From IMG/VR virus record IMGVR_UViG_3300014000_000001, positions 160,001 through 224,000 of that record: a DNA stretch of 64,000 nucleotides; one strand, written 5' to 3'. Origin of the DNA: a virus. Its lineage: Duplodnaviria > Caudoviricetes. Shown one piece after another: positions 1-64,000 of this stretch. The notes under the pieces are model-generated. The model saw only the letters and a program-made list of their open reading frames with translations. It made no database searches and was not told the origin of the DNA. How positions within the stretch are numbered: position 1 is the first letter of the stretch; each line of letters opens with the position of its first letter. A program made the translations under genes and the position numbers.

Positions 1-1
1 T

Positions 2-1174
2 GCAGGTAAAGCAGGACGCTCAACTGTTACACGTGTAGACAAAAAGCAATACATGATGAAAACTGTGTATGAGCTTGACTACACCTTGGTTGAAATTATT
101 GATAAGGAAAGTACCCTAACTCATCTAGATAGCTACGTAGTAAAAAAATCAGTATTTAATAAAGATTTAATCACGTTCAATACTGACCCACTTATCATTA
201 AAGAAGACTATGATGATTTTCTTGAAGCCCAAGATGTGGAAGCAGAACTCATCGATGATTTCTTAAAAGAGTTCTTCTCTCAAGAACTTTCAACTTTTGC
301 AGTTCCGGGTTACGGTAAAAACAAAGTCACGTATGACCCTTATGTTGTTGAAGCGTTTAGAGAGGTGGTGAACGTTGATGAACACCCACTCATGCAACGT
401 CTGAAAACCGTGAATCTAAATGAACTTCGTGAGGTTTATAGTTTTAGCATTTGGCCAGTACTGCTACATCCAGAAGTAAATAAGATCCGTAACATCTGGA
501 AACGTGCAGCCCCTGTGATGTTTAATCAATTTCACGTTAATCCAAATATGGCTTCCTTACGTTATTCTGGATTCTATCAATGTTTATCTCCAATTGAGGA
601 TTTAAACAATGTGGATTACTATCAAGGGTATGCGCAGCGTCCTAAACAAGGTGGGATGATCACAAGCTCTCAAATCACTTCAATCCTTGCAGGTGGTTTT
701 GGTACCGCAGTTGGTGAACAATTAGCTCAAGAACTTAAAAACCAAAACAAAGTATGTTGTCATCATCTTGTACATTATCATGAAGCGAATAAACAAGCGA
801 TTGGAACAGATTCAGCACGCTACCTAGACTTAGTGAATAAATGGGTAAGAGCAACAGGTCATTGGTCAGCATGTTCGATTTGTGGTGGGTGTGAGGTATG
901 TTGTGATGGAAATTGCAATGATGCGAATAACGATGATGGATGTGTGAAAGAAGATCCATATGCTTATGTGATTCCCTCATCCTTCTGGGAGAAGAATGTT
1001 CTTGACGATGTATTCTCTTCAATCATCAGACGTTACCTAGACGGGGTGAGAATCCCATTAAATGAACTCACACGGTATATTAGAGATCGGGAAAGTTTAA
1101 GCCCTAAAGATCGTTTCTATCGCATGATGGTAATGTTGATTATTTTACGGTCAGCTTTAAGGAGTGGTCATTAA
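2..1174 (+). CDS. phiKZ-like virion structural protein (gp99-like), 5'-truncated by window edge
   Basis: Frame of ORF 53..1174 stays open back to base 2 (AGKAGRSTVTRVDKKQYMMKT), so the true start is probably upstream. Position just before gp100/gp101-like genes fits phiKZ order (recall). Confidence 0.5.
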   Translation, partial: AGKAGRSTVTRVDKKQYMMKTVYELDYTLVEIIDKESTLTHLDSYVVKKSVFNKDLITFNTDPLIIKEDYDDFLEAQDVEAELIDDFLKEFFSQELSTFAVPGYGKNKVTYDPYVVEAFREVVNVDEHPLMQRLKTVNLNELREVYSFSIWPVLLHPEVNKIRNIWKRAAPVMFNQFHVNPNMASLRYSGFYQCLSPIEDLNNVDYYQGYAQRPKQGGMITSSQITSILAGGFGTAVGEQLAQELKNQNKVCCHHLVHYHEANKQAIGTDSARYLDLVNKWVRATGHWSACSICGGCEVCCDGNCNDANNDDGCVKEDPYAYVIPSSFWEKNVLDDVFSSIIRRYLDGVRIPLNELTRYIRDRESLSPKDRFYRMMVMLIILRSALRSGH

Positions 1175-1872
1175 TGTCACGTTATGAACGATTTATGCAA
1201 AACGTTGAGTATGATCCAGCGTTTGTTAAACAACTGCAGTCTACCCATAAATTATTTCATGAACGTATGCAAGTTATGGTTCCTGCATATGCAGCTCAAA
1301 GTGTTGAAAAACATAAACTCTATGGAACTGTTTATAATGAGGGTTCGACCAAAGAAGAGCGTGATCAATATAACCGTTCTATGGTTAAGGTGTGGATGGC
1401 GCCAATTCGCCACATCATTCTTTACTCGGAGGGTGTACCAATTGCATACCCTTCTAGAGAACGAGCAGCTCGAATTTACTTTTATATCAAAGATCATGTT
1501 AAGACATGGAATGATCTTCTCTCAACCAGCATGAACCTACGTGCAGTCGCCCCGCCTTTGGATGACTTTGAACTTATGCTTGAGTTTGCTGAGAATTTAG
1601 ATCAGTTCCTTGAATTCTATTATAAGTCAGGGAATAAACAAAATTATTTCCAGCGCCATACCATGAACCGTTTTGCAGCGGATGATAAACTTTGGCATCG
1701 TGGGGACTCTACCTATTCTCGTTTGAAAGAGGGTGTGTTTAGTCTATTGTCTAATCGTGTCCCACGTAATGATGAGCCCGCAACCAAAGTAAATAGTACC
1801 TATCAAGCGCCTCAAAGCGCTGATATTACTACTGCAGATGAGTTTGCGTTGGAAAATGCTATACAACGATAA
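1174..1872 (+). CDS. Conserved phiKZ-like hypothetical protein (gp100-like)
   Basis: 232-aa ORF, TAATG coupling to upstream gene, AAGGAG upstream; identity from synteny only. Confidence 0.5.
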   Translation: MSRYERFMQNVEYDPAFVKQLQSTHKLFHERMQVMVPAYAAQSVEKHKLYGTVYNEGSTKEERDQYNRSMVKVWMAPIRHIILYSEGVPIAYPSRERAARIYFYIKDHVKTWNDLLSTSMNLRAVAPPLDDFELMLEFAENLDQFLEFYYKSGNKQNYFQRHTMNRFAADDKLWHRGDSTYSRLKEGVFSLLSNRVPRNDEPATKVNSTYQAPQSADITTADEFALENAIQR

Positions 1873-1886
1873 AACAGAGATCAACA

Positions 1887-3251
1887 ATGAATGGACTAGA
1901 TATTAATTCTACTCCCTTTAAACATGAAGTATCATCTGTCATTGATGCAGGGAAATATTCTCCCTGCTATCATTTTGATTTAGAATTTCATGTCAAAGGA
2001 GAAAGCTACAAACCACTTACGATCTTAGGGGTTTCGATTGTGCGAAACTTCCTAAGAGATTATTATCAGATCCTTGCTGTGGAGTTTCAAACCACGGGTT
2101 ATATTCGTGAAGTTCTTATTGAGAATATGGATCAGCTTGAGGTTACTTTCAAAACCTACGAAATAGGACGCAATACCCCTTACTCTTTAGCTGCGCTACG
2201 AAATCCAAAGATTAGACAATACAAAGCTAAACTTTATTTGAGCGAATCAGATTACATCACTCAAAATAACTTTGCAGTTAACAATGCAGCCTACATGCAA
2301 GATAAAAGTTTAGTTGAAGTTAAGGTTCAGTTAGTTGAGAAGGGATTTGAAGAATTAAAAACTCGCTTTGTGGGTGGTAATTACTACAACATCTCAGGAG
2401 GTTCGTTAATTCGCCATCTAATCGATTACCATGCTAACTTAAATAATGATGATGTTAATACACTTATCAATGGAGTAGATTGCGCTCCTAACGAGAATTC
2501 AGAAGCAAGAGAGCAGATTTCCATTCGAGACGGTACCAGTTTAATTGAAGCTATGCATGTTGTGAATGAAAACTGTGGTGGGTTATATCCTGCTGGGTTT
2601 AGTTATTATATCCATAACAACATCTGGTATGTATTTCCTCCTTATTCATTGGCGCGCTTTGGTGAAGATCGTGAACGCTTAGTTATTGTAAACTTACCGA
2701 AGAATAAACTTCCAGGGATTGAAAACACTTATAATGATCAAACTAAAACGATTGTTATTTTATCCACACGTGATTCTACCGTGAAAGATAATCGGGAATC
2801 TAAAAAGATTGAAGTGGGTACTGGAACACGGTTTATTGACGCTGCTAGGTTATTAACTGGTTTTGGTAAAGTTGAAAACAATAAAGTTTTGGTAGATGCA
2901 TCACAAAATGTTAACGACTTGATGGTTGAAGAGCGAGCAGATGGAACAAACTTCATGCGTTTCTCTAAGACCAGGATTACCTCTGGTAAGAATTTAGAAT
3001 TGTCTAAACTTGCACCATCTAAAGGGTTCATGATGCGAATCTCTTGGGAGAATTCAAAAGAGAATCTAATCAAACCAGGAATGGCAGTAAAAGTGCTTTA
3101 TCTAAAAGGCAATAAAACTAAAGCAGCGGTAGGTAGCGTGATTGGGGTTGAATCTGGTTACTATCCTTTTGAGAATAGTTATCCAGCAATGAAATTTGCA
3201 GTTATGAGTTATATTGATGTATTTGTGAGTGAAGAAAATGTCCAAGGGTAA
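1887..3251 (+). CDS. phiKZ-like virion structural protein (gp101-like, probable baseplate hub-type)
   Basis: 454-aa ORF; motifs GFSYYIHNNIWYVFPPY and ISWENS...IKPGMAVKVLY typical of this family as recalled; synteny. Confidence 0.55.
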   Translation: MNGLDINSTPFKHEVSSVIDAGKYSPCYHFDLEFHVKGESYKPLTILGVSIVRNFLRDYYQILAVEFQTTGYIREVLIENMDQLEVTFKTYEIGRNTPYSLAALRNPKIRQYKAKLYLSESDYITQNNFAVNNAAYMQDKSLVEVKVQLVEKGFEELKTRFVGGNYYNISGGSLIRHLIDYHANLNNDDVNTLINGVDCAPNENSEAREQISIRDGTSLIEAMHVVNENCGGLYPAGFSYYIHNNIWYVFPPYSLARFGEDRERLVIVNLPKNKLPGIENTYNDQTKTIVILSTRDSTVKDNRESKKIEVGTGTRFIDAARLLTGFGKVENNKVLVDASQNVNDLMVEERADGTNFMRFSKTRITSGKNLELSKLAPSKGFMMRISWENSKENLIKPGMAVKVLYLKGNKTKAAVGSVIGVESGYYPFENSYPAMKFAVMSYIDVFVSEENVQG

Positions 3252-3852
3252 ATTCATTTGTTTCGAAGGTATGGATTTTTCAGGGAAAACTACAACCCTT
3301 AATAATTTAACGAAATTATTAGATGCACGCGGTGTGGAGTACATCACGACACGTGAGCCAGGTGGTACAGCTCTGGCAGAAAAGCTAAGAGCATTATTAC
3401 TTAACGACACAACGATTGATGTATTCGAACAAGCATTACTTTTCCAAGCGGCTCGTCGCCAACATTGTCGATTGATTATTCAACCTGCTTTAGATGAAGG
3501 GAAGTGGGTAATTTCAGATCGTTACATTATTTCATCTTTAGTTTATCAGCACGATGCCAAGAAACTTTTGCAAGATACCGCAAAGCTAATGAATCTTATA
3601 GAACCTGATTACCTGATCTACACTCGTTGTGGATACGAAACAACTTTGCAACGCAAGCAAAGTCGTAAGGATAATAATCATTTAGACGAGGTATTCACTC
3701 GACATTATGAGAAGTATTCAAAACTTTTCGATCATTATGCATGTCTTTTAGAAGATATGTCTCTAACCATTGACACCAATAAATCTACAGATGAGATTGA
3801 ACTTATCTTGGGGGATTTTGTGGATAAAATATTAGGAGATAAGAATGTCTAA
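3238..3852 (+). CDS. tmk: Thymidylate (dTMP) kinase
   Basis: FICFEGMDFSGKTT P-loop, TREPGGT, LFQAARRQH and VISDRY motifs. ATG 3238 preferred over track GTG 3229. Confidence 0.95.
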   Translation: MSKGKFICFEGMDFSGKTTTLNNLTKLLDARGVEYITTREPGGTALAEKLRALLLNDTTIDVFEQALLFQAARRQHCRLIIQPALDEGKWVISDRYIISSLVYQHDAKKLLQDTAKLMNLIEPDYLIYTRCGYETTLQRKQSRKDNNHLDEVFTRHYEKYSKLFDHYACLLEDMSLTIDTNKSTDEIELILGDFVDKILGDKNV

Positions 3853-4222
3853 AGTAGCTGCTTTATTCCTTTCTTTTTTTGTTGCCCTTGGATATCTAAC
3901 GATTGCGAACTCAACATTAGCTAAAACCACCGATCAACCTATCGTGGTTAAGGATAGTTTACCTGCCATTACTGTTGTTGAACAAATTAAACCACCAACA
4001 TCAACGACATTACTAGAGTCAGACAAAATTCTACGGTATCAACTGCGGCATCGTTATACGTTTAATTGTAACGGTGTGAAGTATGGGGTGATTGATTATA
4101 ACCAACAATTTAATTACACTGAAATCACATTACTCAGTGGGCAAAAACTGAAAGTGGGAACATCCTGCTTAATCAAATCAGGAGATCCAATCCATTCCAT
4201 TTATATCTATCAACGTGAATAA
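3845..4222 (+). CDS. Hypothetical exported/membrane-anchored protein
   Basis: AGGAG RBS; N-terminal K plus hydrophobic stretch (MSKVAALFLSFFVALGYLTIANSTLA) resembling a signal peptide. Confidence 0.6.
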   Translation: MSKVAALFLSFFVALGYLTIANSTLAKTTDQPIVVKDSLPAITVVEQIKPPTSTTLLESDKILRYQLRHRYTFNCNGVKYGVIDYNQQFNYTEITLLSGQKLKVGTSCLIKSGDPIHSIYIYQRE

Positions 4223-4233
4223 CGCATAGCATT

Positions 4234-4261
4234 CCTAGGGAGTCCAATTGGACTCCCTAGG
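4234..4261. terminator. Perfect 28-bp palindrome between convergent genes (probable bidirectional terminator)
   Basis: cctagggagtccaa|ttggactccctagg, no spacer, CCTAGG at both ends. Confidence 0.7.
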
Positions 4262-4276
4262 GTCTTATGTTCCATA

Positions 4277-5827
4277 TTAGAACATATCCGCATTTACATC
4301 ATTATTACCATAACCTGGTAAACGTCTTGTATATTTTGGTTCTCGTTGATAATCCCAAGGAATTGTTGCCACTGGGAGCATTTGATATACACAGAATTTC
4401 ATTGCTTCATCAGTGGGATTACCCGGTTTACGGTGTTTACCGCGTTGCCACATAATGTAGTGTTTCCCACCAATGATAACTTTATGTTGATAGATCTCCA
4501 TGTCTACTTCATTATCGACAGTACGGCAACCTGCGTAGTAGCCTAGTTCACATACTGCTTTAACCAAGATTTCCTCACCGTTACGTTCTAAAGCTTTGGC
4601 TTCTGTAGACATTTGGTGCGCGGTCAAGAATGCGATCTTCTTACGCAACATAAAGTTTTGTACACGCTGGTACAAATCTTGAATGTTCTTACCGTGGGGT
4701 CCTTCCACACAACCACGAGTCGACATCTTACCCATGTAATCTAGGGTAACCATGTGAACTTCATAACCTAACTCTTCATACCCTTCAATGGTTCCAAAGA
4801 GTTGGGCGTAATCGTAGTCCCCTGCAGCAAACTGACAAATCTTAAATTCAAAGCCAGAATTCTTAAAGAATAACATCACGTATTCGCGTGCAGCAATACG
4901 TTCTTCTTTAGTGAGGTTGGTAATACTAACAGGTTGACCTTCAAGCTGTTCACGAATGTATTTATACATGAACAACAATTCACCAAGAGCATCATTCTCT
5001 AAGGTGATATGTAACAACAATGCTTTACGTTTATCTTCCTGACCTTCCTTAGGTTCAGGCATTCTTAAATAGGTTGGTTGGTTAAAATAGGCAGCTTGAA
5101 TAATATTGGTGAATAACGCACCAGACTTCCATTTATGTTGAAGTGCTGAAATAACAACTGTTTCACCACGACGGATACCTTGATGATCACCAAAGAGATC
5201 ATTAAACCCCTGTAAACCAAAACCTAAAATACCACGGGTACTATAAACCTCCATGGCATCATCAAAACCATTATCAATGCTCTCAACGCTAGATAAATCG
5301 ATTTCACGAACTAAATTCTTTTTATTCCCACCAACGGTTCGAATGCTTTCCAATTGCATCGCTAACTCATCATAGAGTTTTCTTTCTTCTTCTGAACCTG
5401 TCGGTGCTGCGTGAATCTTAAACCGAATTGTATCTAAATTTTTAGTAAACTTGAATTTTTTTATATTTGAATCAATCGACGACTTTAATAAACGAATACG
5501 ACTTACGGTTTTGAGTTCATCACTTACATCTGTATTTACCCCAAGTTTAATTGCATTGAATGTTGCTTCGTCTTGTCCTAGCTTTAAACGAACTTGCTGT
5601 AAGAATAAATCTTTATCGTATGACGTGTTATTTAATTGCCAGTTTATGACATCCCTTAAACCCGTAACAGGGTTTTTGCCGAAGTCAAGTTGTTGCCCTT
5701 CAGTTGGGATACAAGTTTGCATCACCGAATCAATGGTGGGGGTATAGTTATTAAGGACGTGTTCCCCAGAACAACCTGCCAAAAACAACATTGTTGCAGC
5801 ATTGGCTAAAATACTTTTGATATCCAT
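4277..5827 (-). CDS. dnaB: DnaB-like replicative helicase (phiKZ gp118-like)
   Basis: GLQGFNDLFG..GIRRGE, atypical Walker A SALQHKWKSG, ITLEN, Walker B-like VTLDYM, TAHQMS, EVDMEI, QRGKHR; lies divergent to the capsid operon as in phiKZ. Confidence 0.88.
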   Translation of the reverse strand: MDIKSILANAATMLFLAGCSGEHVLNNYTPTIDSVMQTCIPTEGQQLDFGKNPVTGLRDVINWQLNNTSYDKDLFLQQVRLKLGQDEATFNAIKLGVNTDVSDELKTVSRIRLLKSSIDSNIKKFKFTKNLDTIRFKIHAAPTGSEEERKLYDELAMQLESIRTVGGNKKNLVREIDLSSVESIDNGFDDAMEVYSTRGILGFGLQGFNDLFGDHQGIRRGETVVISALQHKWKSGALFTNIIQAAYFNQPTYLRMPEPKEGQEDKRKALLLHITLENDALGELLFMYKYIREQLEGQPVSITNLTKEERIAAREYVMLFFKNSGFEFKICQFAAGDYDYAQLFGTIEGYEELGYEVHMVTLDYMGKMSTRGCVEGPHGKNIQDLYQRVQNFMLRKKIAFLTAHQMSTEAKALERNGEEILVKAVCELGYYAGCRTVDNEVDMEIYQHKVIIGGKHYIMWQRGKHRKPGNPTDEAMKFCVYQMLPVATIPWDYQREPKYTRRLPGYGNNDVNADMF

Positions 5828-5854
5828 TTTGGAACTCGCTAGAGGATAATTTCA

Positions 5855-6460
5855 ATGTATGATTTACTAAAAGCTAAATTACTCATTATGCCTGATTGGT
5901 TACAGTGTGCATTGGATGCTCACAATCTAACCTATTCTAACATCATTGATATGGGTGGGTTGGAGTCTATACTAAGTCAGAAAGATGTGCTTTTTTATCA
6001 GAAACAAGTAGAGGATGTGATTGCAGTGGTTAGCAAAAGCAGCCCACCTTTGATTTCACCTGTTCAAGCTCTTTTCGAATCTACCCAAGTATTGCATACA
6101 AATTCCCTAGCTTCGATTTCTTTAGGAAACCAAGCTTCCGGTTTAAATGAGTATGTAAAAATTAACGCATTATATGGAATAACCCATACAGGTTATAGTT
6201 TCTTCGGCGGAAGGAATATGCTCAGTTATTTACCACGACAGTTGGGGGCGTCATTAGAACCAACGGTAGCAGTTGATCCTTATGTAGAACGTGCTGGTGC
6301 TGATCTGTATGTTCTCAAGTTCACTTTAGGTTTCTATCAAGAGTGTCCTGTTCAAACCTTTATCTCCAACACATTAAATCTCCTTATGGGGGATTATGGT
6401 TTTAATGAAGTTGCGAAGACGAAACTGTTTGACTATTATACGTTAATGTCTGATAAGTAA
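5855..6460 (+). CDS. Hypothetical protein (phiKZ gp119 position, probably virion-associated)
   Basis: 201-aa ORF with GAGG RBS between helicase and major capsid gene. Confidence 0.55.
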   Translation: MYDLLKAKLLIMPDWLQCALDAHNLTYSNIIDMGGLESILSQKDVLFYQKQVEDVIAVVSKSSPPLISPVQALFESTQVLHTNSLASISLGNQASGLNEYVKINALYGITHTGYSFFGGRNMLSYLPRQLGASLEPTVAVDPYVERAGADLYVLKFTLGFYQECPVQTFISNTLNLLMGDYGFNEVAKTKLFDYYTLMSDK

Positions 6461-6563
6461 TATTGTTAAAGCAATCAGCCTGTATTTTTTAACACAAATA
6501 TTATAGAGCAATATAAAGCTTTAACAGATTTTTTCAAATCGATTGGAAAAAAGGTAAAAACTC

Positions 6564-8831
6564 ATGAGTAAACAAACTTTTAAGGTAACAAGTCAAACTC
6601 CTAAAGCCACTCGCGCTTTAGCTGATTTCACCGATAACCTCAAATCTGGCGCGTTGAATACTGCTGGAATTAAAATGGAAAGCATCAACACAACAGCTGA
6701 TACAGTTGGTGGTGGTGTATTAGCTGCGATCAAAGCGACTTTGAAAGAAGGTGGTTTCCATCGCTTCGCTCAAGCTCGTACAAAAGTGATTCGTCCTGGC
6801 GATCATCTACGCACTTCAGTTAAACTTGAAGATGCTAATGAGCAGGCTGAAGGTGAAACAGTAAACGAAGAAACACAAAATCTTGAATTTACAACTCCTG
6901 CTCAAGAACGTGCTGGTGTTATTGCTGCAGCTATGGCTGATCAACCTGCTGAATGGGCACAAGCAGCCCTCGAAGCCACCAACGATGCACAAAACCATAC
7001 CAACAATACAGAAGATGGTGTTGAGTTTGCTGAGCGTGTTAAACTTGAAGCATATGATGATGCAAACTTCCGTGATGCGGTAGGTTATTCTGTTGTGTGG
7101 AACGTTGTATCTGCGCGTCAATCAAACGCTGTTGAAAACGTCTGGCCGTGTTTGGTTCTTGAACCTAACCAATCTCACGTTGAAGCTGTGGTGCAATTCC
7201 AAACATTCCAACAAGAATTCCGTCACAAACCTACAGGTGATGTGATTGATCCAGGTCGTGTTCTGTTAATGGAAGCAATCATCGATGGTTCTATCCTTGA
7301 TGAAAACATTATCAAAATCGTTCCAGTTTACGAAGATGGTGTTTCTGATAAACACTTCATTGACCCAGCAATCATTGCCCACAAGCAAGTTATTGTTGAA
7401 GGTGAAGAAGTTACTACTGGTCCATTGACTATTGGTGAAGAACACAACTTAATCGGTTTAGGTGCCGCTGCAATCGCAGGTCTTACTCAAGATCCAAACA
7501 CCGCAACTCAGTTGGCTCCAATGCCTCGCTTGGAAAACATCTATCTTCAAATCACCAACAAAACTGATCAGAAGTCAGTAATTAAAATTGATGCGACTAC
7601 ACTTGCTCGCTCAAGCTTTACTGCAGCACCTGAAGGTAACACTCGTGAAATCCAGTTGAACTTCCAAGCAACTCAATTAGGTTTGGATGGTAATACTGTT
7701 GATGTAACTGGCGCCCCTGCTCAAGCGTTGGCATTCTTACGTCAAGCACAATATACCAAGCATCGTCTTGAGTTCTCATTGAAAGTTTATGGTTCTGGTA
7801 ACCTTGAATATGGTCAAATGGAAATCAACGCTGCTAAAGGTAAACTTGGCATTGTTAAAGTACAGCAAGGTCTTGGTCACTTCACTAAAGAAAAAGATAA
7901 CGACGTCGTTACTGCTCTTCACAGTGAAATTAAATCAATTGAATTGATCGCATTTGATCCAGATGCAAGCCGTACAAACATCGACCGTCGTCAACGTGGT
8001 CCATTGACTAACGTAACTGCACAACGTGAAAAATACTACGTGCGTTTGGGTAGCCCGATCTCTACAATCTTCCCAGCAACTGAAGCAACTTCAAACATCG
8101 ATTTGATTGCTCCAATGACCGCAACTCGTATCAAAAACGACTACTACGGTATTAAAGCATTGTTCCGTAACGCGGAAACATTGTCTGGTATCGCTGTGTC
8201 TTACGAAAACGATCTTGCACGTGCTGAAACCAAAGCTATTGGCCGTTACATCATGATGCCTTACTATCGTCATGTTCGTATCTCAATGCTTGACATTGTG
8301 GATTCTAACCGTTCTAAGAACAAGTTAGAAGATGCTCAACATGCGTTCTTGAACTACGTTCGTGATATCATCATCCATGCGATGCGTGATTCTAAATACG
8401 AATTGGCTCTTCAAGTTCAAACTGGTAATGCAGAAGCGAAACCAACTCTTGCCATGATCACTAACCAGGTGCTTGGTAAATACCTATTCCAATTAGGCGA
8501 TACTCGTATCCTAGGTAGCTTGCCATACCCAGTTGTTGCGGATACTCACGCTTCTAACTTGCTTGGTAACTACGGTTCTGATGAACACGAAATGTTCATT
8601 GTTCCGACGCTTCCAGGTACACAAATGAACGCGTTGAACTTCGGTCACTTCTTATGGAAACCAGAACTTGCTTCTACTCTACAAGTAACTCGTGATGGTT
8701 CTACAAGCCGTGAATTGGTCGTACAACCTTGCTGCGAATGGCACATGACTTGCCCATTTATGATTCGTATTACAGTAACTGATATGACTCATGTAATGAC
8801 TTCTAAAACTCCTCTTGCTATTCTTGTTTAA
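6564..8831 (+). CDS. Major capsid protein precursor (phiKZ gp120-like)
   Basis: 755 aa, strongly biased high-expression codons, acidic N-terminal propeptide ending ..KLE-AYDD, motifs RTNIDRRQRG and LNFGHFLWKPEL, followed by a strong hairpin; synteny. Confidence 0.88.
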   Translation: MSKQTFKVTSQTPKATRALADFTDNLKSGALNTAGIKMESINTTADTVGGGVLAAIKATLKEGGFHRFAQARTKVIRPGDHLRTSVKLEDANEQAEGETVNEETQNLEFTTPAQERAGVIAAAMADQPAEWAQAALEATNDAQNHTNNTEDGVEFAERVKLEAYDDANFRDAVGYSVVWNVVSARQSNAVENVWPCLVLEPNQSHVEAVVQFQTFQQEFRHKPTGDVIDPGRVLLMEAIIDGSILDENIIKIVPVYEDGVSDKHFIDPAIIAHKQVIVEGEEVTTGPLTIGEEHNLIGLGAAAIAGLTQDPNTATQLAPMPRLENIYLQITNKTDQKSVIKIDATTLARSSFTAAPEGNTREIQLNFQATQLGLDGNTVDVTGAPAQALAFLRQAQYTKHRLEFSLKVYGSGNLEYGQMEINAAKGKLGIVKVQQGLGHFTKEKDNDVVTALHSEIKSIELIAFDPDASRTNIDRRQRGPLTNVTAQREKYYVRLGSPISTIFPATEATSNIDLIAPMTATRIKNDYYGIKALFRNAETLSGIAVSYENDLARAETKAIGRYIMMPYYRHVRISMLDIVDSNRSKNKLEDAQHAFLNYVRDIIIHAMRDSKYELALQVQTGNAEAKPTLAMITNQVLGKYLFQLGDTRILGSLPYPVVADTHASNLLGNYGSDEHEMFIVPTLPGTQMNALNFGHFLWKPELASTLQVTRDGSTSRELVVQPCCEWHMTCPFMIRITVTDMTHVMTSKTPLAILV

Positions 8832-8853
8832 TAGTTAGCTGGTCTTTAGAATT

Positions 8854-8888
8854 AAGAAGCCTCTCCCAATGGGAGAGGCTTCTTCTTT
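8854..8888 (+). terminator. Terminator of capsid operon
   Basis: aagaagcctctccca-a-tgggagaggcttctt (15-bp arms) followed by cttt. Confidence 0.8.
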
Positions 8889-8907
8889 ATGCATTAATCT
8901 CAATTTA

Positions 8908-8932
8908 TTTCAGATATATATTATCTAAGTGA
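8908..8932 (+). promoter_or_regulatory. Putative early (virion RNAP) promoter, copy 1
   Basis: tttcagATATATATTATCTAAgTGA; core ATATAYATTATCTAAnTGA occurs five times intergenically; resembles phiKZ early TATATTAC element. Confidence 0.7.
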
Positions 8933-8984
8933 ACTAGATCATTAATCCTAATGATCATCAATCTTTATTACAGAGGTAAATAAA

Positions 8985-9338
8985 ATGACTACTTATGTTT
9001 CTAAAATCCAAACCCAATTTAATCTTGCAAATATCAAAGAATGTTTAGAAGATCATAATGGAAAAGGTAGAGCAATATTGCTAGATCTTATTGGTACACT
9101 CGCAGGCATTGGGTTGGCGACCAAAGAAATATCCCACAATGAGTGGGCGATAACCTATATCACCGACATAGACACTCGCTATGTCAAAATAGATTTCGAG
9201 CATGATTGCATCACCTCTTTAAATATTGATAATGATACATTCCTTTCACAATCTACTGATGTGATTTGTTCCGCTGAAAATCTATATAAACTCTGTATAG
9301 GTTTGGAGTACGGGTACACTAAAGCAAATTCTAAATAA
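8985..9338 (+). CDS. Hypothetical early protein
   Basis: 117-aa ORF, AGAGGT RBS, own promoter and terminator. Confidence 0.75.
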   Translation: MTTYVSKIQTQFNLANIKECLEDHNGKGRAILLDLIGTLAGIGLATKEISHNEWAITYITDIDTRYVKIDFEHDCITSLNIDNDTFLSQSTDVICSAENLYKLCIGLEYGYTKANSK

Positions 9339-9341
9339 GAT

Positions 9342-9368
9342 AAAGCCCTTCGGGGCTTTTCTTTTTTT
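9342..9368 (+). terminator. Intrinsic terminator with UUCG loop
   Basis: aaagccc-ttcg-gggcttt followed by a T run. Confidence 0.85.
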
Positions 9369-9474
9369 ATTCTTTTACAGATTTAACTATTATTTGAATA
9401 CCCCTTTCAAGGATATTAAAACAGAGAAAAGATCTATGCCATTAAAGGGGTTTCAATAATGATACTTAACCATA

Positions 9475-9499
9475 TTTTAGATATACATTATCTAATTGA
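9475..9499 (+). promoter_or_regulatory. Putative early promoter, copy 2
   Basis: ttttagATATACATTATCTAAtTGA about 25 nt upstream of ORF 9524. Confidence 0.7.
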
Positions 9500-9523
9500 A
9501 GATGCTCAAAACAGAGGTTTATA

Positions 9524-10309
9524 GTGATGAACTTAGATGATAAATTATGGAATTCAGAATACGCAGATCATCTGGTATTAGGATCAAACATTCGTACCCA
9601 TAATGAGGAAATCGTTGATATTAAAGTCAATGCATATTTGAATGAAGGATTCGCTCATCTAAATTACAGTAGTACCAAAAAGGGACAACCTGAATATAGC
9701 TTTAGTGGTTTACAAAGCCGTGTAGTTATCTTAGATAAGTTAAGAGCTTTTCGCGATAATGATCACACCAAAACGGAAATGCGTAGCGTTCGCGTCGATA
9801 CTGCAAAGTTATCTGATTTGGATAAAGAAACACTAGAGAATATTTTTCGTCATCCAGTGTTCTTAGAAGGTTATACGGTGACGCTATCTGCAAGTAAAGC
9901 AGTTCAGGTTGAAAAGCCCGTAACTCGTGAAGACTTTAATGATTTATTTTATTCATCTAATTGCCCGAAATTAGATGAGAAAGGTGATGTCTACCTAATT
10001 CTACGTGCAGTTAAGGGTGACGAAATTAAATTCCAATCCTTCAATCTAACTGAATTGTACATTAACCGTTATGTTGAGTTAAATGACATCATTGACCTTT
10101 TAGAGTTTCAGGTGAGTTTGGATGCGCGTAGCTCAACACGTATTGCTCCAGAAGCCTTGCACCGACATGATCCAAATTACAAAGAGCAACTTAAACGCGC
10201 TCAGAGTAATTTAGTTGAGTTAGAAACAAATAACTTAAGAAGTTGGGTATCTGATGTAATTGATGAACAAAAGGCTGGAATTCGTGTAATTCCAAATAGA
10301 AGGAAGTAG
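9524..10309 (+). CDS. Hypothetical early protein
   Basis: 261-aa ORF, AGAGGT RBS; start could be GTG 9524 or ATG 9527. Confidence 0.75.
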   Translation: MMNLDDKLWNSEYADHLVLGSNIRTHNEEIVDIKVNAYLNEGFAHLNYSSTKKGQPEYSFSGLQSRVVILDKLRAFRDNDHTKTEMRSVRVDTAKLSDLDKETLENIFRHPVFLEGYTVTLSASKAVQVEKPVTREDFNDLFYSSNCPKLDEKGDVYLILRAVKGDEIKFQSFNLTELYINRYVELNDIIDLLEFQVSLDARSSTRIAPEALHRHDPNYKEQLKRAQSNLVELETNNLRSWVSDVIDEQKAGIRVIPNRRK

Positions 10310-10315
10310 AGGAGG

Positions 10316-10537
10316 ATGATTATCGCTTATGGGTTTGCGATTATATCCACAATTTGTTTCTGGTTAAGTATAGTGATGTTAGTGTTACTGGCTAGAGATA
10401 AAGACTGGTTGACTCAGTTTGTTGCAGTATCGTTGTTAATCATTTTATTACCCTTAGTAGTCTTTATAACTTATATTTTAATAACAGGGCAGTATTTTGA
10501 CGTATTACAAGGTCAACTTACTAGTCTTCGATCTTAG
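10316..10537 (+). CDS. Small membrane protein (2 TM helices)
   Basis: 73 aa with two long hydrophobic stretches; GAGGAGG upstream. Confidence 0.65.
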   Translation: MIIAYGFAIISTICFWLSIVMLVLLARDKDWLTQFVAVSLLIILLPLVVFITYILITGQYFDVLQGQLTSLRS

Positions 10538-10548
10538 GAGAATTTATC

Positions 10549-10890
10549 ATGCTTCGTCAACGTATTGTTGATGCGGTGAACATGTATGAGCCAGAAGAGA
10601 ATGATATCAGTGAAATGATTCATCATCTTTCAGTGAATTACGTGAAGACCGTAATCGACCAAATTATTGATCAGCAAGACCCCCCATTGGTAGTTGCTAA
10701 TAATGCAATCTATATCAAGATGTTAGATTCTTATTCTCGTCAGTGGATAAGAGTTGCATATAAGGAAGGGAACCAAGTTAAATGGCATGGAGATATGTTT
10801 CATGATCTTCTCATTGATACAGGGTTAAGTGCGAGAGAGTTTGATCAAGCTCTTGATGACATTATTATTAAGTGGCGTCCGTTATTGTGA
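10549..10890 (+). CDS. Hypothetical early protein
   Basis: 113-aa ORF, AGGAG RBS. Confidence 0.7.
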   Translation: MLRQRIVDAVNMYEPEENDISEMIHHLSVNYVKTVIDQIIDQQDPPLVVANNAIYIKMLDSYSRQWIRVAYKEGNQVKWHGDMFHDLLIDTGLSAREFDQALDDIIIKWRPLL

Positions 10891-10896
10891 TAATAA

Positions 10897-10920
10897 ATGA
10901 GGTGGGATTACCCACCTCAT
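10897..10920 (+). terminator. Hairpin, probable terminator
   Basis: atgaggtggg-atta-cccacctcat, then ccttatg. Confidence 0.65.
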
Positions 10921-10963
10921 CCTTATGCTGGTGTTTGAATAAGCTGCTATTAGATTGAAGTTT

Positions 10964-10988
10964 ATTTGAATATACATTATCTAAATGA
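10964..10988 (+). promoter_or_regulatory. Putative early promoter, copy 3 (upstream of nvRNAP subunit operon)
   Basis: atttgaATATACATTATCTAAaTGA; early expression of non-virion RNAP genes is expected in phiKZ-like phages. Confidence 0.7.
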
Positions 10989-11012
10989 CGGATAACGAAA
11001 AGGTGTCGTCTA

Positions 11013-12230
11013 ATGCATCGTGGAAGAAAGCAGTTAGGGTTTAAACTTCCGAAGGAATTAGGTAGTGGTACAATCAATCCTATTCCAGTAAAGGAACATC
11101 CTAACACACTGAATAAAATAACACTCTCTTCAGCGTCAACGATAGAGTGCTATAATTATACAGGTCACGTGATTAGAACGTATGATCACATGGGAGTATG
11201 TTTAACTCACGCCCCCATAACAACATCACCTGAAATACCAGAGTTCGTTGGATGTTTTGTTATTAAGAAGCAACTTGAAATTAATGATAAAACTCAAGCA
11301 TATCAGACTTCGTGGTATCAGGAGGATTCCAAATACTTTCAAACTGGGAATCCCACGGATGAATATTCAAAAACGGTAACAGAAATTATTAATCGTTATC
11401 GTGGTTTATCACGACGAATCGCAGGACATTACTTTAAACTTTCTTATACTGAACTCAATGAAAATGAAGGCAGTATATATGTTAGAGCTGTAGATTTAGT
11501 TGTGGTAGATGATACGAATAAGAATTCGATCATTCACCCAAACTCTAAGCAGTATATGGACATTATGATTGATCGACTCTATGATGCTAATCACACCTAC
11601 ACTATTGAAATCAATGACCCCAATGGATCAGGAGAACCTTATTATGTTAACTTAAATGGAAAGGTATTTGCAATTCAACCCACAATGAATGATTATGTGG
11701 GCGATGGTGCACGTATTGTTTATAAACCACCAAATGAACCTTCACAAACAATTGCTGTTTCATCGATGGATGAAAATGAGTTAAAAAATATTGGTATATT
11801 TAAGAATTACAGCGATGCCGATAACTATGGGAAGCAATACGATCTTAAGCTTGCAGAACTTGAAAGAGAAACTCAATTGGGTAAAGCAGAGCTTGCGAAG
11901 AACACAGTGGATAATAAAACACAGCTTGATAATTTAGAAACCACTCATAAGCTGACTAAGATCCTAGCAGATATGCAAGCGTTAAATCAGCAGGCAGAAA
12001 ATGATAGAATCAAATCAGAGAATGAGAAAGCTAAACATGCGCGTGAATTAGAGAAGCTGGAAAGAGATCTTATTATTCAACAGGAAAACCATCGTCGAGA
12101 AATCGAGAATATGCGAATGAAAGACTATTATGACCATCGATCTCATGAGAGAAAAGATAGTTCGGAAATGGTTAAATTTCTTCCAGTGTTAGTAGGTGCG
12201 GGAATTGCTGCATTTGCTTTATTGAAATAG
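11013..12230 (+). CDS. phiKZ gp122-like protein with C-terminal coiled coil and hydrophobic tail
   Basis: 405 aa; charged heptads ending DYYDHRSHERKDSSEMVKFLP followed by a TM-like segment; directly precedes the RNAP subunit as in phiKZ (recall). Confidence 0.6.
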   Translation: MHRGRKQLGFKLPKELGSGTINPIPVKEHPNTLNKITLSSASTIECYNYTGHVIRTYDHMGVCLTHAPITTSPEIPEFVGCFVIKKQLEINDKTQAYQTSWYQEDSKYFQTGNPTDEYSKTVTEIINRYRGLSRRIAGHYFKLSYTELNENEGSIYVRAVDLVVVDDTNKNSIIHPNSKQYMDIMIDRLYDANHTYTIEINDPNGSGEPYYVNLNGKVFAIQPTMNDYVGDGARIVYKPPNEPSQTIAVSSMDENELKNIGIFKNYSDADNYGKQYDLKLAELERETQLGKAELAKNTVDNKTQLDNLETTHKLTKILADMQALNQQAENDRIKSENEKAKHARELEKLERDLIIQQENHRREIENMRMKDYYDHRSHERKDSSEMVKFLPVLVGAGIAAFALLK

Positions 12231-12241
12231 AGGTTTAAAAC

Positions 12242-13876
12242 ATGCGTAACATCGTAAACAAAATCCATGAAACAACTATCCGTTTTAATCCGAGATTTGC
12301 AGGTGGTTATGCAAAGCTTGAAATTGAAAAGGGTGTGAAGTATGTTGATAGCATTTTACAATGCGCTAACCAGTCTTTCCCTGAAGGGTTAGTCTACGAA
12401 AGTCCGAAAATCTGTACTGCGGAACAAACATTCAATGTCTTCATGGATCGTGCCAAGAAGAACGACCGTAAATTCGTTTACGATCATGCGCGAACAAATG
12501 TATTCTTGGTACAATTGAATTTCTCATATAAGGGTACCCCACTCCAGCTGTATCAGTATCTGCCTTTCACTAACGATGCAGCTATGATGATCATTCGTGA
12601 TAAAGCATTCTACATCAAACCAGTTGTGGCTGATCCACTGATTTCAGTTTCTGGGGATGGATTATTCTTACCGCTTAACCAAACCAAGATGACAACGCGA
12701 CCACGTTCCCATTATGTATATAAGGATGATATCTTAACGCAAATCAAAATTCTTGATACGACTATTCATCATTCTTTACGTGATGTGCAGCGTAAGGATA
12801 ATAAAGAAGCCAAGATGCGTATCACCACTAATGCGCATTATCTTTTCTGTAAAGAAGGGTATAAGGAGACATTCTTAAAGTATTTCAATGCCACAGTACA
12901 AGCTGGGTATAAGGATACTATTAATTACAAGAACTATCCTAAGGAAGATTGGATCATCTATTCATCTATGGAGGATCGAAGATTCCTACAATTAACAGGT
13001 GAGCCTGAATGGAAACCACATAACGTTCTATTGGCGGTTAAGCGTAAAGATGTGGATAAATCAGTTGAGTCTATTGTTGGTGCATTCTTTTATATTCTAG
13101 ATTTGCTCCCAGATATTGAAGACATCAATTACCTTGATGATACTGCGTGGTGGACAGTATTGATGGGTAAAATCATTTTAGGTATTGAGGAAGATCACCG
13201 TACCTTAATGAAAAAGATGGGTATGCACTTTAGAGCAATCGATACCTATATTGATCCAATGGCGATTAACCTAATGCGTGACAATGATATTTATATCACT
13301 GACATGTATGATTATCTTGTGTGGTTGGTTGATAACTTTGATGAATACATGAACCGTCCAGAAACAGCACCGTCGTCAATGTATGGAAAATACTTGATGG
13401 TAAACCGTTATATCTTCCAAGGTATTCGTGAAGCGATCTTCCGTGCGGTTTACGAGCTTCGTCAGAAAAAGCCTGAGAAACTTACAGCTAAAATTATTTA
13501 CACAGTATTAAGTGGTAAGCTCAAACCTGATCTTATCACTAAGATCAATAACAACTTCCCAAATGTTTCAGCAGTAATTTCATCATCTGATTCTAAACTG
13601 CTTAAAATGGGAATCGAGATTGTCCCGCAGGATAACATGCGGCAAGCCAAACAGGAGAAACAACCTAAAATGCTGCAAAATCCAAAATGGCAATTTGATC
13701 CATCTTTTATCGATGTTGGTGGTTTCTCGTCAATGAGTAAGAACGAACCTATCGGTAAAGATATTGGTAACCCAGCAATGAATGTGGGGATTAATGGTCA
13801 ACTCCACCAGCAAGAAGAACTTAAAGAAGTTCTTGCTGAAGTTGAACGTAATACTCGACGAATTGAAAATCACTAA
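12242..13876 (+). CDS. Non-virion RNA polymerase beta-type subunit (phiKZ gp123-like)
   Basis: 544 aa; FNPRFAGG, YQYLPF, IKPVVADPLISV, HYLFCKEG, SSMYGKYLMV and KNEPIG..NP motifs; size and position match phiKZ gp123. Confidence 0.82.
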   Translation: MRNIVNKIHETTIRFNPRFAGGYAKLEIEKGVKYVDSILQCANQSFPEGLVYESPKICTAEQTFNVFMDRAKKNDRKFVYDHARTNVFLVQLNFSYKGTPLQLYQYLPFTNDAAMMIIRDKAFYIKPVVADPLISVSGDGLFLPLNQTKMTTRPRSHYVYKDDILTQIKILDTTIHHSLRDVQRKDNKEAKMRITTNAHYLFCKEGYKETFLKYFNATVQAGYKDTINYKNYPKEDWIIYSSMEDRRFLQLTGEPEWKPHNVLLAVKRKDVDKSVESIVGAFFYILDLLPDIEDINYLDDTAWWTVLMGKIILGIEEDHRTLMKKMGMHFRAIDTYIDPMAINLMRDNDIYITDMYDYLVWLVDNFDEYMNRPETAPSSMYGKYLMVNRYIFQGIREAIFRAVYELRQKKPEKLTAKIIYTVLSGKLKPDLITKINNNFPNVSAVISSSDSKLLKMGIEIVPQDNMRQAKQEKQPKMLQNPKWQFDPSFIDVGGFSSMSKNEPIGKDIGNPAMNVGINGQLHQQEELKEVLAEVERNTRRIENH

Positions 13877-13897
13877 TTAACACAGAGGTAAATAATC

Positions 13898-15598
13898 ATG
13901 GCAATGTTTTATCCAGAAGACTTCCCACCAGCTTTCGATAGAGATTATCACAATGATGTGATGTGGATCATCGATGAGCTTGATAAAGCGATTAACGAAT
14001 TGAGTCACCGCTTTGGCGATCCTTTCAGAATTATTGCCGATAATATAGACCAGCATGTGAGAACTATCACAGACACAGCTGCAGGTATCTTTGATCGAGA
14101 GGTACGAGCTCGTCGTAACCCAAATGATTTTATTGGCCCTATGGTGGATGCTATCTTTGTTGAAATTGCATCAGAGTATTGCAAACGTGATTCACGTTTA
14201 GGTAGTCAAGCGGTCTATGATTTTCTAGATGACCAGTATCGTCGTAATTCATTTCTTGCGAACTCGTCCAATAATCCTAACCGTCGCGATGATTATCGTC
14301 GCAATGAAAATGGTCGTCGTGATGATCGTCGTGATAGTAACCGTTATGGTGGTAATGCTCGTCCAACAAAGCAACGTCAACGGGAATATCGTCAGCGTGA
14401 TGAACGTGATAACTCTCGTTATGGTAATCAACAATCTAGCGGTAATTTCCAAGGACGTCGCTTATCTGATCGTAAGGAGGCACCACCAGTGAATCGTGAT
14501 GAAACACAACAACAGGAACGTAAACCTACTTTACGTGATGGAGATGTAATCACCTCAAGCAATATCTTAGATACAGGTATCACTATCGCACCAGTGTATA
14601 TTATTGGAGAGGAACAAACTGTTCTTCGTAATAACTTATTGGTTAACGAAGCATACACTGGGAGAGAAGCTGTGGATTATGATAAACATCGGGTGGACTT
14701 ATTGTTCCCGAATATCTTTGGTATGTCCAATGATAAAACAGGTAGTCCAAACACCAGCATTGCAATTAGCGCTGCTGACAAAGCGATGGATAATAAAATT
14801 CGATCGTTTGTAGCTGGTGAAGTCGAGGGGTCTTATCAATCTACACCAATATTTAAAGAGACTGGTTCGTTTAAATACGATGTGTTGGTGGAGCAAAGTC
14901 TTCCCAAGCTAGATGTTGTTGAGGTGCGTGATCAACTTATCGAACAACACGCTGGTAATTATGAGTGGTTTGTGAAAAACTCTATGATTGTGAATTTAAA
15001 CCAGTATGTTGATTTAGGTAAAGACAACGATACAGCAATCGCAACGAGTGCTTTGATTACAGCAACCAACTATGAAGATATGGTTAAGCGCATGATCTCA
15101 TTGAGTAATGTATTGGATTCAGCTCGTTGGCGTTGGTTCCATGATTACATCACCCATAAAGTAAATACTATTTTAGTGTTACATGCGGGTATCAATGTTC
15201 ATATCTCTTCAATCATTGCAGATTGGGCAACGCTCAATGAATACGTACACACCAAAGTGGATAAAGCTAAACTGACGTTGTTTGTTATGTGGTTCTCTGC
15301 GATCTTTAAAGATTTAAAAATCGAAAAGAAAGAAGAGAATAACTATCTGACAGTTAAACATACTTTAGTGTATTTGCCTTTAACGAGTTATGAATGTGAA
15401 TTAGCCTCAGCTTCTTTTAAATCAACTGGTGTGGCCTCCATCTCTGCTGACTCAGCTTTGTACCGTTTAGTCTCTCGTGTCTTTAACGATGATATTTACG
15501 GTACGCTTAGTTTTGTAATGTTGGATGGTGTACGTTTTGAAGTGAATCCTAACGACACAACAGCGTCTCCAGAGTACAACATTGTATTGACACCATAA
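13898..15598 (+). CDS. Hypothetical protein with R/D/N/Q-rich disordered region
   Basis: 566-aa ORF, AGAGGT RBS, co-oriented after the RNAP subunit. Confidence 0.75.
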   Translation: MAMFYPEDFPPAFDRDYHNDVMWIIDELDKAINELSHRFGDPFRIIADNIDQHVRTITDTAAGIFDREVRARRNPNDFIGPMVDAIFVEIASEYCKRDSRLGSQAVYDFLDDQYRRNSFLANSSNNPNRRDDYRRNENGRRDDRRDSNRYGGNARPTKQRQREYRQRDERDNSRYGNQQSSGNFQGRRLSDRKEAPPVNRDETQQQERKPTLRDGDVITSSNILDTGITIAPVYIIGEEQTVLRNNLLVNEAYTGREAVDYDKHRVDLLFPNIFGMSNDKTGSPNTSIAISAADKAMDNKIRSFVAGEVEGSYQSTPIFKETGSFKYDVLVEQSLPKLDVVEVRDQLIEQHAGNYEWFVKNSMIVNLNQYVDLGKDNDTAIATSALITATNYEDMVKRMISLSNVLDSARWRWFHDYITHKVNTILVLHAGINVHISSIIADWATLNEYVHTKVDKAKLTLFVMWFSAIFKDLKIEKKEENNYLTVKHTLVYLPLTSYECELASASFKSTGVASISADSALYRLVSRVFNDDIYGTLSFVMLDGVRFEVNPNDTTASPEYNIVLTP

Positions 15599-15601
15599 AT
15601 A

Positions 15602-15646
15602 AAGATCTCCCTGCCTCGGCAGGGAGATCTTATTATTCTTTTTTTG
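15602..15646. terminator. Bidirectional terminator between convergent genes
   Basis: aagatctccctgcc-tc-ggcagggagatctt with downstream T run and upstream A-rich flank. Confidence 0.8.
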
Positions 15647-18373
15647 TTAAGCGAACGGATCATCTCCGCCGCCAGCGTCATCACCTCCACCGTCGGTTGT
15701 ACCATCACCAGTACCACCATCATTAGCGAACGGATCACTACCTCCAGCATCAGTATCGGTATTATCGTCACTTGTAGTGTTTTGATCACCACCATCTGAA
15801 CTAAAGTCAGACCCACCACCACTACTAGATGAACCATCCAAGCCTTGAGCGTCTTTAACCTTCTGCACTTCATCATTGGCTTTCTGAATGATTTGAGAAG
15901 TTAAAACATCATGCTTTTTCAATACATCAATAATAAAGGATTGGGTAGATTCGATACGTTCCATCACATTATCAACTTCTTCACGATCACCGTTAAACAA
16001 GCTATTAATGAAACCTTCTTTAAACATGTTATTGTTTGCCATCCAATCACGCATGATAAGTGCTTTGATTTTCCGACGTAATGCTTCAAGCACAGCTTCT
16101 AGGTTTTCACCTACATCTGCACCGTCTAGCGCATCTTCACCAATAGTATATTTAAGTACCGCATCAACTAACTTTTCTTGAGCTTGAATTGCACCATCTA
16201 GTAACTCTACTTTCACCATGTCTGGTTTAGGTAAAGCGACTTCGATAGATTTAATAAACTCACGAACAATCGTAGTGGTTTTAACTCCTTTAATCTCAGG
16301 AATATCAGCACGTGCTTTATCAATTGCCTGAATCATCCATTTAAGCACTACTGGAGCGTTTAAGATGTAGTTCTTGATGAACTTACCGATGAACTTGGTT
16401 AAGATCTTTTGGTCCGCAATTGCACGACGTGCCGCTTGTAAGTTAGATTGGAAGTAAGAAGAAGCAAACTCAACATTACGTGCCATGTCAACAACCTCAG
16501 GTGTAGAACCCAAAGCTTGGATTAATAACGCTTCATTCTTTTCCACTACCTCAGGATCAGGTGCTGTACGTTCACGATCTAAATGTTCAATTGCAACTTG
16601 AGTACTTGGAAATTGAGGATGTTGGTCAAACTCCCACTGATATCCTGCAGTTCCTAAGAAATCAACTTGTGTGTTAACATCGGTGTTCATTAAACGCGAA
16701 GCATTTAAGGTACTGTATCGTGCAAGATTACCCGCAACTCCTTCAACTACTTTATTAAAGTCAATCTCATCATCATCGAAAGTCAATCGAATCTTTTTGT
16801 AATCGATAGTATTATTCACCGCAGACAGTGTGTTTGCTAATGTTAGAATACTGTTTAGTACCCCAATGTTTTTATGTTTGATAATTAATGACTGACCATT
16901 ACCCTGGTCATCGTAATCAAAAGCAACATAAGTTAACAAAGTAGCAGGAACATAAACCATCTGAGTTTGTTTATTGGATAACAGTCGAGTAAACATAATA
17001 TCCATCAGTTGGTTCTTTTTAGAAATCGTAAGGTCACGATCTTTGAAGTAACCACTGTTTAATAAACTCTTGATTTTCCTATCCATGAGTTTAGTAAATA
17101 ATGCAGTCTTATCAGATAAGCGTCGTCCTGCCAAGTTATTACTTGCGTAACCTGAATAACCTAATTCAAGATTCCCTTGAGCAAAGTTAGTTTGTCCTGC
17201 CATTGCTGAATTAGTTGCGTCATTACCATAGACACCAGAATACGTTGGCATATACATACCAAGCTCATCATCGATGGAGACTGAATTCCCTGACATATCC
17301 ATAACAAGGAAATAACCTTCATGCTTATCTGGACTACCTGGTTGATGAGCAACGAACATTGCTTCGTGGGCAACGTGCTTAAAAAGAGGAAGGTCATCAG
17401 ATTCAACATCATCTACAGGTTCTAGTGTGATTACATCATCCATCGAATAAGCGCGAGCACGATCTAAAGATGAATCAATTAATGCATCTGTTAAACCTTC
17501 TTGTTTTAACCCTTCGATTTCTTTAGATGGATCGTATTCAGAGAAACTATCCAAACCATCTAAAGAATCATGCGCTTGTTCCATCTTGATAAGTTTGTTA
17601 CGGATTTCCCCTAAACGCACAATATTAAGATCAGAATGAATCATAATACTGGAAGTGTTTGGAAACTTCTCATCGGTGAAGTCTGATGTCTTGAATCCAA
17701 TATCTTCAAGCTTGATTTGAAAATGTTCTGCTTCTACTCCACGGCTTTCGAATTTTAATCTCTTATTTGTCGATAGGTTTTCAAAGAAAGATTCGAGTTT
17801 GACTAATTTCTCTTTATTACCTAAACGATCATCATTGCTAGAGTGATCGATATAATGTTTTATATTTCCCATTGGGACAACAAGCATGGCATAGCTACCA
17901 ACATCATATTTGGCATCACGTAAAACTGTAGGCAAGATTTCTTCAAGTTCGACATATTCATTCATCACGAATTCGATTTTTTGAAGGAGCTTAGATTTTA
18001 ACGTACCCAATTTATCATATGAGCTTTTGTATTGCAGACTACTGTCCAGCGTGTTGTTAGGGGATAGCGTACCATTAACTACAATATCAATTGCTAGTTG
18101 TGCGTTGGGATTCATCGCTAAGATATTACGAATATCTCGGCGATCACTAATGGTTTTATAAAGGTTGGCATCCAGTGCTCCTTGTTGAGGGATAGGATGA
18201 CCATTGGTGGATTGTTGTCCTGAAGACATCACTTGAACAGAAGGGCGCACATAATGACGTAATAAGTCATCAAGATTACCCCCAGCGATAACCTGAGGTC
18301 TTAGCTTCGTTGAAGCTGTGCCATCATCTCGGGTTTGCCCCTGTGTAAATGAGTTCTTAAATGCTTGCGTCAT
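15647..18373 (-). CDS. Portal protein (phiKZ gp129-like)
   Basis: 908 aa; GTLSPNN, GSYAMLVVP, HQPGSPDKHEGYF, YVAFDYDDQGNGQSL and GSTPEVVD..VEFA motifs, acidic G/D-rich tail; divergent from gp128-like gene; GGAG RBS. Confidence 0.8.
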   Translation of the reverse strand: MTQAFKNSFTQGQTRDDGTASTKLRPQVIAGGNLDDLLRHYVRPSVQVMSSGQQSTNGHPIPQQGALDANLYKTISDRRDIRNILAMNPNAQLAIDIVVNGTLSPNNTLDSSLQYKSSYDKLGTLKSKLLQKIEFVMNEYVELEEILPTVLRDAKYDVGSYAMLVVPMGNIKHYIDHSSNDDRLGNKEKLVKLESFFENLSTNKRLKFESRGVEAEHFQIKLEDIGFKTSDFTDEKFPNTSSIMIHSDLNIVRLGEIRNKLIKMEQAHDSLDGLDSFSEYDPSKEIEGLKQEGLTDALIDSSLDRARAYSMDDVITLEPVDDVESDDLPLFKHVAHEAMFVAHQPGSPDKHEGYFLVMDMSGNSVSIDDELGMYMPTYSGVYGNDATNSAMAGQTNFAQGNLELGYSGYASNNLAGRRLSDKTALFTKLMDRKIKSLLNSGYFKDRDLTISKKNQLMDIMFTRLLSNKQTQMVYVPATLLTYVAFDYDDQGNGQSLIIKHKNIGVLNSILTLANTLSAVNNTIDYKKIRLTFDDDEIDFNKVVEGVAGNLARYSTLNASRLMNTDVNTQVDFLGTAGYQWEFDQHPQFPSTQVAIEHLDRERTAPDPEVVEKNEALLIQALGSTPEVVDMARNVEFASSYFQSNLQAARRAIADQKILTKFIGKFIKNYILNAPVVLKWMIQAIDKARADIPEIKGVKTTTIVREFIKSIEVALPKPDMVKVELLDGAIQAQEKLVDAVLKYTIGEDALDGADVGENLEAVLEALRRKIKALIMRDWMANNNMFKEGFINSLFNGDREEVDNVMERIESTQSFIIDVLKKHDVLTSQIIQKANDEVQKVKDAQGLDGSSSSGGGSDFSSDGGDQNTTSDDNTDTDAGGSDPFANDGGTGDGTTDGGGDDAGGGDDPFA

Positions 18374-18413
18374 TTATTGCTCCAATACTTTTTAACTTTG
18401 GAATTCAAAAATC

Positions 18414-20864
18414 ATGAGTGATACGTTATATAAAATATTTCGTTCTAAGTGCTTTGCTTTAGCGTACACGACCGTCATTCATAGCACCTTAGAAGCTAAA
18501 GCGCAGAATGTCTTTCTTGAACAGAAAGGATTTACAATCAATCATAATAATCCAAGCACTTGGAAGTACTATTTAAATTTAACTGGAGAGTACCACGACT
18601 ACGATAAAGCATTGATTGGGGAGCTAAATGGGGATGGTCATCCTTATATGCGTATTAAGGTTGCGGGAGATAATCGTCCAATTGAAGTTAATTTCACTAA
18701 GGAATTATTAACAGGGCAAGCGGGGGATTATTCCCTCGCAGCGGAATATAGTTATGGTTCTGATTACTATAATGAATTAGTTGCACGTTATCCCGCTTGT
18801 GAGAGTTTGATTCTAGGGATTTTAAATCCAATTGATATTACAACTGCACTATCTGCAGGCAATGGTGATATTCTTTATTGTGGTGGTTATTATCGTAAAC
18901 GTATTTCCCACATCATGAAGGAAGTCTATGGGTTTGAAAAACGTGAAGATGTAACGATTGATGCAGAATTCTTAATTGAAGATTGGGAGCATGAATTAAT
19001 ATACAGCTTACAAACGTATATCCAACTTTACTTAAAGCGTTGGGAAATTGAAGACTTCACAGCTAACCATTCTTATTACCCTGCTGCGATTCGTATCGGG
19101 TTAATCGCTGGAATGATTCCAATGATTGAGAAAACCCGTTTAAAGTTTGTAAAGTCTTATGCCGCACATTCTTACCATGTTCGTGAATTTATCAATGCGT
19201 ATGGTTATTTGGGTGATTATGTTGATGCTTTAACCCGCGAACAAGCAATGTATCTTTACCATAACATCGATTGGTTGGTGACCAATAAAGGTAAAGAAAA
19301 AGTATTAAAAGCATTGATTGATAATCTGCTCACTCCTTCCAATATCCCTCTACTTGCGTATAACATGGGGCACGATAACTGGGATATGCAGATTCGCAAT
19401 AGCATTAATCCTAGCATTGAATTTAAGAAAGAATACTTAAACCTTGATCCATTGACTAATGATGTGGGTACAGCTACTAGCGTTATTGTTGAGAAAGAAG
19501 AAACCCTTGCTCGGGATAATGGTTTATTTGTAGATGAGCAAGTTGAACACATTGAGAATTTAGCTAAGTATTCTAATTTCAATAGTTTGAAAACTAAAGT
19601 ATTGGAATCCAACTATACCGAATGGGATATGAATGTCTTCTTTAACCTAGATGAGTTTCAATTCCATAACTGGATATATGCAGCCTCGCAAGGCCTGTAT
19701 CAGGGTTCTATCTTTGTCACACATCCTGTAAGTGGAGGGCGATTACAACTCACCCCTAGAACTTCTTTAGTATTGTTCTTATACGCGTTTACTAAAGGGT
19801 ATTATGGTTATACCTTGGAGGAGTGTCCTGAACTTATTATCCGCAATATTCCTAAAGATAGAAACTTTAATCGTGACTATCTAGAACCTTATCCAGATAA
19901 CACTGAATTGTGGCGTAATGTTACCTCTGACCAAATAGATCAAACTAAGATCGATAGTATTGCAGCTTTCCCAATACCTGTACATCGCTATACATCATCA
20001 ACTGACTTTTATTCTAAGACATCAAATATGTTTGATATATTGGAGGAGCGAAGAGCCTTGGCTGCAGCTGAATCTGATATCTTTGCAAATGGTGAGTTAG
20101 AGTTAGTGGTGGCGAAGTTCTACCATTTGTTTATTAAAGTTGATCCATTGATTGATGTTGGTTATCCAATATGGCTTGCTCAAATGGGATTGGATATGGA
20201 TGGACTTGATCAGTATGCTTATCAAAGACTTGCAGATGAATTATTAAATGCAGGTTTGGGTATTTCTGATTCTACCAAGAAATCATCTGCACGAATGCAT
20301 AGTGCACTCATGAACATTGTAAAATTCTTCTTAAGTTATACAGTTCAGTTGGTGAGTAAGTTCTCTAAAGCGTCATCAAGAACATACGGCTTAAAAACCA
20401 TCCGCATGACTCCTTATCAGCATGATACTTCCGGACAAACATTTTTAGACATTGGGATAAGAACCATTGTTGAAGCACTGCAAGATCAGAATAGTGAATG
20501 GTGGGCAGTTATCGGTAGTAGTTTTTTAGATGTGGGTGAGACCTACCAACAGGGAATCGCATTCTTTCCAATCATAGATGCGACAATAGATAATGGATAT
20601 GAGAAGACTGTGGAGGTCGAGTACAATCTTTTAGGATTTACCATGATGCCTCCAGACGAATCCAATCCATCCCTCCCATACGCTGATGTGGAGAGTTACA
20701 CCATTGAAGGATTAGTAGGCAGCAAACTCATTGATCAACACGATGTCACTGGACTCAATATGCAGGTATTGTTGAGCGTGGATACCGTATCATTCTTAGA
20801 TACGTTTGGTTTAGATAAAGTATCTGCAGAAGACTTTAATTTCAACATTTCAATTGGATTATAA
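18414..20864 (+). CDS. phiKZ gp128-like virion structural protein (probable baseplate)
   Basis: 816 aa; PSTWKYYLNLTGEYH, LILGILNPID, AHSYHVR, LKTKVLES and FLSYTVQ motifs; head-to-head with portal. Confidence 0.7.
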   Translation: MSDTLYKIFRSKCFALAYTTVIHSTLEAKAQNVFLEQKGFTINHNNPSTWKYYLNLTGEYHDYDKALIGELNGDGHPYMRIKVAGDNRPIEVNFTKELLTGQAGDYSLAAEYSYGSDYYNELVARYPACESLILGILNPIDITTALSAGNGDILYCGGYYRKRISHIMKEVYGFEKREDVTIDAEFLIEDWEHELIYSLQTYIQLYLKRWEIEDFTANHSYYPAAIRIGLIAGMIPMIEKTRLKFVKSYAAHSYHVREFINAYGYLGDYVDALTREQAMYLYHNIDWLVTNKGKEKVLKALIDNLLTPSNIPLLAYNMGHDNWDMQIRNSINPSIEFKKEYLNLDPLTNDVGTATSVIVEKEETLARDNGLFVDEQVEHIENLAKYSNFNSLKTKVLESNYTEWDMNVFFNLDEFQFHNWIYAASQGLYQGSIFVTHPVSGGRLQLTPRTSLVLFLYAFTKGYYGYTLEECPELIIRNIPKDRNFNRDYLEPYPDNTELWRNVTSDQIDQTKIDSIAAFPIPVHRYTSSTDFYSKTSNMFDILEERRALAAAESDIFANGELELVVAKFYHLFIKVDPLIDVGYPIWLAQMGLDMDGLDQYAYQRLADELLNAGLGISDSTKKSSARMHSALMNIVKFFLSYTVQLVSKFSKASSRTYGLKTIRMTPYQHDTSGQTFLDIGIRTIVEALQDQNSEWWAVIGSSFLDVGETYQQGIAFFPIIDATIDNGYEKTVEVEYNLLGFTMMPPDESNPSLPYADVESYTIEGLVGSKLIDQHDVTGLNMQVLLSVDTVSFLDTFGLDKVSAEDFNFNISIGL

Positions 20865-20866
20865 TT

Positions 20867-21682
20867 ATGGATATTGGTTTAAGTCATGTCATCACTGTAA
20901 ATGGTGAGATATACAATGCTTACTGGGATTTGTTTAACCCGAATCAAGCGATAGGTAATGTTCATAGCATCATGATCTTTGAAGAAGATATTCCGCTTGA
21001 TTCTTTGTTTCAAAGGCTCGATGAAGCCATAGCGACAGAGACGATTCAAGGTTCTTTTTATTTAAAAGATAAAACCCAAAGTATGTATAAGTTCGATGCT
21101 AACTATAGTGTCTTTATTGAAGCATTAGATGAAGATATTGATGTTAAGCAGTTCGTATTTGTATCTGATGGAGTTCCTTGGACGTTATGTAAGTTAGATA
21201 AACCTGTAACTGTGCGTGCTAATACTGAAGCGGTTTTTACATTTACCTCAACAGTATTGGTGAACAACAACGATAACATCGCCACTAACCTTTGGAACAT
21301 TAATGTTGATAAATTCAATATTAAATATGCAGCTATGGTCCATCCTGTTGAAGAGTTCTCACGTAATGTTCTGGCTTCGTCATCAAAAGCGTTATTGGAT
21401 GATCCTAGCGATGATACCATTGCTATTGCGCTTAAAAATGGAGTAGAGTTAAAACCTGATTATATTCTTGAACCTGGTAAGATTGGTATCCATATTAAGG
21501 CGAAAACTCGTAACGATGTTGTGGGGGTGAAAGCCATTTTCATTCGAATATTATGGAACCTAGGGATCATGATTTACATTGATTCAGTCACCTACGGTGG
21601 TGTTAAAATTGATAGTTTAACTCTAGCTCGCGGGCATGAACTGACGCTGGTGTTTGGTCTTAATTTTAAAGAGGTAACCTAA
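20867..21682 (+). CDS. Hypothetical protein (probable tail/baseplate)
   Basis: 271-aa beta-rich ORF in a structural operon. Confidence 0.55.
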   Translation: MDIGLSHVITVNGEIYNAYWDLFNPNQAIGNVHSIMIFEEDIPLDSLFQRLDEAIATETIQGSFYLKDKTQSMYKFDANYSVFIEALDEDIDVKQFVFVSDGVPWTLCKLDKPVTVRANTEAVFTFTSTVLVNNNDNIATNLWNINVDKFNIKYAAMVHPVEEFSRNVLASSSKALLDDPSDDTIAIALKNGVELKPDYILEPGKIGIHIKAKTRNDVVGVKAIFIRILWNLGIMIYIDSVTYGGVKIDSLTLARGHELTLVFGLNFKEVT

Positions 21683-21683
21683 A

Positions 21684-22253
21684 ATGGAATTAAGTATTGA
21701 TAATGAGAACCTTAAGTTTTTGTCTCCATTAGATCAAACTTATTCTCCATTTAGTGCTTATGCGAATGGTCGTGATATTCATCAAGAATTACATTCTTGG
21801 GAATTAAGGTTAGATAAAAACGAACTTATTTTATCTAATGAAGTTGGGGCGAGTTATAATCTCGGTGCACTCACAGAGGATAAGTTGGTACGGGTCACTC
21901 TGACCTTTTTCCAATTTGAAACCCCTTACTTTGCGCTAGAGTATAGTAATGGAGTGACTCGATTATTTAAATATAATCTAGTTGAGCGAGAATTAACTTA
22001 TTTGCTCGAACTAACCCATTATAAAAACTTAAGCTTATTTTATTCACGTGCGGTTCAGAAAGATAAAATTATGATGGCTGCAATCTTACCCGACGAAGGA
22101 GTTGTTCTAGGTGAATTTGATGTTGGGCAAGCAACATTTAAATTAGACCTTACAAAGAAGTATAGCAATACTGAGCAACTCAGGATTCATCGGTTTGGCA
22201 TTACAGTAACCAATCAATTGAAAATTGAAGTTGCTTCTTTGGATGAATCTTAA
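21684..22253 (+). CDS. Hypothetical protein (probable tail-associated)
   Basis: 189-aa ORF, AGAGGT RBS. Confidence 0.55.
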   Translation: MELSIDNENLKFLSPLDQTYSPFSAYANGRDIHQELHSWELRLDKNELILSNEVGASYNLGALTEDKLVRVTLTFFQFETPYFALEYSNGVTRLFKYNLVERELTYLLELTHYKNLSLFYSRAVQKDKIMMAAILPDEGVVLGEFDVGQATFKLDLTKKYSNTEQLRIHRFGITVTNQLKIEVASLDES

Positions 22254-22258
22254 AAATG

Positions 22259-22290
22259 GAATGAGCATGGTTTTTCCATGCTCATTCTTT
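22259..22290 (+). terminator. Hairpin, probable terminator
   Basis: gaatgagcatgg-ttttt-ccatgctcattc then ttt; argues that the track start at 22225 for the next gene is too early. Confidence 0.65.
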
Positions 22291-22314
22291 CATTATGTTA
22301 ATGTGGAGATCCAG

Positions 22315-25300
22315 ATGGATACAAAACAACGTAGACAACCCAAAGCTTTTTCGGGAAATCGCGCGACGGGACTAAGAGAGTTGTACTCGGCTACAGCCGG
22401 TGGTGTCGGTATTATTTCCATTCATGCTATTCAGAACGAAAATAAACGTTATAACACAATGGCAAATGTTCTTGCTCGTGCAGGTTCAGGAATCAAAACA
22501 GTTGATAAAGTAGACTCGGTTTTCTATAATCGTCAAACTTTAAAAGATGTATTCACTAATGCTGGTATTAAAACTCCAGAAGGATTTAAGATTAGCGTTA
22601 AGGATGAGTTCGAACATCCAATTTCTGAACAAGATGTCCTTAAGATTTTAAACGGACAATATCGTTGTGACTTCACTGAAGATGATATCAATGTCACTTA
22701 TATCAACGGCAACTATTATTCAATCGAAGCCTTGGAACAATCATTCGGTTATATCGGTAAATCTACATTAGGTATCGGAATTGAACGTGACGTTCCATTA
22801 GTCCCTACCGAAAATGCGTTGTTCGAATCAGAGCAAAGTACGTTAAGTAGCCTAATCCAAATCAATGGTCGAGAGTATGCGGTTACAAGTCCTAACCTTT
22901 ATGCTCAAGAAAAGGTAATCTTCCACGAGTTTACCAAAAATGATCAGAGTAAACTTGCTTACTTTTTAAACTTAAATGAAATTAGTTTAAACGCTTTGAT
23001 GCCTGTGGATATCTCCTCACGCCCAGCGGGTAGTAACCTAAACGAAACGGTTCGTCCAAGCAATGGTGAATTTATCTTATCGCCATTTGTGCCTGCTTTA
23101 GTGGATAAACCTATAGAAGCTCAAGACGTTGGTGTGGAACTGCGTTTCACGTCATGGTTGACCAGTCTTGAGATGATTGATTCTGTGTTTGAAATAAAAG
23201 TGAATGGGGTAGTTACCACCTTAACACATATCAATGCGAATAGTACTGATCTTACTATTGATACCGCTAATGATGTATTGATTGTAAGCAATAATACTTA
23301 CGCACCTGTAGCTATCCAGCTCCGTGCTAAAACTATTTCTTTAGCTGCTTTAGAAGATCCTCGTTTTACTTTCATTCGCACTGAAGATCAGCCTGAGTTA
23401 GTGGACGGTTATGAGGTTTACGGTTATACCTTAGCAGCTAAGCAAAAACCTTTAGAGCTACTACGAGTTACCCCACATATACCAAATACGTCAAACTACG
23501 CGGTATTGCTTGCTCGTTTAGGTGCAGTGATTGGTGAAGAACCAGAAGTGGTTGAAGAAGGACAAGAGATTGTAGAGATTAAAACCCTCAATCAAGACCA
23601 TGACCCACAATGGATGTACGAAGAAACAATCACTGTATCTGGGTTAGATAAAGTGGTGAATGCATCTCTGATCAAAAACGGGGTGAAGTTTCTTGATGCT
23701 TTCGCAATAGATCAAGAACAGTGGGAAATTCTACAAAAGGTAGATTTAAACCAAACCACTCTTACGATAACTCGCACCAATCAAAACAAAATTGAAAGTA
23801 CCCAAGGTTATTCGGTTAACCAGTTGTTGGCTCGTGGTATTTGGGATGACGCTTTAGGGTTATTCATTTTTGCCTTCGAATGTAAAGATGATTGGGAAGG
23901 TTCTACTAAAGTTGTTTATAATGGCAATACATTATTCCTAAACACCACAGTTGAACTTAAAACTACTCGTGACCTAACTAAAACATATTTACCTAAATTC
24001 TCAATTGTAGATCAAGAACAATGGGAGATTTTAAAACAGGCTAAACCTGAATGGGTGACAAAGTTTGGACAGAATGCTTTTAAAGGTTCTCCTGTGTTGG
24101 TGAGTCAAGACGGATTTTCATTAACTTACGATATCACCCCAACACCTGCAGAGGTTGATTTAGGTTATGTTGAAACCGAGTTTTTAGTAGCTTTGGCATT
24201 TAGTGCGCAAATCAAACCGATCTTAGATCGTGCAATTGAGAAAGTTGAAACCAATCAATTAACTACTCCGTTAATTCGCATTGTTGCTTCAGGTCCTTAT
24301 CTATCTGGTACAGTGTACAGTTTGACGCACGGTCAATACATTGCGAATGGGTTTAAAGATTATTATCTTGACGAAGCATCTGGTGATTATACTATTGTTG
24401 CACGTTATAAAACTCGAATCAATTTAGAACCTAATTTTGATTTAAGTAATCCTGCCAATGTAATTGATCGTATTGATAATGTAGGTACCTTTGAAGTTAC
24501 TTTTGATGCAGATGGTGTGTACGGTGCGGTATTTAAAAATAATGTGGTACGCCAACATAATGTATTGAACTCACTGAGTTTTAATACTCCAGCTTTACCA
24601 TCACCACACTTAATTATCGCCGATCCTTCTTTGGTCGATAATGCGGCTGTTGTAAATAAATTAAATTCCATCTTACCAGCAGGTTATACTCTTGCTAACA
24701 CTACAGCTTTGAGTTTAATTACTCAAGCAACGGATAGTGACCTCAATGTAAATGTTGGTCGTGATTTAACAGGGGTATCAACTTACCATGCATACATTGT
24801 GATGGCTGAGTTAGTAGCAACTCCAGAACAAATTACACGCCTACACCATGCTAAAAATAAGGTCGTGGTAAATGGGATGGTTTTGAACGCAGATGCGTTT
24901 ATCAATAGTTTACTCTTGATTAATGGAAGCTATTATTATCTATTCCCAATCGAGATCATTAATAGTAAGCAAGTTGATTTGAATATCATTATCGATTTAG
25001 ATGGCGATGGAGGTATTTATCTCAGTGGTAATACATCTATCACGATCAACATGCAGGTAATCGAACCCCCTTTATCTGTGTTTATGTTGGTTGACCAAGA
25101 TGCTGATGATCAATCACAACAAGCATTATTAACACACAGCATAGCGTCAGGTTATCCTACGGTTGTTGTTCCAAATGACTCACCGTTTGATTGCTATAAA
25201 ACACCACAAATGGCAATTCACGGGTTAACTTTTAATACTGATGAAAATCATGATGTAACTATAGATGGTAGTATCAACGGTATTGATGAGAATACATTAG

Positions 25301-28300
25301 TTGCTGTTGAATTCATGCTTTATATTACTAAAGCTGAGTTGGATGCACGCGCTGACAACACTGATGTTATCGGTAAGATCACGAAAGCTAATACCAACCA
25401 TTCATTGGATATCACCAACGCATTGATTAAACGTCAAAGCTATATCAAAAATGGGAATCTATATTTCTACAGTTTGATTAAGTTAGGTGAAGCAGGTGGC
25501 TTTAATGGTGAGTATAATATCACTATTGATTGGGATGGTTTAGATAGTGATGACAGCTACATCATTGATGGCGTTGACCATAACTCATTCTACAAACAAA
25601 GTTTAGATTTTATCCTTGATGTGAATGCGGTGTTCTTACCGCGTGATTTGGTCTCACCTAAATTCACATGGGTGGCTGGTGCTAAGCAGCAGGAGTTGTA
25701 CACTGATCTAGCTACTGGTTTGCTTCCAATTCCAAACATCTTACAAAATGATTTGATTGAAGTAGATTATGTTGGTTTCACTAAGGTTGGTGGGGTTGCA
25801 AGTACAACTGTGATCATTCCGCTTGAATCTGCAGGCAAGAAGACTGTTTGGTTTGCTCAGACTGATTTAGATGATGCAACCTATGCAGTATTTAATCAAG
25901 CTAAGGTGATGTGGAACGACCCATTGGTGAATGGAGGTGCAACTTATCAGACTGACGCAGTTTACCTCAAATCACAATTGTTTAAACGCGATGGGGTTTA
26001 CTACCTTCCAATCTTATTAGATCTTGTAGATAACGTTTCAGATATCACAATTGATATCGATTTGGATGCAGGCGGTAAGAAATACAAATCTACCTCATCA
26101 ACATTAAAACGCGTTATAACCACTACAGCTCAAAAACAATCTCCAACCTTTGGCTGGGCAAATAATCAAGAAGAATTGTTTACTGCATTTAAAGCAGGGC
26201 AGCTTGTATTCCCAACCGTTACTTCGAATGAAGTTGTGGATAGCGCTTACGTTACTTACACTTCGGTGACTTCGATAGATCTATCTGCAAATGTTATTAG
26301 TCGCGATAATAACATGATGGTTGGATTTTTACAATTCCTAGGTAGTGAAGAAATATATGCTATTTTAAGCAATGATACTACATTTAAGCGTTCAATTGAT
26401 GGAGTTGAGTCAACATTAACGTGGAACCAACTTAAACCTGAGTTGGTGAAATATCAAAACAAATATTATCTGTTGATGAAACACACAATAGATAAGACTC
26501 AATCTCAAGCAGAGATTAGTTTTGACGTTGATGGTGCTGGAGTTAAATTCACTCCATCTTCAACTACATTGATTGCAAGTGTTACTTGGATTGCTCAAAA
26601 ACAATCACCAAACTTCATTATCGCTCCGAATCAAAAAGAGTTATTAGTGCAAGCGCGTTTAGGATTAAACCCTAGATTGGTGGGTAATCCTGAAGACCTA
26701 GCTGATCCAAATGGAGTGACTTATGAACTCACCGATACAACATTCAAAGCAACATATCTAGCGGAAGAAGAAGGCGCTGTCCCAGTCTTCGTTAAGTTAA
26801 ACGCTAGTGAGTCAGAATTTGCTAAGCTGGGCGATCAAATCAAGTTTGGACGAATCACTGAAGAAGACCCAGATTCTTTCATGGATCTTGGTTGGGAAGA
26901 GTTGAATGATTACATGTTATTCACTTATAACGGTGAGAAGTATTTGATCCTTCATTCTGGTATAGTTAGTGGTTCAATGGTTGATGGGTTCTTACTGGAT
27001 GCCGATGGCGATAAGTTAGAATACTTACCGTCTAAATCTTACTTACAAGCTTCTGTAGAGTTTGTTGAATCAATTGCATCTCCAAGAATGTATTTCCAAG
27101 GTGATCAGCTTGCAATGATGGAATCCTTAGATTCTACTTGGGTGAAAGGCAATGAAGTTAAGGTAGTGGAACAAGGTGGATCAATGATCTACCTAGATGT
27201 GACCACACAGAATCAGATCAAAGCATTACGAGTAAGTTATCTTACTGATTTCACAGATGAGTTGTTTGATGCAATTAATAGTACAACCACATTGGTAATT
27301 AGAAATGAACTCACCAATGAGGAAAATACATACACAGGTACTGCAATCAAAACAATGTTTACCAAAGGTGATGACGGTTATCGTGGTAACCTAGATCTGA
27401 ATAAATTAGATCATCATCTAAAAGTGAGTTTTATACTTGATATCGATGGAACAGGTCGTGTGTATAAAGCAACAACTTCTACACTTGAAGTAGTGTCTAA
27501 CTGGATCGATCCTGTAATGTCGCCTGTTTATACCTTGGCCTCTAATCAACAAGATCTTTATACTCAGTTCCTAGCTGGTAACTTAAGTATTAAGCCTGAA
27601 ACGGTGAATAAACATTGGGTAAGTTTAGAGGACATTACTTACATCACGACCACCCCAACTGAGTTCTCCGTTAACGTGATCAATACTGCCGACCCAGGTG
27701 AGACTTTCATGCTCTTCACTGAAATCAATATCAGTGATGCTCAGGTTGCCGCACTTACCAATAATGCCACCCTTGATCGTGGGTATGGAGTTGAAAACTT
27801 TAAAGACTTTATTGCGCAGAATCTCTTTAAGTATAATGGTAAATGCTATTTTGTTGAGGAAATTTCTGCTGAAGAGTCTTTAACGATTGATAAACGTACC
27901 TTTAAAGTGGATCTCGATGGTAATAATCCATATTACATTCAGTCTTCAGCTGATCATCGTATCTTGGTAAATGCTATCGCACAGAAGCAATCACCACTGA
28001 TTACCTTTGCGCCTAACCAAGCGGAAATTATTAATAAGGTACGAAGTGGGGAGATTGCTTTACCGAGCGGTAATGATAAAGATTATCTTCTCCCAAGTGA
28101 GAATATTACCTATCTTACGCTTAACGATTATGAGTTAAAGGCAACGTATATACCACAACGGATTGAATCAAACAACGAAGATATGGTCTTTAGCTTCTTC
28201 ATTAAAGTAGGGCTAACTAAGGATCAATACGATGCATTAGATGATACCACAACCTTTAGTATCAAGGCTGGGGAGAATGGTGTCGTTACTCCGCTTCCTG

Positions 28301-29034
28301 GTGAGATACTTAAAGCATTTCTGTTGGTAGATGGTGAAAATTATTATATCCTTTCACGTGGTAATGTTCTTCCAAATAGCATGACCTTGGTCATGGATCT
28401 AGATGGTTCAGCGAATGTATATCTTCCCACCACAGCTTTATTACATCTAGGTGTGTCTGAGGAGATCGTTATTAGCTGTGATGATGCCCCACGTCAAACT
28501 CAGTATGTGGCGATTGATGGGAAATTTATAATTAAGCTTGATGGAGAAGAAATTGACCCACATCAAACTCAGGTGGTGAGTTTGACTGAAGCTACTAACG
28601 CGATGAGTGTGGAGGAGATGATTCAATACTTTAATATTGATCACCCTGAACACAATATTGTGGTTGAACCATATTTAGAGATCTCTTGTGAGGGTTCTCC
28701 AAATGAGAGTCAGTGTTTGAAATTGACAGGTCTTTGGGATGTATTCATTGATGAAGTGAAGGTATTGAGTGGAGTCGAAGGTAGTGAACTTCCAACAGAA
28801 CTTAATAATTTAAATGGATCTGTGGTGTTAAAACCATGTGAAGAGATTCCTCCTGAGCCAGTGATTGAACCAAACGCATTTTTAGGACAGGTTAATTTAA
28901 AGCAAGGTCGATATGCTGAAGTTCTAGTAGATGGTAAATCCATTCGTACAGATATCAGGAATTTCGCAGTACTCCAAATTGCTTTAGAAAGCCAAGGCAT
29001 CTTATTCACTGAAATCAGTGATATGCTATCATAA
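22315..29034 (+). CDS. Giant repetitive virion fibre/scaffold protein (~2240 aa)
   Basis: ATG 22315 follows GGAG RBS and lies downstream of a hairpin and TATG. N-terminal FYNRxxL..LNxxY..SFGYIG domain typical of phiKZ-like tail proteins; about nine SP..Q / DxDG repeats; C-terminal half-modules. Confidence 0.7.
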   Translation: MDTKQRRQPKAFSGNRATGLRELYSATAGGVGIISIHAIQNENKRYNTMANVLARAGSGIKTVDKVDSVFYNRQTLKDVFTNAGIKTPEGFKISVKDEFEHPISEQDVLKILNGQYRCDFTEDDINVTYINGNYYSIEALEQSFGYIGKSTLGIGIERDVPLVPTENALFESEQSTLSSLIQINGREYAVTSPNLYAQEKVIFHEFTKNDQSKLAYFLNLNEISLNALMPVDISSRPAGSNLNETVRPSNGEFILSPFVPALVDKPIEAQDVGVELRFTSWLTSLEMIDSVFEIKVNGVVTTLTHINANSTDLTIDTANDVLIVSNNTYAPVAIQLRAKTISLAALEDPRFTFIRTEDQPELVDGYEVYGYTLAAKQKPLELLRVTPHIPNTSNYAVLLARLGAVIGEEPEVVEEGQEIVEIKTLNQDHDPQWMYEETITVSGLDKVVNASLIKNGVKFLDAFAIDQEQWEILQKVDLNQTTLTITRTNQNKIESTQGYSVNQLLARGIWDDALGLFIFAFECKDDWEGSTKVVYNGNTLFLNTTVELKTTRDLTKTYLPKFSIVDQEQWEILKQAKPEWVTKFGQNAFKGSPVLVSQDGFSLTYDITPTPAEVDLGYVETEFLVALAFSAQIKPILDRAIEKVETNQLTTPLIRIVASGPYLSGTVYSLTHGQYIANGFKDYYLDEASGDYTIVARYKTRINLEPNFDLSNPANVIDRIDNVGTFEVTFDADGVYGAVFKNNVVRQHNVLNSLSFNTPALPSPHLIIADPSLVDNAAVVNKLNSILPAGYTLANTTALSLITQATDSDLNVNVGRDLTGVSTYHAYIVMAELVATPEQITRLHHAKNKVVVNGMVLNADAFINSLLLINGSYYYLFPIEIINSKQVDLNIIIDLDGDGGIYLSGNTSITINMQVIEPPLSVFMLVDQDADDQSQQALLTHSIASGYPTVVVPNDSPFDCYKTPQMAIHGLTFNTDENHDVTIDGSINGIDENTLVAVEFMLYITKAELDARADNTDVIGKITKANTNHSLDITNALIKRQSYIKNGNLYFYSLIKLGEAGGFNGEYNITIDWDGLDSDDSYIIDGVDHNSFYKQSLDFILDVNAVFLPRDLVSPKFTWVAGAKQQELYTDLATGLLPIPNILQNDLIEVDYVGFTKVGGVASTTVIIPLESAGKKTVWFAQTDLDDATYAVFNQAKVMWNDPLVNGGATYQTDAVYLKSQLFKRDGVYYLPILLDLVDNVSDITIDIDLDAGGKKYKSTSSTLKRVITTTAQKQSPTFGWANNQEELFTAFKAGQLVFPTVTSNEVVDSAYVTYTSVTSIDLSANVISRDNNMMVGFLQFLGSEEIYAILSNDTTFKRSIDGVESTLTWNQLKPELVKYQNKYYLLMKHTIDKTQSQAEISFDVDGAGVKFTPSSTTLIASVTWIAQKQSPNFIIAPNQKELLVQARLGLNPRLVGNPEDLADPNGVTYELTDTTFKATYLAEEEGAVPVFVKLNASESEFAKLGDQIKFGRITEEDPDSFMDLGWEELNDYMLFTYNGEKYLILHSGIVSGSMVDGFLLDADGDKLEYLPSKSYLQASVEFVESIASPRMYFQGDQLAMMESLDSTWVKGNEVKVVEQGGSMIYLDVTTQNQIKALRVSYLTDFTDELFDAINSTTTLVIRNELTNEENTYTGTAIKTMFTKGDDGYRGNLDLNKLDHHLKVSFILDIDGTGRVYKATTSTLEVVSNWIDPVMSPVYTLASNQQDLYTQFLAGNLSIKPETVNKHWVSLEDITYITTTPTEFSVNVINTADPGETFMLFTEINISDAQVAALTNNATLDRGYGVENFKDFIAQNLFKYNGKCYFVEEISAEESLTIDKRTFKVDLDGNNPYYIQSSADHRILVNAIAQKQSPLITFAPNQAEIINKVRSGEIALPSGNDKDYLLPSENITYLTLNDYELKATYIPQRIESNNEDMVFSFFIKVGLTKDQYDALDDTTTFSIKAGENGVVTPLPGEILKAFLLVDGENYYILSRGNVLPNSMTLVMDLDGSANVYLPTTALLHLGVSEEIVISCDDAPRQTQYVAIDGKFIIKLDGEEIDPHQTQVVSLTEATNAMSVEEMIQYFNIDHPEHNIVVEPYLEISCEGSPNESQCLKLTGLWDVFIDEVKVLSGVEGSELPTELNNLNGSVVLKPCEEIPPEPVIEPNAFLGQVNLKQGRYAEVLVDGKSIRTDIRNFAVLQIALESQGILFTEISDMLS

Positions 29035-29040
29035 ATCAAA

Positions 29041-29071
29041 TAAGAGTGAGGGTGTATATCCCTCACTCTTA
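29041..29071 (+). terminator. Intergenic hairpin (terminator or processing site)
   Basis: taagagtgaggg-tgtatat-ccctcactctta. Confidence 0.6.
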
Positions 29072-29087
29072 TAACAGGATGAAACCA

Positions 29088-30338
29088 ATGACTACATTAA
29101 AAGATGATAAGATTTTAGCCGCATTAATATCAGGAAGCAGATATCCTTATAATGGAGATCTTAGTGATGTCCTTAATGGTAACCTACATTTGTTAAATTT
29201 AGATGATAAATCTAAAGAGATTGAAATTAGATGGAAGAAAGGAGACGATGAACCCTATATCGACTATCCTGATAATTTAAATAATAGTACGGGTAAACTA
29301 ACCACTGAAGTTGTTGGAGGAATTACCTATAACGTATATAAAGTAACACTAGGTGCAAACCCGCAAGAACCGCAGTTAGATCGAATTGCTGCAGGTTATT
29401 CAGAAAGTTTAGCCACAAGCTATGGCATTGATTTAGCAGGATCTATGGATCTCGCTTATAAGCCCACATTACTAGGTAACTGGGTAGAGGGTAGAACTGA
29501 TCTCAATGATTACGCGTTCGCTCAATTTGGTTTAATGGCGAGCGAAACGCGTTGGGAAAAAGATGGACGCAGAGTGAATGGGTTTTATCTCCATAACCTG
29601 TTAGATCAACCCCAAACCCTTACAGTTATCGAAATAAAAGGAACTGGACTAGATAAGGTTCCTTTAAACACCTATAAGTTAGTTAATGCGCAAGTTTACG
29701 GATCTACTGCATTATCTCAGATCACAGACAATAATGTTTCAGGTGGATACACTTATGAAATCCAGTTAGAAGCTTGTAACTACAGTACTCCAAATGGTGT
29801 GGATATCCATATTCCTAGCATCAACGAATATGTGTGGAAAGATACAAACAACGAAGATATGGTTTCTTTTGGTTTCGCTTTTAGTACCCATGAAAATCCA
29901 GGGAAAGTATATTTTGCAGTAGTGGATAAGAAACTATCCAATATATCTTTTTCGGATATCGCTTACAATATCAGTTCAGCAATCCAAACGAATTACCCCG
30001 AAATAAACATGGATTATATCTTGGCCCCAGATATTTGGAATGGAACTTTCGTTCTAGATGGTATTCTAGAAGATATAGGATCCGAGGGAGATAAGAGTAT
30101 CAATATAAGACTATATGGGGCTAATAAATGGTCTGGTCGAATGGGGAATATCGATGATTATACATTGATTATGGTTGATCCAGAATATGACTTTGCATTA
30201 GATCATAAGGTGATCAACATTGGTAGAAACCCTTCTTTTTTATCCGATGTGAATTATCAGGGTGAGCAGGCTATTATACATAAACCATACCCGTTAATCA
30301 CAACCGGTTTCAAACTTATTAATAGTCGAGTGGAGTAA
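29088..30338 (+). CDS. Putative fibre-associated/receptor-binding protein
   Basis: ATG 29088 lies 8 nt after AGGA; track start 29046 falls inside the hairpin. Shares module fragments with neighbours. Confidence 0.6.
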   Translation: MTTLKDDKILAALISGSRYPYNGDLSDVLNGNLHLLNLDDKSKEIEIRWKKGDDEPYIDYPDNLNNSTGKLTTEVVGGITYNVYKVTLGANPQEPQLDRIAAGYSESLATSYGIDLAGSMDLAYKPTLLGNWVEGRTDLNDYAFAQFGLMASETRWEKDGRRVNGFYLHNLLDQPQTLTVIEIKGTGLDKVPLNTYKLVNAQVYGSTALSQITDNNVSGGYTYEIQLEACNYSTPNGVDIHIPSINEYVWKDTNNEDMVSFGFAFSTHENPGKVYFAVVDKKLSNISFSDIAYNISSAIQTNYPEINMDYILAPDIWNGTFVLDGILEDIGSEGDKSINIRLYGANKWSGRMGNIDDYTLIMVDPEYDFALDHKVINIGRNPSFLSDVNYQGEQAIIHKPYPLITTGFKLINSRVE

Positions 30339-30344
30339 TAGTGG

Positions 30345-32534
30345 ATGATTAACCTTATAGGCAGTGCAAAAACTGTCCAACAATTGATTGATAATCAGAC
30401 AGGGGTGGAGTTTCAAAACTCCACCATGATGATTCTAAGGGTCATGGGAACCACAGCAGCTGCGCCAACCAGTTACTATTCAGGTTATATCCAGATTAGA
30501 TACTCGGATATCCAATCTTTAGGAACCCCCGAATCATTAGCTGAATCTTTCACTGAATTGTTCGAAGAGACGTTCCGCTTTGCAATAGGATATGATGCGG
30601 CAGTGGATAAAATCACCTTTGGGATAAGCCCTGAAGGTTACTTGACTATCTCTGGGAATAATCCAGATATTAAAGTGGGCGCTTATAGTCCTGTTTTTGG
30701 AGAAGGGTCGGAGTTTATTAATCCGGGAGACATAGGTAAAATCCTAGGGTTCGAGCAAGTACCAAATAATGGGTTGTTAGATTGTTCCTATTCTGGAGCG
30801 GGTGAACTCTGGACCTATGTGAATTTAAACATCGATGAAGAACTACATATCATTGGTCGTACCACCTCACCTACGGTAAATCCCAAAAAATCATACGTGC
30901 GGTTTCGCAATAAAGATGGGAGTAAACATCATCGCATTGAACTTATCCCGACCAATGAAGGGACGGTTGTGTCACGAGATGGGGAAAGTTTAGAGTTCAC
31001 AGAAACCAAAGAGGGTTATGGTTTTTGTTTAGCTCCTGATCTTTGTTTTGAAACAGGGGTGGAGTTATCCATTACTGTTTCTACTGCTTTTAAAACCAAT
31101 GATGATGTGTCGACCATTTATGTTCGGGATAAGCGACGTAATGAACAAATTGCATCCATTCCAACTTATGGTGGGTTGACTCAAGAGCAATTAGCTCAAG
31201 AACTTAAAACTGCACTTGAAAGTACAGGACTAACTGTAAAAACAGAAACAGTTGATGAAACCTATTTAAAGTTAGACCTTATTAATTATTCTAGCGGGAA
31301 TATTACTTTAGAATTAATTTTCCCATATGGTGATTTGATTCCAGAGAATGCCATCACAGTTGAAGGTAATGCAAATACAACGGTCGGTTCAAAGAACTAC
31401 ATGTATGCAAATTATGCGGTTGGTTTTTGTATTGCACCATCTGAAAAACCTCAAATTGAAATTTCATGTGATGGAGCTACATCAACCACTGGTTTTGTTA
31501 CTCTTGATGGTCGTTTTGATGTTTATATTGATGACATGGAAACCCCAACGCACACTAACATCTCAGCTGAAGAGCTGTATGGCATCTATAAAGATGGACA
31601 TAACGGTCTACAGATTGAGACTGATGGTTCTGGAATTCCTATTGGTTGTGAGGGAGCAGCGGATTACATTATTGTTGGTCCATTAACTGATGGTGGCTTT
31701 TATGATGTCACGGTAAATGATCAAGTTGTTCCCTCTAGCGGACGCATGTTTAGGGATGGTGGGTTCCTGTCAGCGTTAGAAGAATATGGAATCAAGTTAA
31801 CTCCATTGGATGTGAGCAACGTAGAACAATCCCCATCCGAGGGAACTACAGATCGGTACTATGACGCTGAAAGAGGCTCATTTGTAAATACGACTGATGA
31901 ATACAAACGCATCTCAATCAAAGCGACGGATGCAACATTCGTTACTAATAACTGGACACCAGATGCTAATCAATCATTCACATTTGATAATGATTCAGCT
32001 ACCGCACACTTCTGTTTAGCTCCAGCAGAAGAAATATGTATCCCGACTTCAATCAAAACCAACCTCCCAGACTTCTATACTGATCCAACCCGTGCGGTTT
32101 ACTATTTAACAGCCCGTATTACCAAAGATGGGGTTGAAGAAACTAAAACCTTTAAATATAACTATGGGTTAGATACAGGTATTACTGCACTTTACACTTC
32201 GATATTCGATAAACTGATAAAGAATGATCCAAATCTTTACTACCTAAATCCACCTGTGGGTGGGTGGGCTGATGTATATAGTGTCCTGAGTTTAGATGTG
32301 GATAATAATTATCTTAATGGTCGAAGTGACGAGCCTGATTTCATCTCTAATCCTCTTGATATTGTATTCACTAAAACTCCAGTAAAGTTATTAGTTAGTG
32401 AGTCTGGATTCTCGGCGATTGATTTCTTTAGCTTATTAGTCGACCCTGGAACTCCCAACATAACAGAAACAAATTCAATCCACACATGTGGATATGGCTT
32501 GTATGGAAGTACAAGCGTGAAGCAACCTTCCTAG
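30345..32534 (+). CDS. Modular fibre-associated protein with Cys-bracketed repeats
   Basis: 729 aa; repeated ISCxGA / FC[LI]AP motifs; GGAG RBS. Confidence 0.65.
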   Translation: MINLIGSAKTVQQLIDNQTGVEFQNSTMMILRVMGTTAAAPTSYYSGYIQIRYSDIQSLGTPESLAESFTELFEETFRFAIGYDAAVDKITFGISPEGYLTISGNNPDIKVGAYSPVFGEGSEFINPGDIGKILGFEQVPNNGLLDCSYSGAGELWTYVNLNIDEELHIIGRTTSPTVNPKKSYVRFRNKDGSKHHRIELIPTNEGTVVSRDGESLEFTETKEGYGFCLAPDLCFETGVELSITVSTAFKTNDDVSTIYVRDKRRNEQIASIPTYGGLTQEQLAQELKTALESTGLTVKTETVDETYLKLDLINYSSGNITLELIFPYGDLIPENAITVEGNANTTVGSKNYMYANYAVGFCIAPSEKPQIEISCDGATSTTGFVTLDGRFDVYIDDMETPTHTNISAEELYGIYKDGHNGLQIETDGSGIPIGCEGAADYIIVGPLTDGGFYDVTVNDQVVPSSGRMFRDGGFLSALEEYGIKLTPLDVSNVEQSPSEGTTDRYYDAERGSFVNTTDEYKRISIKATDATFVTNNWTPDANQSFTFDNDSATAHFCLAPAEEICIPTSIKTNLPDFYTDPTRAVYYLTARITKDGVEETKTFKYNYGLDTGITALYTSIFDKLIKNDPNLYYLNPPVGGWADVYSVLSLDVDNNYLNGRSDEPDFISNPLDIVFTKTPVKLLVSESGFSAIDFFSLLVDPGTPNITETNSIHTCGYGLYGSTSVKQPS

Positions 32535-32543
32535 GGTATAATT

Positions 32544-32575
32544 TTTCCCCTCAATGAATATTCATTGAGGGGAAA
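32544..32575. terminator. Perfect 32-bp palindrome
   Basis: tttcccctcaatgaat|attcattgaggggaaa, no spacer, intergenic. Confidence 0.65.
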
Positions 32576-32607
32576 TTAGTTAAAAAAATTAGTAAGGTGT
32601 TACAGTT

Positions 32608-33483
32608 ATGAAACTTAATTTTAAGAATATCGGAAATACGAATAAACGTCTTAAGATTGTACCAACTAATGGTGCTACAATAACTAAAGTTAATGTCACT
32701 AATCCGACTTTTGGATTAGATACAAATAATGTGGCTACTTTCTGTTTGACATCTAAGCCAGAAATTAGTTGTTATGGTGCTACTTTAAATGTTTTCATTG
32801 CGGCTAAACATTTAGAATCAGAAACGGATATTCCAGATACCACAATGGCAACCGTTGAAGTTTATGATCGGGGGACGGTTGAAATTGATTTTGATAGCTC
32901 TATTACAGATATCAATAATGAATTAGCGAAAGTTGGATTGTTCGCTTATGCAATCCCTGGAGGATTGCTGGAGGTTGTGAATGATCTTCAAACTGCGGCA
33001 CGAGTAATCGTTACAGCGATCAATGGCGCATCTATGAAAATAGATATAGATAATCCTAACCCAACAGCGGATTTTATTAATGAGCAATCAATTTACTTCT
33101 GTTTAACTGAAAAACAAGAGCAAGGTAAAGTTTATGATCTAAAATTAGACGATAAAGGATTACATCCTAGCGATAATATTTATTCAGGTACTATCACTCC
33201 ACCAAATACAGATTTAAAATTAGCTTTCCAAATCCAATGGTATGATGTGCAAACTCAAGACGGTAATAACGGCAGAGTGACACTGGTAAGTGATTATATA
33301 AATATTTCCTCTGATGGTTCAACATGGTCAGTTGATGTAAATACATTACCTAGTAGTAAGAAACCTCAATTCGGGTACCCTTCAGGTTATATGGAAGTAT
33401 CCATATCTCAAAATCATGGCCTTAACGATCCATCCTTTGTGATTAATGAAGATAAAATATTGTACCCACATACAGCTGTGTAA
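32608..33483 (+). CDS. Modular fibre-associated protein with Cys-bracketed repeat
   Basis: 291 aa; TFCLTSKPEISCYGA and YFCLTE motifs shared with 30345..32534; AAGG upstream. Confidence 0.65.
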   Translation: MKLNFKNIGNTNKRLKIVPTNGATITKVNVTNPTFGLDTNNVATFCLTSKPEISCYGATLNVFIAAKHLESETDIPDTTMATVEVYDRGTVEIDFDSSITDINNELAKVGLFAYAIPGGLLEVVNDLQTAARVIVTAINGASMKIDIDNPNPTADFINEQSIYFCLTEKQEQGKVYDLKLDDKGLHPSDNIYSGTITPPNTDLKLAFQIQWYDVQTQDGNNGRVTLVSDYINISSDGSTWSVDVNTLPSSKKPQFGYPSGYMEVSISQNHGLNDPSFVINEDKILYPHTAV

Positions 33484-33551
33484 GTTGATATTCTATGAAT
33501 ATCTACGAGATTTTCTACTTCTAACAACTTTTGCCTTCGGAGCACCTATTT

Positions 33552-34625
33552 ATGAAACCAGTTCTAAGTATTAAGGACCTCGTAACCAACCCACAGTTTG
33601 GTGTCAATGTTGTCATTACTGCAGCGATTGCCAAAGTGGAAGATGCAGCAATTTTAGAGTACAGTTTAGACACACGCAAAACTACAATCCATCTTATTCA
33701 GGAGCACCCAAATTATCCTGAAACGGGTATTAAAGCTATTGTTAACTTTACTCGCACAAATGCACCAGACAACAAAGCATTTTTTGCTAAGCTTGAAAAC
33801 TATGAGTTCCACACTCATGGAGAAATTCAAAGTGAAGAATTTAAAGCAGCATTCTTACCACTTTATACCGCTTACTTGAAAACATCGTTAGGTTATGGTG
33901 ATGATGCTGAGTTATCTTTTGTTACTGTAGGTCGTGACAATAAAGCAATTATTCAATTCACATCTACCCGTAAAAAAGATGTATATGATGCAGAAGGGAA
34001 CAAAACCACTGTATCTAAACAAAGCTCCCACCGTGTAAGCTGGAAACTACTCGACCCTAAAGTAGATTACAATAACGTGATTGTATTCCCACGTCCGTTA
34101 TTCAACACAGTAGCTAAGTTCATTAAGAAAGTTGCTGAACTTATGGATATTGCTCCAGAACGCATCTACGTTAAAGAGGACCCAACTAATCTAGGTGTAG
34201 ATAGTGTTGAAGTTTATATTGGACCAAATGATCTTACTTATTCAGGTTCAATCACTGTTAGTATCCCACCTGCAGGTGAGGCTGTTCATGTGTATAATCT
34301 AACTACAGGAGATGAGGTACTTCCTGAAGAAGGTGAAGACGATGAAACTCAAACCCCACCTCCAGTTGCAACTATTACTGATGTTGAATTTGACGCTGCA
34401 ACTAAAACAGTAACAGCACTGGTCACCAATGCAACTCAGGTAACCATTGAAGCTCAAGGCGTTACAGCTAAAACCGTGAATGTGGTTGATGGTATCGTAT
34501 CCTACATGTTCACAGAAACATTAGTTGAAGGTACAGCTATCGTGATTAAAGCAGGTACTGTTACAAATCAAGTAACTATCCCTGTAACACCACCTCAAGA
34601 GGATGGTGAAGATCTTAAGGTGTAA
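33552..34625 (+). CDS. Putative virion structural/decoration protein with C-terminal Ig-like domain
   Basis: ATG 33552 after GGAG (track start is TTG 33531); acidic/Pro linker then T/V-rich beta domain; high-expression codon bias. Confidence 0.55.
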   Translation: MKPVLSIKDLVTNPQFGVNVVITAAIAKVEDAAILEYSLDTRKTTIHLIQEHPNYPETGIKAIVNFTRTNAPDNKAFFAKLENYEFHTHGEIQSEEFKAAFLPLYTAYLKTSLGYGDDAELSFVTVGRDNKAIIQFTSTRKKDVYDAEGNKTTVSKQSSHRVSWKLLDPKVDYNNVIVFPRPLFNTVAKFIKKVAELMDIAPERIYVKEDPTNLGVDSVEVYIGPNDLTYSGSITVSIPPAGEAVHVYNLTTGDEVLPEEGEDDETQTPPPVATITDVEFDAATKTVTALVTNATQVTIEAQGVTAKTVNVVDGIVSYMFTETLVEGTAIVIKAGTVTNQVTIPVTPPQEDGEDLKV

Positions 34626-34661
34626 GCGATGAAGGTAATCAAGGCGGTTAATGTTTAAACA

Positions 34662-34695
34662 TAATTAAGGATGTTCCTAGGAACATCCTTAATTA
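34662..34695. terminator. CCTAGG-centred perfect palindrome (34 bp)
   Basis: taattaaggatgttcct|aggaacatccttaatta. Confidence 0.7.
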
Positions 34696-34746
34696 ATTAT
34701 GATCAAAAGTATTTTATGACATATTTATAACTGACGAGATAAGATC

Positions 34747-35667
34747 ATGCGTAACATTGTACGCTTAGCTGGAGGTTCATATTTTCAGCTCGCTAAGGCT
34801 ATTGGAGCTCCAATTATCCCTCAAGCTAACTCAACATTAAATGAAGCCGTTAACAATAAAGATGTGGTACCGTTTCAGCCTGCGATTCCAACAGCGGGAA
34901 TGGAGTATGCTGCCGATTACAACTATCAAACTGATAGCGCTGGTGTAAAGTTTCAATACCTAGCAATCGGTTGTGGTGGGCACTATTCAGTCACCAACGC
35001 CACTCACGGTATTCCGACCACACAAACCAAACCCCACAAAGCGCGACACACTGGATTGTATCGTCAAATTCCATTTGTATGTAAGCCTCTTGATAATGAT
35101 TTATCAATAGAAGAACGTGCAAAATATCGTTTACGTAAAGTGGTGACTATTAATGGTGTGCAGTACGCAGCTTACTTCTTGCGCTACATTGATTTATCAG
35201 CATCGACTATCGTACAGGTTACGGTGAAAAAAGATAAAGGGATTAAATCCTCAAATCCATACACACCAACCATTAATGATTTAGTTCCCCAAGATCCAGA
35301 AATTAACGGAACCAATGACGGGACATACTTACAAACCTATATCACTACAGAAATCACCTTCAATACTACAGAAGCTGCGTATCTACGCGAAGTTGCCGCA
35401 CTTTGGTTTGGTGATGAGAACGCAGCGATCGTTTCAGAAATTGATATCTGTTCTGGGGTGGACAAACCAATTACGAAACGTTATCCTGCAACAGGTAACC
35501 AAACCGCGCAGCAGGTTAATTCTTCATTAAAAGAAGCTTTAGCAGTGCAAGGTGGGATTGTTGAATCCACATTCATGGCAATGACCTTTGCCAATGGCGC
35601 GGTATCTGAGAAAATCTATATCGGTACCGAAGATCCACTATACGGTACAAACGCTACCAGTGGCTAA
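34747..35667 (+). CDS. phiKZ gp139-like virion structural protein
   Basis: 306 aa; NSTLNE, YLAIGCGGH, LYRQIPFV, NDLS.EER.KYRLRK, AAYFLR and IVSEIDICSGVD motifs; immediately precedes the resolvase. Confidence 0.72.
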   Translation: MRNIVRLAGGSYFQLAKAIGAPIIPQANSTLNEAVNNKDVVPFQPAIPTAGMEYAADYNYQTDSAGVKFQYLAIGCGGHYSVTNATHGIPTTQTKPHKARHTGLYRQIPFVCKPLDNDLSIEERAKYRLRKVVTINGVQYAAYFLRYIDLSASTIVQVTVKKDKGIKSSNPYTPTINDLVPQDPEINGTNDGTYLQTYITTEITFNTTEAAYLREVAALWFGDENAAIVSEIDICSGVDKPITKRYPATGNQTAQQVNSSLKEALAVQGGIVESTFMAMTFANGAVSEKIYIGTEDPLYGTNATSG

Positions 35668-36289
35668 GAAAGTCATTGTAAGTGTTGACCCTGGGGTTAA
35701 TCTAGGATTAAGTTGTTTAGAGTTAGATTTAGAAACTAAACAGACCAAAGTCCTAGATGCTCACACCTGTAGTTTAAATGATATTGCTGAAAACTATTAT
35801 AGTGATAGAATTCATTGCTTAGGTTTAGCATTAACACGAATTACAGTGATTGAAGATTTGATTAAAGATTACGCTGCTTTTTGGCAACCAGATTTCTTCA
35901 TCCATGAAACTGCATTCTCAGCCCATGGAAGAAAGTTCGGAGGGTCGATTGAATCATTCGCTTCTTTAAGGGAAAACATTTTAGGAATAAAATTAGCTGC
36001 TTGTCGTTACGATTCGAGTATCCCAATTATATCAATCAATCCAAATACGGTGAAGTATTGTGTCATTGGAGAGAAGAATAATGACAAAGACCAGATGAAG
36101 GACGGTATAAAAAGTAAAACCGACCTTGATCTATCGGGAGTGAACGTGGATAAGTTGGACCAACACGGAGTCGATAGCATTGCTATTGGTTATACCTTCA
36201 TTCATAAACACATTTATGGGGTGCAAGATGTTAAATGTTCTAAACGTAGCCCGAGCGTTAAAAGAAATAAAAATAAAACAACTGGATGA
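35660..36289 (+). CDS. ruvC: RuvC-like Holliday junction resolvase
   Basis: VIVSVDPGVNLG, IHETAF, INPNTVK and DQHGVDSIAIGY acidic RNase H-fold motifs. Likely start GTG 35660 overlapping upstream stop (track start 35588). Confidence 0.85.
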   Translation: MAKKVIVSVDPGVNLGLSCLELDLETKQTKVLDAHTCSLNDIAENYYSDRIHCLGLALTRITVIEDLIKDYAAFWQPDFFIHETAFSAHGRKFGGSIESFASLRENILGIKLAACRYDSSIPIISINPNTVKYCVIGEKNNDKDQMKDGIKSKTDLDLSGVNVDKLDQHGVDSIAIGYTFIHKHIYGVQDVKCSKRSPSVKRNKNKTTG

Positions 36290-36740
36290 TGAATTTCAAC
36301 AAGCAATCATTGGAGTAATCAATCCTTTATTTCCAGTAAACATCAATATTAGTAGTGAGACATCGGGAGATGAATTAATACGTTTATTGGACAACGATGT
36401 TCCTCGGGAATTAAGAATGACAATCATTGCCGCGATAGTATTTGATAATGATGACATTCGTCGATTCTACACAGACCTCGAACGTTGTCAAAGAGATAAT
36501 GTCCGCAATGTTGAGTTCGATGACAATGTTAAAGGAAACTTTATTTTGAATAACGCGTTTCTTGTAATCGTTGTCGTATCTGTGATGATGGTCATCTATT
36601 TCAAATCATCGGTAGTGCGTGGTAATTTACCACCGTCAAATAGTTTACCCGTGATTGCTCTCATTGTAAAAGCGTTATCCACAGACGTAACAGTTGTTGA
36701 AAAACATATTGAAAAAGATTTAGGTGAAGAAACACCGTAA
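36228..36740 (+). CDS. Membrane protein (candidate lysis-associated)
   Basis: ATG 36228 after GGGG; TM segment AFLVIVVVSVMMVIYF plus a second hydrophobic stretch; near endolysin. Confidence 0.55.
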   Translation: MLNVLNVARALKEIKIKQLDDEFQQAIIGVINPLFPVNINISSETSGDELIRLLDNDVPRELRMTIIAAIVFDNDDIRRFYTDLERCQRDNVRNVEFDDNVKGNFILNNAFLVIVVVSVMMVIYFKSSVVRGNLPPSNSLPVIALIVKALSTDVTVVEKHIEKDLGEETP

Positions 36741-36768
36741 TGAGAGGATGCCTAGGCATCCTCTCATT
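36739..36768. terminator. CCTAGG-centred perfect palindrome (30 bp)
   Basis: aatgagaggatgcct|aggcatcctctcatt followed by tatttttat. Confidence 0.75.
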
Positions 36769-36825
36769 TATTTTTATCTATTTAAATCTTACTATGAACT
36801 AATATAGCAACAGACAGGATATCAC

Positions 36826-38379
36826 ATGTCAACCAATAACCCTGAAAATGAATTAGCTTATACCACAGTAAAAGAAACCTCCCACGGTATTCGTGAAATT
36901 TCAGACTTCATTCATTTATTCGCTCACCAAGTGAAGATTCCAAGTGAATCAATCGGTAGCGCACGTCTATTAACGCGTAAAGAAATTAGTCAAGAGTATC
37001 CAACGTATGGGTCATACATGGATTCTCTTAGACGTTTCGCAAGTTACTTAAAAGCAACAGCAATGGATCATTCACCCGATGCATACTCAATGCGAGCGCA
37101 TAACATCGCAGCAGTTGTTCGTCTTTTAGATGTAACCTCACGCCTGCAATTCTTTAAAGCATTTGAAGAGTATGTTGATCTTTATACATCGGATAATGTG
37201 GGTTGGGGGATGTTATCCTTACATGCTACATTTAGCAATAACCAATTGGTTCAAACGGATGTTTATTTAGGAGATACAAAACTAGATCTCTCTAAACCCA
37301 TTCACGTTCAATTAATTGATTGGGACGGTGAGTTGGTTGAGTTTTATAATCTCGTAGACCTTAACCAAAAATATCGCACCGAGCCTGAATATGTACGCGA
37401 TGAAAATGACGCGTTACAGATAGATTCGACAACAGGTAAACCTAAATTGAAAAATAAGGTTTACCCTGTTAATTTGGGTTTGGTGGTGTCCGATGACTCC
37501 GTGGCGAATCAGGCATTACATGAGGAAGCTGAACGTAAGTTTGGGGCTTTAAATAAATCAGATATTCGTAAATCCATGACACGTTCTATTTTGGATTTCC
37601 CACTCATGCGAATTGTCAATCCAGAAGAAGATGAAGAACTCACGATCACCTCGTATCAAACACCAGTTTTTACTCAAATGGACTATTGTCATGATATTGA
37701 GTTTAATGATGTGTTAGCGGTAATGGTGAAATTTAATGAATTGAAAGAGAAAGGTTATTTCAATAACTTACGTGAATTCTCTTTATTGAATTTATTTCGT
37801 TGGGGAGTTTTATCACTAGAAGCATGGGATCGTGGGAAACAAATTTTCGATGCAGTGATGAATGCACCTAAGCTAGATGAGTACAATACCATCATTGATC
37901 GTAAAATGGTCACTTGGGGTACGGCTTGTATTGCTGACTTACAAAAACGTAATCCACAACAAAGTAAAGACATCACAGATAACATTGTAATCTCAGGATC
38001 AGCGTTATCAAAAATGGCTTCTATGTTTGGTCAAGGTTATTTGATCGTTCGTAGTTTGATCGTAACAGACGTTGAGCCTGATGATGTAGGTTTTCGTGAA
38101 GCTCGTTTAGCGTTGCGTTCTAAGCGTGAGCGAACTAACCGTTTCCAGTCCATTACTCGCTTAAATGCAGATGAATATAAAATTGTTGAATTGGATAAAG
38201 ACGACAATATCATTGGGGTAGTGAATGCAATTGATGTGATGGCGATCATTAACTATGATGCTGAGGTTGTGGTTATTTCATTTGAAGATAGTGACCAGCT
38301 CGATGATCAGAAGAAGAAAGATCTTTACCATGCAATTTATGAATATAAACCCACCAGTGTAGAAATGAAAAAAGCATAA
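36826..38379 (+). CDS. Hypothetical protein
   Basis: 517-aa ORF, AGGA RBS, TATG at 36793; no recognisable motif. Confidence 0.75.
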   Translation: MSTNNPENELAYTTVKETSHGIREISDFIHLFAHQVKIPSESIGSARLLTRKEISQEYPTYGSYMDSLRRFASYLKATAMDHSPDAYSMRAHNIAAVVRLLDVTSRLQFFKAFEEYVDLYTSDNVGWGMLSLHATFSNNQLVQTDVYLGDTKLDLSKPIHVQLIDWDGELVEFYNLVDLNQKYRTEPEYVRDENDALQIDSTTGKPKLKNKVYPVNLGLVVSDDSVANQALHEEAERKFGALNKSDIRKSMTRSILDFPLMRIVNPEEDEELTITSYQTPVFTQMDYCHDIEFNDVLAVMVKFNELKEKGYFNNLREFSLLNLFRWGVLSLEAWDRGKQIFDAVMNAPKLDEYNTIIDRKMVTWGTACIADLQKRNPQQSKDITDNIVISGSALSKMASMFGQGYLIVRSLIVTDVEPDDVGFREARLALRSKRERTNRFQSITRLNADEYKIVELDKDDNIIGVVNAIDVMAIINYDAEVVVISFEDSDQLDDQKKKDLYHAIYEYKPTSVEMKKA

Positions 38380-38382
38380 AGA

Positions 38383-38412
38383 AATTAGAAGCTCCCTAGG
38401 GAGCTTCTAATT
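38383..38412. terminator. CCTAGG-centred perfect palindrome (30 bp) between convergent genes
   Basis: aattagaagctccct|agggagcttctaatt. Confidence 0.75.
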
Positions 38413-38422
38413 ATGCAGTTGA

Positions 38423-39016
38423 TTAAATTCCAAGCATGGCTTTAACACGGTTCACTTGTTTGATACGATCATCCAAACCATTAAACCCACCGTTAATTTT
38501 CTTGGTAATTGCATTGACGTCATCTTTAAGAGCAAGAGCTGTTAAACCTTTGTCTGTCCAATAACGACATGCAATGATTACGGAAATGTCTGCATGAGCT
38601 GCCCGAGTTGGGTCGGTGACTAAATCAATTCCGAGTTTCTTAGAATAAAGAACATAATTGGCATAACCCGTTAATTGGAATATACCACGTCCTTTAAAGC
38701 GAACCCCATAACCTGGAACTGTATTACCTAGATCAACTCGACCCTCGTAAGCTTTACCAGAAGCAATCTCTTCTAAATAAGTAAATGAACCAGTCTCATG
38801 TACCGCTTGCCCTAAGAAGTGAGCAAGGATAAGAGGATGGTCTAAAATACCAGAATCTTTGAAGTGAACACTTGCAGCTAAACCTAGAGCTTCAGCACGT
38901 GCTTGTTTAGCACCAAGTTTCTTAAATAAGGCAGTAAGCGTACCAGAACCAATAACACCGTCTGGAGTAGTTCCCACTGCTTTTTGAAGCCTGATGATGT
39001 AGCTTTTATCCATCAT
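38423..39016 (-). CDS. Endolysin: short peptidoglycan-binding segment plus glycoside hydrolase family 19 domain
   Basis: LQKAVG..PDGVIG.GT binding motif; AHFLGQAVHETG, YEGRVDLGN, FKGRGIFQLTG..NY and TKKINGGFNGLDDR GH19 motifs. Confidence 0.92.
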   Translation of the reverse strand: MMDKSYIIRLQKAVGTTPDGVIGSGTLTALFKKLGAKQARAEALGLAASVHFKDSGILDHPLILAHFLGQAVHETGSFTYLEEIASGKAYEGRVDLGNTVPGYGVRFKGRGIFQLTGYANYVLYSKKLGIDLVTDPTRAAHADISVIIACRYWTDKGLTALALKDDVNAITKKINGGFNGLDDRIKQVNRVKAMLGI

Positions 39017-39044
39017 GACAATAACCTGTAAAAAAATAATAGGT

Positions 39045-39056
39045 CATAAAATTTAC
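39045..39056. promoter_or_regulatory. Back-to-back late (TATG, - strand) and middle-type (AAAATTTAC, + strand) promoter elements
   Basis: cata at 39045-48 upstream of endolysin; aaaatttac at 39048-56 matches the phiKZ middle consensus AAanntTAC upstream of ORF 39105. Short motifs, weak specificity. Confidence 0.35.
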
Positions 39057-39104
39057 ATTTTTACAGATGGAGGATAATTTATAACCAGTATAGAGGTACC
39101 TAAT

Positions 39105-40337
39105 ATGTCAAACAAATCAAGAGCAAGAAAGAATAAACGTATTCAATTAGTATCGAAGGATGAATTACGCATTGCTCGTTATAACCATACTCTAGAGATC
39201 GCGACCAGACGGGTAACTAAAAGTTTTGGTACATATCCCGTATTACTTATTAATCCAAGAGCGAACGGTAGGATCTATGCTCGAGGTGGATTGAAAAAAG
39301 CTATAAGCTCAATCAAAGATGGGATAAAAGGTAGTTTATCTCATAGGGCACAATGTGTTGCTTTTGATCCAGATGATAAATGGCTGGAGGACCTTATTTC
39401 GAAACATGGACTAAATGCATTTGTACCAACTCACTTACAACCTCAAGCGTTACGTGACTCGTTTACTAATCCTAGCTTCTCAATCGCAGCACGCGGGATG
39501 GAGGAAGGGGATGGTTTTGAAATCATGACTTGGGATGCAGTTGAAAATAGTGAAATTTCAGACACACTTAACGCATTTAAACATTGGCAAGAAGATATGT
39601 TAGGGCAATGTGGGATAGTCCCTGAACTTTTAGAAATGAAAAATGAGGTCGGATTTGCTTCGCAATATATCGCACCAATCCCTAAAAATACGCCTAAAGA
39701 AGAACCCCAAAGATACGCAAGTCTCATATCCCCACAAAGACAACGAGAATGCCAAACCCCACAACATATCATTGACACCTTGTATGGGAATCGTGAAATC
39801 CCAATCGATGATAGTAAGATTACCGAACATAAAACAGCATCCCAATTAATACAAGAGCGGTTGCTACATGAGAAAGAAGAGCGGCGAACTTTAAAGAGTA
39901 TTGAACAAATACAATCGTCATTAGGTTTAAGCAAACCATTTGATCATTTCTATCTAAAGGTCCCTATTACGGTTTATGAGTTCTTTGAACATTATTTAAC
40001 AATATTACCCGATGGTAGATGGCTCCCTAAACCAGAACTTCGCGATGCACCAATTGACATGTTGAAAACACCGTATAAATCTGGTCCATTTATGTTGGCT
40101 GTTGTTACTGCCAATGAAGACACCGAATGGCGGGTTCAGCTTGAAAATTACGGATATGCAAGAATGGAAATTAATCATCAAGAGATACAGTTCGCCTCAG
40201 GTGAACCTAACTTTAAACAAGTGAAGCGCTATTTCTTAATCGTGTTAGAAAGCAAGCTTTCACATAACTGTCTTAAAGGTTTTAATATTGGACAGCCCTT
40301 CCATATTACGGATTTATTATTGGAGAATAAATCATGA
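39105..40337 (+). CDS. Hypothetical protein containing a portal-like segment
   Basis: 410-aa ORF, AGAGGT RBS, basic N-terminus; see findings. Confidence 0.7.
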   Translation: MSNKSRARKNKRIQLVSKDELRIARYNHTLEIATRRVTKSFGTYPVLLINPRANGRIYARGGLKKAISSIKDGIKGSLSHRAQCVAFDPDDKWLEDLISKHGLNAFVPTHLQPQALRDSFTNPSFSIAARGMEEGDGFEIMTWDAVENSEISDTLNAFKHWQEDMLGQCGIVPELLEMKNEVGFASQYIAPIPKNTPKEEPQRYASLISPQRQRECQTPQHIIDTLYGNREIPIDDSKITEHKTASQLIQERLLHEKEERRTLKSIEQIQSSLGLSKPFDHFYLKVPITVYEFFEHYLTILPDGRWLPKPELRDAPIDMLKTPYKSGPFMLAVVTANEDTEWRVQLENYGYARMEINHQEIQFASGEPNFKQVKRYFLIVLESKLSHNCLKGFNIGQPFHITDLLLENKS

Positions 40338-40552
40338 GTGATCCTAATATAAGGCAAGATGGTTATGTTGTGGAATGAGATGAGTTTGTAAGCCATACCC
40401 CATATCTGTTGCTTGATTCCGTGCCAAAATTACCACGACTCACTTTGTTAAATATAGCCTTGTCGTTGTGTGGGTTAATGTCTTCAACTCCACCTAAATC
40501 TGTTTTGATTTATACACCAACAGGAAAGCTCGTCCAACCTAATATTTTATGA
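40334..40552 (+). pseudogene. Small ORF interrupted by in-frame TGA
   Basis: GGAG RBS and ATGA overlap; MSDPNIRQDGYVVE*DEFVSHTPYLLLD...VQPNIL*; fills the otherwise empty gap in the operon. Confidence 0.45.
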
Positions 40553-40577
40553 TTAAGTGAGTGTAGGTAAAAAACAA

Positions 40578-41309
40578 ATGGCATATGTCCTGTTAAATAA
40601 ACAGGTGTTTAAAGTGGATGACGGTTACCTAGATGAACCTCTGGATAACACTTATTCACTTTACCCTTTAGGTTCTGATGAAGAAGTAGGTACCATGCGT
40701 GCTGATGTTCTTCAACAGATTGGATTTAAGATTAACCCTTGCTTTGCAGGAATCTTTGAAAAGCGAGTCTATGCTCAAGCCCTTAAAGAATATCAAAGCA
40801 TAGACATTCGCGTGGTGTTGCGATTAGTGGTGAATAATGAAAACTTCATCCATTATGTAATTGGTCCAGTACTTATGGACGATATCGCTATCCGTGAAGG
40901 TGGGCAATATTTTGCCTTCAAAGATGATAGTGACGGTAACCCTATTCTTTTTGGTGCGGATACAGGGTTGTTACTTGGTCAATATTTAAAGAATGATATT
41001 ACTGCATGTAATAACAAAGGTTTAGTGGTGCTACACGATGCATACTTTGAGGCAGCCATTGCGAAGCTCAAAGAAATTCACTTACTTCATGATGTTTGCA
41101 TCGATTCTCAATTATTCTCAATTAAGAAAGATCCAGCAACTGTCATTCCTCCAGTGGGTGAGGATGAAGCACACCATGGACCACACTGTAAATGGTGTAT
41201 AGAATTAGGATTAAACGGTAATCATGATTGGAATAACGATGGCAATATCTACGATGATCCAACCCACACCACTCATTCCCATTATCAACGTTTAACAAAA
41301 TGTAATTAA
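40578..41309 (+). CDS. Hypothetical protein with His/Cys-rich tail
   Basis: ATG 40578 after AGGT (track start GTG 40557). Confidence 0.7.
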   Translation: MAYVLLNKQVFKVDDGYLDEPLDNTYSLYPLGSDEEVGTMRADVLQQIGFKINPCFAGIFEKRVYAQALKEYQSIDIRVVLRLVVNNENFIHYVIGPVLMDDIAIREGGQYFAFKDDSDGNPILFGADTGLLLGQYLKNDITACNNKGLVVLHDAYFEAAIAKLKEIHLLHDVCIDSQLFSIKKDPATVIPPVGEDEAHHGPHCKWCIELGLNGNHDWNNDGNIYDDPTHTTHSHYQRLTKCN

Positions 41310-41323
41310 TCTAGAGGTTTGTC

Positions 41324-41524
41324 ATGGCGCGTTATTATAAACCTATTCCCGAGAGTATTTCCTTTCTTGATTTCAAAGGTGGGATTTACGAAGCTTTGGA
41401 AAATGGCCCTGTTAAAGTTTCTGTAAGGAAAGTACCAGTCTTTGTTGCAATTAAGATTAATGAATATGAAGATTTAATTCAAGAGTTAGAAGAGCTACGC
41501 GCTAAACAAACCGAAGGCGTATAA
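41324..41524 (+). CDS. Phd/YefM-like antitoxin (orphan)
   Basis: SISFLDFK..IYEALENGPVKVSVRKVPVFVAIKINEYEDLIQELEEL follows the Phd/YefM pattern; AGAGGT RBS. Confidence 0.6.
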   Translation: MARYYKPIPESISFLDFKGGIYEALENGPVKVSVRKVPVFVAIKINEYEDLIQELEELRAKQTEGV

Positions 41525-41526
41525 CA

Positions 41527-41556
41527 AAGGATGGATGCCCTAGGGCATCCATCCTT
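41527..41556. terminator. CCTAGG-centred perfect palindrome (30 bp)
   Basis: aaggatggatgccct|agggcatccatcctt. Confidence 0.72.
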
Positions 41557-41577
41557 ATCTATGTTAAATTCAATAAA

Positions 41578-41602
41578 TTTCAGATATATATTATCTAACT
41601 GA
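41578..41602 (+). promoter_or_regulatory. Putative early promoter, copy 4
   Basis: tttcagATATATATTATCTAAcTGA, one mismatch from copy 1. Confidence 0.72.
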
Positions 41603-41642
41603 ACAATAACGTTTATTTAGAATTATTCTTAAAGAGGTTATC

Positions 41643-41864
41643 ATGATACTATTTCTATCGAAAAAAGAAATGAACTCTATTTCTCAATTTTTAACAACGA
41701 AGGGGTTAGATCCATTAGAGTATATGGATTTAGATTCTGAGAGTGGGGTATGTGGTAGATTTGATGTGGAAGTATTTAAGGGTCATGATGACTTGATACT
41801 TGTAAATGAAGATTCTGTAAGGATAGTTGGTTTAGGTACCTTTTATCCTGAAGATGAAGATTAA
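41643..41864 (+). CDS. Small acidic early protein
   Basis: 73 aa, AGAGGT RBS, sole gene between a promoter and a terminator. Confidence 0.72.
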   Translation: MILFLSKKEMNSISQFLTTKGLDPLEYMDLDSESGVCGRFDVEVFKGHDDLILVNEDSVRIVGLGTFYPEDED

Positions 41865-41898
41865 AAAAAGAAGCTCCCTAGGGAGCTTCTTTTTTTTT
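41863..41898. terminator. CCTAGG-centred perfect palindrome (34 bp), bidirectional terminator
   Basis: aaaaaaagaagctccct|agggagcttcttttttt; A run and T run flanks; between convergent genes. Confidence 0.85.
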
Positions 41899-43170
41899 CT
41901 ATGCTGGTTTTATAAATTCTAAAGTAAGCCATTGGTTGCGCATAGCTCGGGATAGATAAGGTGTGCTTTCAGCCACAGTAATTGGTCGATAGCGCCAAGG
42001 AGCAGTATCCCTGATGTTCACCTTACGTTCAACATATTCAATCGGAGTAATAAAAGCATGTTTCTCATTCATGAATGGATGTTTACTTACTCCTTGATAA
42101 AAGTATGGTGTGAAACGTCCAAATTCATCAATCATTGGACGATAGGCATACTTAGTATCGTAATAACGCCCATAGATTGAACCGTAGAGGGTAGGGGCTT
42201 TCCTAACCGCCATATAAGGTCTATCTACCACAATAGCAAATGATTGACTCATACGCAGTACAGAGAGAATAAAAGCATCTGATAAAAGATACTCAATCGA
42301 GATAGGATTAACCCGATAATCTCGATCAGCAAGCATGAGTTCTGGAAACTCTAAATAATGCGTAGCTAATTGAATCCGATCAATGAAATTAATCCGAGAT
42401 AAGTTCAACACCACCTTACCTAGATCCTCATCCACAATTTGAATGGCATCACGAGAATAAATCAAATGCCCTGCAATAGAAAACATTAAACTTTTATCTT
42501 TAAGATCAATACCTAAATCTAAATAACATTCTTGATAATAAGAAATATCTGAATGAGTTTTAAGTATCTCAATATCTTTAAAACTTCTTAAATCAACCCC
42601 GCCAACATTAACAAAAGATAAAACCCCAACTTGATTCATTTTTGAATGTAAGATACTTTTTGTTGCATCGGTAACTTTCACCCCTTCTTTAAATTCAGAA
42701 TGTAGATGCAAGTAACCATTAATACTAAACACTACCGATTCTGCTAAAAGAGTACTATCTACCATGTCTTTAGTTAAATAAAGATCATGCAATGAACTAA
42801 GCGGATATCCTGAAATAGTTGAGGTTGGATGTACTGCTTGTTTTTTAAACCCAGCTTGATAGGCATCTGCATAACGCATAACACCAAATTCATATTCAGG
42901 CTCAGTCTTAATTGTGGGAAGAATCCTACTTCCGTTAATGCTTAACCACTGTTTAACAGTTGTGTCGAATGAGGTTAGATTTAAGTTGGTTTCTTTCATT
43001 ACTTTTAAAGGAAGAAATAACTCTCCTGGAAGATCAGTATTACTTAAAACTAAATACCCATCAGAATAGGTTTTATAAAGGTTTGAAATAGATAAATCAC
43101 CCACATCAACTTCATTAAATCCAGTGGGTTTTTTTGTTGCGAAAAGTACAGCGGTGACTAAACTATACAT
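41899..43170 (-). CDS. phiKZ-like virion structural protein
   Basis: 423 aa; MYSLVTA start, RYADAYQAGF, VFSINGYLH, GVLSFVNVG and LRMSQSFAIVVD motifs recalled from phiKZ-like structural proteins; divergent from fibre genes. Confidence 0.6.
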   Translation of the reverse strand: MYSLVTAVLFATKKPTGFNEVDVGDLSISNLYKTYSDGYLVLSNTDLPGELFLPLKVMKETNLNLTSFDTTVKQWLSINGSRILPTIKTEPEYEFGVMRYADAYQAGFKKQAVHPTSTISGYPLSSLHDLYLTKDMVDSTLLAESVVFSINGYLHLHSEFKEGVKVTDATKSILHSKMNQVGVLSFVNVGGVDLRSFKDIEILKTHSDISYYQECYLDLGIDLKDKSLMFSIAGHLIYSRDAIQIVDEDLGKVVLNLSRINFIDRIQLATHYLEFPELMLADRDYRVNPISIEYLLSDAFILSVLRMSQSFAIVVDRPYMAVRKAPTLYGSIYGRYYDTKYAYRPMIDEFGRFTPYFYQGVSKHPFMNEKHAFITPIEYVERKVNIRDTAPWRYRPITVAESTPYLSRAMRNQWLTLEFIKPA

Positions 43171-43263
43171 ATATTTACACCTGCGTATGTTATGAAATGG
43201 TCATCCTAATCATATCAAATGACATAAAGAGACCGCTATTATAATTTGCTCTCGGAGAGAATC

Positions 43264-45066
43264 ATGGCTAATATTGGCTACCCTTTAGATGAACTGGGGA
43301 CAAATCCAGATAACAAAGTTTTTGAAAGACGTGTTCTTACTGCAAAAGTGATTGATGGTCGTTGTTTCATGATTCCGAAAGTCACCCCATTCTTTGCAGA
43401 CGGTTTGAGTATCACAACAGGTACAACAACACTCATCCGTGACGTTGATTATCAATTAATCCTACATTCTCCAGAAATGGTTGAGCGTTTAGATAAAGAT
43501 GTTTATGCTGGTATTTTGTTTCACAAACTTACCTTGAACCAGATTGTAGATTTGAACTACCAAACTCCAGGTGGGGATTTTAACCTACCACTTGGACATA
43601 CTGCTGAAAACCTTGCTCGTTTGATGCGTAACCCACTTTATACAACTTTCTCACAAATCACTGGAACGCCAGCAGGGTTGCCAACGTTTTCACATATTGA
43701 AGACTGGAGTGCGGTGCAAGACTTTGGCGATTTAGTTAATAAGATGAACCTTATTTATCTAGCTTTGCTGGCTAAAGGTACTGGAGGTTCAGGTGGTGAT
43801 GGTTCAATATTCTTACAAGCATTACAAGATCACATCAATACAACAGGGCAAGCTCACACTAAAGAACAAGTGGGTTTAGGGAATTTACAAAACTATCCAG
43901 TAGCACAATACACGGATTTCAATGGACCAACTTATCCAATAAATCGATATGTGACACCACGAACAGTGATGTATGCAATCAACTTATTTATTGGTGATGC
44001 CATTGATAAAGTGAAAACTCAAATCTCAGATCTTGAAGCACTATCACAACAAACCCAATCTGATTGGAATCAATTACAGTTAGAGTGGAATGATTTAAAG
44101 ACTACGCTTAATGCGGTAAGTCAGAATTATCAACAAATGGTTCAGCAAGTTCAAGGATATCAACAAAATCTCGTCCAGTTAAATCAAAACTACGCAACGG
44201 TGATTCAGAACCAACAAACTTGGACACAAAAATTACAAGAAATCAACACCACGATGTTGGAGTATTCTCAAGACTACGTTGCGGTTATCCAAGCAAAAGA
44301 TCAATTGATTATTGAATTTAACGCATTGAAACAAGCTTATGATAGTTACGCTCAGTCGATTACAAATCTAACCAATGGGTTATCTAGTGCAGTTGCTCGA
44401 ATTACAGGGCTTGAAAAACATGCTCTTTATCCACAAACCAAAGTGATTACTCAAGGTTCTTACAACTTTAAAATCAAAGCAGGTGAGAAGTTTGAGATTA
44501 CCTTAATCGGTGCAGGTGGTGGCGTCGGTGAATATATCACGGATCCCCCTTCTCTATCTGCGATCATGAATGGTGAACATGGCGGTTCTACAAGCTTCTG
44601 GTGCTTACAATCAGACAATGGTGAATATACCCCAAATAACAAAGCGATTGCTGTGGCTGAAGGGGGTTTCGGCGGTTGCTCTAGCTATGGTAATGTTTCA
44701 GGTACTGTCTCTTCTTGGGGCATTGGTGGTCGTGGAGGTGCGTTTGAGGTACAACAATCCTTGATTGAACCTATTGAATTATCCAACGGTGAAGGTGGGT
44801 TAAAAGGTTATGGGGATTTCAATGCAACGATCTCTACTCAAAACCAAGGCTATGAATACTTCGGAACAAAGTGGGGTAAAGGAGCATTAACAAATAATGC
44901 GGTTGGTCAAGGTGGTGAAGGTGCAATCGCTTCATTCCGCTACGAAAACAAAACCCAAAAAGAATTAGATTTTCAGGTTGTCGTTGGTGTACGCGGACGT
45001 TCTTATAATCCGAGCAAAAACAATGCAACTGGCGGGTTAGCCATCATTAAGAAAATCACAACATAA
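43264..45066 (+). CDS. Tail fibre protein (phiKZ gp145/146-type N-terminus, coiled coil, Gly-rich C-terminal domain)
   Basis: ATG 43264 after GGAG; YPLDELGTNPDN, PFFADGL, H..TKEQVGLGNLQNY motif, Q-rich heptads, TLIGAGGG / AVAEGGFGG / VVVG.RG glycine-rich domain. Confidence 0.75.
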   Translation: MANIGYPLDELGTNPDNKVFERRVLTAKVIDGRCFMIPKVTPFFADGLSITTGTTTLIRDVDYQLILHSPEMVERLDKDVYAGILFHKLTLNQIVDLNYQTPGGDFNLPLGHTAENLARLMRNPLYTTFSQITGTPAGLPTFSHIEDWSAVQDFGDLVNKMNLIYLALLAKGTGGSGGDGSIFLQALQDHINTTGQAHTKEQVGLGNLQNYPVAQYTDFNGPTYPINRYVTPRTVMYAINLFIGDAIDKVKTQISDLEALSQQTQSDWNQLQLEWNDLKTTLNAVSQNYQQMVQQVQGYQQNLVQLNQNYATVIQNQQTWTQKLQEINTTMLEYSQDYVAVIQAKDQLIIEFNALKQAYDSYAQSITNLTNGLSSAVARITGLEKHALYPQTKVITQGSYNFKIKAGEKFEITLIGAGGGVGEYITDPPSLSAIMNGEHGGSTSFWCLQSDNGEYTPNNKAIAVAEGGFGGCSSYGNVSGTVSSWGIGGRGGAFEVQQSLIEPIELSNGEGGLKGYGDFNATISTQNQGYEYFGTKWGKGALTNNAVGQGGEGAIASFRYENKTQKELDFQVVVGVRGRSYNPSKNNATGGLAIIKKITT

Positions 45067-45078
45067 TTGGAGTCTTCC

Positions 45079-48000
45079 ATGACTTTTGATCCAAGACATG
45101 AAATTGGAGAGGATTACGAGGGAGTGAGTCCTCGCCACTCCCAAGTTAACGAAGTTCGGGAATTCACCAACGACTCAAACACACGTTTGTTCATGCCCGA
45201 CTGTGGACCTTTCTATAAAAACTCTTTGAGTATTAAAAACATTGCCGATGGTAAACCACTTGTTCAGGATATTGATTACCGTTGTCTGATAATGGATGAC
45301 GTAGCTACTGAAAAATCAGGAAAAGAAGTATGTGGGTTTATCGAAGTACTTGATACTAACATTTCTTCTGTGATTTATGATTATCGGTTTGTTGGTGGTG
45401 GACATAGTACAGGTTACTTTGTTTTACGCCATCTTATGCAGATGTATCCAGATGGTATCAATGCAATCACTGAATGGTCAAACATCTTAAACCTACCTAC
45501 TGAATTTGATCCATCTTATCATACTCACCATGTACGTGAGATTTTTAATACTGAACAGATGTTAATTTGGTTAGAGCGTATTCGTTGTGGTGTGATTGAG
45601 TTCTATACCGAAAACTTTAAAGCTATTTACGATGCAGCTCAAACGCGTATTGATAACCTGTATAATAAGTTAGATACAGAATATGTTAAAATAACCAATG
45701 AAATTTTAGCGATATTTAATAAGTTAAAAATTCAGGGTGAAGAATATATTCTTACCGATAATGCGACCAATCCAGCAAGTGAGCGTGGTTACGGTAATTG
45801 GGTTCTCGTGAAGAACACCATTCTTTACGGTGCGGCAAATACCTTTGTGGTTGGTACAGGTACTTTGATGGCGTTGGGGTCAGAACAACTGATTCGTAAC
45901 ACCTATATTTGGAAGAACGTAGAAAACAAAACTCAACCAAGTTATAGCCTAACCGCTGATAAGCAAGCGATCAATGAAGGGGATTCAATCACCTTTACGA
46001 TCAAGGCTTTAAATACTGGAGTGTCCAGTATGGCGTTGGATTGGGAAATCGTTGGTGCGGATGCTCTAGATATTGTGGGTGGGTTAGCGACAGGTAAAGT
46101 AACTCTAACAGGTTCAAATGCGTCAACAGTCACAGTTACTTTTGCAAAGGATCGAAGAACTGAAGGGGATAAAACCTATTACTTCAAGATTCGTAACGTA
46201 GCTGACTTAGATGTTGCCTTTGTCGTGAACGATACATCGGTAACTCAAACTGTAGGATTGGAATTTCGCAAAACCAATATCGGCGCAGTGAGCTCAATTC
46301 TTGAAGATGATACGGTAACTCTTGCGATTAACACAGTAGGTTTTAATGGTAAGACACTTAATCTTACTTGGAGTGGTTTAACTAATGCTGACTTCTCACA
46401 ACCACCACCTACCAGCGTTGCAATCACGAGCAATACTACATTATTAGAGCTTAAAACTGTAGGTAACCTGAAAGCAGATGGCGATCGTATTTTGAAAGTT
46501 GAAGCGCGTGATGCTGCTGATACTTCTTACCTTGCTGCAAGTGCTCAGGTGTTGGTTAAAGATACCTCATTGAGTTTAGAAGCCTCTATTTCATTTATTG
46601 TTAATGGACTACTTACCACAACAGTCAATGAAGGGAATAATTTTAATATCCGCATCAATACTAATGGTGGTGTTGGAAGAAAGCTACGTCTTGAATACTC
46701 GAGTAATAAACAATTAACAGAGTTCTCTGGGTTACTTGAACAGGTAACCATTCAAACTGGTAATGTGGTTGAAATTACAGCTCAGCATCACGAAAACAAT
46801 GCAACTGCTTTGGTTCAAGAATACTTACGGGTTAAAGTATTTGATGTTAACACAAACATTCAATTGGATGATAAAATCCTACAGTTTAAGGATACTTCAC
46901 TTACACCAAATTACGTAAGTTATTTCTCTAGTGACGCCGCAGGTACGAATGAAATAACTGAGGTGAATGAGGGGTCTAAATTCTACTTTATCATGAAGGT
47001 AGCTAATTGGGTTCCTGGGGCTGATCTCCCTACCAATGACTTTAACTACTTATTGAATGGGGTTACTCAAACTCTTCCTAATCTTCAAGCACGAATTACA
47101 AATGGTTTTTACAACCGTTTAATTTTCGGAGGCACCAACAATAAAACAGGCGTAACTTGGAGTGGGGGTAATCAGTTAGCGATTGAATTTACTGCGGTTG
47201 CCGATCAAAAGGTATCTGGGGATACGGATTTCTCAGTACAGGTAAAACCAATTGCTGTAGCGAATTGGGAAATTACTCGCAGTATCCGAATCAACGATAC
47301 ATCAATAGCTGCTATCACAGCCCAGTGGTCATCAGCTCAAAATACATTAGTTCCAATCTCATCAATTGATGAGATGAATAGCGTTGGAGAAAATAAAACT
47401 GCTTGGTTATGGCTTGGAACAACTGGCGATTTACGTGGTTTAGGGGACTTGCAATTAGATGTCTCTGGTAATATCCAAGAAGATGACTTTGTAACTACTT
47501 TCCCAATCACGACTAAATTTACCGCAGTTAATCAAACCTTAAAAATCCCAGTCACCGTACGTGCAGATTTCACCACAGAAGGAACTGAGTCATTTACCTT
47601 AACTGCTTCGTATCAGACCAATAAAGGTTTACGTCGTAATTTTGCAAGTGCTTATCTTACTGTGAATGATAACTCAAATGAGCTACCATTGAGCGTAGCG
47701 CTTTCTGGGACGAATAATGATGTTGCAGGTTATAGCGAGTGGAAACCCATCACTGTAACAGTAACATCTGCAGTATTGGCTTACGCGACAAATGTAACAG
47801 CTTTGATCCAGTATGAAGATGGTTCTGATGCAACTGAGCGCTTTCAACAAATTGCATTAACTGGTAGCCATCCTGCAAACAGTTCCACTATGAATCTAAC
47901 TTTGATTCCAAAGGCGAATCGTAAAACTTATAGTAAGAATAACTTTAAGATTACGACCATCCGTAACCTTAGCGATGGAACACAAATTTCAACAGGAAAC

Positions 48001-50592
48001 ACTACACCATTTAAACTTAAGAATGACTCCACTCCACCTAGTGTGGTGATTGAGGCTTATAGTGATAGTGGGCGTACCACTCAAGCGACTAGCTTAGATG
48101 AGGGTAAAACCTATTATGGTCGAGTGAAAATCACAAACCCGAACCCTAAAACAGTATTAGCTGTAAACAACCCATTTGCTAGTGAAACGACGAAAACGGG
48201 AACAGAGAAATTCGTTGGGCGTGATCAAAATCTGGTGATTCATAGCACCTCTAATAAAGTTGCTAAGGTTATTAATCCAGTCAATGATTACACTGTGGAT
48301 ATTTATGATTTTAGTTTCAGTTTGGTAAATGATAGAACCACGAATTCCAATCAACGTTGGTTAAGGTTGGTGGCTTTAGCAGATACGGTGAACTCTTCAT
48401 TGGCACTTAATGCAGTTTATCCAAACGATGATGTTGTGGGTAATGCGGGCATTTACAGAGCTTTACTTGATTTGAAGATCAATGATATTTCTAAGACAGC
48501 AACATTAGGTTTCCAATATTTAAACAGCGGCGGTTCTTCTGTTACAACCCTCAATGAGGGAGATGTAATGAAAGTAAGAATGAATTACACCAATGCAACT
48601 GTTGGGGATCAATATTACCTAACATTAGATTCAACGTCTGCAGTTGATCTTACTCGGTTTGAGTATCACGATTTCGAAACTCGGAAAACAGCAACTGCAA
48701 CAAGTGGTACCTTAGAGTGGAGTTTTAAATTTCTAAATAACCGTTTTACTAACGGGGATAAGATTCTTAAAATTGACTGTATGAATGAAACAGGAAATAT
48801 CAAATATGATCTTCCTGATTTTACGTTAGTCGACACCTCTAAAACACCATCTATTGATATTAGTTGGGGTTATGAAAGTGCTTTAATTACCTCAGTAAAA
48901 GAAGTTACGAATAATAGCCCCTATACCATTACGGTGGTTGTTGATAATGCCACAAGTTCAGAACAAGTCACACTACAAAACATTGGTGGTAGACCATTAA
49001 CTGATTTTGCATCACATGAGTTTAATACCTCAAAAGCAACAACGTTAGTAAGTGATAATCGTTATCAAGCTGTGTTCAATTTCAAAATGAAACCGAACAT
49101 GAAAGATGATACAGTTAATACGATCAATGTACGTGCGACGACTTCCAGCTCACCAACTGTGACTAAGGATTCTAGTATTACTGTTTTAGACACCTCTAGA
49201 ACCAGAAGTATCACTAAAACTGAATGGAGAAATTCAGCCAGTCCAAACGGTGGAAGTATCATTACATCGGTAAACGAAGGCCAAGCTGCTTATCTTCATG
49301 TTTACACTACAGGTGGTGAGGACATTTACGGGTTAAAACTCACTAACAATGGCGGGCGTAGCGCTTCTCGTTTAGCGCAAGGAACGTACGATAGTATTGC
49401 CAATCGAACAGGTTCAGATACTGCGGCAGTAGTCTGGTATTTCAGTCCTGCATTAGATGGTCTTACTAACAATGGAGATGAAACTCGTTTACGGGTTAAG
49501 GTTGAAATCGCCGATGATTCCACTAAGAACATATCTGCAGAGTTACCTATCAATGATGTATCTGTGGATACCACTGGCGTGTTCTTAACTGGGAGTGGAG
49601 ACACTGTTGACGAAGGTACTGCTTACAATGTTGCTGCTCGTTTAGACCGTATGGCGGTTGGGGTCACTTTTAGAATGCGTGCGACAACAGCTCATGGGAT
49701 TGACTTATCAGGTTCTAGTGCGAACTGGAAGAGTATGGGAAGCGGAGTTTATCAATATGATTTCTCAACTTCAACTTATCAAGAAACTTTTAATGTGACT
49801 AATTTACCACTTAAAATTTCTGCAGATAGTAAAATTACTCCTAGTAATGAGTTGAGTATTTTATACGAATTAATTGATGTAACTAAGAACCGTGTACTTG
49901 CAACCCGTACGGTTACGATTAATGATACTTCTAAACCAAACCCAGAGTATAGTATTAAATTAGTTGCAACAAATAATGCGAATGCCCCAGCTATCAGTAG
50001 TATGAAAGAGGGGGAGACTGCTTATATTGTGGTCACTACAAAATACTTCACAGGTCAGTTGAATATTGCTTATAGTGGGCAAAGTAGCACTAATGCCAAC
50101 ACACCATTAGTACCACCAGATATGACTGCGACTCGTTATTTTGATATCACCGAGTATAATGGTCAATCTGTAGTCTTACCGTTTAGAACTCAAAAAGATG
50201 AAAGTTGGAACAATGGCGGTAACAGTACTATCGTGTTGAAGAATTCTAGTTTTAATTCTTTGGCTTCAGTTGGTTTCACTATTGTGGAAAACTCAATCCC
50301 TGCTTCATTTGGGTCAGTTTATTGGGCATCAGACGCAGCAGGTGTAAATGTACTCTCTAACCAAACCTGCAGTGAAGGTGATACAGTTTATTTGATTGCT
50401 AAAACTGTCGGAATGGAACCTGGAGTTCCAATCAATGTTAGTTGGGGTGGTTCAACCACTAATGCTGATGACTTCAGTGAGGGAAGTACCGCGTCACCTG
50501 TAGCACTTTATGTAACGAACTACAACGCTAATGACTTTACTGGCATGGTGGTGTACAAGATGACGCTTAAAAATGATCTACGTTTAGGTTAA
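45079..50592 (+). CDS. Long tail fibre A with 12 complete and 1 truncated Ig/Calx-beta-like repeats
   Basis: ATG 45079 after GGAG; shared fibre N-terminus, NP...GYG.W..YIW domain, repeats bounded by [VI]xEG ... [IV]xDTS. Confidence 0.78.
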   Translation: MTFDPRHEIGEDYEGVSPRHSQVNEVREFTNDSNTRLFMPDCGPFYKNSLSIKNIADGKPLVQDIDYRCLIMDDVATEKSGKEVCGFIEVLDTNISSVIYDYRFVGGGHSTGYFVLRHLMQMYPDGINAITEWSNILNLPTEFDPSYHTHHVREIFNTEQMLIWLERIRCGVIEFYTENFKAIYDAAQTRIDNLYNKLDTEYVKITNEILAIFNKLKIQGEEYILTDNATNPASERGYGNWVLVKNTILYGAANTFVVGTGTLMALGSEQLIRNTYIWKNVENKTQPSYSLTADKQAINEGDSITFTIKALNTGVSSMALDWEIVGADALDIVGGLATGKVTLTGSNASTVTVTFAKDRRTEGDKTYYFKIRNVADLDVAFVVNDTSVTQTVGLEFRKTNIGAVSSILEDDTVTLAINTVGFNGKTLNLTWSGLTNADFSQPPPTSVAITSNTTLLELKTVGNLKADGDRILKVEARDAADTSYLAASAQVLVKDTSLSLEASISFIVNGLLTTTVNEGNNFNIRINTNGGVGRKLRLEYSSNKQLTEFSGLLEQVTIQTGNVVEITAQHHENNATALVQEYLRVKVFDVNTNIQLDDKILQFKDTSLTPNYVSYFSSDAAGTNEITEVNEGSKFYFIMKVANWVPGADLPTNDFNYLLNGVTQTLPNLQARITNGFYNRLIFGGTNNKTGVTWSGGNQLAIEFTAVADQKVSGDTDFSVQVKPIAVANWEITRSIRINDTSIAAITAQWSSAQNTLVPISSIDEMNSVGENKTAWLWLGTTGDLRGLGDLQLDVSGNIQEDDFVTTFPITTKFTAVNQTLKIPVTVRADFTTEGTESFTLTASYQTNKGLRRNFASAYLTVNDNSNELPLSVALSGTNNDVAGYSEWKPITVTVTSAVLAYATNVTALIQYEDGSDATERFQQIALTGSHPANSSTMNLTLIPKANRKTYSKNNFKITTIRNLSDGTQISTGNTTPFKLKNDSTPPSVVIEAYSDSGRTTQATSLDEGKTYYGRVKITNPNPKTVLAVNNPFASETTKTGTEKFVGRDQNLVIHSTSNKVAKVINPVNDYTVDIYDFSFSLVNDRTTNSNQRWLRLVALADTVNSSLALNAVYPNDDVVGNAGIYRALLDLKINDISKTATLGFQYLNSGGSSVTTLNEGDVMKVRMNYTNATVGDQYYLTLDSTSAVDLTRFEYHDFETRKTATATSGTLEWSFKFLNNRFTNGDKILKIDCMNETGNIKYDLPDFTLVDTSKTPSIDISWGYESALITSVKEVTNNSPYTITVVVDNATSSEQVTLQNIGGRPLTDFASHEFNTSKATTLVSDNRYQAVFNFKMKPNMKDDTVNTINVRATTSSSPTVTKDSSITVLDTSRTRSITKTEWRNSASPNGGSIITSVNEGQAAYLHVYTTGGEDIYGLKLTNNGGRSASRLAQGTYDSIANRTGSDTAAVVWYFSPALDGLTNNGDETRLRVKVEIADDSTKNISAELPINDVSVDTTGVFLTGSGDTVDEGTAYNVAARLDRMAVGVTFRMRATTAHGIDLSGSSANWKSMGSGVYQYDFSTSTYQETFNVTNLPLKISADSKITPSNELSILYELIDVTKNRVLATRTVTINDTSKPNPEYSIKLVATNNANAPAISSMKEGETAYIVVTTKYFTGQLNIAYSGQSSTNANTPLVPPDMTATRYFDITEYNGQSVVLPFRTQKDESWNNGGNSTIVLKNSSFNSLASVGFTIVENSIPASFGSVYWASDAAGVNVLSNQTCSEGDTVYLIAKTVGMEPGVPINVSWGGSTTNADDFSEGSTASPVALYVTNYNANDFTGMVVYKMTLKNDLRLG

Positions 50593-50598
50593 ATAAAG

Positions 50599-50628
50599 AA
50601 TCCGAAGGAGCCTAGGCTCCTTCGGATT
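50599..50628. terminator. CCTAGG-centred perfect palindrome (30 bp)
   Basis: aatccgaaggagcct|aggctccttcggatt, TATG at 50632. Confidence 0.72.
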
Positions 50629-50666
50629 TCCTATGAACACATCTATTTACTAATAGAGATAAGACT

Positions 50667-53600
50667 ATGCTAAACGAAAATGCAATAGAGGATTTCCAAG
50701 GAACGGATATTTCTCACTTCATTCCAAACGAAGTACGTAAAAATATTAACCTTCAAATTGAACGCGTGATTATCCCTGCTTATGGCTCGTTTTTAGTACA
50801 TACTTTAAAGCCTAGGCACATCAATACTAAGTTACCTTTAACTCGCGGTAAAGACTATGAGATTTTATCTATTGATGAAAGAGCAACATTAAAAGCAGGC
50901 CGTGAAGTTGCACATGGTTTTGTGCTAATAAATGAAAACATCCCAGGGGTTGAATACGATTATCACTTTATCGGTGGTTTATATTCTAATGGTAAGTACT
51001 TGATGGATGAAGTGAAGAAACGTTATCCAAATGGTATTACACCTAACTTCGTTTTTGATTATATTAAAGGTAAACCAGAAACCTATCCAGCAAAAGACCA
51101 TATACATTCTGCTCATGACACCTATGGTTATGATGGCGTTAATAAACAGCTTGATCGGGTAATCCACGGAATCGAACGTGGGGCGGATACTAACTTAGCA
51201 AATATCTATATCCGTGCATCAGATAAACTCGCTGAGATGGAAACCACAACCACGAACGATATTAATACAATTCGTCAGAAACTTACAGATGCATTTGAAG
51301 CACTGAGAGTACAACAAGGTGAGTACATCTTTACTGATTCTTTGGATAATCCATCGATTCTTCGAGGGTATGGAACATGGGTGCGTGTCACCAATACTAT
51401 CTTGAAAGGCGCACAATCTGATATTATCGTGGGTGATGGTACATTGCTCTTAAAAGGGAATGAGCAACCTTTACGTAACACTTATATCTGGATGAATAAA
51501 GATAGCATTGTTGCGCCAACATATACCCTATCTATCCAAGGTGTAACTAAGACCAACAATAAATGGCCTGTGAATGAAAACACAACTTTTAAAGTTTTAA
51601 TTCAAACCACAGGGATTGCAAAGAACACAAAACTTGCTTGGTTAATCACTGGTATCGATGATCAATACATTGATGCAAGTGTATCTAAGATGACTGGAGA
51701 GTTTGTTATCAATGATCTAGGTCAAGCAACGGTTGATGTGCGATTACTTGATAACCCTAATGAGCTTGGCAATCGTGAATGTGTGTTCATGTTGGAACAT
51801 ATCGCAAATACTAGCTTAAACATCTTGGTTCAAGATACCATTCGTGCTAAATGGGTGGAGATGTTCTTTAGCCATGATAACTTAGGTAAAGTTAAAGCTG
51901 TGCGCATCAATGAGGGTGAGATCGTTTATCTGCAATTGAAGTTCTACGGTTATAGCGTGGGTGAGGACATTTATTTAGATTGGTCACAAAGTACCGTATT
52001 AAGTAATGAGTTTGAAATTGTACCCCCGTCTCTTTTATCTGCAACCGCATCAACTATGACAGTGGCGTTAAAGGTAAAAGCAAATCAATTAACTGATGGC
52101 GAGCGATCTTTAATTGTTTATTCTAAGAATGCCCCTTTAGATGCTGTGAGTAGTACGGATTCCGTGGCTTATGTTTTTGTTCAGGATAGTTCAGTTTCAA
52201 CCAATGTGAATATTGATTTTAAATCCACAACTGGAACCATTCTTACTAGCCTTAGTGAGGGCGATACATTTAGTATTAGCCTAACCACCTTACTCCCTAA
52301 AGATAGCGTGTTGGAATTGATTTATGAAACCAGTAAATCCTTAGATGAATTCACTGGGTTACAATCAACAGTAACAATTGATGTTAACGGTAAAGCCTCC
52401 TTTAATGTCACAAATGCAGTAGACTTCTTAACCAATGAAGGGGTGCAGCTGTTCAAAGTAACTGCCCGTTATCAAGGACAAGATGTATCGACAAATAGTA
52501 TTATTATTAAAGATACATCACAAACCCCGAAGTACACTATGACTATCACCGCACCAAATAGCACAACTCCAATTGCTAAAGTCAATGAAGGGGATGATTT
52601 CTGGGTGCGTTTAGCTGTTGCGGGTTGGGTAAATACTCCGTACCCTCCAACGATTGTATTTAACTATGGGTTAAATGATGATTATTCAGCCAATTCAAAA
52701 GTGCGTGATCGGGTAAACTCATCATTTCATGATCGACTACCTTATTCCAATGCCGCAGGAAGTTATAATGATGTTAGTTGGGTAAATGGTGCAGAGCTTA
52801 TCTTAAAGATGACTGCAATTGCTGATCGTAAATTCAGTGGAAATGCAAAATTCAATGTAAGTATGAAGCAAAGTAATATGGATCAATTCCTATTACAATC
52901 ATCTGTACAGATCATGGATACTTCTGTTTTAGATATTGCAACTGCTTGGTCAAGCTCAGGAGTGATTCTAAATCCAATTACCCAAGTCAATGAAATGCAA
53001 ACAGATGGTAGTAACAATACATTCTATTTGTGGATGGATGTTGATGGGGATGGGTCTTTATTTAATGACATCACTATCAACGCTACAGGTAGTGCAACTG
53101 CAAGCGACTTCGTTACAGTATTCCCATCTGTGGTAAACTTTGATACAGGTAAATCCAGAAAGATATTTGCTATTACTTTATTGTCTGACTTCTTAAATGA
53201 AGGGAATGAATCATTAACATTATATGGTACTTATGTTGATGTAAACGGTAAAGTTACAGAAGTGTTCAGAACTAGCATTACGATCATTGATAACTCAATT
53301 CTAGTACCGCTTGACGTTAAACTCTCGACCTCGAATACCGACCCTGATGCAGCACCATCAGGTGGTAAGTTTTCTGAGTATGGCGTGATCTACGCGCATG
53401 TAACCTTTCCAGCTTATGTGATGAATACCAACATTGAATGGGATGTATGGACGCTAACAGGAACTGCAGCTAACGGGCAGGTTACTCCAGTGAACGGTGT
53501 GGTGAACGCTCCAACAGGAAGCTCAGGTGTGGTGATTCAGATCAATCCTATTGCCGATCGTTTACAAGATGGGGAATTTAAAGGTCTGATTAAAGCTCGA

Positions 53601-56216
53601 CGTCGTTTGGTTTCAGGGAATAAGATTATCGGGATGAATGAGAATATTCCATTTACCCTTTTGGATGACTCTGTACCAATGACAATTGTCACTAAAACCT
53701 ATAAGGATGCTGCTCGAACCCAAGAGAGTACAATCTTTAATGAGGGTGATATCGTTTACGGTCGCACAGTGGTAAGTAACCCAAGCGGGGACTATTTTCT
53801 CACCAACAATATCACTACAGGTAACAACGACACCACAGATGCAACCTATACCTATTTAGGTGCAACTGGAACTGTAGTCACTTATGCTGATCAGCAGAAA
53901 GTGAAAAAGGTATTTAGCGCAGTTGCGGGTGTGGTGAGTTACACGGATGATTTTGCAATCACTCTTAGACGTAACCGAACCACTCAAGCTAAACCACAAG
54001 TAATTAAGGTAGGTGGTATTGTTTGGAAGAATACGGGTAATTGGGTTGTTGGAAACACTTACCCATCCGTGTGGGATGATACCCAACTTAACTCAGTGAA
54101 AACAATCACCGTAAATGACTCTTCCAAAACCCCTAGCTATGTTGTAAACGCAGGCTTAACTGAAAACTCAGCGCGAGCTGATAACTTTGATGAAGGGTTA
54201 GCTTTTGTTGTTTCTTTGAACATTAGTGATGGTGAAATTGGAGATGTTTATACTCTAACAAAGACAGGTAACTTTGAACAAGAGCGGCTAGAGGTGAGCC
54301 AATATGGTGTTGAACAAGTAACCAACGCCTATAACCAACGCTTAAGTTGGAATTTCAAATCGTATATTGGTCGTAACACCAATACTTGGACAACTTTAGG
54401 TTTTGATGTTTGGAATAAAACCACAGGCCTTAAGATTGGACATATTGATGTCAACATCAATGATATTTACAAAACTCCAACCTTACAAATGCGTTGGATG
54501 ATTGGTACAACTGATTACGCTGTGGATATCGATGAGGGTGATTCTCGCTATGAAGTTGTAGTTACTGGTGATCAATATTTGTTAGGTGATGAAGCTATTA
54601 AGTTAAGCATTGTTTCTGGACGCCCACTTGCAAAATATGGCAACTCCGCTAATTTTGATAAATGGTATCCAGTAAATATTGTAAATGGTGTCCCTACAGT
54701 TCGTATCCCTGTTTATCCGTTGGCAGATAAATACACCAACCCGGCAGCGGAATTGATCGCAAACCTAAAGGCTGTTACTTCGGTTACCAATGCTTCAGTT
54801 ACTTTATCTCGTGCAATCAATGATAATTCCCAAACCCGCGCATACACTCTAGTGGGGTGGTATTATCCAGGTGGGACAACTCCAATCTCTTCAGTAAATG
54901 AAGGTGATACGGTTGAGATGCGGGTTAAGGTCACGGGAGGTACTGATATTGTTCCAGTTAAACTCACTAACAACGGTGGTAGAACCGAATACATCACCCA
55001 CGAGTACGGTGTGACTAAATCGAGAACTTCTGATAATGCTGAATTGACTTGGACGTTCACTATCGGGAAGGATTTTAGAGATGCTACAGGTGATCAGATG
55101 CGACTACGAGTTAATCTTGAGATCACCGATACTTCGAGTACAACACGAACTGAAACCCTACCAATTAATAACACCAGCGTTGCGTCAGCGGGTGCGTGTA
55201 ATTTCTACGCTAGTGGTACATCTACAGTAATTACTTCAATAAAAGAAGGAAGTAATTTTGATGCAAACTTCCAACTGAGTAAGTGGAACACTGGTAGTAA
55301 TTATCGCTGTTTAACTAAGTCCTCAAGAAACGGAACAGAGTGGAAAGTAGATTCAACCAGTATAGGTAGTAATTGGACAACCTCAGGTTCAAATAAGGTA
55401 ATTAAGTTCCCATTATCTGTTAATGGAGATTCAACCACAAATACAGGTGGGGAACTTTATATCACTTCTGAACTTTGGGATATGGATGCGGGTCGTTTAT
55501 TAGCGAGTAGTTCACTCACTATTATCGATATATCTCGTGAACCTTTAAGCACTAACGATATGCGAATTGCAGCAGTAGGTGGAACTGCACAGATTTCCCA
55601 AATTAATGAAGGGAATACCGTAAGGCTCTATTTCTTACCAAGTTGTTTTGCGGGCACGGATTGGTCTGACAGTAAGCAATTTTATTGGTGGTTAGGTAAT
55701 CCAGGCGGTGGAGCTAATTCCAAGTTCGCCGATGGCTATATCCCTCAATCAAGTTTAGCGGGTGATGGATCGTATAGCGTTAATGTTCCAATTCCAGCAA
55801 ATGAAAGTACCGATGGTGATCGTACAGTTAGAATTGAACTCTATGAAATGTTTGGTTCTGGTAACGGTACTTACTTTAGAGGTAACTCTGCTAATTGTGT
55901 AATTAAAGATACATCTATTACACCATCAATTGATCAGGTCTACTGGGCGTGGGACTCTGCTGGAGGTAATCCAATTTCGGTCAACGGATCAGCCAATGAA
56001 GGTGACACAGTTTATCTGATTGTACAAGGTAAAGGTCTAGCTAACAATGGTGCAGATGTGACGGTAAGTTTGAATTGGGACGGCACAGCATCTGCAGCAG
56101 ATTTTGATACAACTCTCCCATCCTCTGTTACATGTAAACAATATACCACTGGTAGCACAACTTACTATCTTGGTTCCGTTCAGGTGAAAATCAAAGCAGA
56201 TGGAGTTGAAGGTTAA
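50667..56216 (+). CDS. Long tail fibre B, collinear paralogue of fibre A
   Basis: 1849 aa; same domain order with 12 complete repeats and a truncated 13th. Confidence 0.78.
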   Translation: MLNENAIEDFQGTDISHFIPNEVRKNINLQIERVIIPAYGSFLVHTLKPRHINTKLPLTRGKDYEILSIDERATLKAGREVAHGFVLINENIPGVEYDYHFIGGLYSNGKYLMDEVKKRYPNGITPNFVFDYIKGKPETYPAKDHIHSAHDTYGYDGVNKQLDRVIHGIERGADTNLANIYIRASDKLAEMETTTTNDINTIRQKLTDAFEALRVQQGEYIFTDSLDNPSILRGYGTWVRVTNTILKGAQSDIIVGDGTLLLKGNEQPLRNTYIWMNKDSIVAPTYTLSIQGVTKTNNKWPVNENTTFKVLIQTTGIAKNTKLAWLITGIDDQYIDASVSKMTGEFVINDLGQATVDVRLLDNPNELGNRECVFMLEHIANTSLNILVQDTIRAKWVEMFFSHDNLGKVKAVRINEGEIVYLQLKFYGYSVGEDIYLDWSQSTVLSNEFEIVPPSLLSATASTMTVALKVKANQLTDGERSLIVYSKNAPLDAVSSTDSVAYVFVQDSSVSTNVNIDFKSTTGTILTSLSEGDTFSISLTTLLPKDSVLELIYETSKSLDEFTGLQSTVTIDVNGKASFNVTNAVDFLTNEGVQLFKVTARYQGQDVSTNSIIIKDTSQTPKYTMTITAPNSTTPIAKVNEGDDFWVRLAVAGWVNTPYPPTIVFNYGLNDDYSANSKVRDRVNSSFHDRLPYSNAAGSYNDVSWVNGAELILKMTAIADRKFSGNAKFNVSMKQSNMDQFLLQSSVQIMDTSVLDIATAWSSSGVILNPITQVNEMQTDGSNNTFYLWMDVDGDGSLFNDITINATGSATASDFVTVFPSVVNFDTGKSRKIFAITLLSDFLNEGNESLTLYGTYVDVNGKVTEVFRTSITIIDNSILVPLDVKLSTSNTDPDAAPSGGKFSEYGVIYAHVTFPAYVMNTNIEWDVWTLTGTAANGQVTPVNGVVNAPTGSSGVVIQINPIADRLQDGEFKGLIKARRRLVSGNKIIGMNENIPFTLLDDSVPMTIVTKTYKDAARTQESTIFNEGDIVYGRTVVSNPSGDYFLTNNITTGNNDTTDATYTYLGATGTVVTYADQQKVKKVFSAVAGVVSYTDDFAITLRRNRTTQAKPQVIKVGGIVWKNTGNWVVGNTYPSVWDDTQLNSVKTITVNDSSKTPSYVVNAGLTENSARADNFDEGLAFVVSLNISDGEIGDVYTLTKTGNFEQERLEVSQYGVEQVTNAYNQRLSWNFKSYIGRNTNTWTTLGFDVWNKTTGLKIGHIDVNINDIYKTPTLQMRWMIGTTDYAVDIDEGDSRYEVVVTGDQYLLGDEAIKLSIVSGRPLAKYGNSANFDKWYPVNIVNGVPTVRIPVYPLADKYTNPAAELIANLKAVTSVTNASVTLSRAINDNSQTRAYTLVGWYYPGGTTPISSVNEGDTVEMRVKVTGGTDIVPVKLTNNGGRTEYITHEYGVTKSRTSDNAELTWTFTIGKDFRDATGDQMRLRVNLEITDTSSTTRTETLPINNTSVASAGACNFYASGTSTVITSIKEGSNFDANFQLSKWNTGSNYRCLTKSSRNGTEWKVDSTSIGSNWTTSGSNKVIKFPLSVNGDSTTNTGGELYITSELWDMDAGRLLASSSLTIIDISREPLSTNDMRIAAVGGTAQISQINEGNTVRLYFLPSCFAGTDWSDSKQFYWWLGNPGGGANSKFADGYIPQSSLAGDGSYSVNVPIPANESTDGDRTVRIELYEMFGSGNGTYFRGNSANCVIKDTSITPSIDQVYWAWDSAGGNPISVNGSANEGDTVYLIVQGKGLANNGADVTVSLNWDGTASAADFDTTLPSSVTCKQYTTGSTTYYLGSVQVKIKADGVEG

Positions 56217-56219
56217 TAA

Positions 56220-56239
56220 AAGGTGGGGAAACCCACCTT
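56220..56239 (+). terminator. Short GNRA-loop hairpin between fibre B and adhesin gene
   Basis: aaggtggg-gaaa-cccacctt; weak U tract. Confidence 0.5.
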
Positions 56240-56258
56240 CTAATTTAGGAATCTAAAC

Positions 56259-57755
56259 ATGGCAATTAATGAAACAATTACTGCGACAGCTTCTTTAACT
56301 ACTTCTGGTGGGAAGAATTTAAGTTTACGTGGAAATACCTTAACCATTAACGATACATCAAATAACGATATAGTTATTGATATTACTAAAGACTGGAAAA
56401 CCTCGGCAGCATCAAGTGCTTATGGTGGTTTATACATTAAACCTACATTAAATTTATCAAACGAAGTAAAAGCTCGTTTCGGTGGGTTTGAATCAGGTAA
56501 GCGTTATATTTTTAGAATCGCGAGTGATGTGGTGCTTTTAGCAAATAGCACATCAGCTCAAGCGATAATGGATGGAGATTGGCCATCCACGATTGAAAAC
56601 CCAAGAGTGGAAAACTATGGCTTGATTATGGGGCGTGGTGGTAATAATGGTGTGGGGGGTGGTTTGAATGGACGTAATAGTTATTACACGCCTAAAATTA
56701 AACCAACGGTTGGAGGTAGTGCGATCGGTAGTATTAGCGCCCCTATATTAGTAAACAATTATGGTGGGATATGCTCGGGTGGTGGTGGTGCTGGGTCAAA
56801 CACTGAGTATTCTCAATATTCTAAGATCAGTGGTAGTAATCAGGATTATTACTCCGTAATGATAGCTGCAATTGCATCAGGTGCAGGTGCTCCTTTTGGG
56901 GTCACAACGCGTGATATTAACGTCCATAATGATATTGTGATAATGAATCAGGCTATGCCTTGGTTCAGTGGGCGTTCAGCAACATTTAATAGTAATGAGT
57001 TAGTTACTCCCTACAATGCTAACCTTAACTACGTTAAATATGTAACTATTCGAGTAAACTACCAGGATAACACACTAACGTTGACGGATACCAAAATCAA
57101 CAACACTCGAAGTTTTAATGTTCAATCTTACCCACAGTGGTGGGCTGATCGCAGAAACGCGGGTAATGGTCCAGAAATCGGCTATCTTTTCAACTATAAA
57201 CAAAATAACACCAAGAATTATCGACCACCGTATAATGGGGACCCAGCAGATCAAGGTGGTTATTTGGATAGCGTTACTCCTGCAGGGTTGTTTAGGGGAG
57301 GTCGTGGAGGTAATCCAGAAGTGAATTTAATGTTTGACCTATATCTTATGCGTTTTATACCGTGTATGACTCCAGCACAGTCACAAGTTTGGCGTGATCG
57401 TTGGCGTGGCGCTAATGGTGGGGATGTTGGCAAGTCAGGTAATGCTGGAATCAATACCCCTCTTTGGACGATGAACTATCAATCTGCCAATAGAGCCAAT
57501 TATCGTTATTTAGAGGGAGCTCAAGGAACCATGTGGGGTGTGGGCGCTACCGCAGATAACTACTATTATGGAACCACTGATGGTGGGGCTGCGGCAGGCC
57601 CATTGACTATTGGTAACGTCACTATTAATAATCTAAATGGGGGTGTTACTGGAGGTGACGCTGTACTGGACAAATACGACCCTAACGGGACGTTTGATGT
57701 TAACGCTCGAGCCGCTGCAAATAATGTAACTTTAGAATTTCCATGCATCTATTAA
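56259..57755 (+). CDS. T-even gp38-like glycine-rich adhesin (fibre tip)
   Basis: AGGA RBS; ENYGLIMGRGGNNG, NNYGGICSGGGGAG, GAGAPFG, GGRGG, GGDVGKSG and GGAAAG motifs in gp38 order. Confidence 0.7.
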   Translation: MAINETITATASLTTSGGKNLSLRGNTLTINDTSNNDIVIDITKDWKTSAASSAYGGLYIKPTLNLSNEVKARFGGFESGKRYIFRIASDVVLLANSTSAQAIMDGDWPSTIENPRVENYGLIMGRGGNNGVGGGLNGRNSYYTPKIKPTVGGSAIGSISAPILVNNYGGICSGGGGAGSNTEYSQYSKISGSNQDYYSVMIAAIASGAGAPFGVTTRDINVHNDIVIMNQAMPWFSGRSATFNSNELVTPYNANLNYVKYVTIRVNYQDNTLTLTDTKINNTRSFNVQSYPQWWADRRNAGNGPEIGYLFNYKQNNTKNYRPPYNGDPADQGGYLDSVTPAGLFRGGRGGNPEVNLMFDLYLMRFIPCMTPAQSQVWRDRWRGANGGDVGKSGNAGINTPLWTMNYQSANRANYRYLEGAQGTMWGVGATADNYYYGTTDGGAAAGPLTIGNVTINNLNGGVTGGDAVLDKYDPNGTFDVNARAAANNVTLEFPCIY

Positions 57756-57759
57756 TTTT

Positions 57760-57789
57760 AATTCAATGGAGCCTAGGCTCCATTGAATT
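57760..57789. terminator. CCTAGG-centred perfect palindrome (30 bp)
   Basis: aattcaatggagcct|aggctccattgaatt, TATG at 57791. Confidence 0.72.
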
Positions 57790-57822
57790 TTATGACATTT
57801 TATAATTCAGAGATAAACTCTC

Positions 57823-60800
57823 ATGGCTTTAATATTCCCGTTTGACTCAACATTAAAAGGCTATGTCGAAGAAGTAGAAATTAATATCTCTAATCTCGAA
57901 TATCCAATTTTCACCTTCCCTAAAGGTTCGTTCTTTGTATCTGAACTTTACGGTATTGTTAAAGGCACTAGAACTATCGTTCGCCCTGGACTTGATTTTA
58001 AAGTACTTAGTTTAAATGAAACCATTCAATTTAATGATAGCGATACTAACTTAAATACCACTTTAAAACAAAACTATGTTCGTAACGGCATTCTTTGGTG
58101 TGGCAGGCAAGACGTTGGTACGATTGTTTGGAAGGTACCTTATTGTGGCGGTGAAGACAGTAATAAACCTGCTCAATACAGTAACTATATTGCCACACTT
58201 TATAACCAAGCTCGCACGCTAGGCACAATTAACCTATATGGAATTAAACAACAAGCTTGGGGTGGATTTATTCATCCTGAAAATAAACAAATTGTATCGG
58301 GACGTGATATCTATAATAAGTATTTTGACTACTATGAGGACATCAATAACAACGGCGGTTTGGGTTGGGGTAAAGTTCATCTTTCAATGATGGCATTAGC
58401 CGAGGTTGTTGCAAATGGTGGAGATCCAATGGAGATTCAAGCCTTTTACGACTGGCTTAGAAAATATGAAATTGAATACACCAAATACAAAGATAGCATT
58501 GTTGCTAATTTAAACCAACAAATTGAAAACCTTGATCAAAAGCGGGTAGGGTTTGAGCAGTTTGTTTATTCTAATGGGAATTACAATCATTACAGTAAGC
58601 ACAATTATAAAGAATTGAATAATGTAATACTTCGTGGTTTAGATCCTGACGAAACTGGGTTTCAATTAAACCCAATTAAAACCAACAGAAATAATGTAGG
58701 TCATTATGCCTTAGGTGTATGGGGTAATGACTTTGATCTAAAAGCAACTCGATTATCACAACGTAAATCCATTGCAATAGATACGAGTCCGTTTAAAATA
58801 TCAATCACCTATGTAAAACAAACTACCTCAGGTAGTAATCCACGTAACATTCAATATGGGGTTAAATTTGAAAATATAGAAAAAGCATCGAGCGGAGTCT
58901 ATACCGCTTATATTATCTCTAAACGTTTAGGGGTGATTGCAACGTTGGATGTAAGTAGATATATCACGGGATTAAGTGGAAGCTCTACGATTGGGACCTC
59001 AGCACAATACCCTGGAGGTAGTACTGATTATGCTGATGATATTATTTTCATTTTTGTAGCCAATGAAAATATGCAGACCGATTTCATGGCTGAGGTGGGT
59101 CGTTTGCGTTACATTAGCTATACTCGTAACTATGGTTACACGCTTAGCGTTGACACTCGTGGGTTGATTATTACTAATGGGGAGTTGATTTCTAAAAACC
59201 CTGAATTAGACTTAACGCAAGATAATGCAATTGGAACCAGTAGTGTTGAAGTAACGATCACTCGCCAGTTCTCTGATTACGTTGAGACAAACTATTTAGC
59301 TGCGGTGGATGTAAAAGATATTGGTAGTGCAATCAACAATACAGTGAACGCAATGGCGACAATCAATTGGGCTGCAGGTGAAACCAAAAAGATTGTTAAG
59401 GTGAGTAATAGTGACGGGTTATTTACACGTGACACCACAGTTGCAATCCAACTCCATCGCACTAATCAAGTGAATGTTCCAATCGCAACAAGACAAATCC
59501 TCGCTACGGTACTTGTGGGTCAGCGTAAGAGTACTACAAATAACGTAGCTTACATTGAACTCTTAGATAGTGAAGAAAATGGTAATCCAGTTACTTTACC
59601 AAAAGACGGTACTCGTTACTATTTATCGGTGCAATACGCTAAGAACTTTAACTTTCACCGAGTAAACCCTACACTGAAAGTGGCTAACATAGTGGGTAAC
59701 CCTGGTAACGTTTTGATGGGTACTCCAAAATTCATCGATGTGGGTCATGTTATCTACCCGATTCAGTTTTTAGATTTCAAACCAACCGCAGGATTAAATT
59801 ACTTTGAAACTTCGCTTGAATTGGTTGACCCAAATAGCTCTTTTAGCACCAATCGCATTAACTTATATATTGCTCACCAATCGGTAAATTTTGCAGGAGC
59901 TGGTACTTTTAATCTGGTTGAGTTTCTTACAGTGGAAGCAATAGGCGGAGTGATCACTACGTTTAGATATCGCCCAACTAATCTAGGGGTGATTCCAAAC
60001 CTAACTGCGTTTAACTTGTCTTTATCGAATAATGCTACAGTGGTTAATCCTCCTATCTACCTGAATGATCAATTGGAATTTAGTTTTTTCACCCCAGATG
60101 CATCGATAGGTAAGCCTGTTAATATTGAGGTTAGTTATGTTAATGCTTCAGGGCAAAGTGTAACCGTAGTCAATATGGTGAACACTTATAACTTTAGAGG
60201 AGCTAGATTAGATTTTATTTCTCCTTCAAATATGGCGATTATTAACCGCCCACGACTAGGGGAGCCATTTAAGATCCGTTATCGCGGTGAGTTTAACGTA
60301 ACCCCAACTAAAGTATCGGTAAGTATTGATACTACTATGAGTGATCGCAATAATGTTAATTGGAGCGGGGATGCACCTGATCTACAAAACCCAACATTGA
60401 GTGGGGTTGTTGTGGCGAGTGATAAAACTGCTTGGGTGAATGCTGGAACACAAATTAGTGTAGCTGAAGTTATCAACACGACAACATATCAAGATTACGC
60501 TAAGGTTTATTTTAAAGTGGTGAGTGAATTCCCAGATGGTACAACTAATGTTAGCTTGGTAATGAAAGAATTCTTAATTGAATCCTTCGATATTAAATTC
60601 TATCGATTAGGAAGCAACGAAGAAATCACCGATGGTGTGTTTGTAAGTGGTACATCAGCAATTATGTCTGTTACTTCCAAAACTATTGATCTAAGCTCGA
60701 TAAATTATGTCACAATTTATGGAAGTGGTTTTGTGTATAAAAACCTAATAGTAGATGCAACGAACAACACTGTTAAAGCGGTGTTCGACATCACTACGGT

Positions 60801-60885
60801 ATCTGATGGGCCTTTTAGTCCAAAGATTTCAATTGGAGGCTATGAGGTTTATGAGCGTAAACAATTCAGAATTGTCGCAGCTTGA
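57823..60885 (+). CDS. Tail fibre-like protein (divergent member of the same N-terminal family)
   Basis: 1020 aa; FPFD, PKGSFF..L, GLDF..L, YCGG N-terminal pattern shared with 43264/45079/50667; beta-rich remainder. Confidence 0.62.
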   Translation: MALIFPFDSTLKGYVEEVEINISNLEYPIFTFPKGSFFVSELYGIVKGTRTIVRPGLDFKVLSLNETIQFNDSDTNLNTTLKQNYVRNGILWCGRQDVGTIVWKVPYCGGEDSNKPAQYSNYIATLYNQARTLGTINLYGIKQQAWGGFIHPENKQIVSGRDIYNKYFDYYEDINNNGGLGWGKVHLSMMALAEVVANGGDPMEIQAFYDWLRKYEIEYTKYKDSIVANLNQQIENLDQKRVGFEQFVYSNGNYNHYSKHNYKELNNVILRGLDPDETGFQLNPIKTNRNNVGHYALGVWGNDFDLKATRLSQRKSIAIDTSPFKISITYVKQTTSGSNPRNIQYGVKFENIEKASSGVYTAYIISKRLGVIATLDVSRYITGLSGSSTIGTSAQYPGGSTDYADDIIFIFVANENMQTDFMAEVGRLRYISYTRNYGYTLSVDTRGLIITNGELISKNPELDLTQDNAIGTSSVEVTITRQFSDYVETNYLAAVDVKDIGSAINNTVNAMATINWAAGETKKIVKVSNSDGLFTRDTTVAIQLHRTNQVNVPIATRQILATVLVGQRKSTTNNVAYIELLDSEENGNPVTLPKDGTRYYLSVQYAKNFNFHRVNPTLKVANIVGNPGNVLMGTPKFIDVGHVIYPIQFLDFKPTAGLNYFETSLELVDPNSSFSTNRINLYIAHQSVNFAGAGTFNLVEFLTVEAIGGVITTFRYRPTNLGVIPNLTAFNLSLSNNATVVNPPIYLNDQLEFSFFTPDASIGKPVNIEVSYVNASGQSVTVVNMVNTYNFRGARLDFISPSNMAIINRPRLGEPFKIRYRGEFNVTPTKVSVSIDTTMSDRNNVNWSGDAPDLQNPTLSGVVVASDKTAWVNAGTQISVAEVINTTTYQDYAKVYFKVVSEFPDGTTNVSLVMKEFLIESFDIKFYRLGSNEEITDGVFVSGTSAIMSVTSKTIDLSSINYVTIYGSGFVYKNLIVDATNNTVKAVFDITTVSDGPFSPKISIGGYEVYERKQFRIVAA

Positions 60886-60897
60886 AAGGATTGAATT

Positions 60898-61386
60898 ATG
60901 TTTAATATAAAATTTAGCCGAGAAGGGGCAATGGTGTACTCAAAACAAGCCAGTCAGATTCTCGGTAAGAATTATTGGTATTTACGAGATGATGTGAAGG
61001 TGAGGATTGAGTTTAAATCCCTAGTTTGGAGTTTCATTATTCCTCAAGGTTATCTAACTGATGGAGCTACCGTACCTCGTCTCGCTTGGAGTATCGTTCC
61101 ACTTTGGGATGAATGTACCAATGCTGTATTGTTGCATGATTATTTATGCAATTACTCAGTAACGTCAACAGACGGGGAACTCTATCCTTTAAACCGTAAA
61201 GATATTGATCTGTTATTTTTACGGACAATGGAGTTCTATGGAGTACATTGGTTTAAACGTAAATTAATGTATGGGTGTGTGCGTCTTTGGGCGAAACTCT
61301 TTAAATATGAAAAACCAATGATCTCAACCAAAAAATATGAAATGGAAGAGATGATTCGTGAAAACATTCGATTGGGGTATTACTAA
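60898..61386 (+). CDS. DUF1353 family protein
   Basis: IPQGYLTDGATVPR, AVLLHDYLC, RKDIDLLF and KRKLMYGCVR motifs. Confidence 0.85.
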   Translation: MFNIKFSREGAMVYSKQASQILGKNYWYLRDDVKVRIEFKSLVWSFIIPQGYLTDGATVPRLAWSIVPLWDECTNAVLLHDYLCNYSVTSTDGELYPLNRKDIDLLFLRTMEFYGVHWFKRKLMYGCVRLWAKLFKYEKPMISTKKYEMEEMIRENIRLGYY

Positions 61387-62342
61387 TGGCTGATGAATTA
61401 GTACAAGCGAAATTATCATTTACTATGCCTATTCGTGGAACTACGGTATCTGTGAATGCACCGCCTTTGATAGTAAAAGATAAAGTTCCTACCTTTAGTT
61501 TAGTGCCAGCCTCAACATCAGTCAATGAGGGATCAACTTTCTGGATCACTTTGTTCACGAGCAATATTCCAAGAGATGGTTCAGTTAAAGTGAGATGGTG
61601 GTTAGATTGGTTGAATGGTTCTGGTGCGAATGATGTAGTCGGTGGTGCTGGAAATCCATATGTGGTTTATTTGGCTTCGGATGGTACTCATCGAATGGGG
61701 TGGGATATTATTGCAGATAATCTAACCGAAGGCACTGAATCATTCAATGTGCGCTGTCAGGTGTTCAGAGAGAGTGATAATTATCAATATGCTGATCTTA
61801 GTTTGAATGGGATCTATGTGAATGATACGTCTAAAAATAGTGTCAACTACTATAATTTATCAAATATCAAAGATGATAAATCTCAGATATTAAGATATAG
61901 TCGATACGATAGTTATCCAAGTTATCACAATGATGATGGAGGGACAATCTGGGTTGGAGGTAACGATAGCGCATATGGGTCATTGGATCCACAAAGCGTT
62001 GTGTTGGCAGGTAATACATATACCATCGATTATATGACCATTATATCATCACTCAATAATACGGGTGAATATTATTCGTATATATCTTTACTCCTTAAAG
62101 GGGATAACCCAGCGCAGTTGGCAAAACTAAATAAATCCACAGTTAGTATTGTGATCAATGGTATGGAAATTCCTTTATTTTGCTACATGACTTTACAAAA
62201 TGGTGACATCTATAAAGGATTTAGTAACACTGATCGCGTCGCAGTGATGGATTCTGGAGGAGCCACTGTGCCTTTCCCTAGTAATGCTTCCTGGCTTAAC
62301 ATCCCAGCATCTGGAAGTATGCTGTTCAAATACACAGGCTAA
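61386..62342 (+). CDS. Putative fibre tip protein (one Ig/Calx-beta-like repeat plus unique C-terminal domain)
   Basis: TAATG coupling; SVNEG..ADNLTEGTESF..VNDTS repeat of the same type as in fibres A and B. Confidence 0.68.
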   Translation: MADELVQAKLSFTMPIRGTTVSVNAPPLIVKDKVPTFSLVPASTSVNEGSTFWITLFTSNIPRDGSVKVRWWLDWLNGSGANDVVGGAGNPYVVYLASDGTHRMGWDIIADNLTEGTESFNVRCQVFRESDNYQYADLSLNGIYVNDTSKNSVNYYNLSNIKDDKSQILRYSRYDSYPSYHNDDGGTIWVGGNDSAYGSLDPQSVVLAGNTYTIDYMTIISSLNNTGEYYSYISLLLKGDNPAQLAKLNKSTVSIVINGMEIPLFCYMTLQNGDIYKGFSNTDRVAVMDSGGATVPFPSNASWLNIPASGSMLFKYTG

Positions 62343-62353
62343 CATCATAAACG

Positions 62354-62383
62354 AGATAGAGCATCCCTAGGGATGCTCTATCT
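62354..62383. terminator. CCTAGG-centred perfect palindrome (30 bp) between convergent genes
   Basis: agatagagcatccct|agggatgctctatct. Confidence 0.75.
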
Positions 62384-62397
62384 TTAATTATGCTCAA

Positions 62398-62416
62398 ATA
62401 TATATTATCTAATTGA
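62398..62416 (+). promoter_or_regulatory. Putative early promoter, copy 5 (antisense to spike gene)
   Basis: ATATATATTATCTAAtTGA abutting the stop codon of the minus-strand spike gene. Confidence 0.6.
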
Positions 62417-63418
62417 TCAGTGTGGTGTCGAGGTATCTTTCCCATCGCCTTGTTCAGTGTGAACGTGAGTATCCCCAATATTAGTTCCATTATGACTAAG
62501 CTCAGATACATTGAATTTAACCCCAGCGCCCGTCATGGTCATTCCACCACCTGTATTCATGGTACCTGTAGTATAATCAAAAGATAAACCACTACCACTC
62601 CAATTAGTATTTGGATAAGTCCCCGTAAAGGTTTCTCCATTCATGGTGGTTTGGGTAGTTTCAGCAATCAAATGCTCTGTGACAATCTTCACTTCTTCAC
62701 TGGCTTGAATTAGGATCTTAGTTTTATCTATCTTAACCGTGGAGTTATCCATGTTGTATAGTTCGATTAAACTATTCATGGAGTCTAACAATAACCCATT
62801 ACCTAGCGTGTCTGAGAGTGAAAAGTTACTATCTTTGTAATTCAATTGAAGCGTGTATCCACACTTCTCCCCATCATTAGTGGGTGTCATTAGTGTAATA
62901 TGTTTATCTACTGTATTAAACTCTAAGAACACACTATTAGCTGCTGTAAGTTCAGTGGCACTTTCATCAATGGTATTAGAGAACACTAACAACATAATAT
63001 CACGACGACGTAAGTGGTTGGAGGTACCCATTAACTCCCAATAGAATTGATCGGTATCCCCTACACGCCAAATAATGACTTCCTCACCACGGCGTACAAG
63101 TCCTGGGGTTTTAAGCCAAGGATTGCGTGATAACCACTTAGCCCGAATCGCGTTAGAAGCAGTTACCTTCTCTGAATAGTTGTTTCCATTACCATCTACA
63201 CCTGTCGTGGTGTAGTCTGAGATATTATCGGTAACCTCACCGTCTGCATAGGTTCTACTTTCTGATGGGAAAACAGATAGCTCAGTTTGTCCTACTTGTA
63301 GATTAGCTGCAGCTATACCTACTGAATACATTTGTAAAATTGATGCACTACCTTTACCTAAAGTACGTGTGCCTGCAGGATTACTCTTTTGGTAATCCTG
63401 TATATTCGTTTCATTCAT
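62417..63418 (-). CDS. Baseplate central spike (phiKZ gp164-like; gpV/gp138 type)
   Basis: YSVGIAAAN and TPGLVRRGEEVIIWR OB-fold region, beta-helix-like repeats, C-terminal HNGTNIGDTHVH...TSTP with HxH metal-binding apex. Confidence 0.85.
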   Translation of the reverse strand: MNETNIQDYQKSNPAGTRTLGKGSASILQMYSVGIAAANLQVGQTELSVFPSESRTYADGEVTDNISDYTTTGVDGNGNNYSEKVTASNAIRAKWLSRNPWLKTPGLVRRGEEVIIWRVGDTDQFYWELMGTSNHLRRRDIMLLVFSNTIDESATELTAANSVFLEFNTVDKHITLMTPTNDGEKCGYTLQLNYKDSNFSLSDTLGNGLLLDSMNSLIELYNMDNSTVKIDKTKILIQASEEVKIVTEHLIAETTQTTMNGETFTGTYPNTNWSGSGLSFDYTTGTMNTGGGMTMTGAGVKFNVSELSHNGTNIGDTHVHTEQGDGKDTSTPH

Positions 63419-63443
63419 AATTTGTTCAACCTAGAGGTTTTTA

Positions 63444-63791
63444 ATGTTTATTATCCATACAAATTCGCAAACTGATGAGCGTCAGATTTTAACAGGCTTA
63501 TTTGCTCAATATCGACGTCCATGCTTCTATGGTGGTATTGATATAGATATGTGTAAAACTTATGTAACTGATTTAATTACTCTTTACGATTTAACGTGGG
63601 AGAAATCAGGTGCAACTCATGCAGAAGATTTTGATATTATCACTTCTGAATTATTGAGTGATATTCGTTACGAAATTAACCAAACTTGTAAGAAAGCCAA
63701 TATTGAATTCGAATGGTTTAAACGCACCCTTTACAATAAAGGCTGCATAGATAAATGGGAAGCCCTATCAGCTTCCCATCTTCTATCTTAA
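63444..63791 (+). CDS. Hypothetical protein
   Basis: 115-aa ORF, AGAGGT RBS. Confidence 0.68.
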   Translation: MFIIHTNSQTDERQILTGLFAQYRRPCFYGGIDIDMCKTYVTDLITLYDLTWEKSGATHAEDFDIITSELLSDIRYEINQTCKKANIEFEWFKRTLYNKGCIDKWEALSASHLLS

Positions 63792-63910
63792 CTTTCAGGC
63801 GTTAGATATAATGCTTCAACTGGAAGATTGTATCGTTTTAAGAATTGTTGGTCTTCCTCTGACAATTCAATCTCTTCAACAGCTTCTTGCACTGGTTGGT
63901 TATTTTCCAT
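63788..63910 (-). CDS. 40-aa acidic peptide (absent from ORF track)
   Basis: MENNQPVQEAVEEIELSEEDQQFLKRYNLPVEALYLTPES*; AAGGAG 7 nt upstream; stop overlaps the convergent gene's stop. Confidence 0.6.
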   Translation of the reverse strand: MENNQPVQEAVEEIELSEEDQQFLKRYNLPVEALYLTPES

Positions 63911-64000
63911 AACCAATCTCCTTAAATAGAGAGTTAAACTAATTAGCAAGATGTTTAAGGGCATCTTACGCAGAAGGTCGAACTTAAAATCGTTCTATTG

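Follow-up and report, generated by a model that had tools for sequence, protein, structure and literature searches.

The window, a 64,000-nucleotide stretch that is part of a 232,790-bp phiKZ-like jumbo phage genome, contains four paralogous fibre genes with an N-terminal anchor in common, homologous to the phiKZ gp131 family. Two of them, fibres A and B, carry about 13 Calx-beta-like immunoglobulin (Ig) repeats each and end in a cut repeat, here termed a socket. Two separate tip genes begin with a short peptide, here termed a plug. The features are as follows.

43264..45066, + strand: short fibre paralogue of ~600 aa, with a gp131-family anchor and coiled coil at the N-terminus (phrog_2163, residues 9-371, E 8e-42) and a glycine-rich C-terminal domain
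45079..50592, + strand: fibre A, with an anchor of ~290 aa and 12 complete Calx-beta-like repeats, closed by a half-repeat (phrog_2163, E 2e-30)
50296..50592, + strand: socket A, the 13th repeat with strands A-E only, ending ...KNDLRLG then stop
50600..50627, + strand: terminator-like hairpin of 28 nt, 3' of fibre A, with TTTCCTATGA after the hairpin
50667..56216, + strand: fibre B, with an anchor domain and a run of Calx-beta-like repeats that ends in a half-repeat (phrog_2163, E 2e-20; tblastn to phiKZ-group structural proteins)
55917..56216, + strand: socket B, the 13th repeat with strands A-E only, ending ...KADGVEG then stop (AlphaFold2 pLDDT 89-96)
56217..56258, + strand: spacer between fibre B and tip 1, with a second TAA, a hairpin (56222-56237), a third in-frame TAA and an AGGA ribosome-binding site
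56259..57755, + strand: tip 1 (498 aa), with a B-type plug and a glycine-rich putative adhesin body
56259..56360, + strand: plug B, tip 1 residues 1-34, strands F-G according to AlphaFold2 and alignment to whole Calx-beta domains
57823..60885, + strand: third long fibre paralogue of 1020 aa, which shares the anchor type at its N-terminus and lacks Calx-like repeats
60898..61386, + strand: DUF1353 protein (PF07087, E 5e-19), annotated in PHROGs as a tail assembly chaperone (phrog_1158, E 3e-31)
61386..62342, + strand: tip 2 (318 aa), in which an A-type plug leads into one complete repeat (~61482-61832) and then a C-terminal domain of 169 aa
61386..61481, + strand: plug A, tip 2 residues 1-32, identical in P0031 and homologous to the plugs of L002, L011 and L012

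The anchors, segments of ~200-370 N-terminal residues, match phrog_2163 with E-values from 2e-20 to 8e-42 and phiKZ-group proteins of the gp131-135 region by tblastn (E 1e-7 to 6e-5); the match in KTN4 lies within the gene block upstream of the endolysin. As with phiKZ gp131-gp135, several paralogues in the same genomic neighbourhood share an N-terminal anchor and differ in their C-terminal parts, but the phiKZ proteins are short (~460-770 aa), gp131 has a fused propeller, and neither an Ig-repeat shaft nor separate tips are described there (PMC13250141). The phiKZ paralogue N-termini build a hetero-hexameric fibre base, and the distal fibre was not buildable in the cryo-EM atlas (PMC13250141). 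Relatives of the locus, all from ENA, Logan and NCBI assemblies, are cited by L and P numbers. The homologue P0027 begins at the same ATG as fibre A (45079); the short paralogue has a listed open reading frame from TTG 43246, and its relatives begin from ATG. The DUF1353 gene keeps company with the third fibre rather than with tip 2, being found in L001, L003 and L009, all of which lack tip 2. Scans of IMG/VR and JGI metagenomes with the tip 1, tip 2 and third-fibre alignment recovered no relative, and neither megablast of the module nor tblastn of tip 1 matched any INPHARED phage, fibre B matching these phages via its anchor domain only.

Across the whole 233-kb genome, an HMM of the repeat matches fibre A, fibre B and tip 2 only. 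The last repeat of each fibre is cut after strand E, at an acidic D-x-x-x-G turn, and strands F and G are absent; the original prediction that the two 13th repeats stop at the same point holds in coordinates and in sequence. Fibre A closes with TAA-A-TAA ahead of its 28-nt hairpin, the same hairpin being found after fibre genes in L001, L002 and L011, while fibre B closes with TAA TAA and then its own hairpin. Twelve fibre-B homologues (32-96% identity) end in D-x-x-[ED]-G followed by a stop, and seven fibre-A homologues (28-99% identity) are cut at the same turn, with an end like that of socket A, K[NA]D-x-x-x-G then stop, in P0028, P0029, L002, L007 and L008. A cut position kept in relatives so diverged offers what we regard as the strongest argument against a chance gene break, which the original prediction had likewise argued against.

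Both tips open with a stretch of ~30-34 residues that is homologous to the F-G strands of complete repeats. Tip 1 begins MAINETITATAS and runs on to TLTINDTS, and tip 2 begins MADELVQAKLSF and runs on to PPLIVKD before entering its complete repeat. The proposal that these genes open with precisely the two missing strands is borne out, with ~32-34 residues matching the F-G segment; the plugs are colinear with it over the same 30-residue length and share its E...I-x-D-T-S landmarks. Against an HMM of the intact-repeat F-G tail, the tip 1 N-terminus ranks first of ~3,900 candidate N-termini outside the fibre genes and matches end to end (HMM 2-30 on residues 5-34), with an E-value that by itself is no better than 0.34; the tip 2 peptide has no significant match to this HMM. 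A phmmer search of 1.84 billion proteins aligned residues 2-32 of tip 2 to a D..L.EG.E...INDTS segment found ahead of a full repeat in numerous tandem-repeat proteins. An HMM of the plugs, applied to N-termini throughout the 233-kb genome, matched the two tips alone, and all 11 of the 11 tip 1 homologues start M-[AP]-x-[ND]-E-[TS].

The tips are transcription and translation units separate from the fibres. It is conceivable that fibre and tip are nevertheless one polypeptide, through read-through, frameshifting, ribosomal bypass or protein splicing, or that the break is a sequencing artefact or a pseudogene, given that fibre B and tip 1 share a reading frame both in the window and in L009, and that the hairpin after the stop resembles the T4 gene 60 take-off site. 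We consider this highly improbable. Three to four in-frame stops of differing kinds, plus the hairpin, separate fibre B from tip 1; the two frames differ in L001-L004; bypass would find no matching landing codon; each tip is preceded by a good ribosome-binding site; and plug A is encoded 11 kb from fibre A. Intein motifs are lacking, both pieces are homologous to ordinary repeat strands, and assemblies made independently from many samples show an identical cut. On these grounds the read-through, bypass and intein readings were rejected.

Sockets and plugs travel together. Each cut fibre end with readable downstream genes is accompanied by a donor of the matching type: A and B sockets with A and B plugs in the window, L007, L002 and L011; a B socket only with a B plug only in L001 and L003; and an A-type socket only with two A-type plugs in L012. 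The final alignment of fibre ends and tips (MAFFT) included the L009 read-through row as a bridge. Plugs are kept, whereas the bodies attached to them diverge or give way to others: identity to the window tip is 94% in the plug and 39% in the body for P0015, and identity to tip 2 is 100% and 43%, respectively, for P0031; the L003 tip has only its first ~98 residues in common with tip 1. The body of the B-position tip of L011 resembles that of the A-position tip of L002 (40% identity, E 2e-52), and one tip body type is found behind both plug types. At the DNA level, the window and L007 are 50-70% identical over distal fibre B and 57-81% identical over the tip body, with an island of 90-99% at 56009-56450 that comprises socket end, spacer and plug; the conserved island at the joint sits within a hypervariable region. 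Varied tip genes behind the same N-terminal peptide (P0015, P0031, L003, L011) are what the original prediction anticipated of relatives, and its host-range swapping reading agrees with the exchange of bodies behind conserved plugs.

Structure prediction points in the same direction. AlphaFold2, given socket B, the read-through linker and tip 1 residues 1-51 as a single chain, placed the tip hairpin in the fibre B half-domain to give a full Calx-beta-like sandwich (mean pLDDT 82.4, pTM 0.75; socket 89-96, linker <50, and ~95 for the plug strands at tip 1 residues 5-14, 20-24 and 28-31), with the caveat that two homologous halves in one chain may yield a remembered familiar fold. The completed beta-sandwich expected of truncated repeat B and its peptide is predicted by the model. 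It superposes on solved Calx-beta domains as a seven-strand sandwich, with Z 7-8 and 17-23% identity, and other Ig-like folds score similarly, so that the fold class is certain and the Calx-beta family is not. Individual matches are to NCX1 CBD1 (3gin; Z 7.9, rmsd 3.1, 111/116 residues, model 1..149), CALX-CBD1 (3ead; Z 7.8, rmsd 2.9, 106 aligned, chain 442..552), 3us9 (Z 8.1) and 3fq4 (Z 7.0). The half-domain of P0025, modelled without a plug, aligns only to 442..519 of 3ead (strands A-E; 76 residues, Z 3.4), and the completed model gains ~30 aligned residues over the half-domain alone. P0025 is a fused fibre with a hairpin-like C-terminus, and its model is too poor (mean pLDDT 53, hairpin 61-70, structural matches ending at residue ~100) to support or exclude completion in cis.

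The completed model shares its fold with Calx-beta domains (NCX1 CBD1/CBD2, CALX, integrin beta4; PF03160), and the sequences have landmarks in common with them: an N-E-G within the first loop, a D-x-x-x-E-G-x-E ahead of strand F and an I-x-D-[TN]-S following strand G. PF03160 was found in none of the window proteins at the gathering score, nor even at E 10 for the fibre B repeats and tip 2, and its sole trace is a 'faint' precomputed match on the distant homologue P0029. Foldseek against the PDB returned weak generic Ig matches only, and phmmer of the intact repeats against PDB sequences no useful match. We know of no natural split form of a Calx-beta domain.

Not every fibre end conforms to the socket pattern. 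The fibre A homologues of L001, L003 and L004 stop earlier still (...RLKS, ...VRTS and ...RLKAR then stop), no plug gene for them was found within the flanks examined, and these half-domains may be unplugged or served by another partner. In L005 and L006 the half-domain continues directly into a different C-terminal domain, in which HMM searches detected no F-G-like hairpin. A single reading frame for fibre and tip in close relatives, named in the original prediction as evidence against it, is thus partly realised in form, but the fusions carry neither the F-G strands nor the same tips; they complicate the idea of a joint and do not refute it. Half-domains with no identified plug and fusions without F-G strands, together with the poor fit of the tip 2 peptide to the intact-repeat tail HMM, are what would be seen if the half-repeat were a self-sufficient cap and the tip peptides were relics of gene fission or docked elsewhere, on the baseplate or another fibre. 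Relics should decay, but conservation is higher in the plugs than in the bodies that follow; the position of the plugs within the conserved DNA island, the co-occurrence of socket and plug types and the confident AlphaFold2 placement of the hairpin in the socket also weigh against a cap, which we judge rather unlikely.

For the A pair, the ESMFold2 complex of socket A with plug A scored 0.58 against 0.01 for the best of three controls (contact agreement between runs at least 89%, partner pLDDT at least 65), which lends weak support to the pairing of fibre A with the 61386 peptide: 58 of the 80 solved complexes attained the ESMFold2 mark, as did 2 of the 110 mismatched pairs, and scores of 0.60 or lower came from only 7 of those 80 solved complexes together with both passing mismatches. 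Modelling of truncated repeat A with its peptide, also proposed at the outset, gave a score above its controls. A weak score could also arise if the tips attached to the fibre ends via the N-terminal peptide by edge-strand augmentation or a looser peptide-domain contact instead of core completion, and known phage docking peptides do bind complete domains (PMC13352976). We hold such contact to be unlikely, as the plugs are colinear homologues of F-G with the same length and landmarks, and the completed model superposes on whole Calx-beta domains over ~30 residues more than the half-domain.

Fold complementation in trans is supported, agreeing with every computational test run, and we propose, at a probability of roughly 70%, that the locus encodes a fold-complementation joint by which exchangeable tips are mounted at the far ends of two long tail fibres. 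In this model, the plug hairpin would insert into the half-domain and finish the sandwich, and the tip body would exit where strand G ends, at the very point at which a further repeat would otherwise start. The B socket (..[ED]G) would take the M-x-x-N-E-T plug encoded directly downstream, and the A socket (..[LAP]G) the M-x-D-E-[LIV] plug whose gene follows that of the DUF1353 protein; the cognate specificity of both pairs is inferred, and the pairing of A with 61386 is suggested by co-occurrence and the weak complex score. Each fibre is probably a single chain, which would give one tip per chain. The plug-and-socket arrangement appears to let receptor-binding tips be swapped: the joint would be preserved through recombination of distal repeats and tip bodies, and host-range modules could thereby be exchanged without redesign of the attachment.

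If correct, a split Ig-like joint would explain how host-range modules are exchanged with the attachment untouched, and would supply a sequence rule for orphan tips in metagenomes, namely a fibre end D-x-x-x-G then stop plus a gene start M-x-x-[ND]-E. A natural two-strand complementation pair would also join the short list of self-assembling protein joints. The cut falls among the clustered acidic loops used for calcium binding in Calx-beta domains, and a metal site might accordingly be restored by plugging. It is possible, if speculative, that the A and B types form two orthogonal, essentially irreversible two-strand joints of this kind, that one socket takes alternative tips (as the two plugs of L012 may indicate), and that the 30-34-residue plugs could serve as portable tags for mounting arbitrary domains on fibres or for non-covalent protein ligation.

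The original prediction likened the attachment to donor-strand complementation. In chaperone-usher pili (Fim, Pap), the following subunit uses its N-terminal extension to complete an Ig-like fold without its C-terminal strand or strands. In fibres A and B the last repeats similarly lack C-terminal strands, and their supply by the tip N-terminus is predicted, with AlphaFold2 plug strands at pLDDT ~95 and a weak complex score for the A pair, but the locus does not belong to the chaperone-usher systems: two strands would be donated instead of one, the connection is a one-off at a fibre tip and not polymerisation, assembly would be cytoplasmic, and the domains are of Calx-beta type. Scanning the seven module proteins with Pfam and PHROGs gave DUF1353 and phage virion families only, with no PapD-like chaperone or usher. 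Literature searches, incomplete in coverage and so leaving absence unproven, returned no relevant paper on strand complementation in phage tails or fibres.

Among published systems, the nearest to this one is the docking peptide of KP32/K1-5-type phages, in which the secondary receptor-binding protein, like the tips here, carries a conserved ~30-aa N-terminal peptide with exchangeable bodies behind it. There, the partner of the peptide is an intact, trimeric T4gp10-like domain close to the tail. Here, the peptide would itself provide the F-G hairpin that a split Ig-like domain lacks, and the joint would lie at the distal end of a long repeat fibre; neither Pfam nor PHROGs revealed a T4gp10-like branching domain in fibre A or B. 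The gp38 adhesin of T2 and S16 joins the trimeric gp37 tip via its own N-terminal domain. Precomputed PF05268 matches to T-even gp38 are listed for tip 1 and its homologues, while hmmscan at E 10 and phmmer against PDB sequences gave none; the likeness is that of a separately encoded, glycine-rich adhesin capping a long fibre.

The window covers bases 160001-224000 of a single source contig of 232,790 bp (G+C about 38%), and its tail-fibre module consists of seven genes, all on the plus strand:

43264-45066, +, short fibre of 600 aa (ATG start as in homologues)
45079-50592, +, fibre A (ATG start as in homologues)
50667-56216, +, fibre B
56259-57755, +, tip 1
57823-60885, +, third long fibre
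60898-61386, +, DUF1353 protein
61386-62342, +, tip 2

The TTG starts as listed for fibre A (45067-45079) and the short fibre (43246-43264) are probably wrong; homologues point to the ATGs at 45079 and 43264. An N-terminal anchor is common to all four fibre genes and matches phrog_2163 (E 2e-20 to 8e-42) and, by tblastn, structural proteins of phiKZ-group phages; the match in KTN4 falls in a series of paralogous structural genes that lies upstream of the endolysin. Given these matches to phiKZ-group structural proteins, the phage is phiKZ-like. In the cryo-EM atlas of phiKZ, gp131 and the paralogues gp133-135 form the hetero-hexameric fibre base with their N-termini, and building of the distal fibre was not possible (PMC13250141). 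A composite fibre with A and B as its single-chain arms is the probable arrangement.

Cutting fibres A and B at [IVL]-x-[DN]-x-S yields mutually alignable units of about 100-135 residues, and an HMM of these units finds matches in the whole genome only in fibre A (13 hits), fibre B and the protein of gene 61386. At the end of an intact unit, D-x-x-x-(E)G-x-E is followed by strands F and G and then by I-x-D-[TN]-S. The last unit of each fibre, here called its socket, is a half-domain that stops short of these strands, at K-N-D-L-R-L-G in fibre A and at K-A-D-G-V-E-G in fibre B; both the truncation and the starts of these units at 50296 and 55917 are exactly as originally predicted. A pair of stop codons and a hairpin rich in G+C follow each of the two genes. 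The cut itself is conserved among relatives. All homologues of the fibre B end (32-96% identity; proteins P0018-20 and P0022-24 and the fibres of the homologous loci L001, L002, L007, L008, L009 and L011) stop after D-x-x-[ED]-G, and those of the fibre A end (28-99% identity; P0027, P0028, P0029, L002, L007 and L008) stop after K-[NA]-D-x-x-x-G.

The claim that genes 56259 and 61386 open with the missing strands also holds, as their first 34 and 32 residues, which we call plugs, match the F-G tail of intact units. Residues 1-34 of tip 1 run from the conserved Glu through I-N-D-T-S with a 30-residue span equal to that of intact units, and residues 1-32 of tip 2 end in I-V-K-D, with a complete repeat next. 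When an HMM of the F-G tail, trained on intact repeats only, was applied to the N-termini outside the fibre genes, tip 1 ranked top among all candidates with an end-to-end alignment at a weak E-value of 0.34, and the tip 2 peptide gave no significant match. In a phmmer search of 1.84 billion proteins, residues 2-32 of tip 2 align to a segment A-D-x-L-T-E-G-x-E...I-N-D-T-S that comes before a complete repeat in numerous proteins with tandem repeats. An HMM built from both peptide types matched the two tip N-termini in the 233-kb genome; since both were in its training set, the informative part is that it found no third plug-like N-terminus there. Homologues of tip 1 (30-85% identity) all start with M-[AP]-x-[ND]-E-[TS] and carry I-x-D-T-S at about residue 34.

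Read-through, frameshifting and an assembly error are excluded as origins of the break between fibre and tip, because 3-4 stops, together with a hairpin and a ribosome-binding site, lie in the spacers between fibre B and its tip, in the window and in relatives, and because the reading frames of the two genes differ in L001-L004. Fibre and tip are in frame in the window (56214-56258) and in L009 (5292-5366), a coincidence. The hairpin core AAGGAGCCTAGGCTCCTT after fibre A (50605-50622) recurs with two mismatches after tip 1 (57766-57783), and a nearly identical hairpin lies 3' of fibre genes in L001, L002 and L011. The spacers read, all after fibre genes, have TTTCCTATGA (or TTTTCTATGA, TTTTATGA) downstream of the hairpin, and together they possibly form a cassette boundary of terminator and late promoter.

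Socket and plug types occur together. A fibre A end of the form K-[NA]-D-x-x-x-G is accompanied by an M-[AG]-D-E-[LI] gene after the DUF1353 gene in the window, L007, L002 and L011; no such gene follows the DUF1353 gene in L001 and L003, where fibre A ends in ...RLKS and ...VRTS, respectively. The distant locus L012 has one fibre with an A-type end and two downstream genes with A-type plugs (M-T-D-E-V and M-A-D-E-K) and differing bodies. A B-type plug gene directly follows every B-type socket with a readable downstream gene.

Varied tip genes behind the same N-terminal peptide, for which the original prediction proposed a search, are present among relatives. Homologue P0015 is 94% identical to tip 1 in the plug and 39% in the body, and P0031 is 100% identical to tip 2 in the plug (36 identical residues) and 43% in the body; the tip of L003 has only its first ~98 residues in common with tip 1. 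In L011 the tip at the B position carries a B plug, and its body is 40% identical (E 2e-52) to an A-position, A-plug protein of L002. DNA identity between the window and L007 is 97-100% over the greater part of the module, 50-70% in the distal fibre B repeats (about 54.1-56.0 kb) and, for the body of tip 1, 57-81%, with an island of 90-99% at 56009-56450 that comprises socket end, spacer and plug. The joint is kept constant within the most variable part of the module and, judged from this alignment, positions 54060-57800 are a recombination mosaic centred on presumed host-range determinants.

Since fibre B and tip 1 are in frame by chance, a single-chain read-through construct could be folded, translated from 55917 with TAA read as Gly, in which a linker of 15 residues connects socket B to residues 1-51 of the tip. 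With a 22-row alignment, AlphaFold2 gave a mean pLDDT of 82.4 and a pTM of 0.75, with the socket at 89-96, the linker below 50, and strands at tip residues 5-14, 20-24 and 28-31 each at ~95. In VIA-align the whole model (1..147-150) aligns to Calx-beta domains, including NCX1 CBD1 3gin (Z 7.9, rmsd 3.1, 111/116 residues), 3us9 (Z 8.1) and CALX-CBD1 3ead (Z 7.8, 106 residues, chain 442..552); further matches are to other Ig-like domains, 9jdh being the best (Z 9.8). The half-domain of P0025, a relative's fibre fused to another C-terminal domain and modelled without a plug, aligns to those entries in its first ~100 residues alone (3ead, Z 3.4 over 76 residues, chain 442..519; 9jdh, Z 5.0), which indicates that the plug fills the F-G part of the fold in the B-pair model. 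Calx-beta domains have strands F and G beside strand C in one sheet; if this order holds, the modelled hairpin would be buried in the fold and not added at its edge. For socket A with the tip 2 plug, an ESMFold2 complex weakly supports pairing, with a score of 0.58 (best of three controls 0.01) in a range, up to 0.60, that holds only 7 of 80 solved complexes and both passing mismatches; runs agreed in at least 89% of contacts, with a partner pLDDT of at least 65. Of the 80 solved complexes, 58 reach the mark applied, as do 2 of 110 mismatched pairs. A completed beta-sandwich, as expected in the original prediction, is predicted with confidence for the B pair; for the A pair, a complex is weakly supported.

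Conservation, co-occurrence, mosaicism and one confident fold speak for the proposed fold complementation, and on this basis we consider it probable, at roughly 0.7, that the tips complete the half-domains of fibres A and B in trans. Full-text literature searches returned no account of strand or fold complementation in the tails or fibres of phages. The closest published system follows the same logic on a different structural principle: in KP32, K11, K1-5 and G7C-type phages, the secondary receptor-binding protein has a conserved docking peptide that binds the primary one's T4gp10-like branching domain (PMC13352976). The closest mechanistic analogue is donor-strand complementation in chaperone-usher pili, which differs in its single donated strand, chaperone and usher, none of which is present at the fibre-tip joint.

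As a rule, fibre ends in this family carry a half-domain. Fibre A homologues in L001 (1-4311), L003 (4818-9926) and L004 (4906-9960), of about 1,685-1,700 aa, stop a few residues earlier, right after strand E and without the D-x-x-x-G turn (...RLKS, ...VRTS and ...RLKAR), and no plug gene for them was found in the flanking DNA examined. In the fibres of L005 (10001-15673) and L006 (3329-9925, 10001-16549), of 1890-2198 residues, the half-domain is directly fused to another domain, glycine-rich in L005 and with a repeated h-h-h-G-G motif in L006, the latter suggestive of a propeller as in phiKZ gp131. In form, these fusions come close to the single reading frame of fibre and tip that the original prediction named as a refutation, but an HMM detects no F-G hairpin in them, and the fold predicted for one of them, P0025, was of poor quality, with its matches limited to that N-terminal stretch of ~100 residues. 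Given the early ends and the fusions, a plug supplied in trans is only one of the observed solutions. After the L009 tip lies an extra 185-aa gene (L009:7025-7582), the N-terminus of which weakly resembles a plug (plug HMM, 14.9 bits). The body of this gene has a homologue (E 2e-12) in a C-terminal extension that the 654-aa L001 tip carries as a fusion (L001:10001-11965); this may represent a second joint, split or fused, a step further out.
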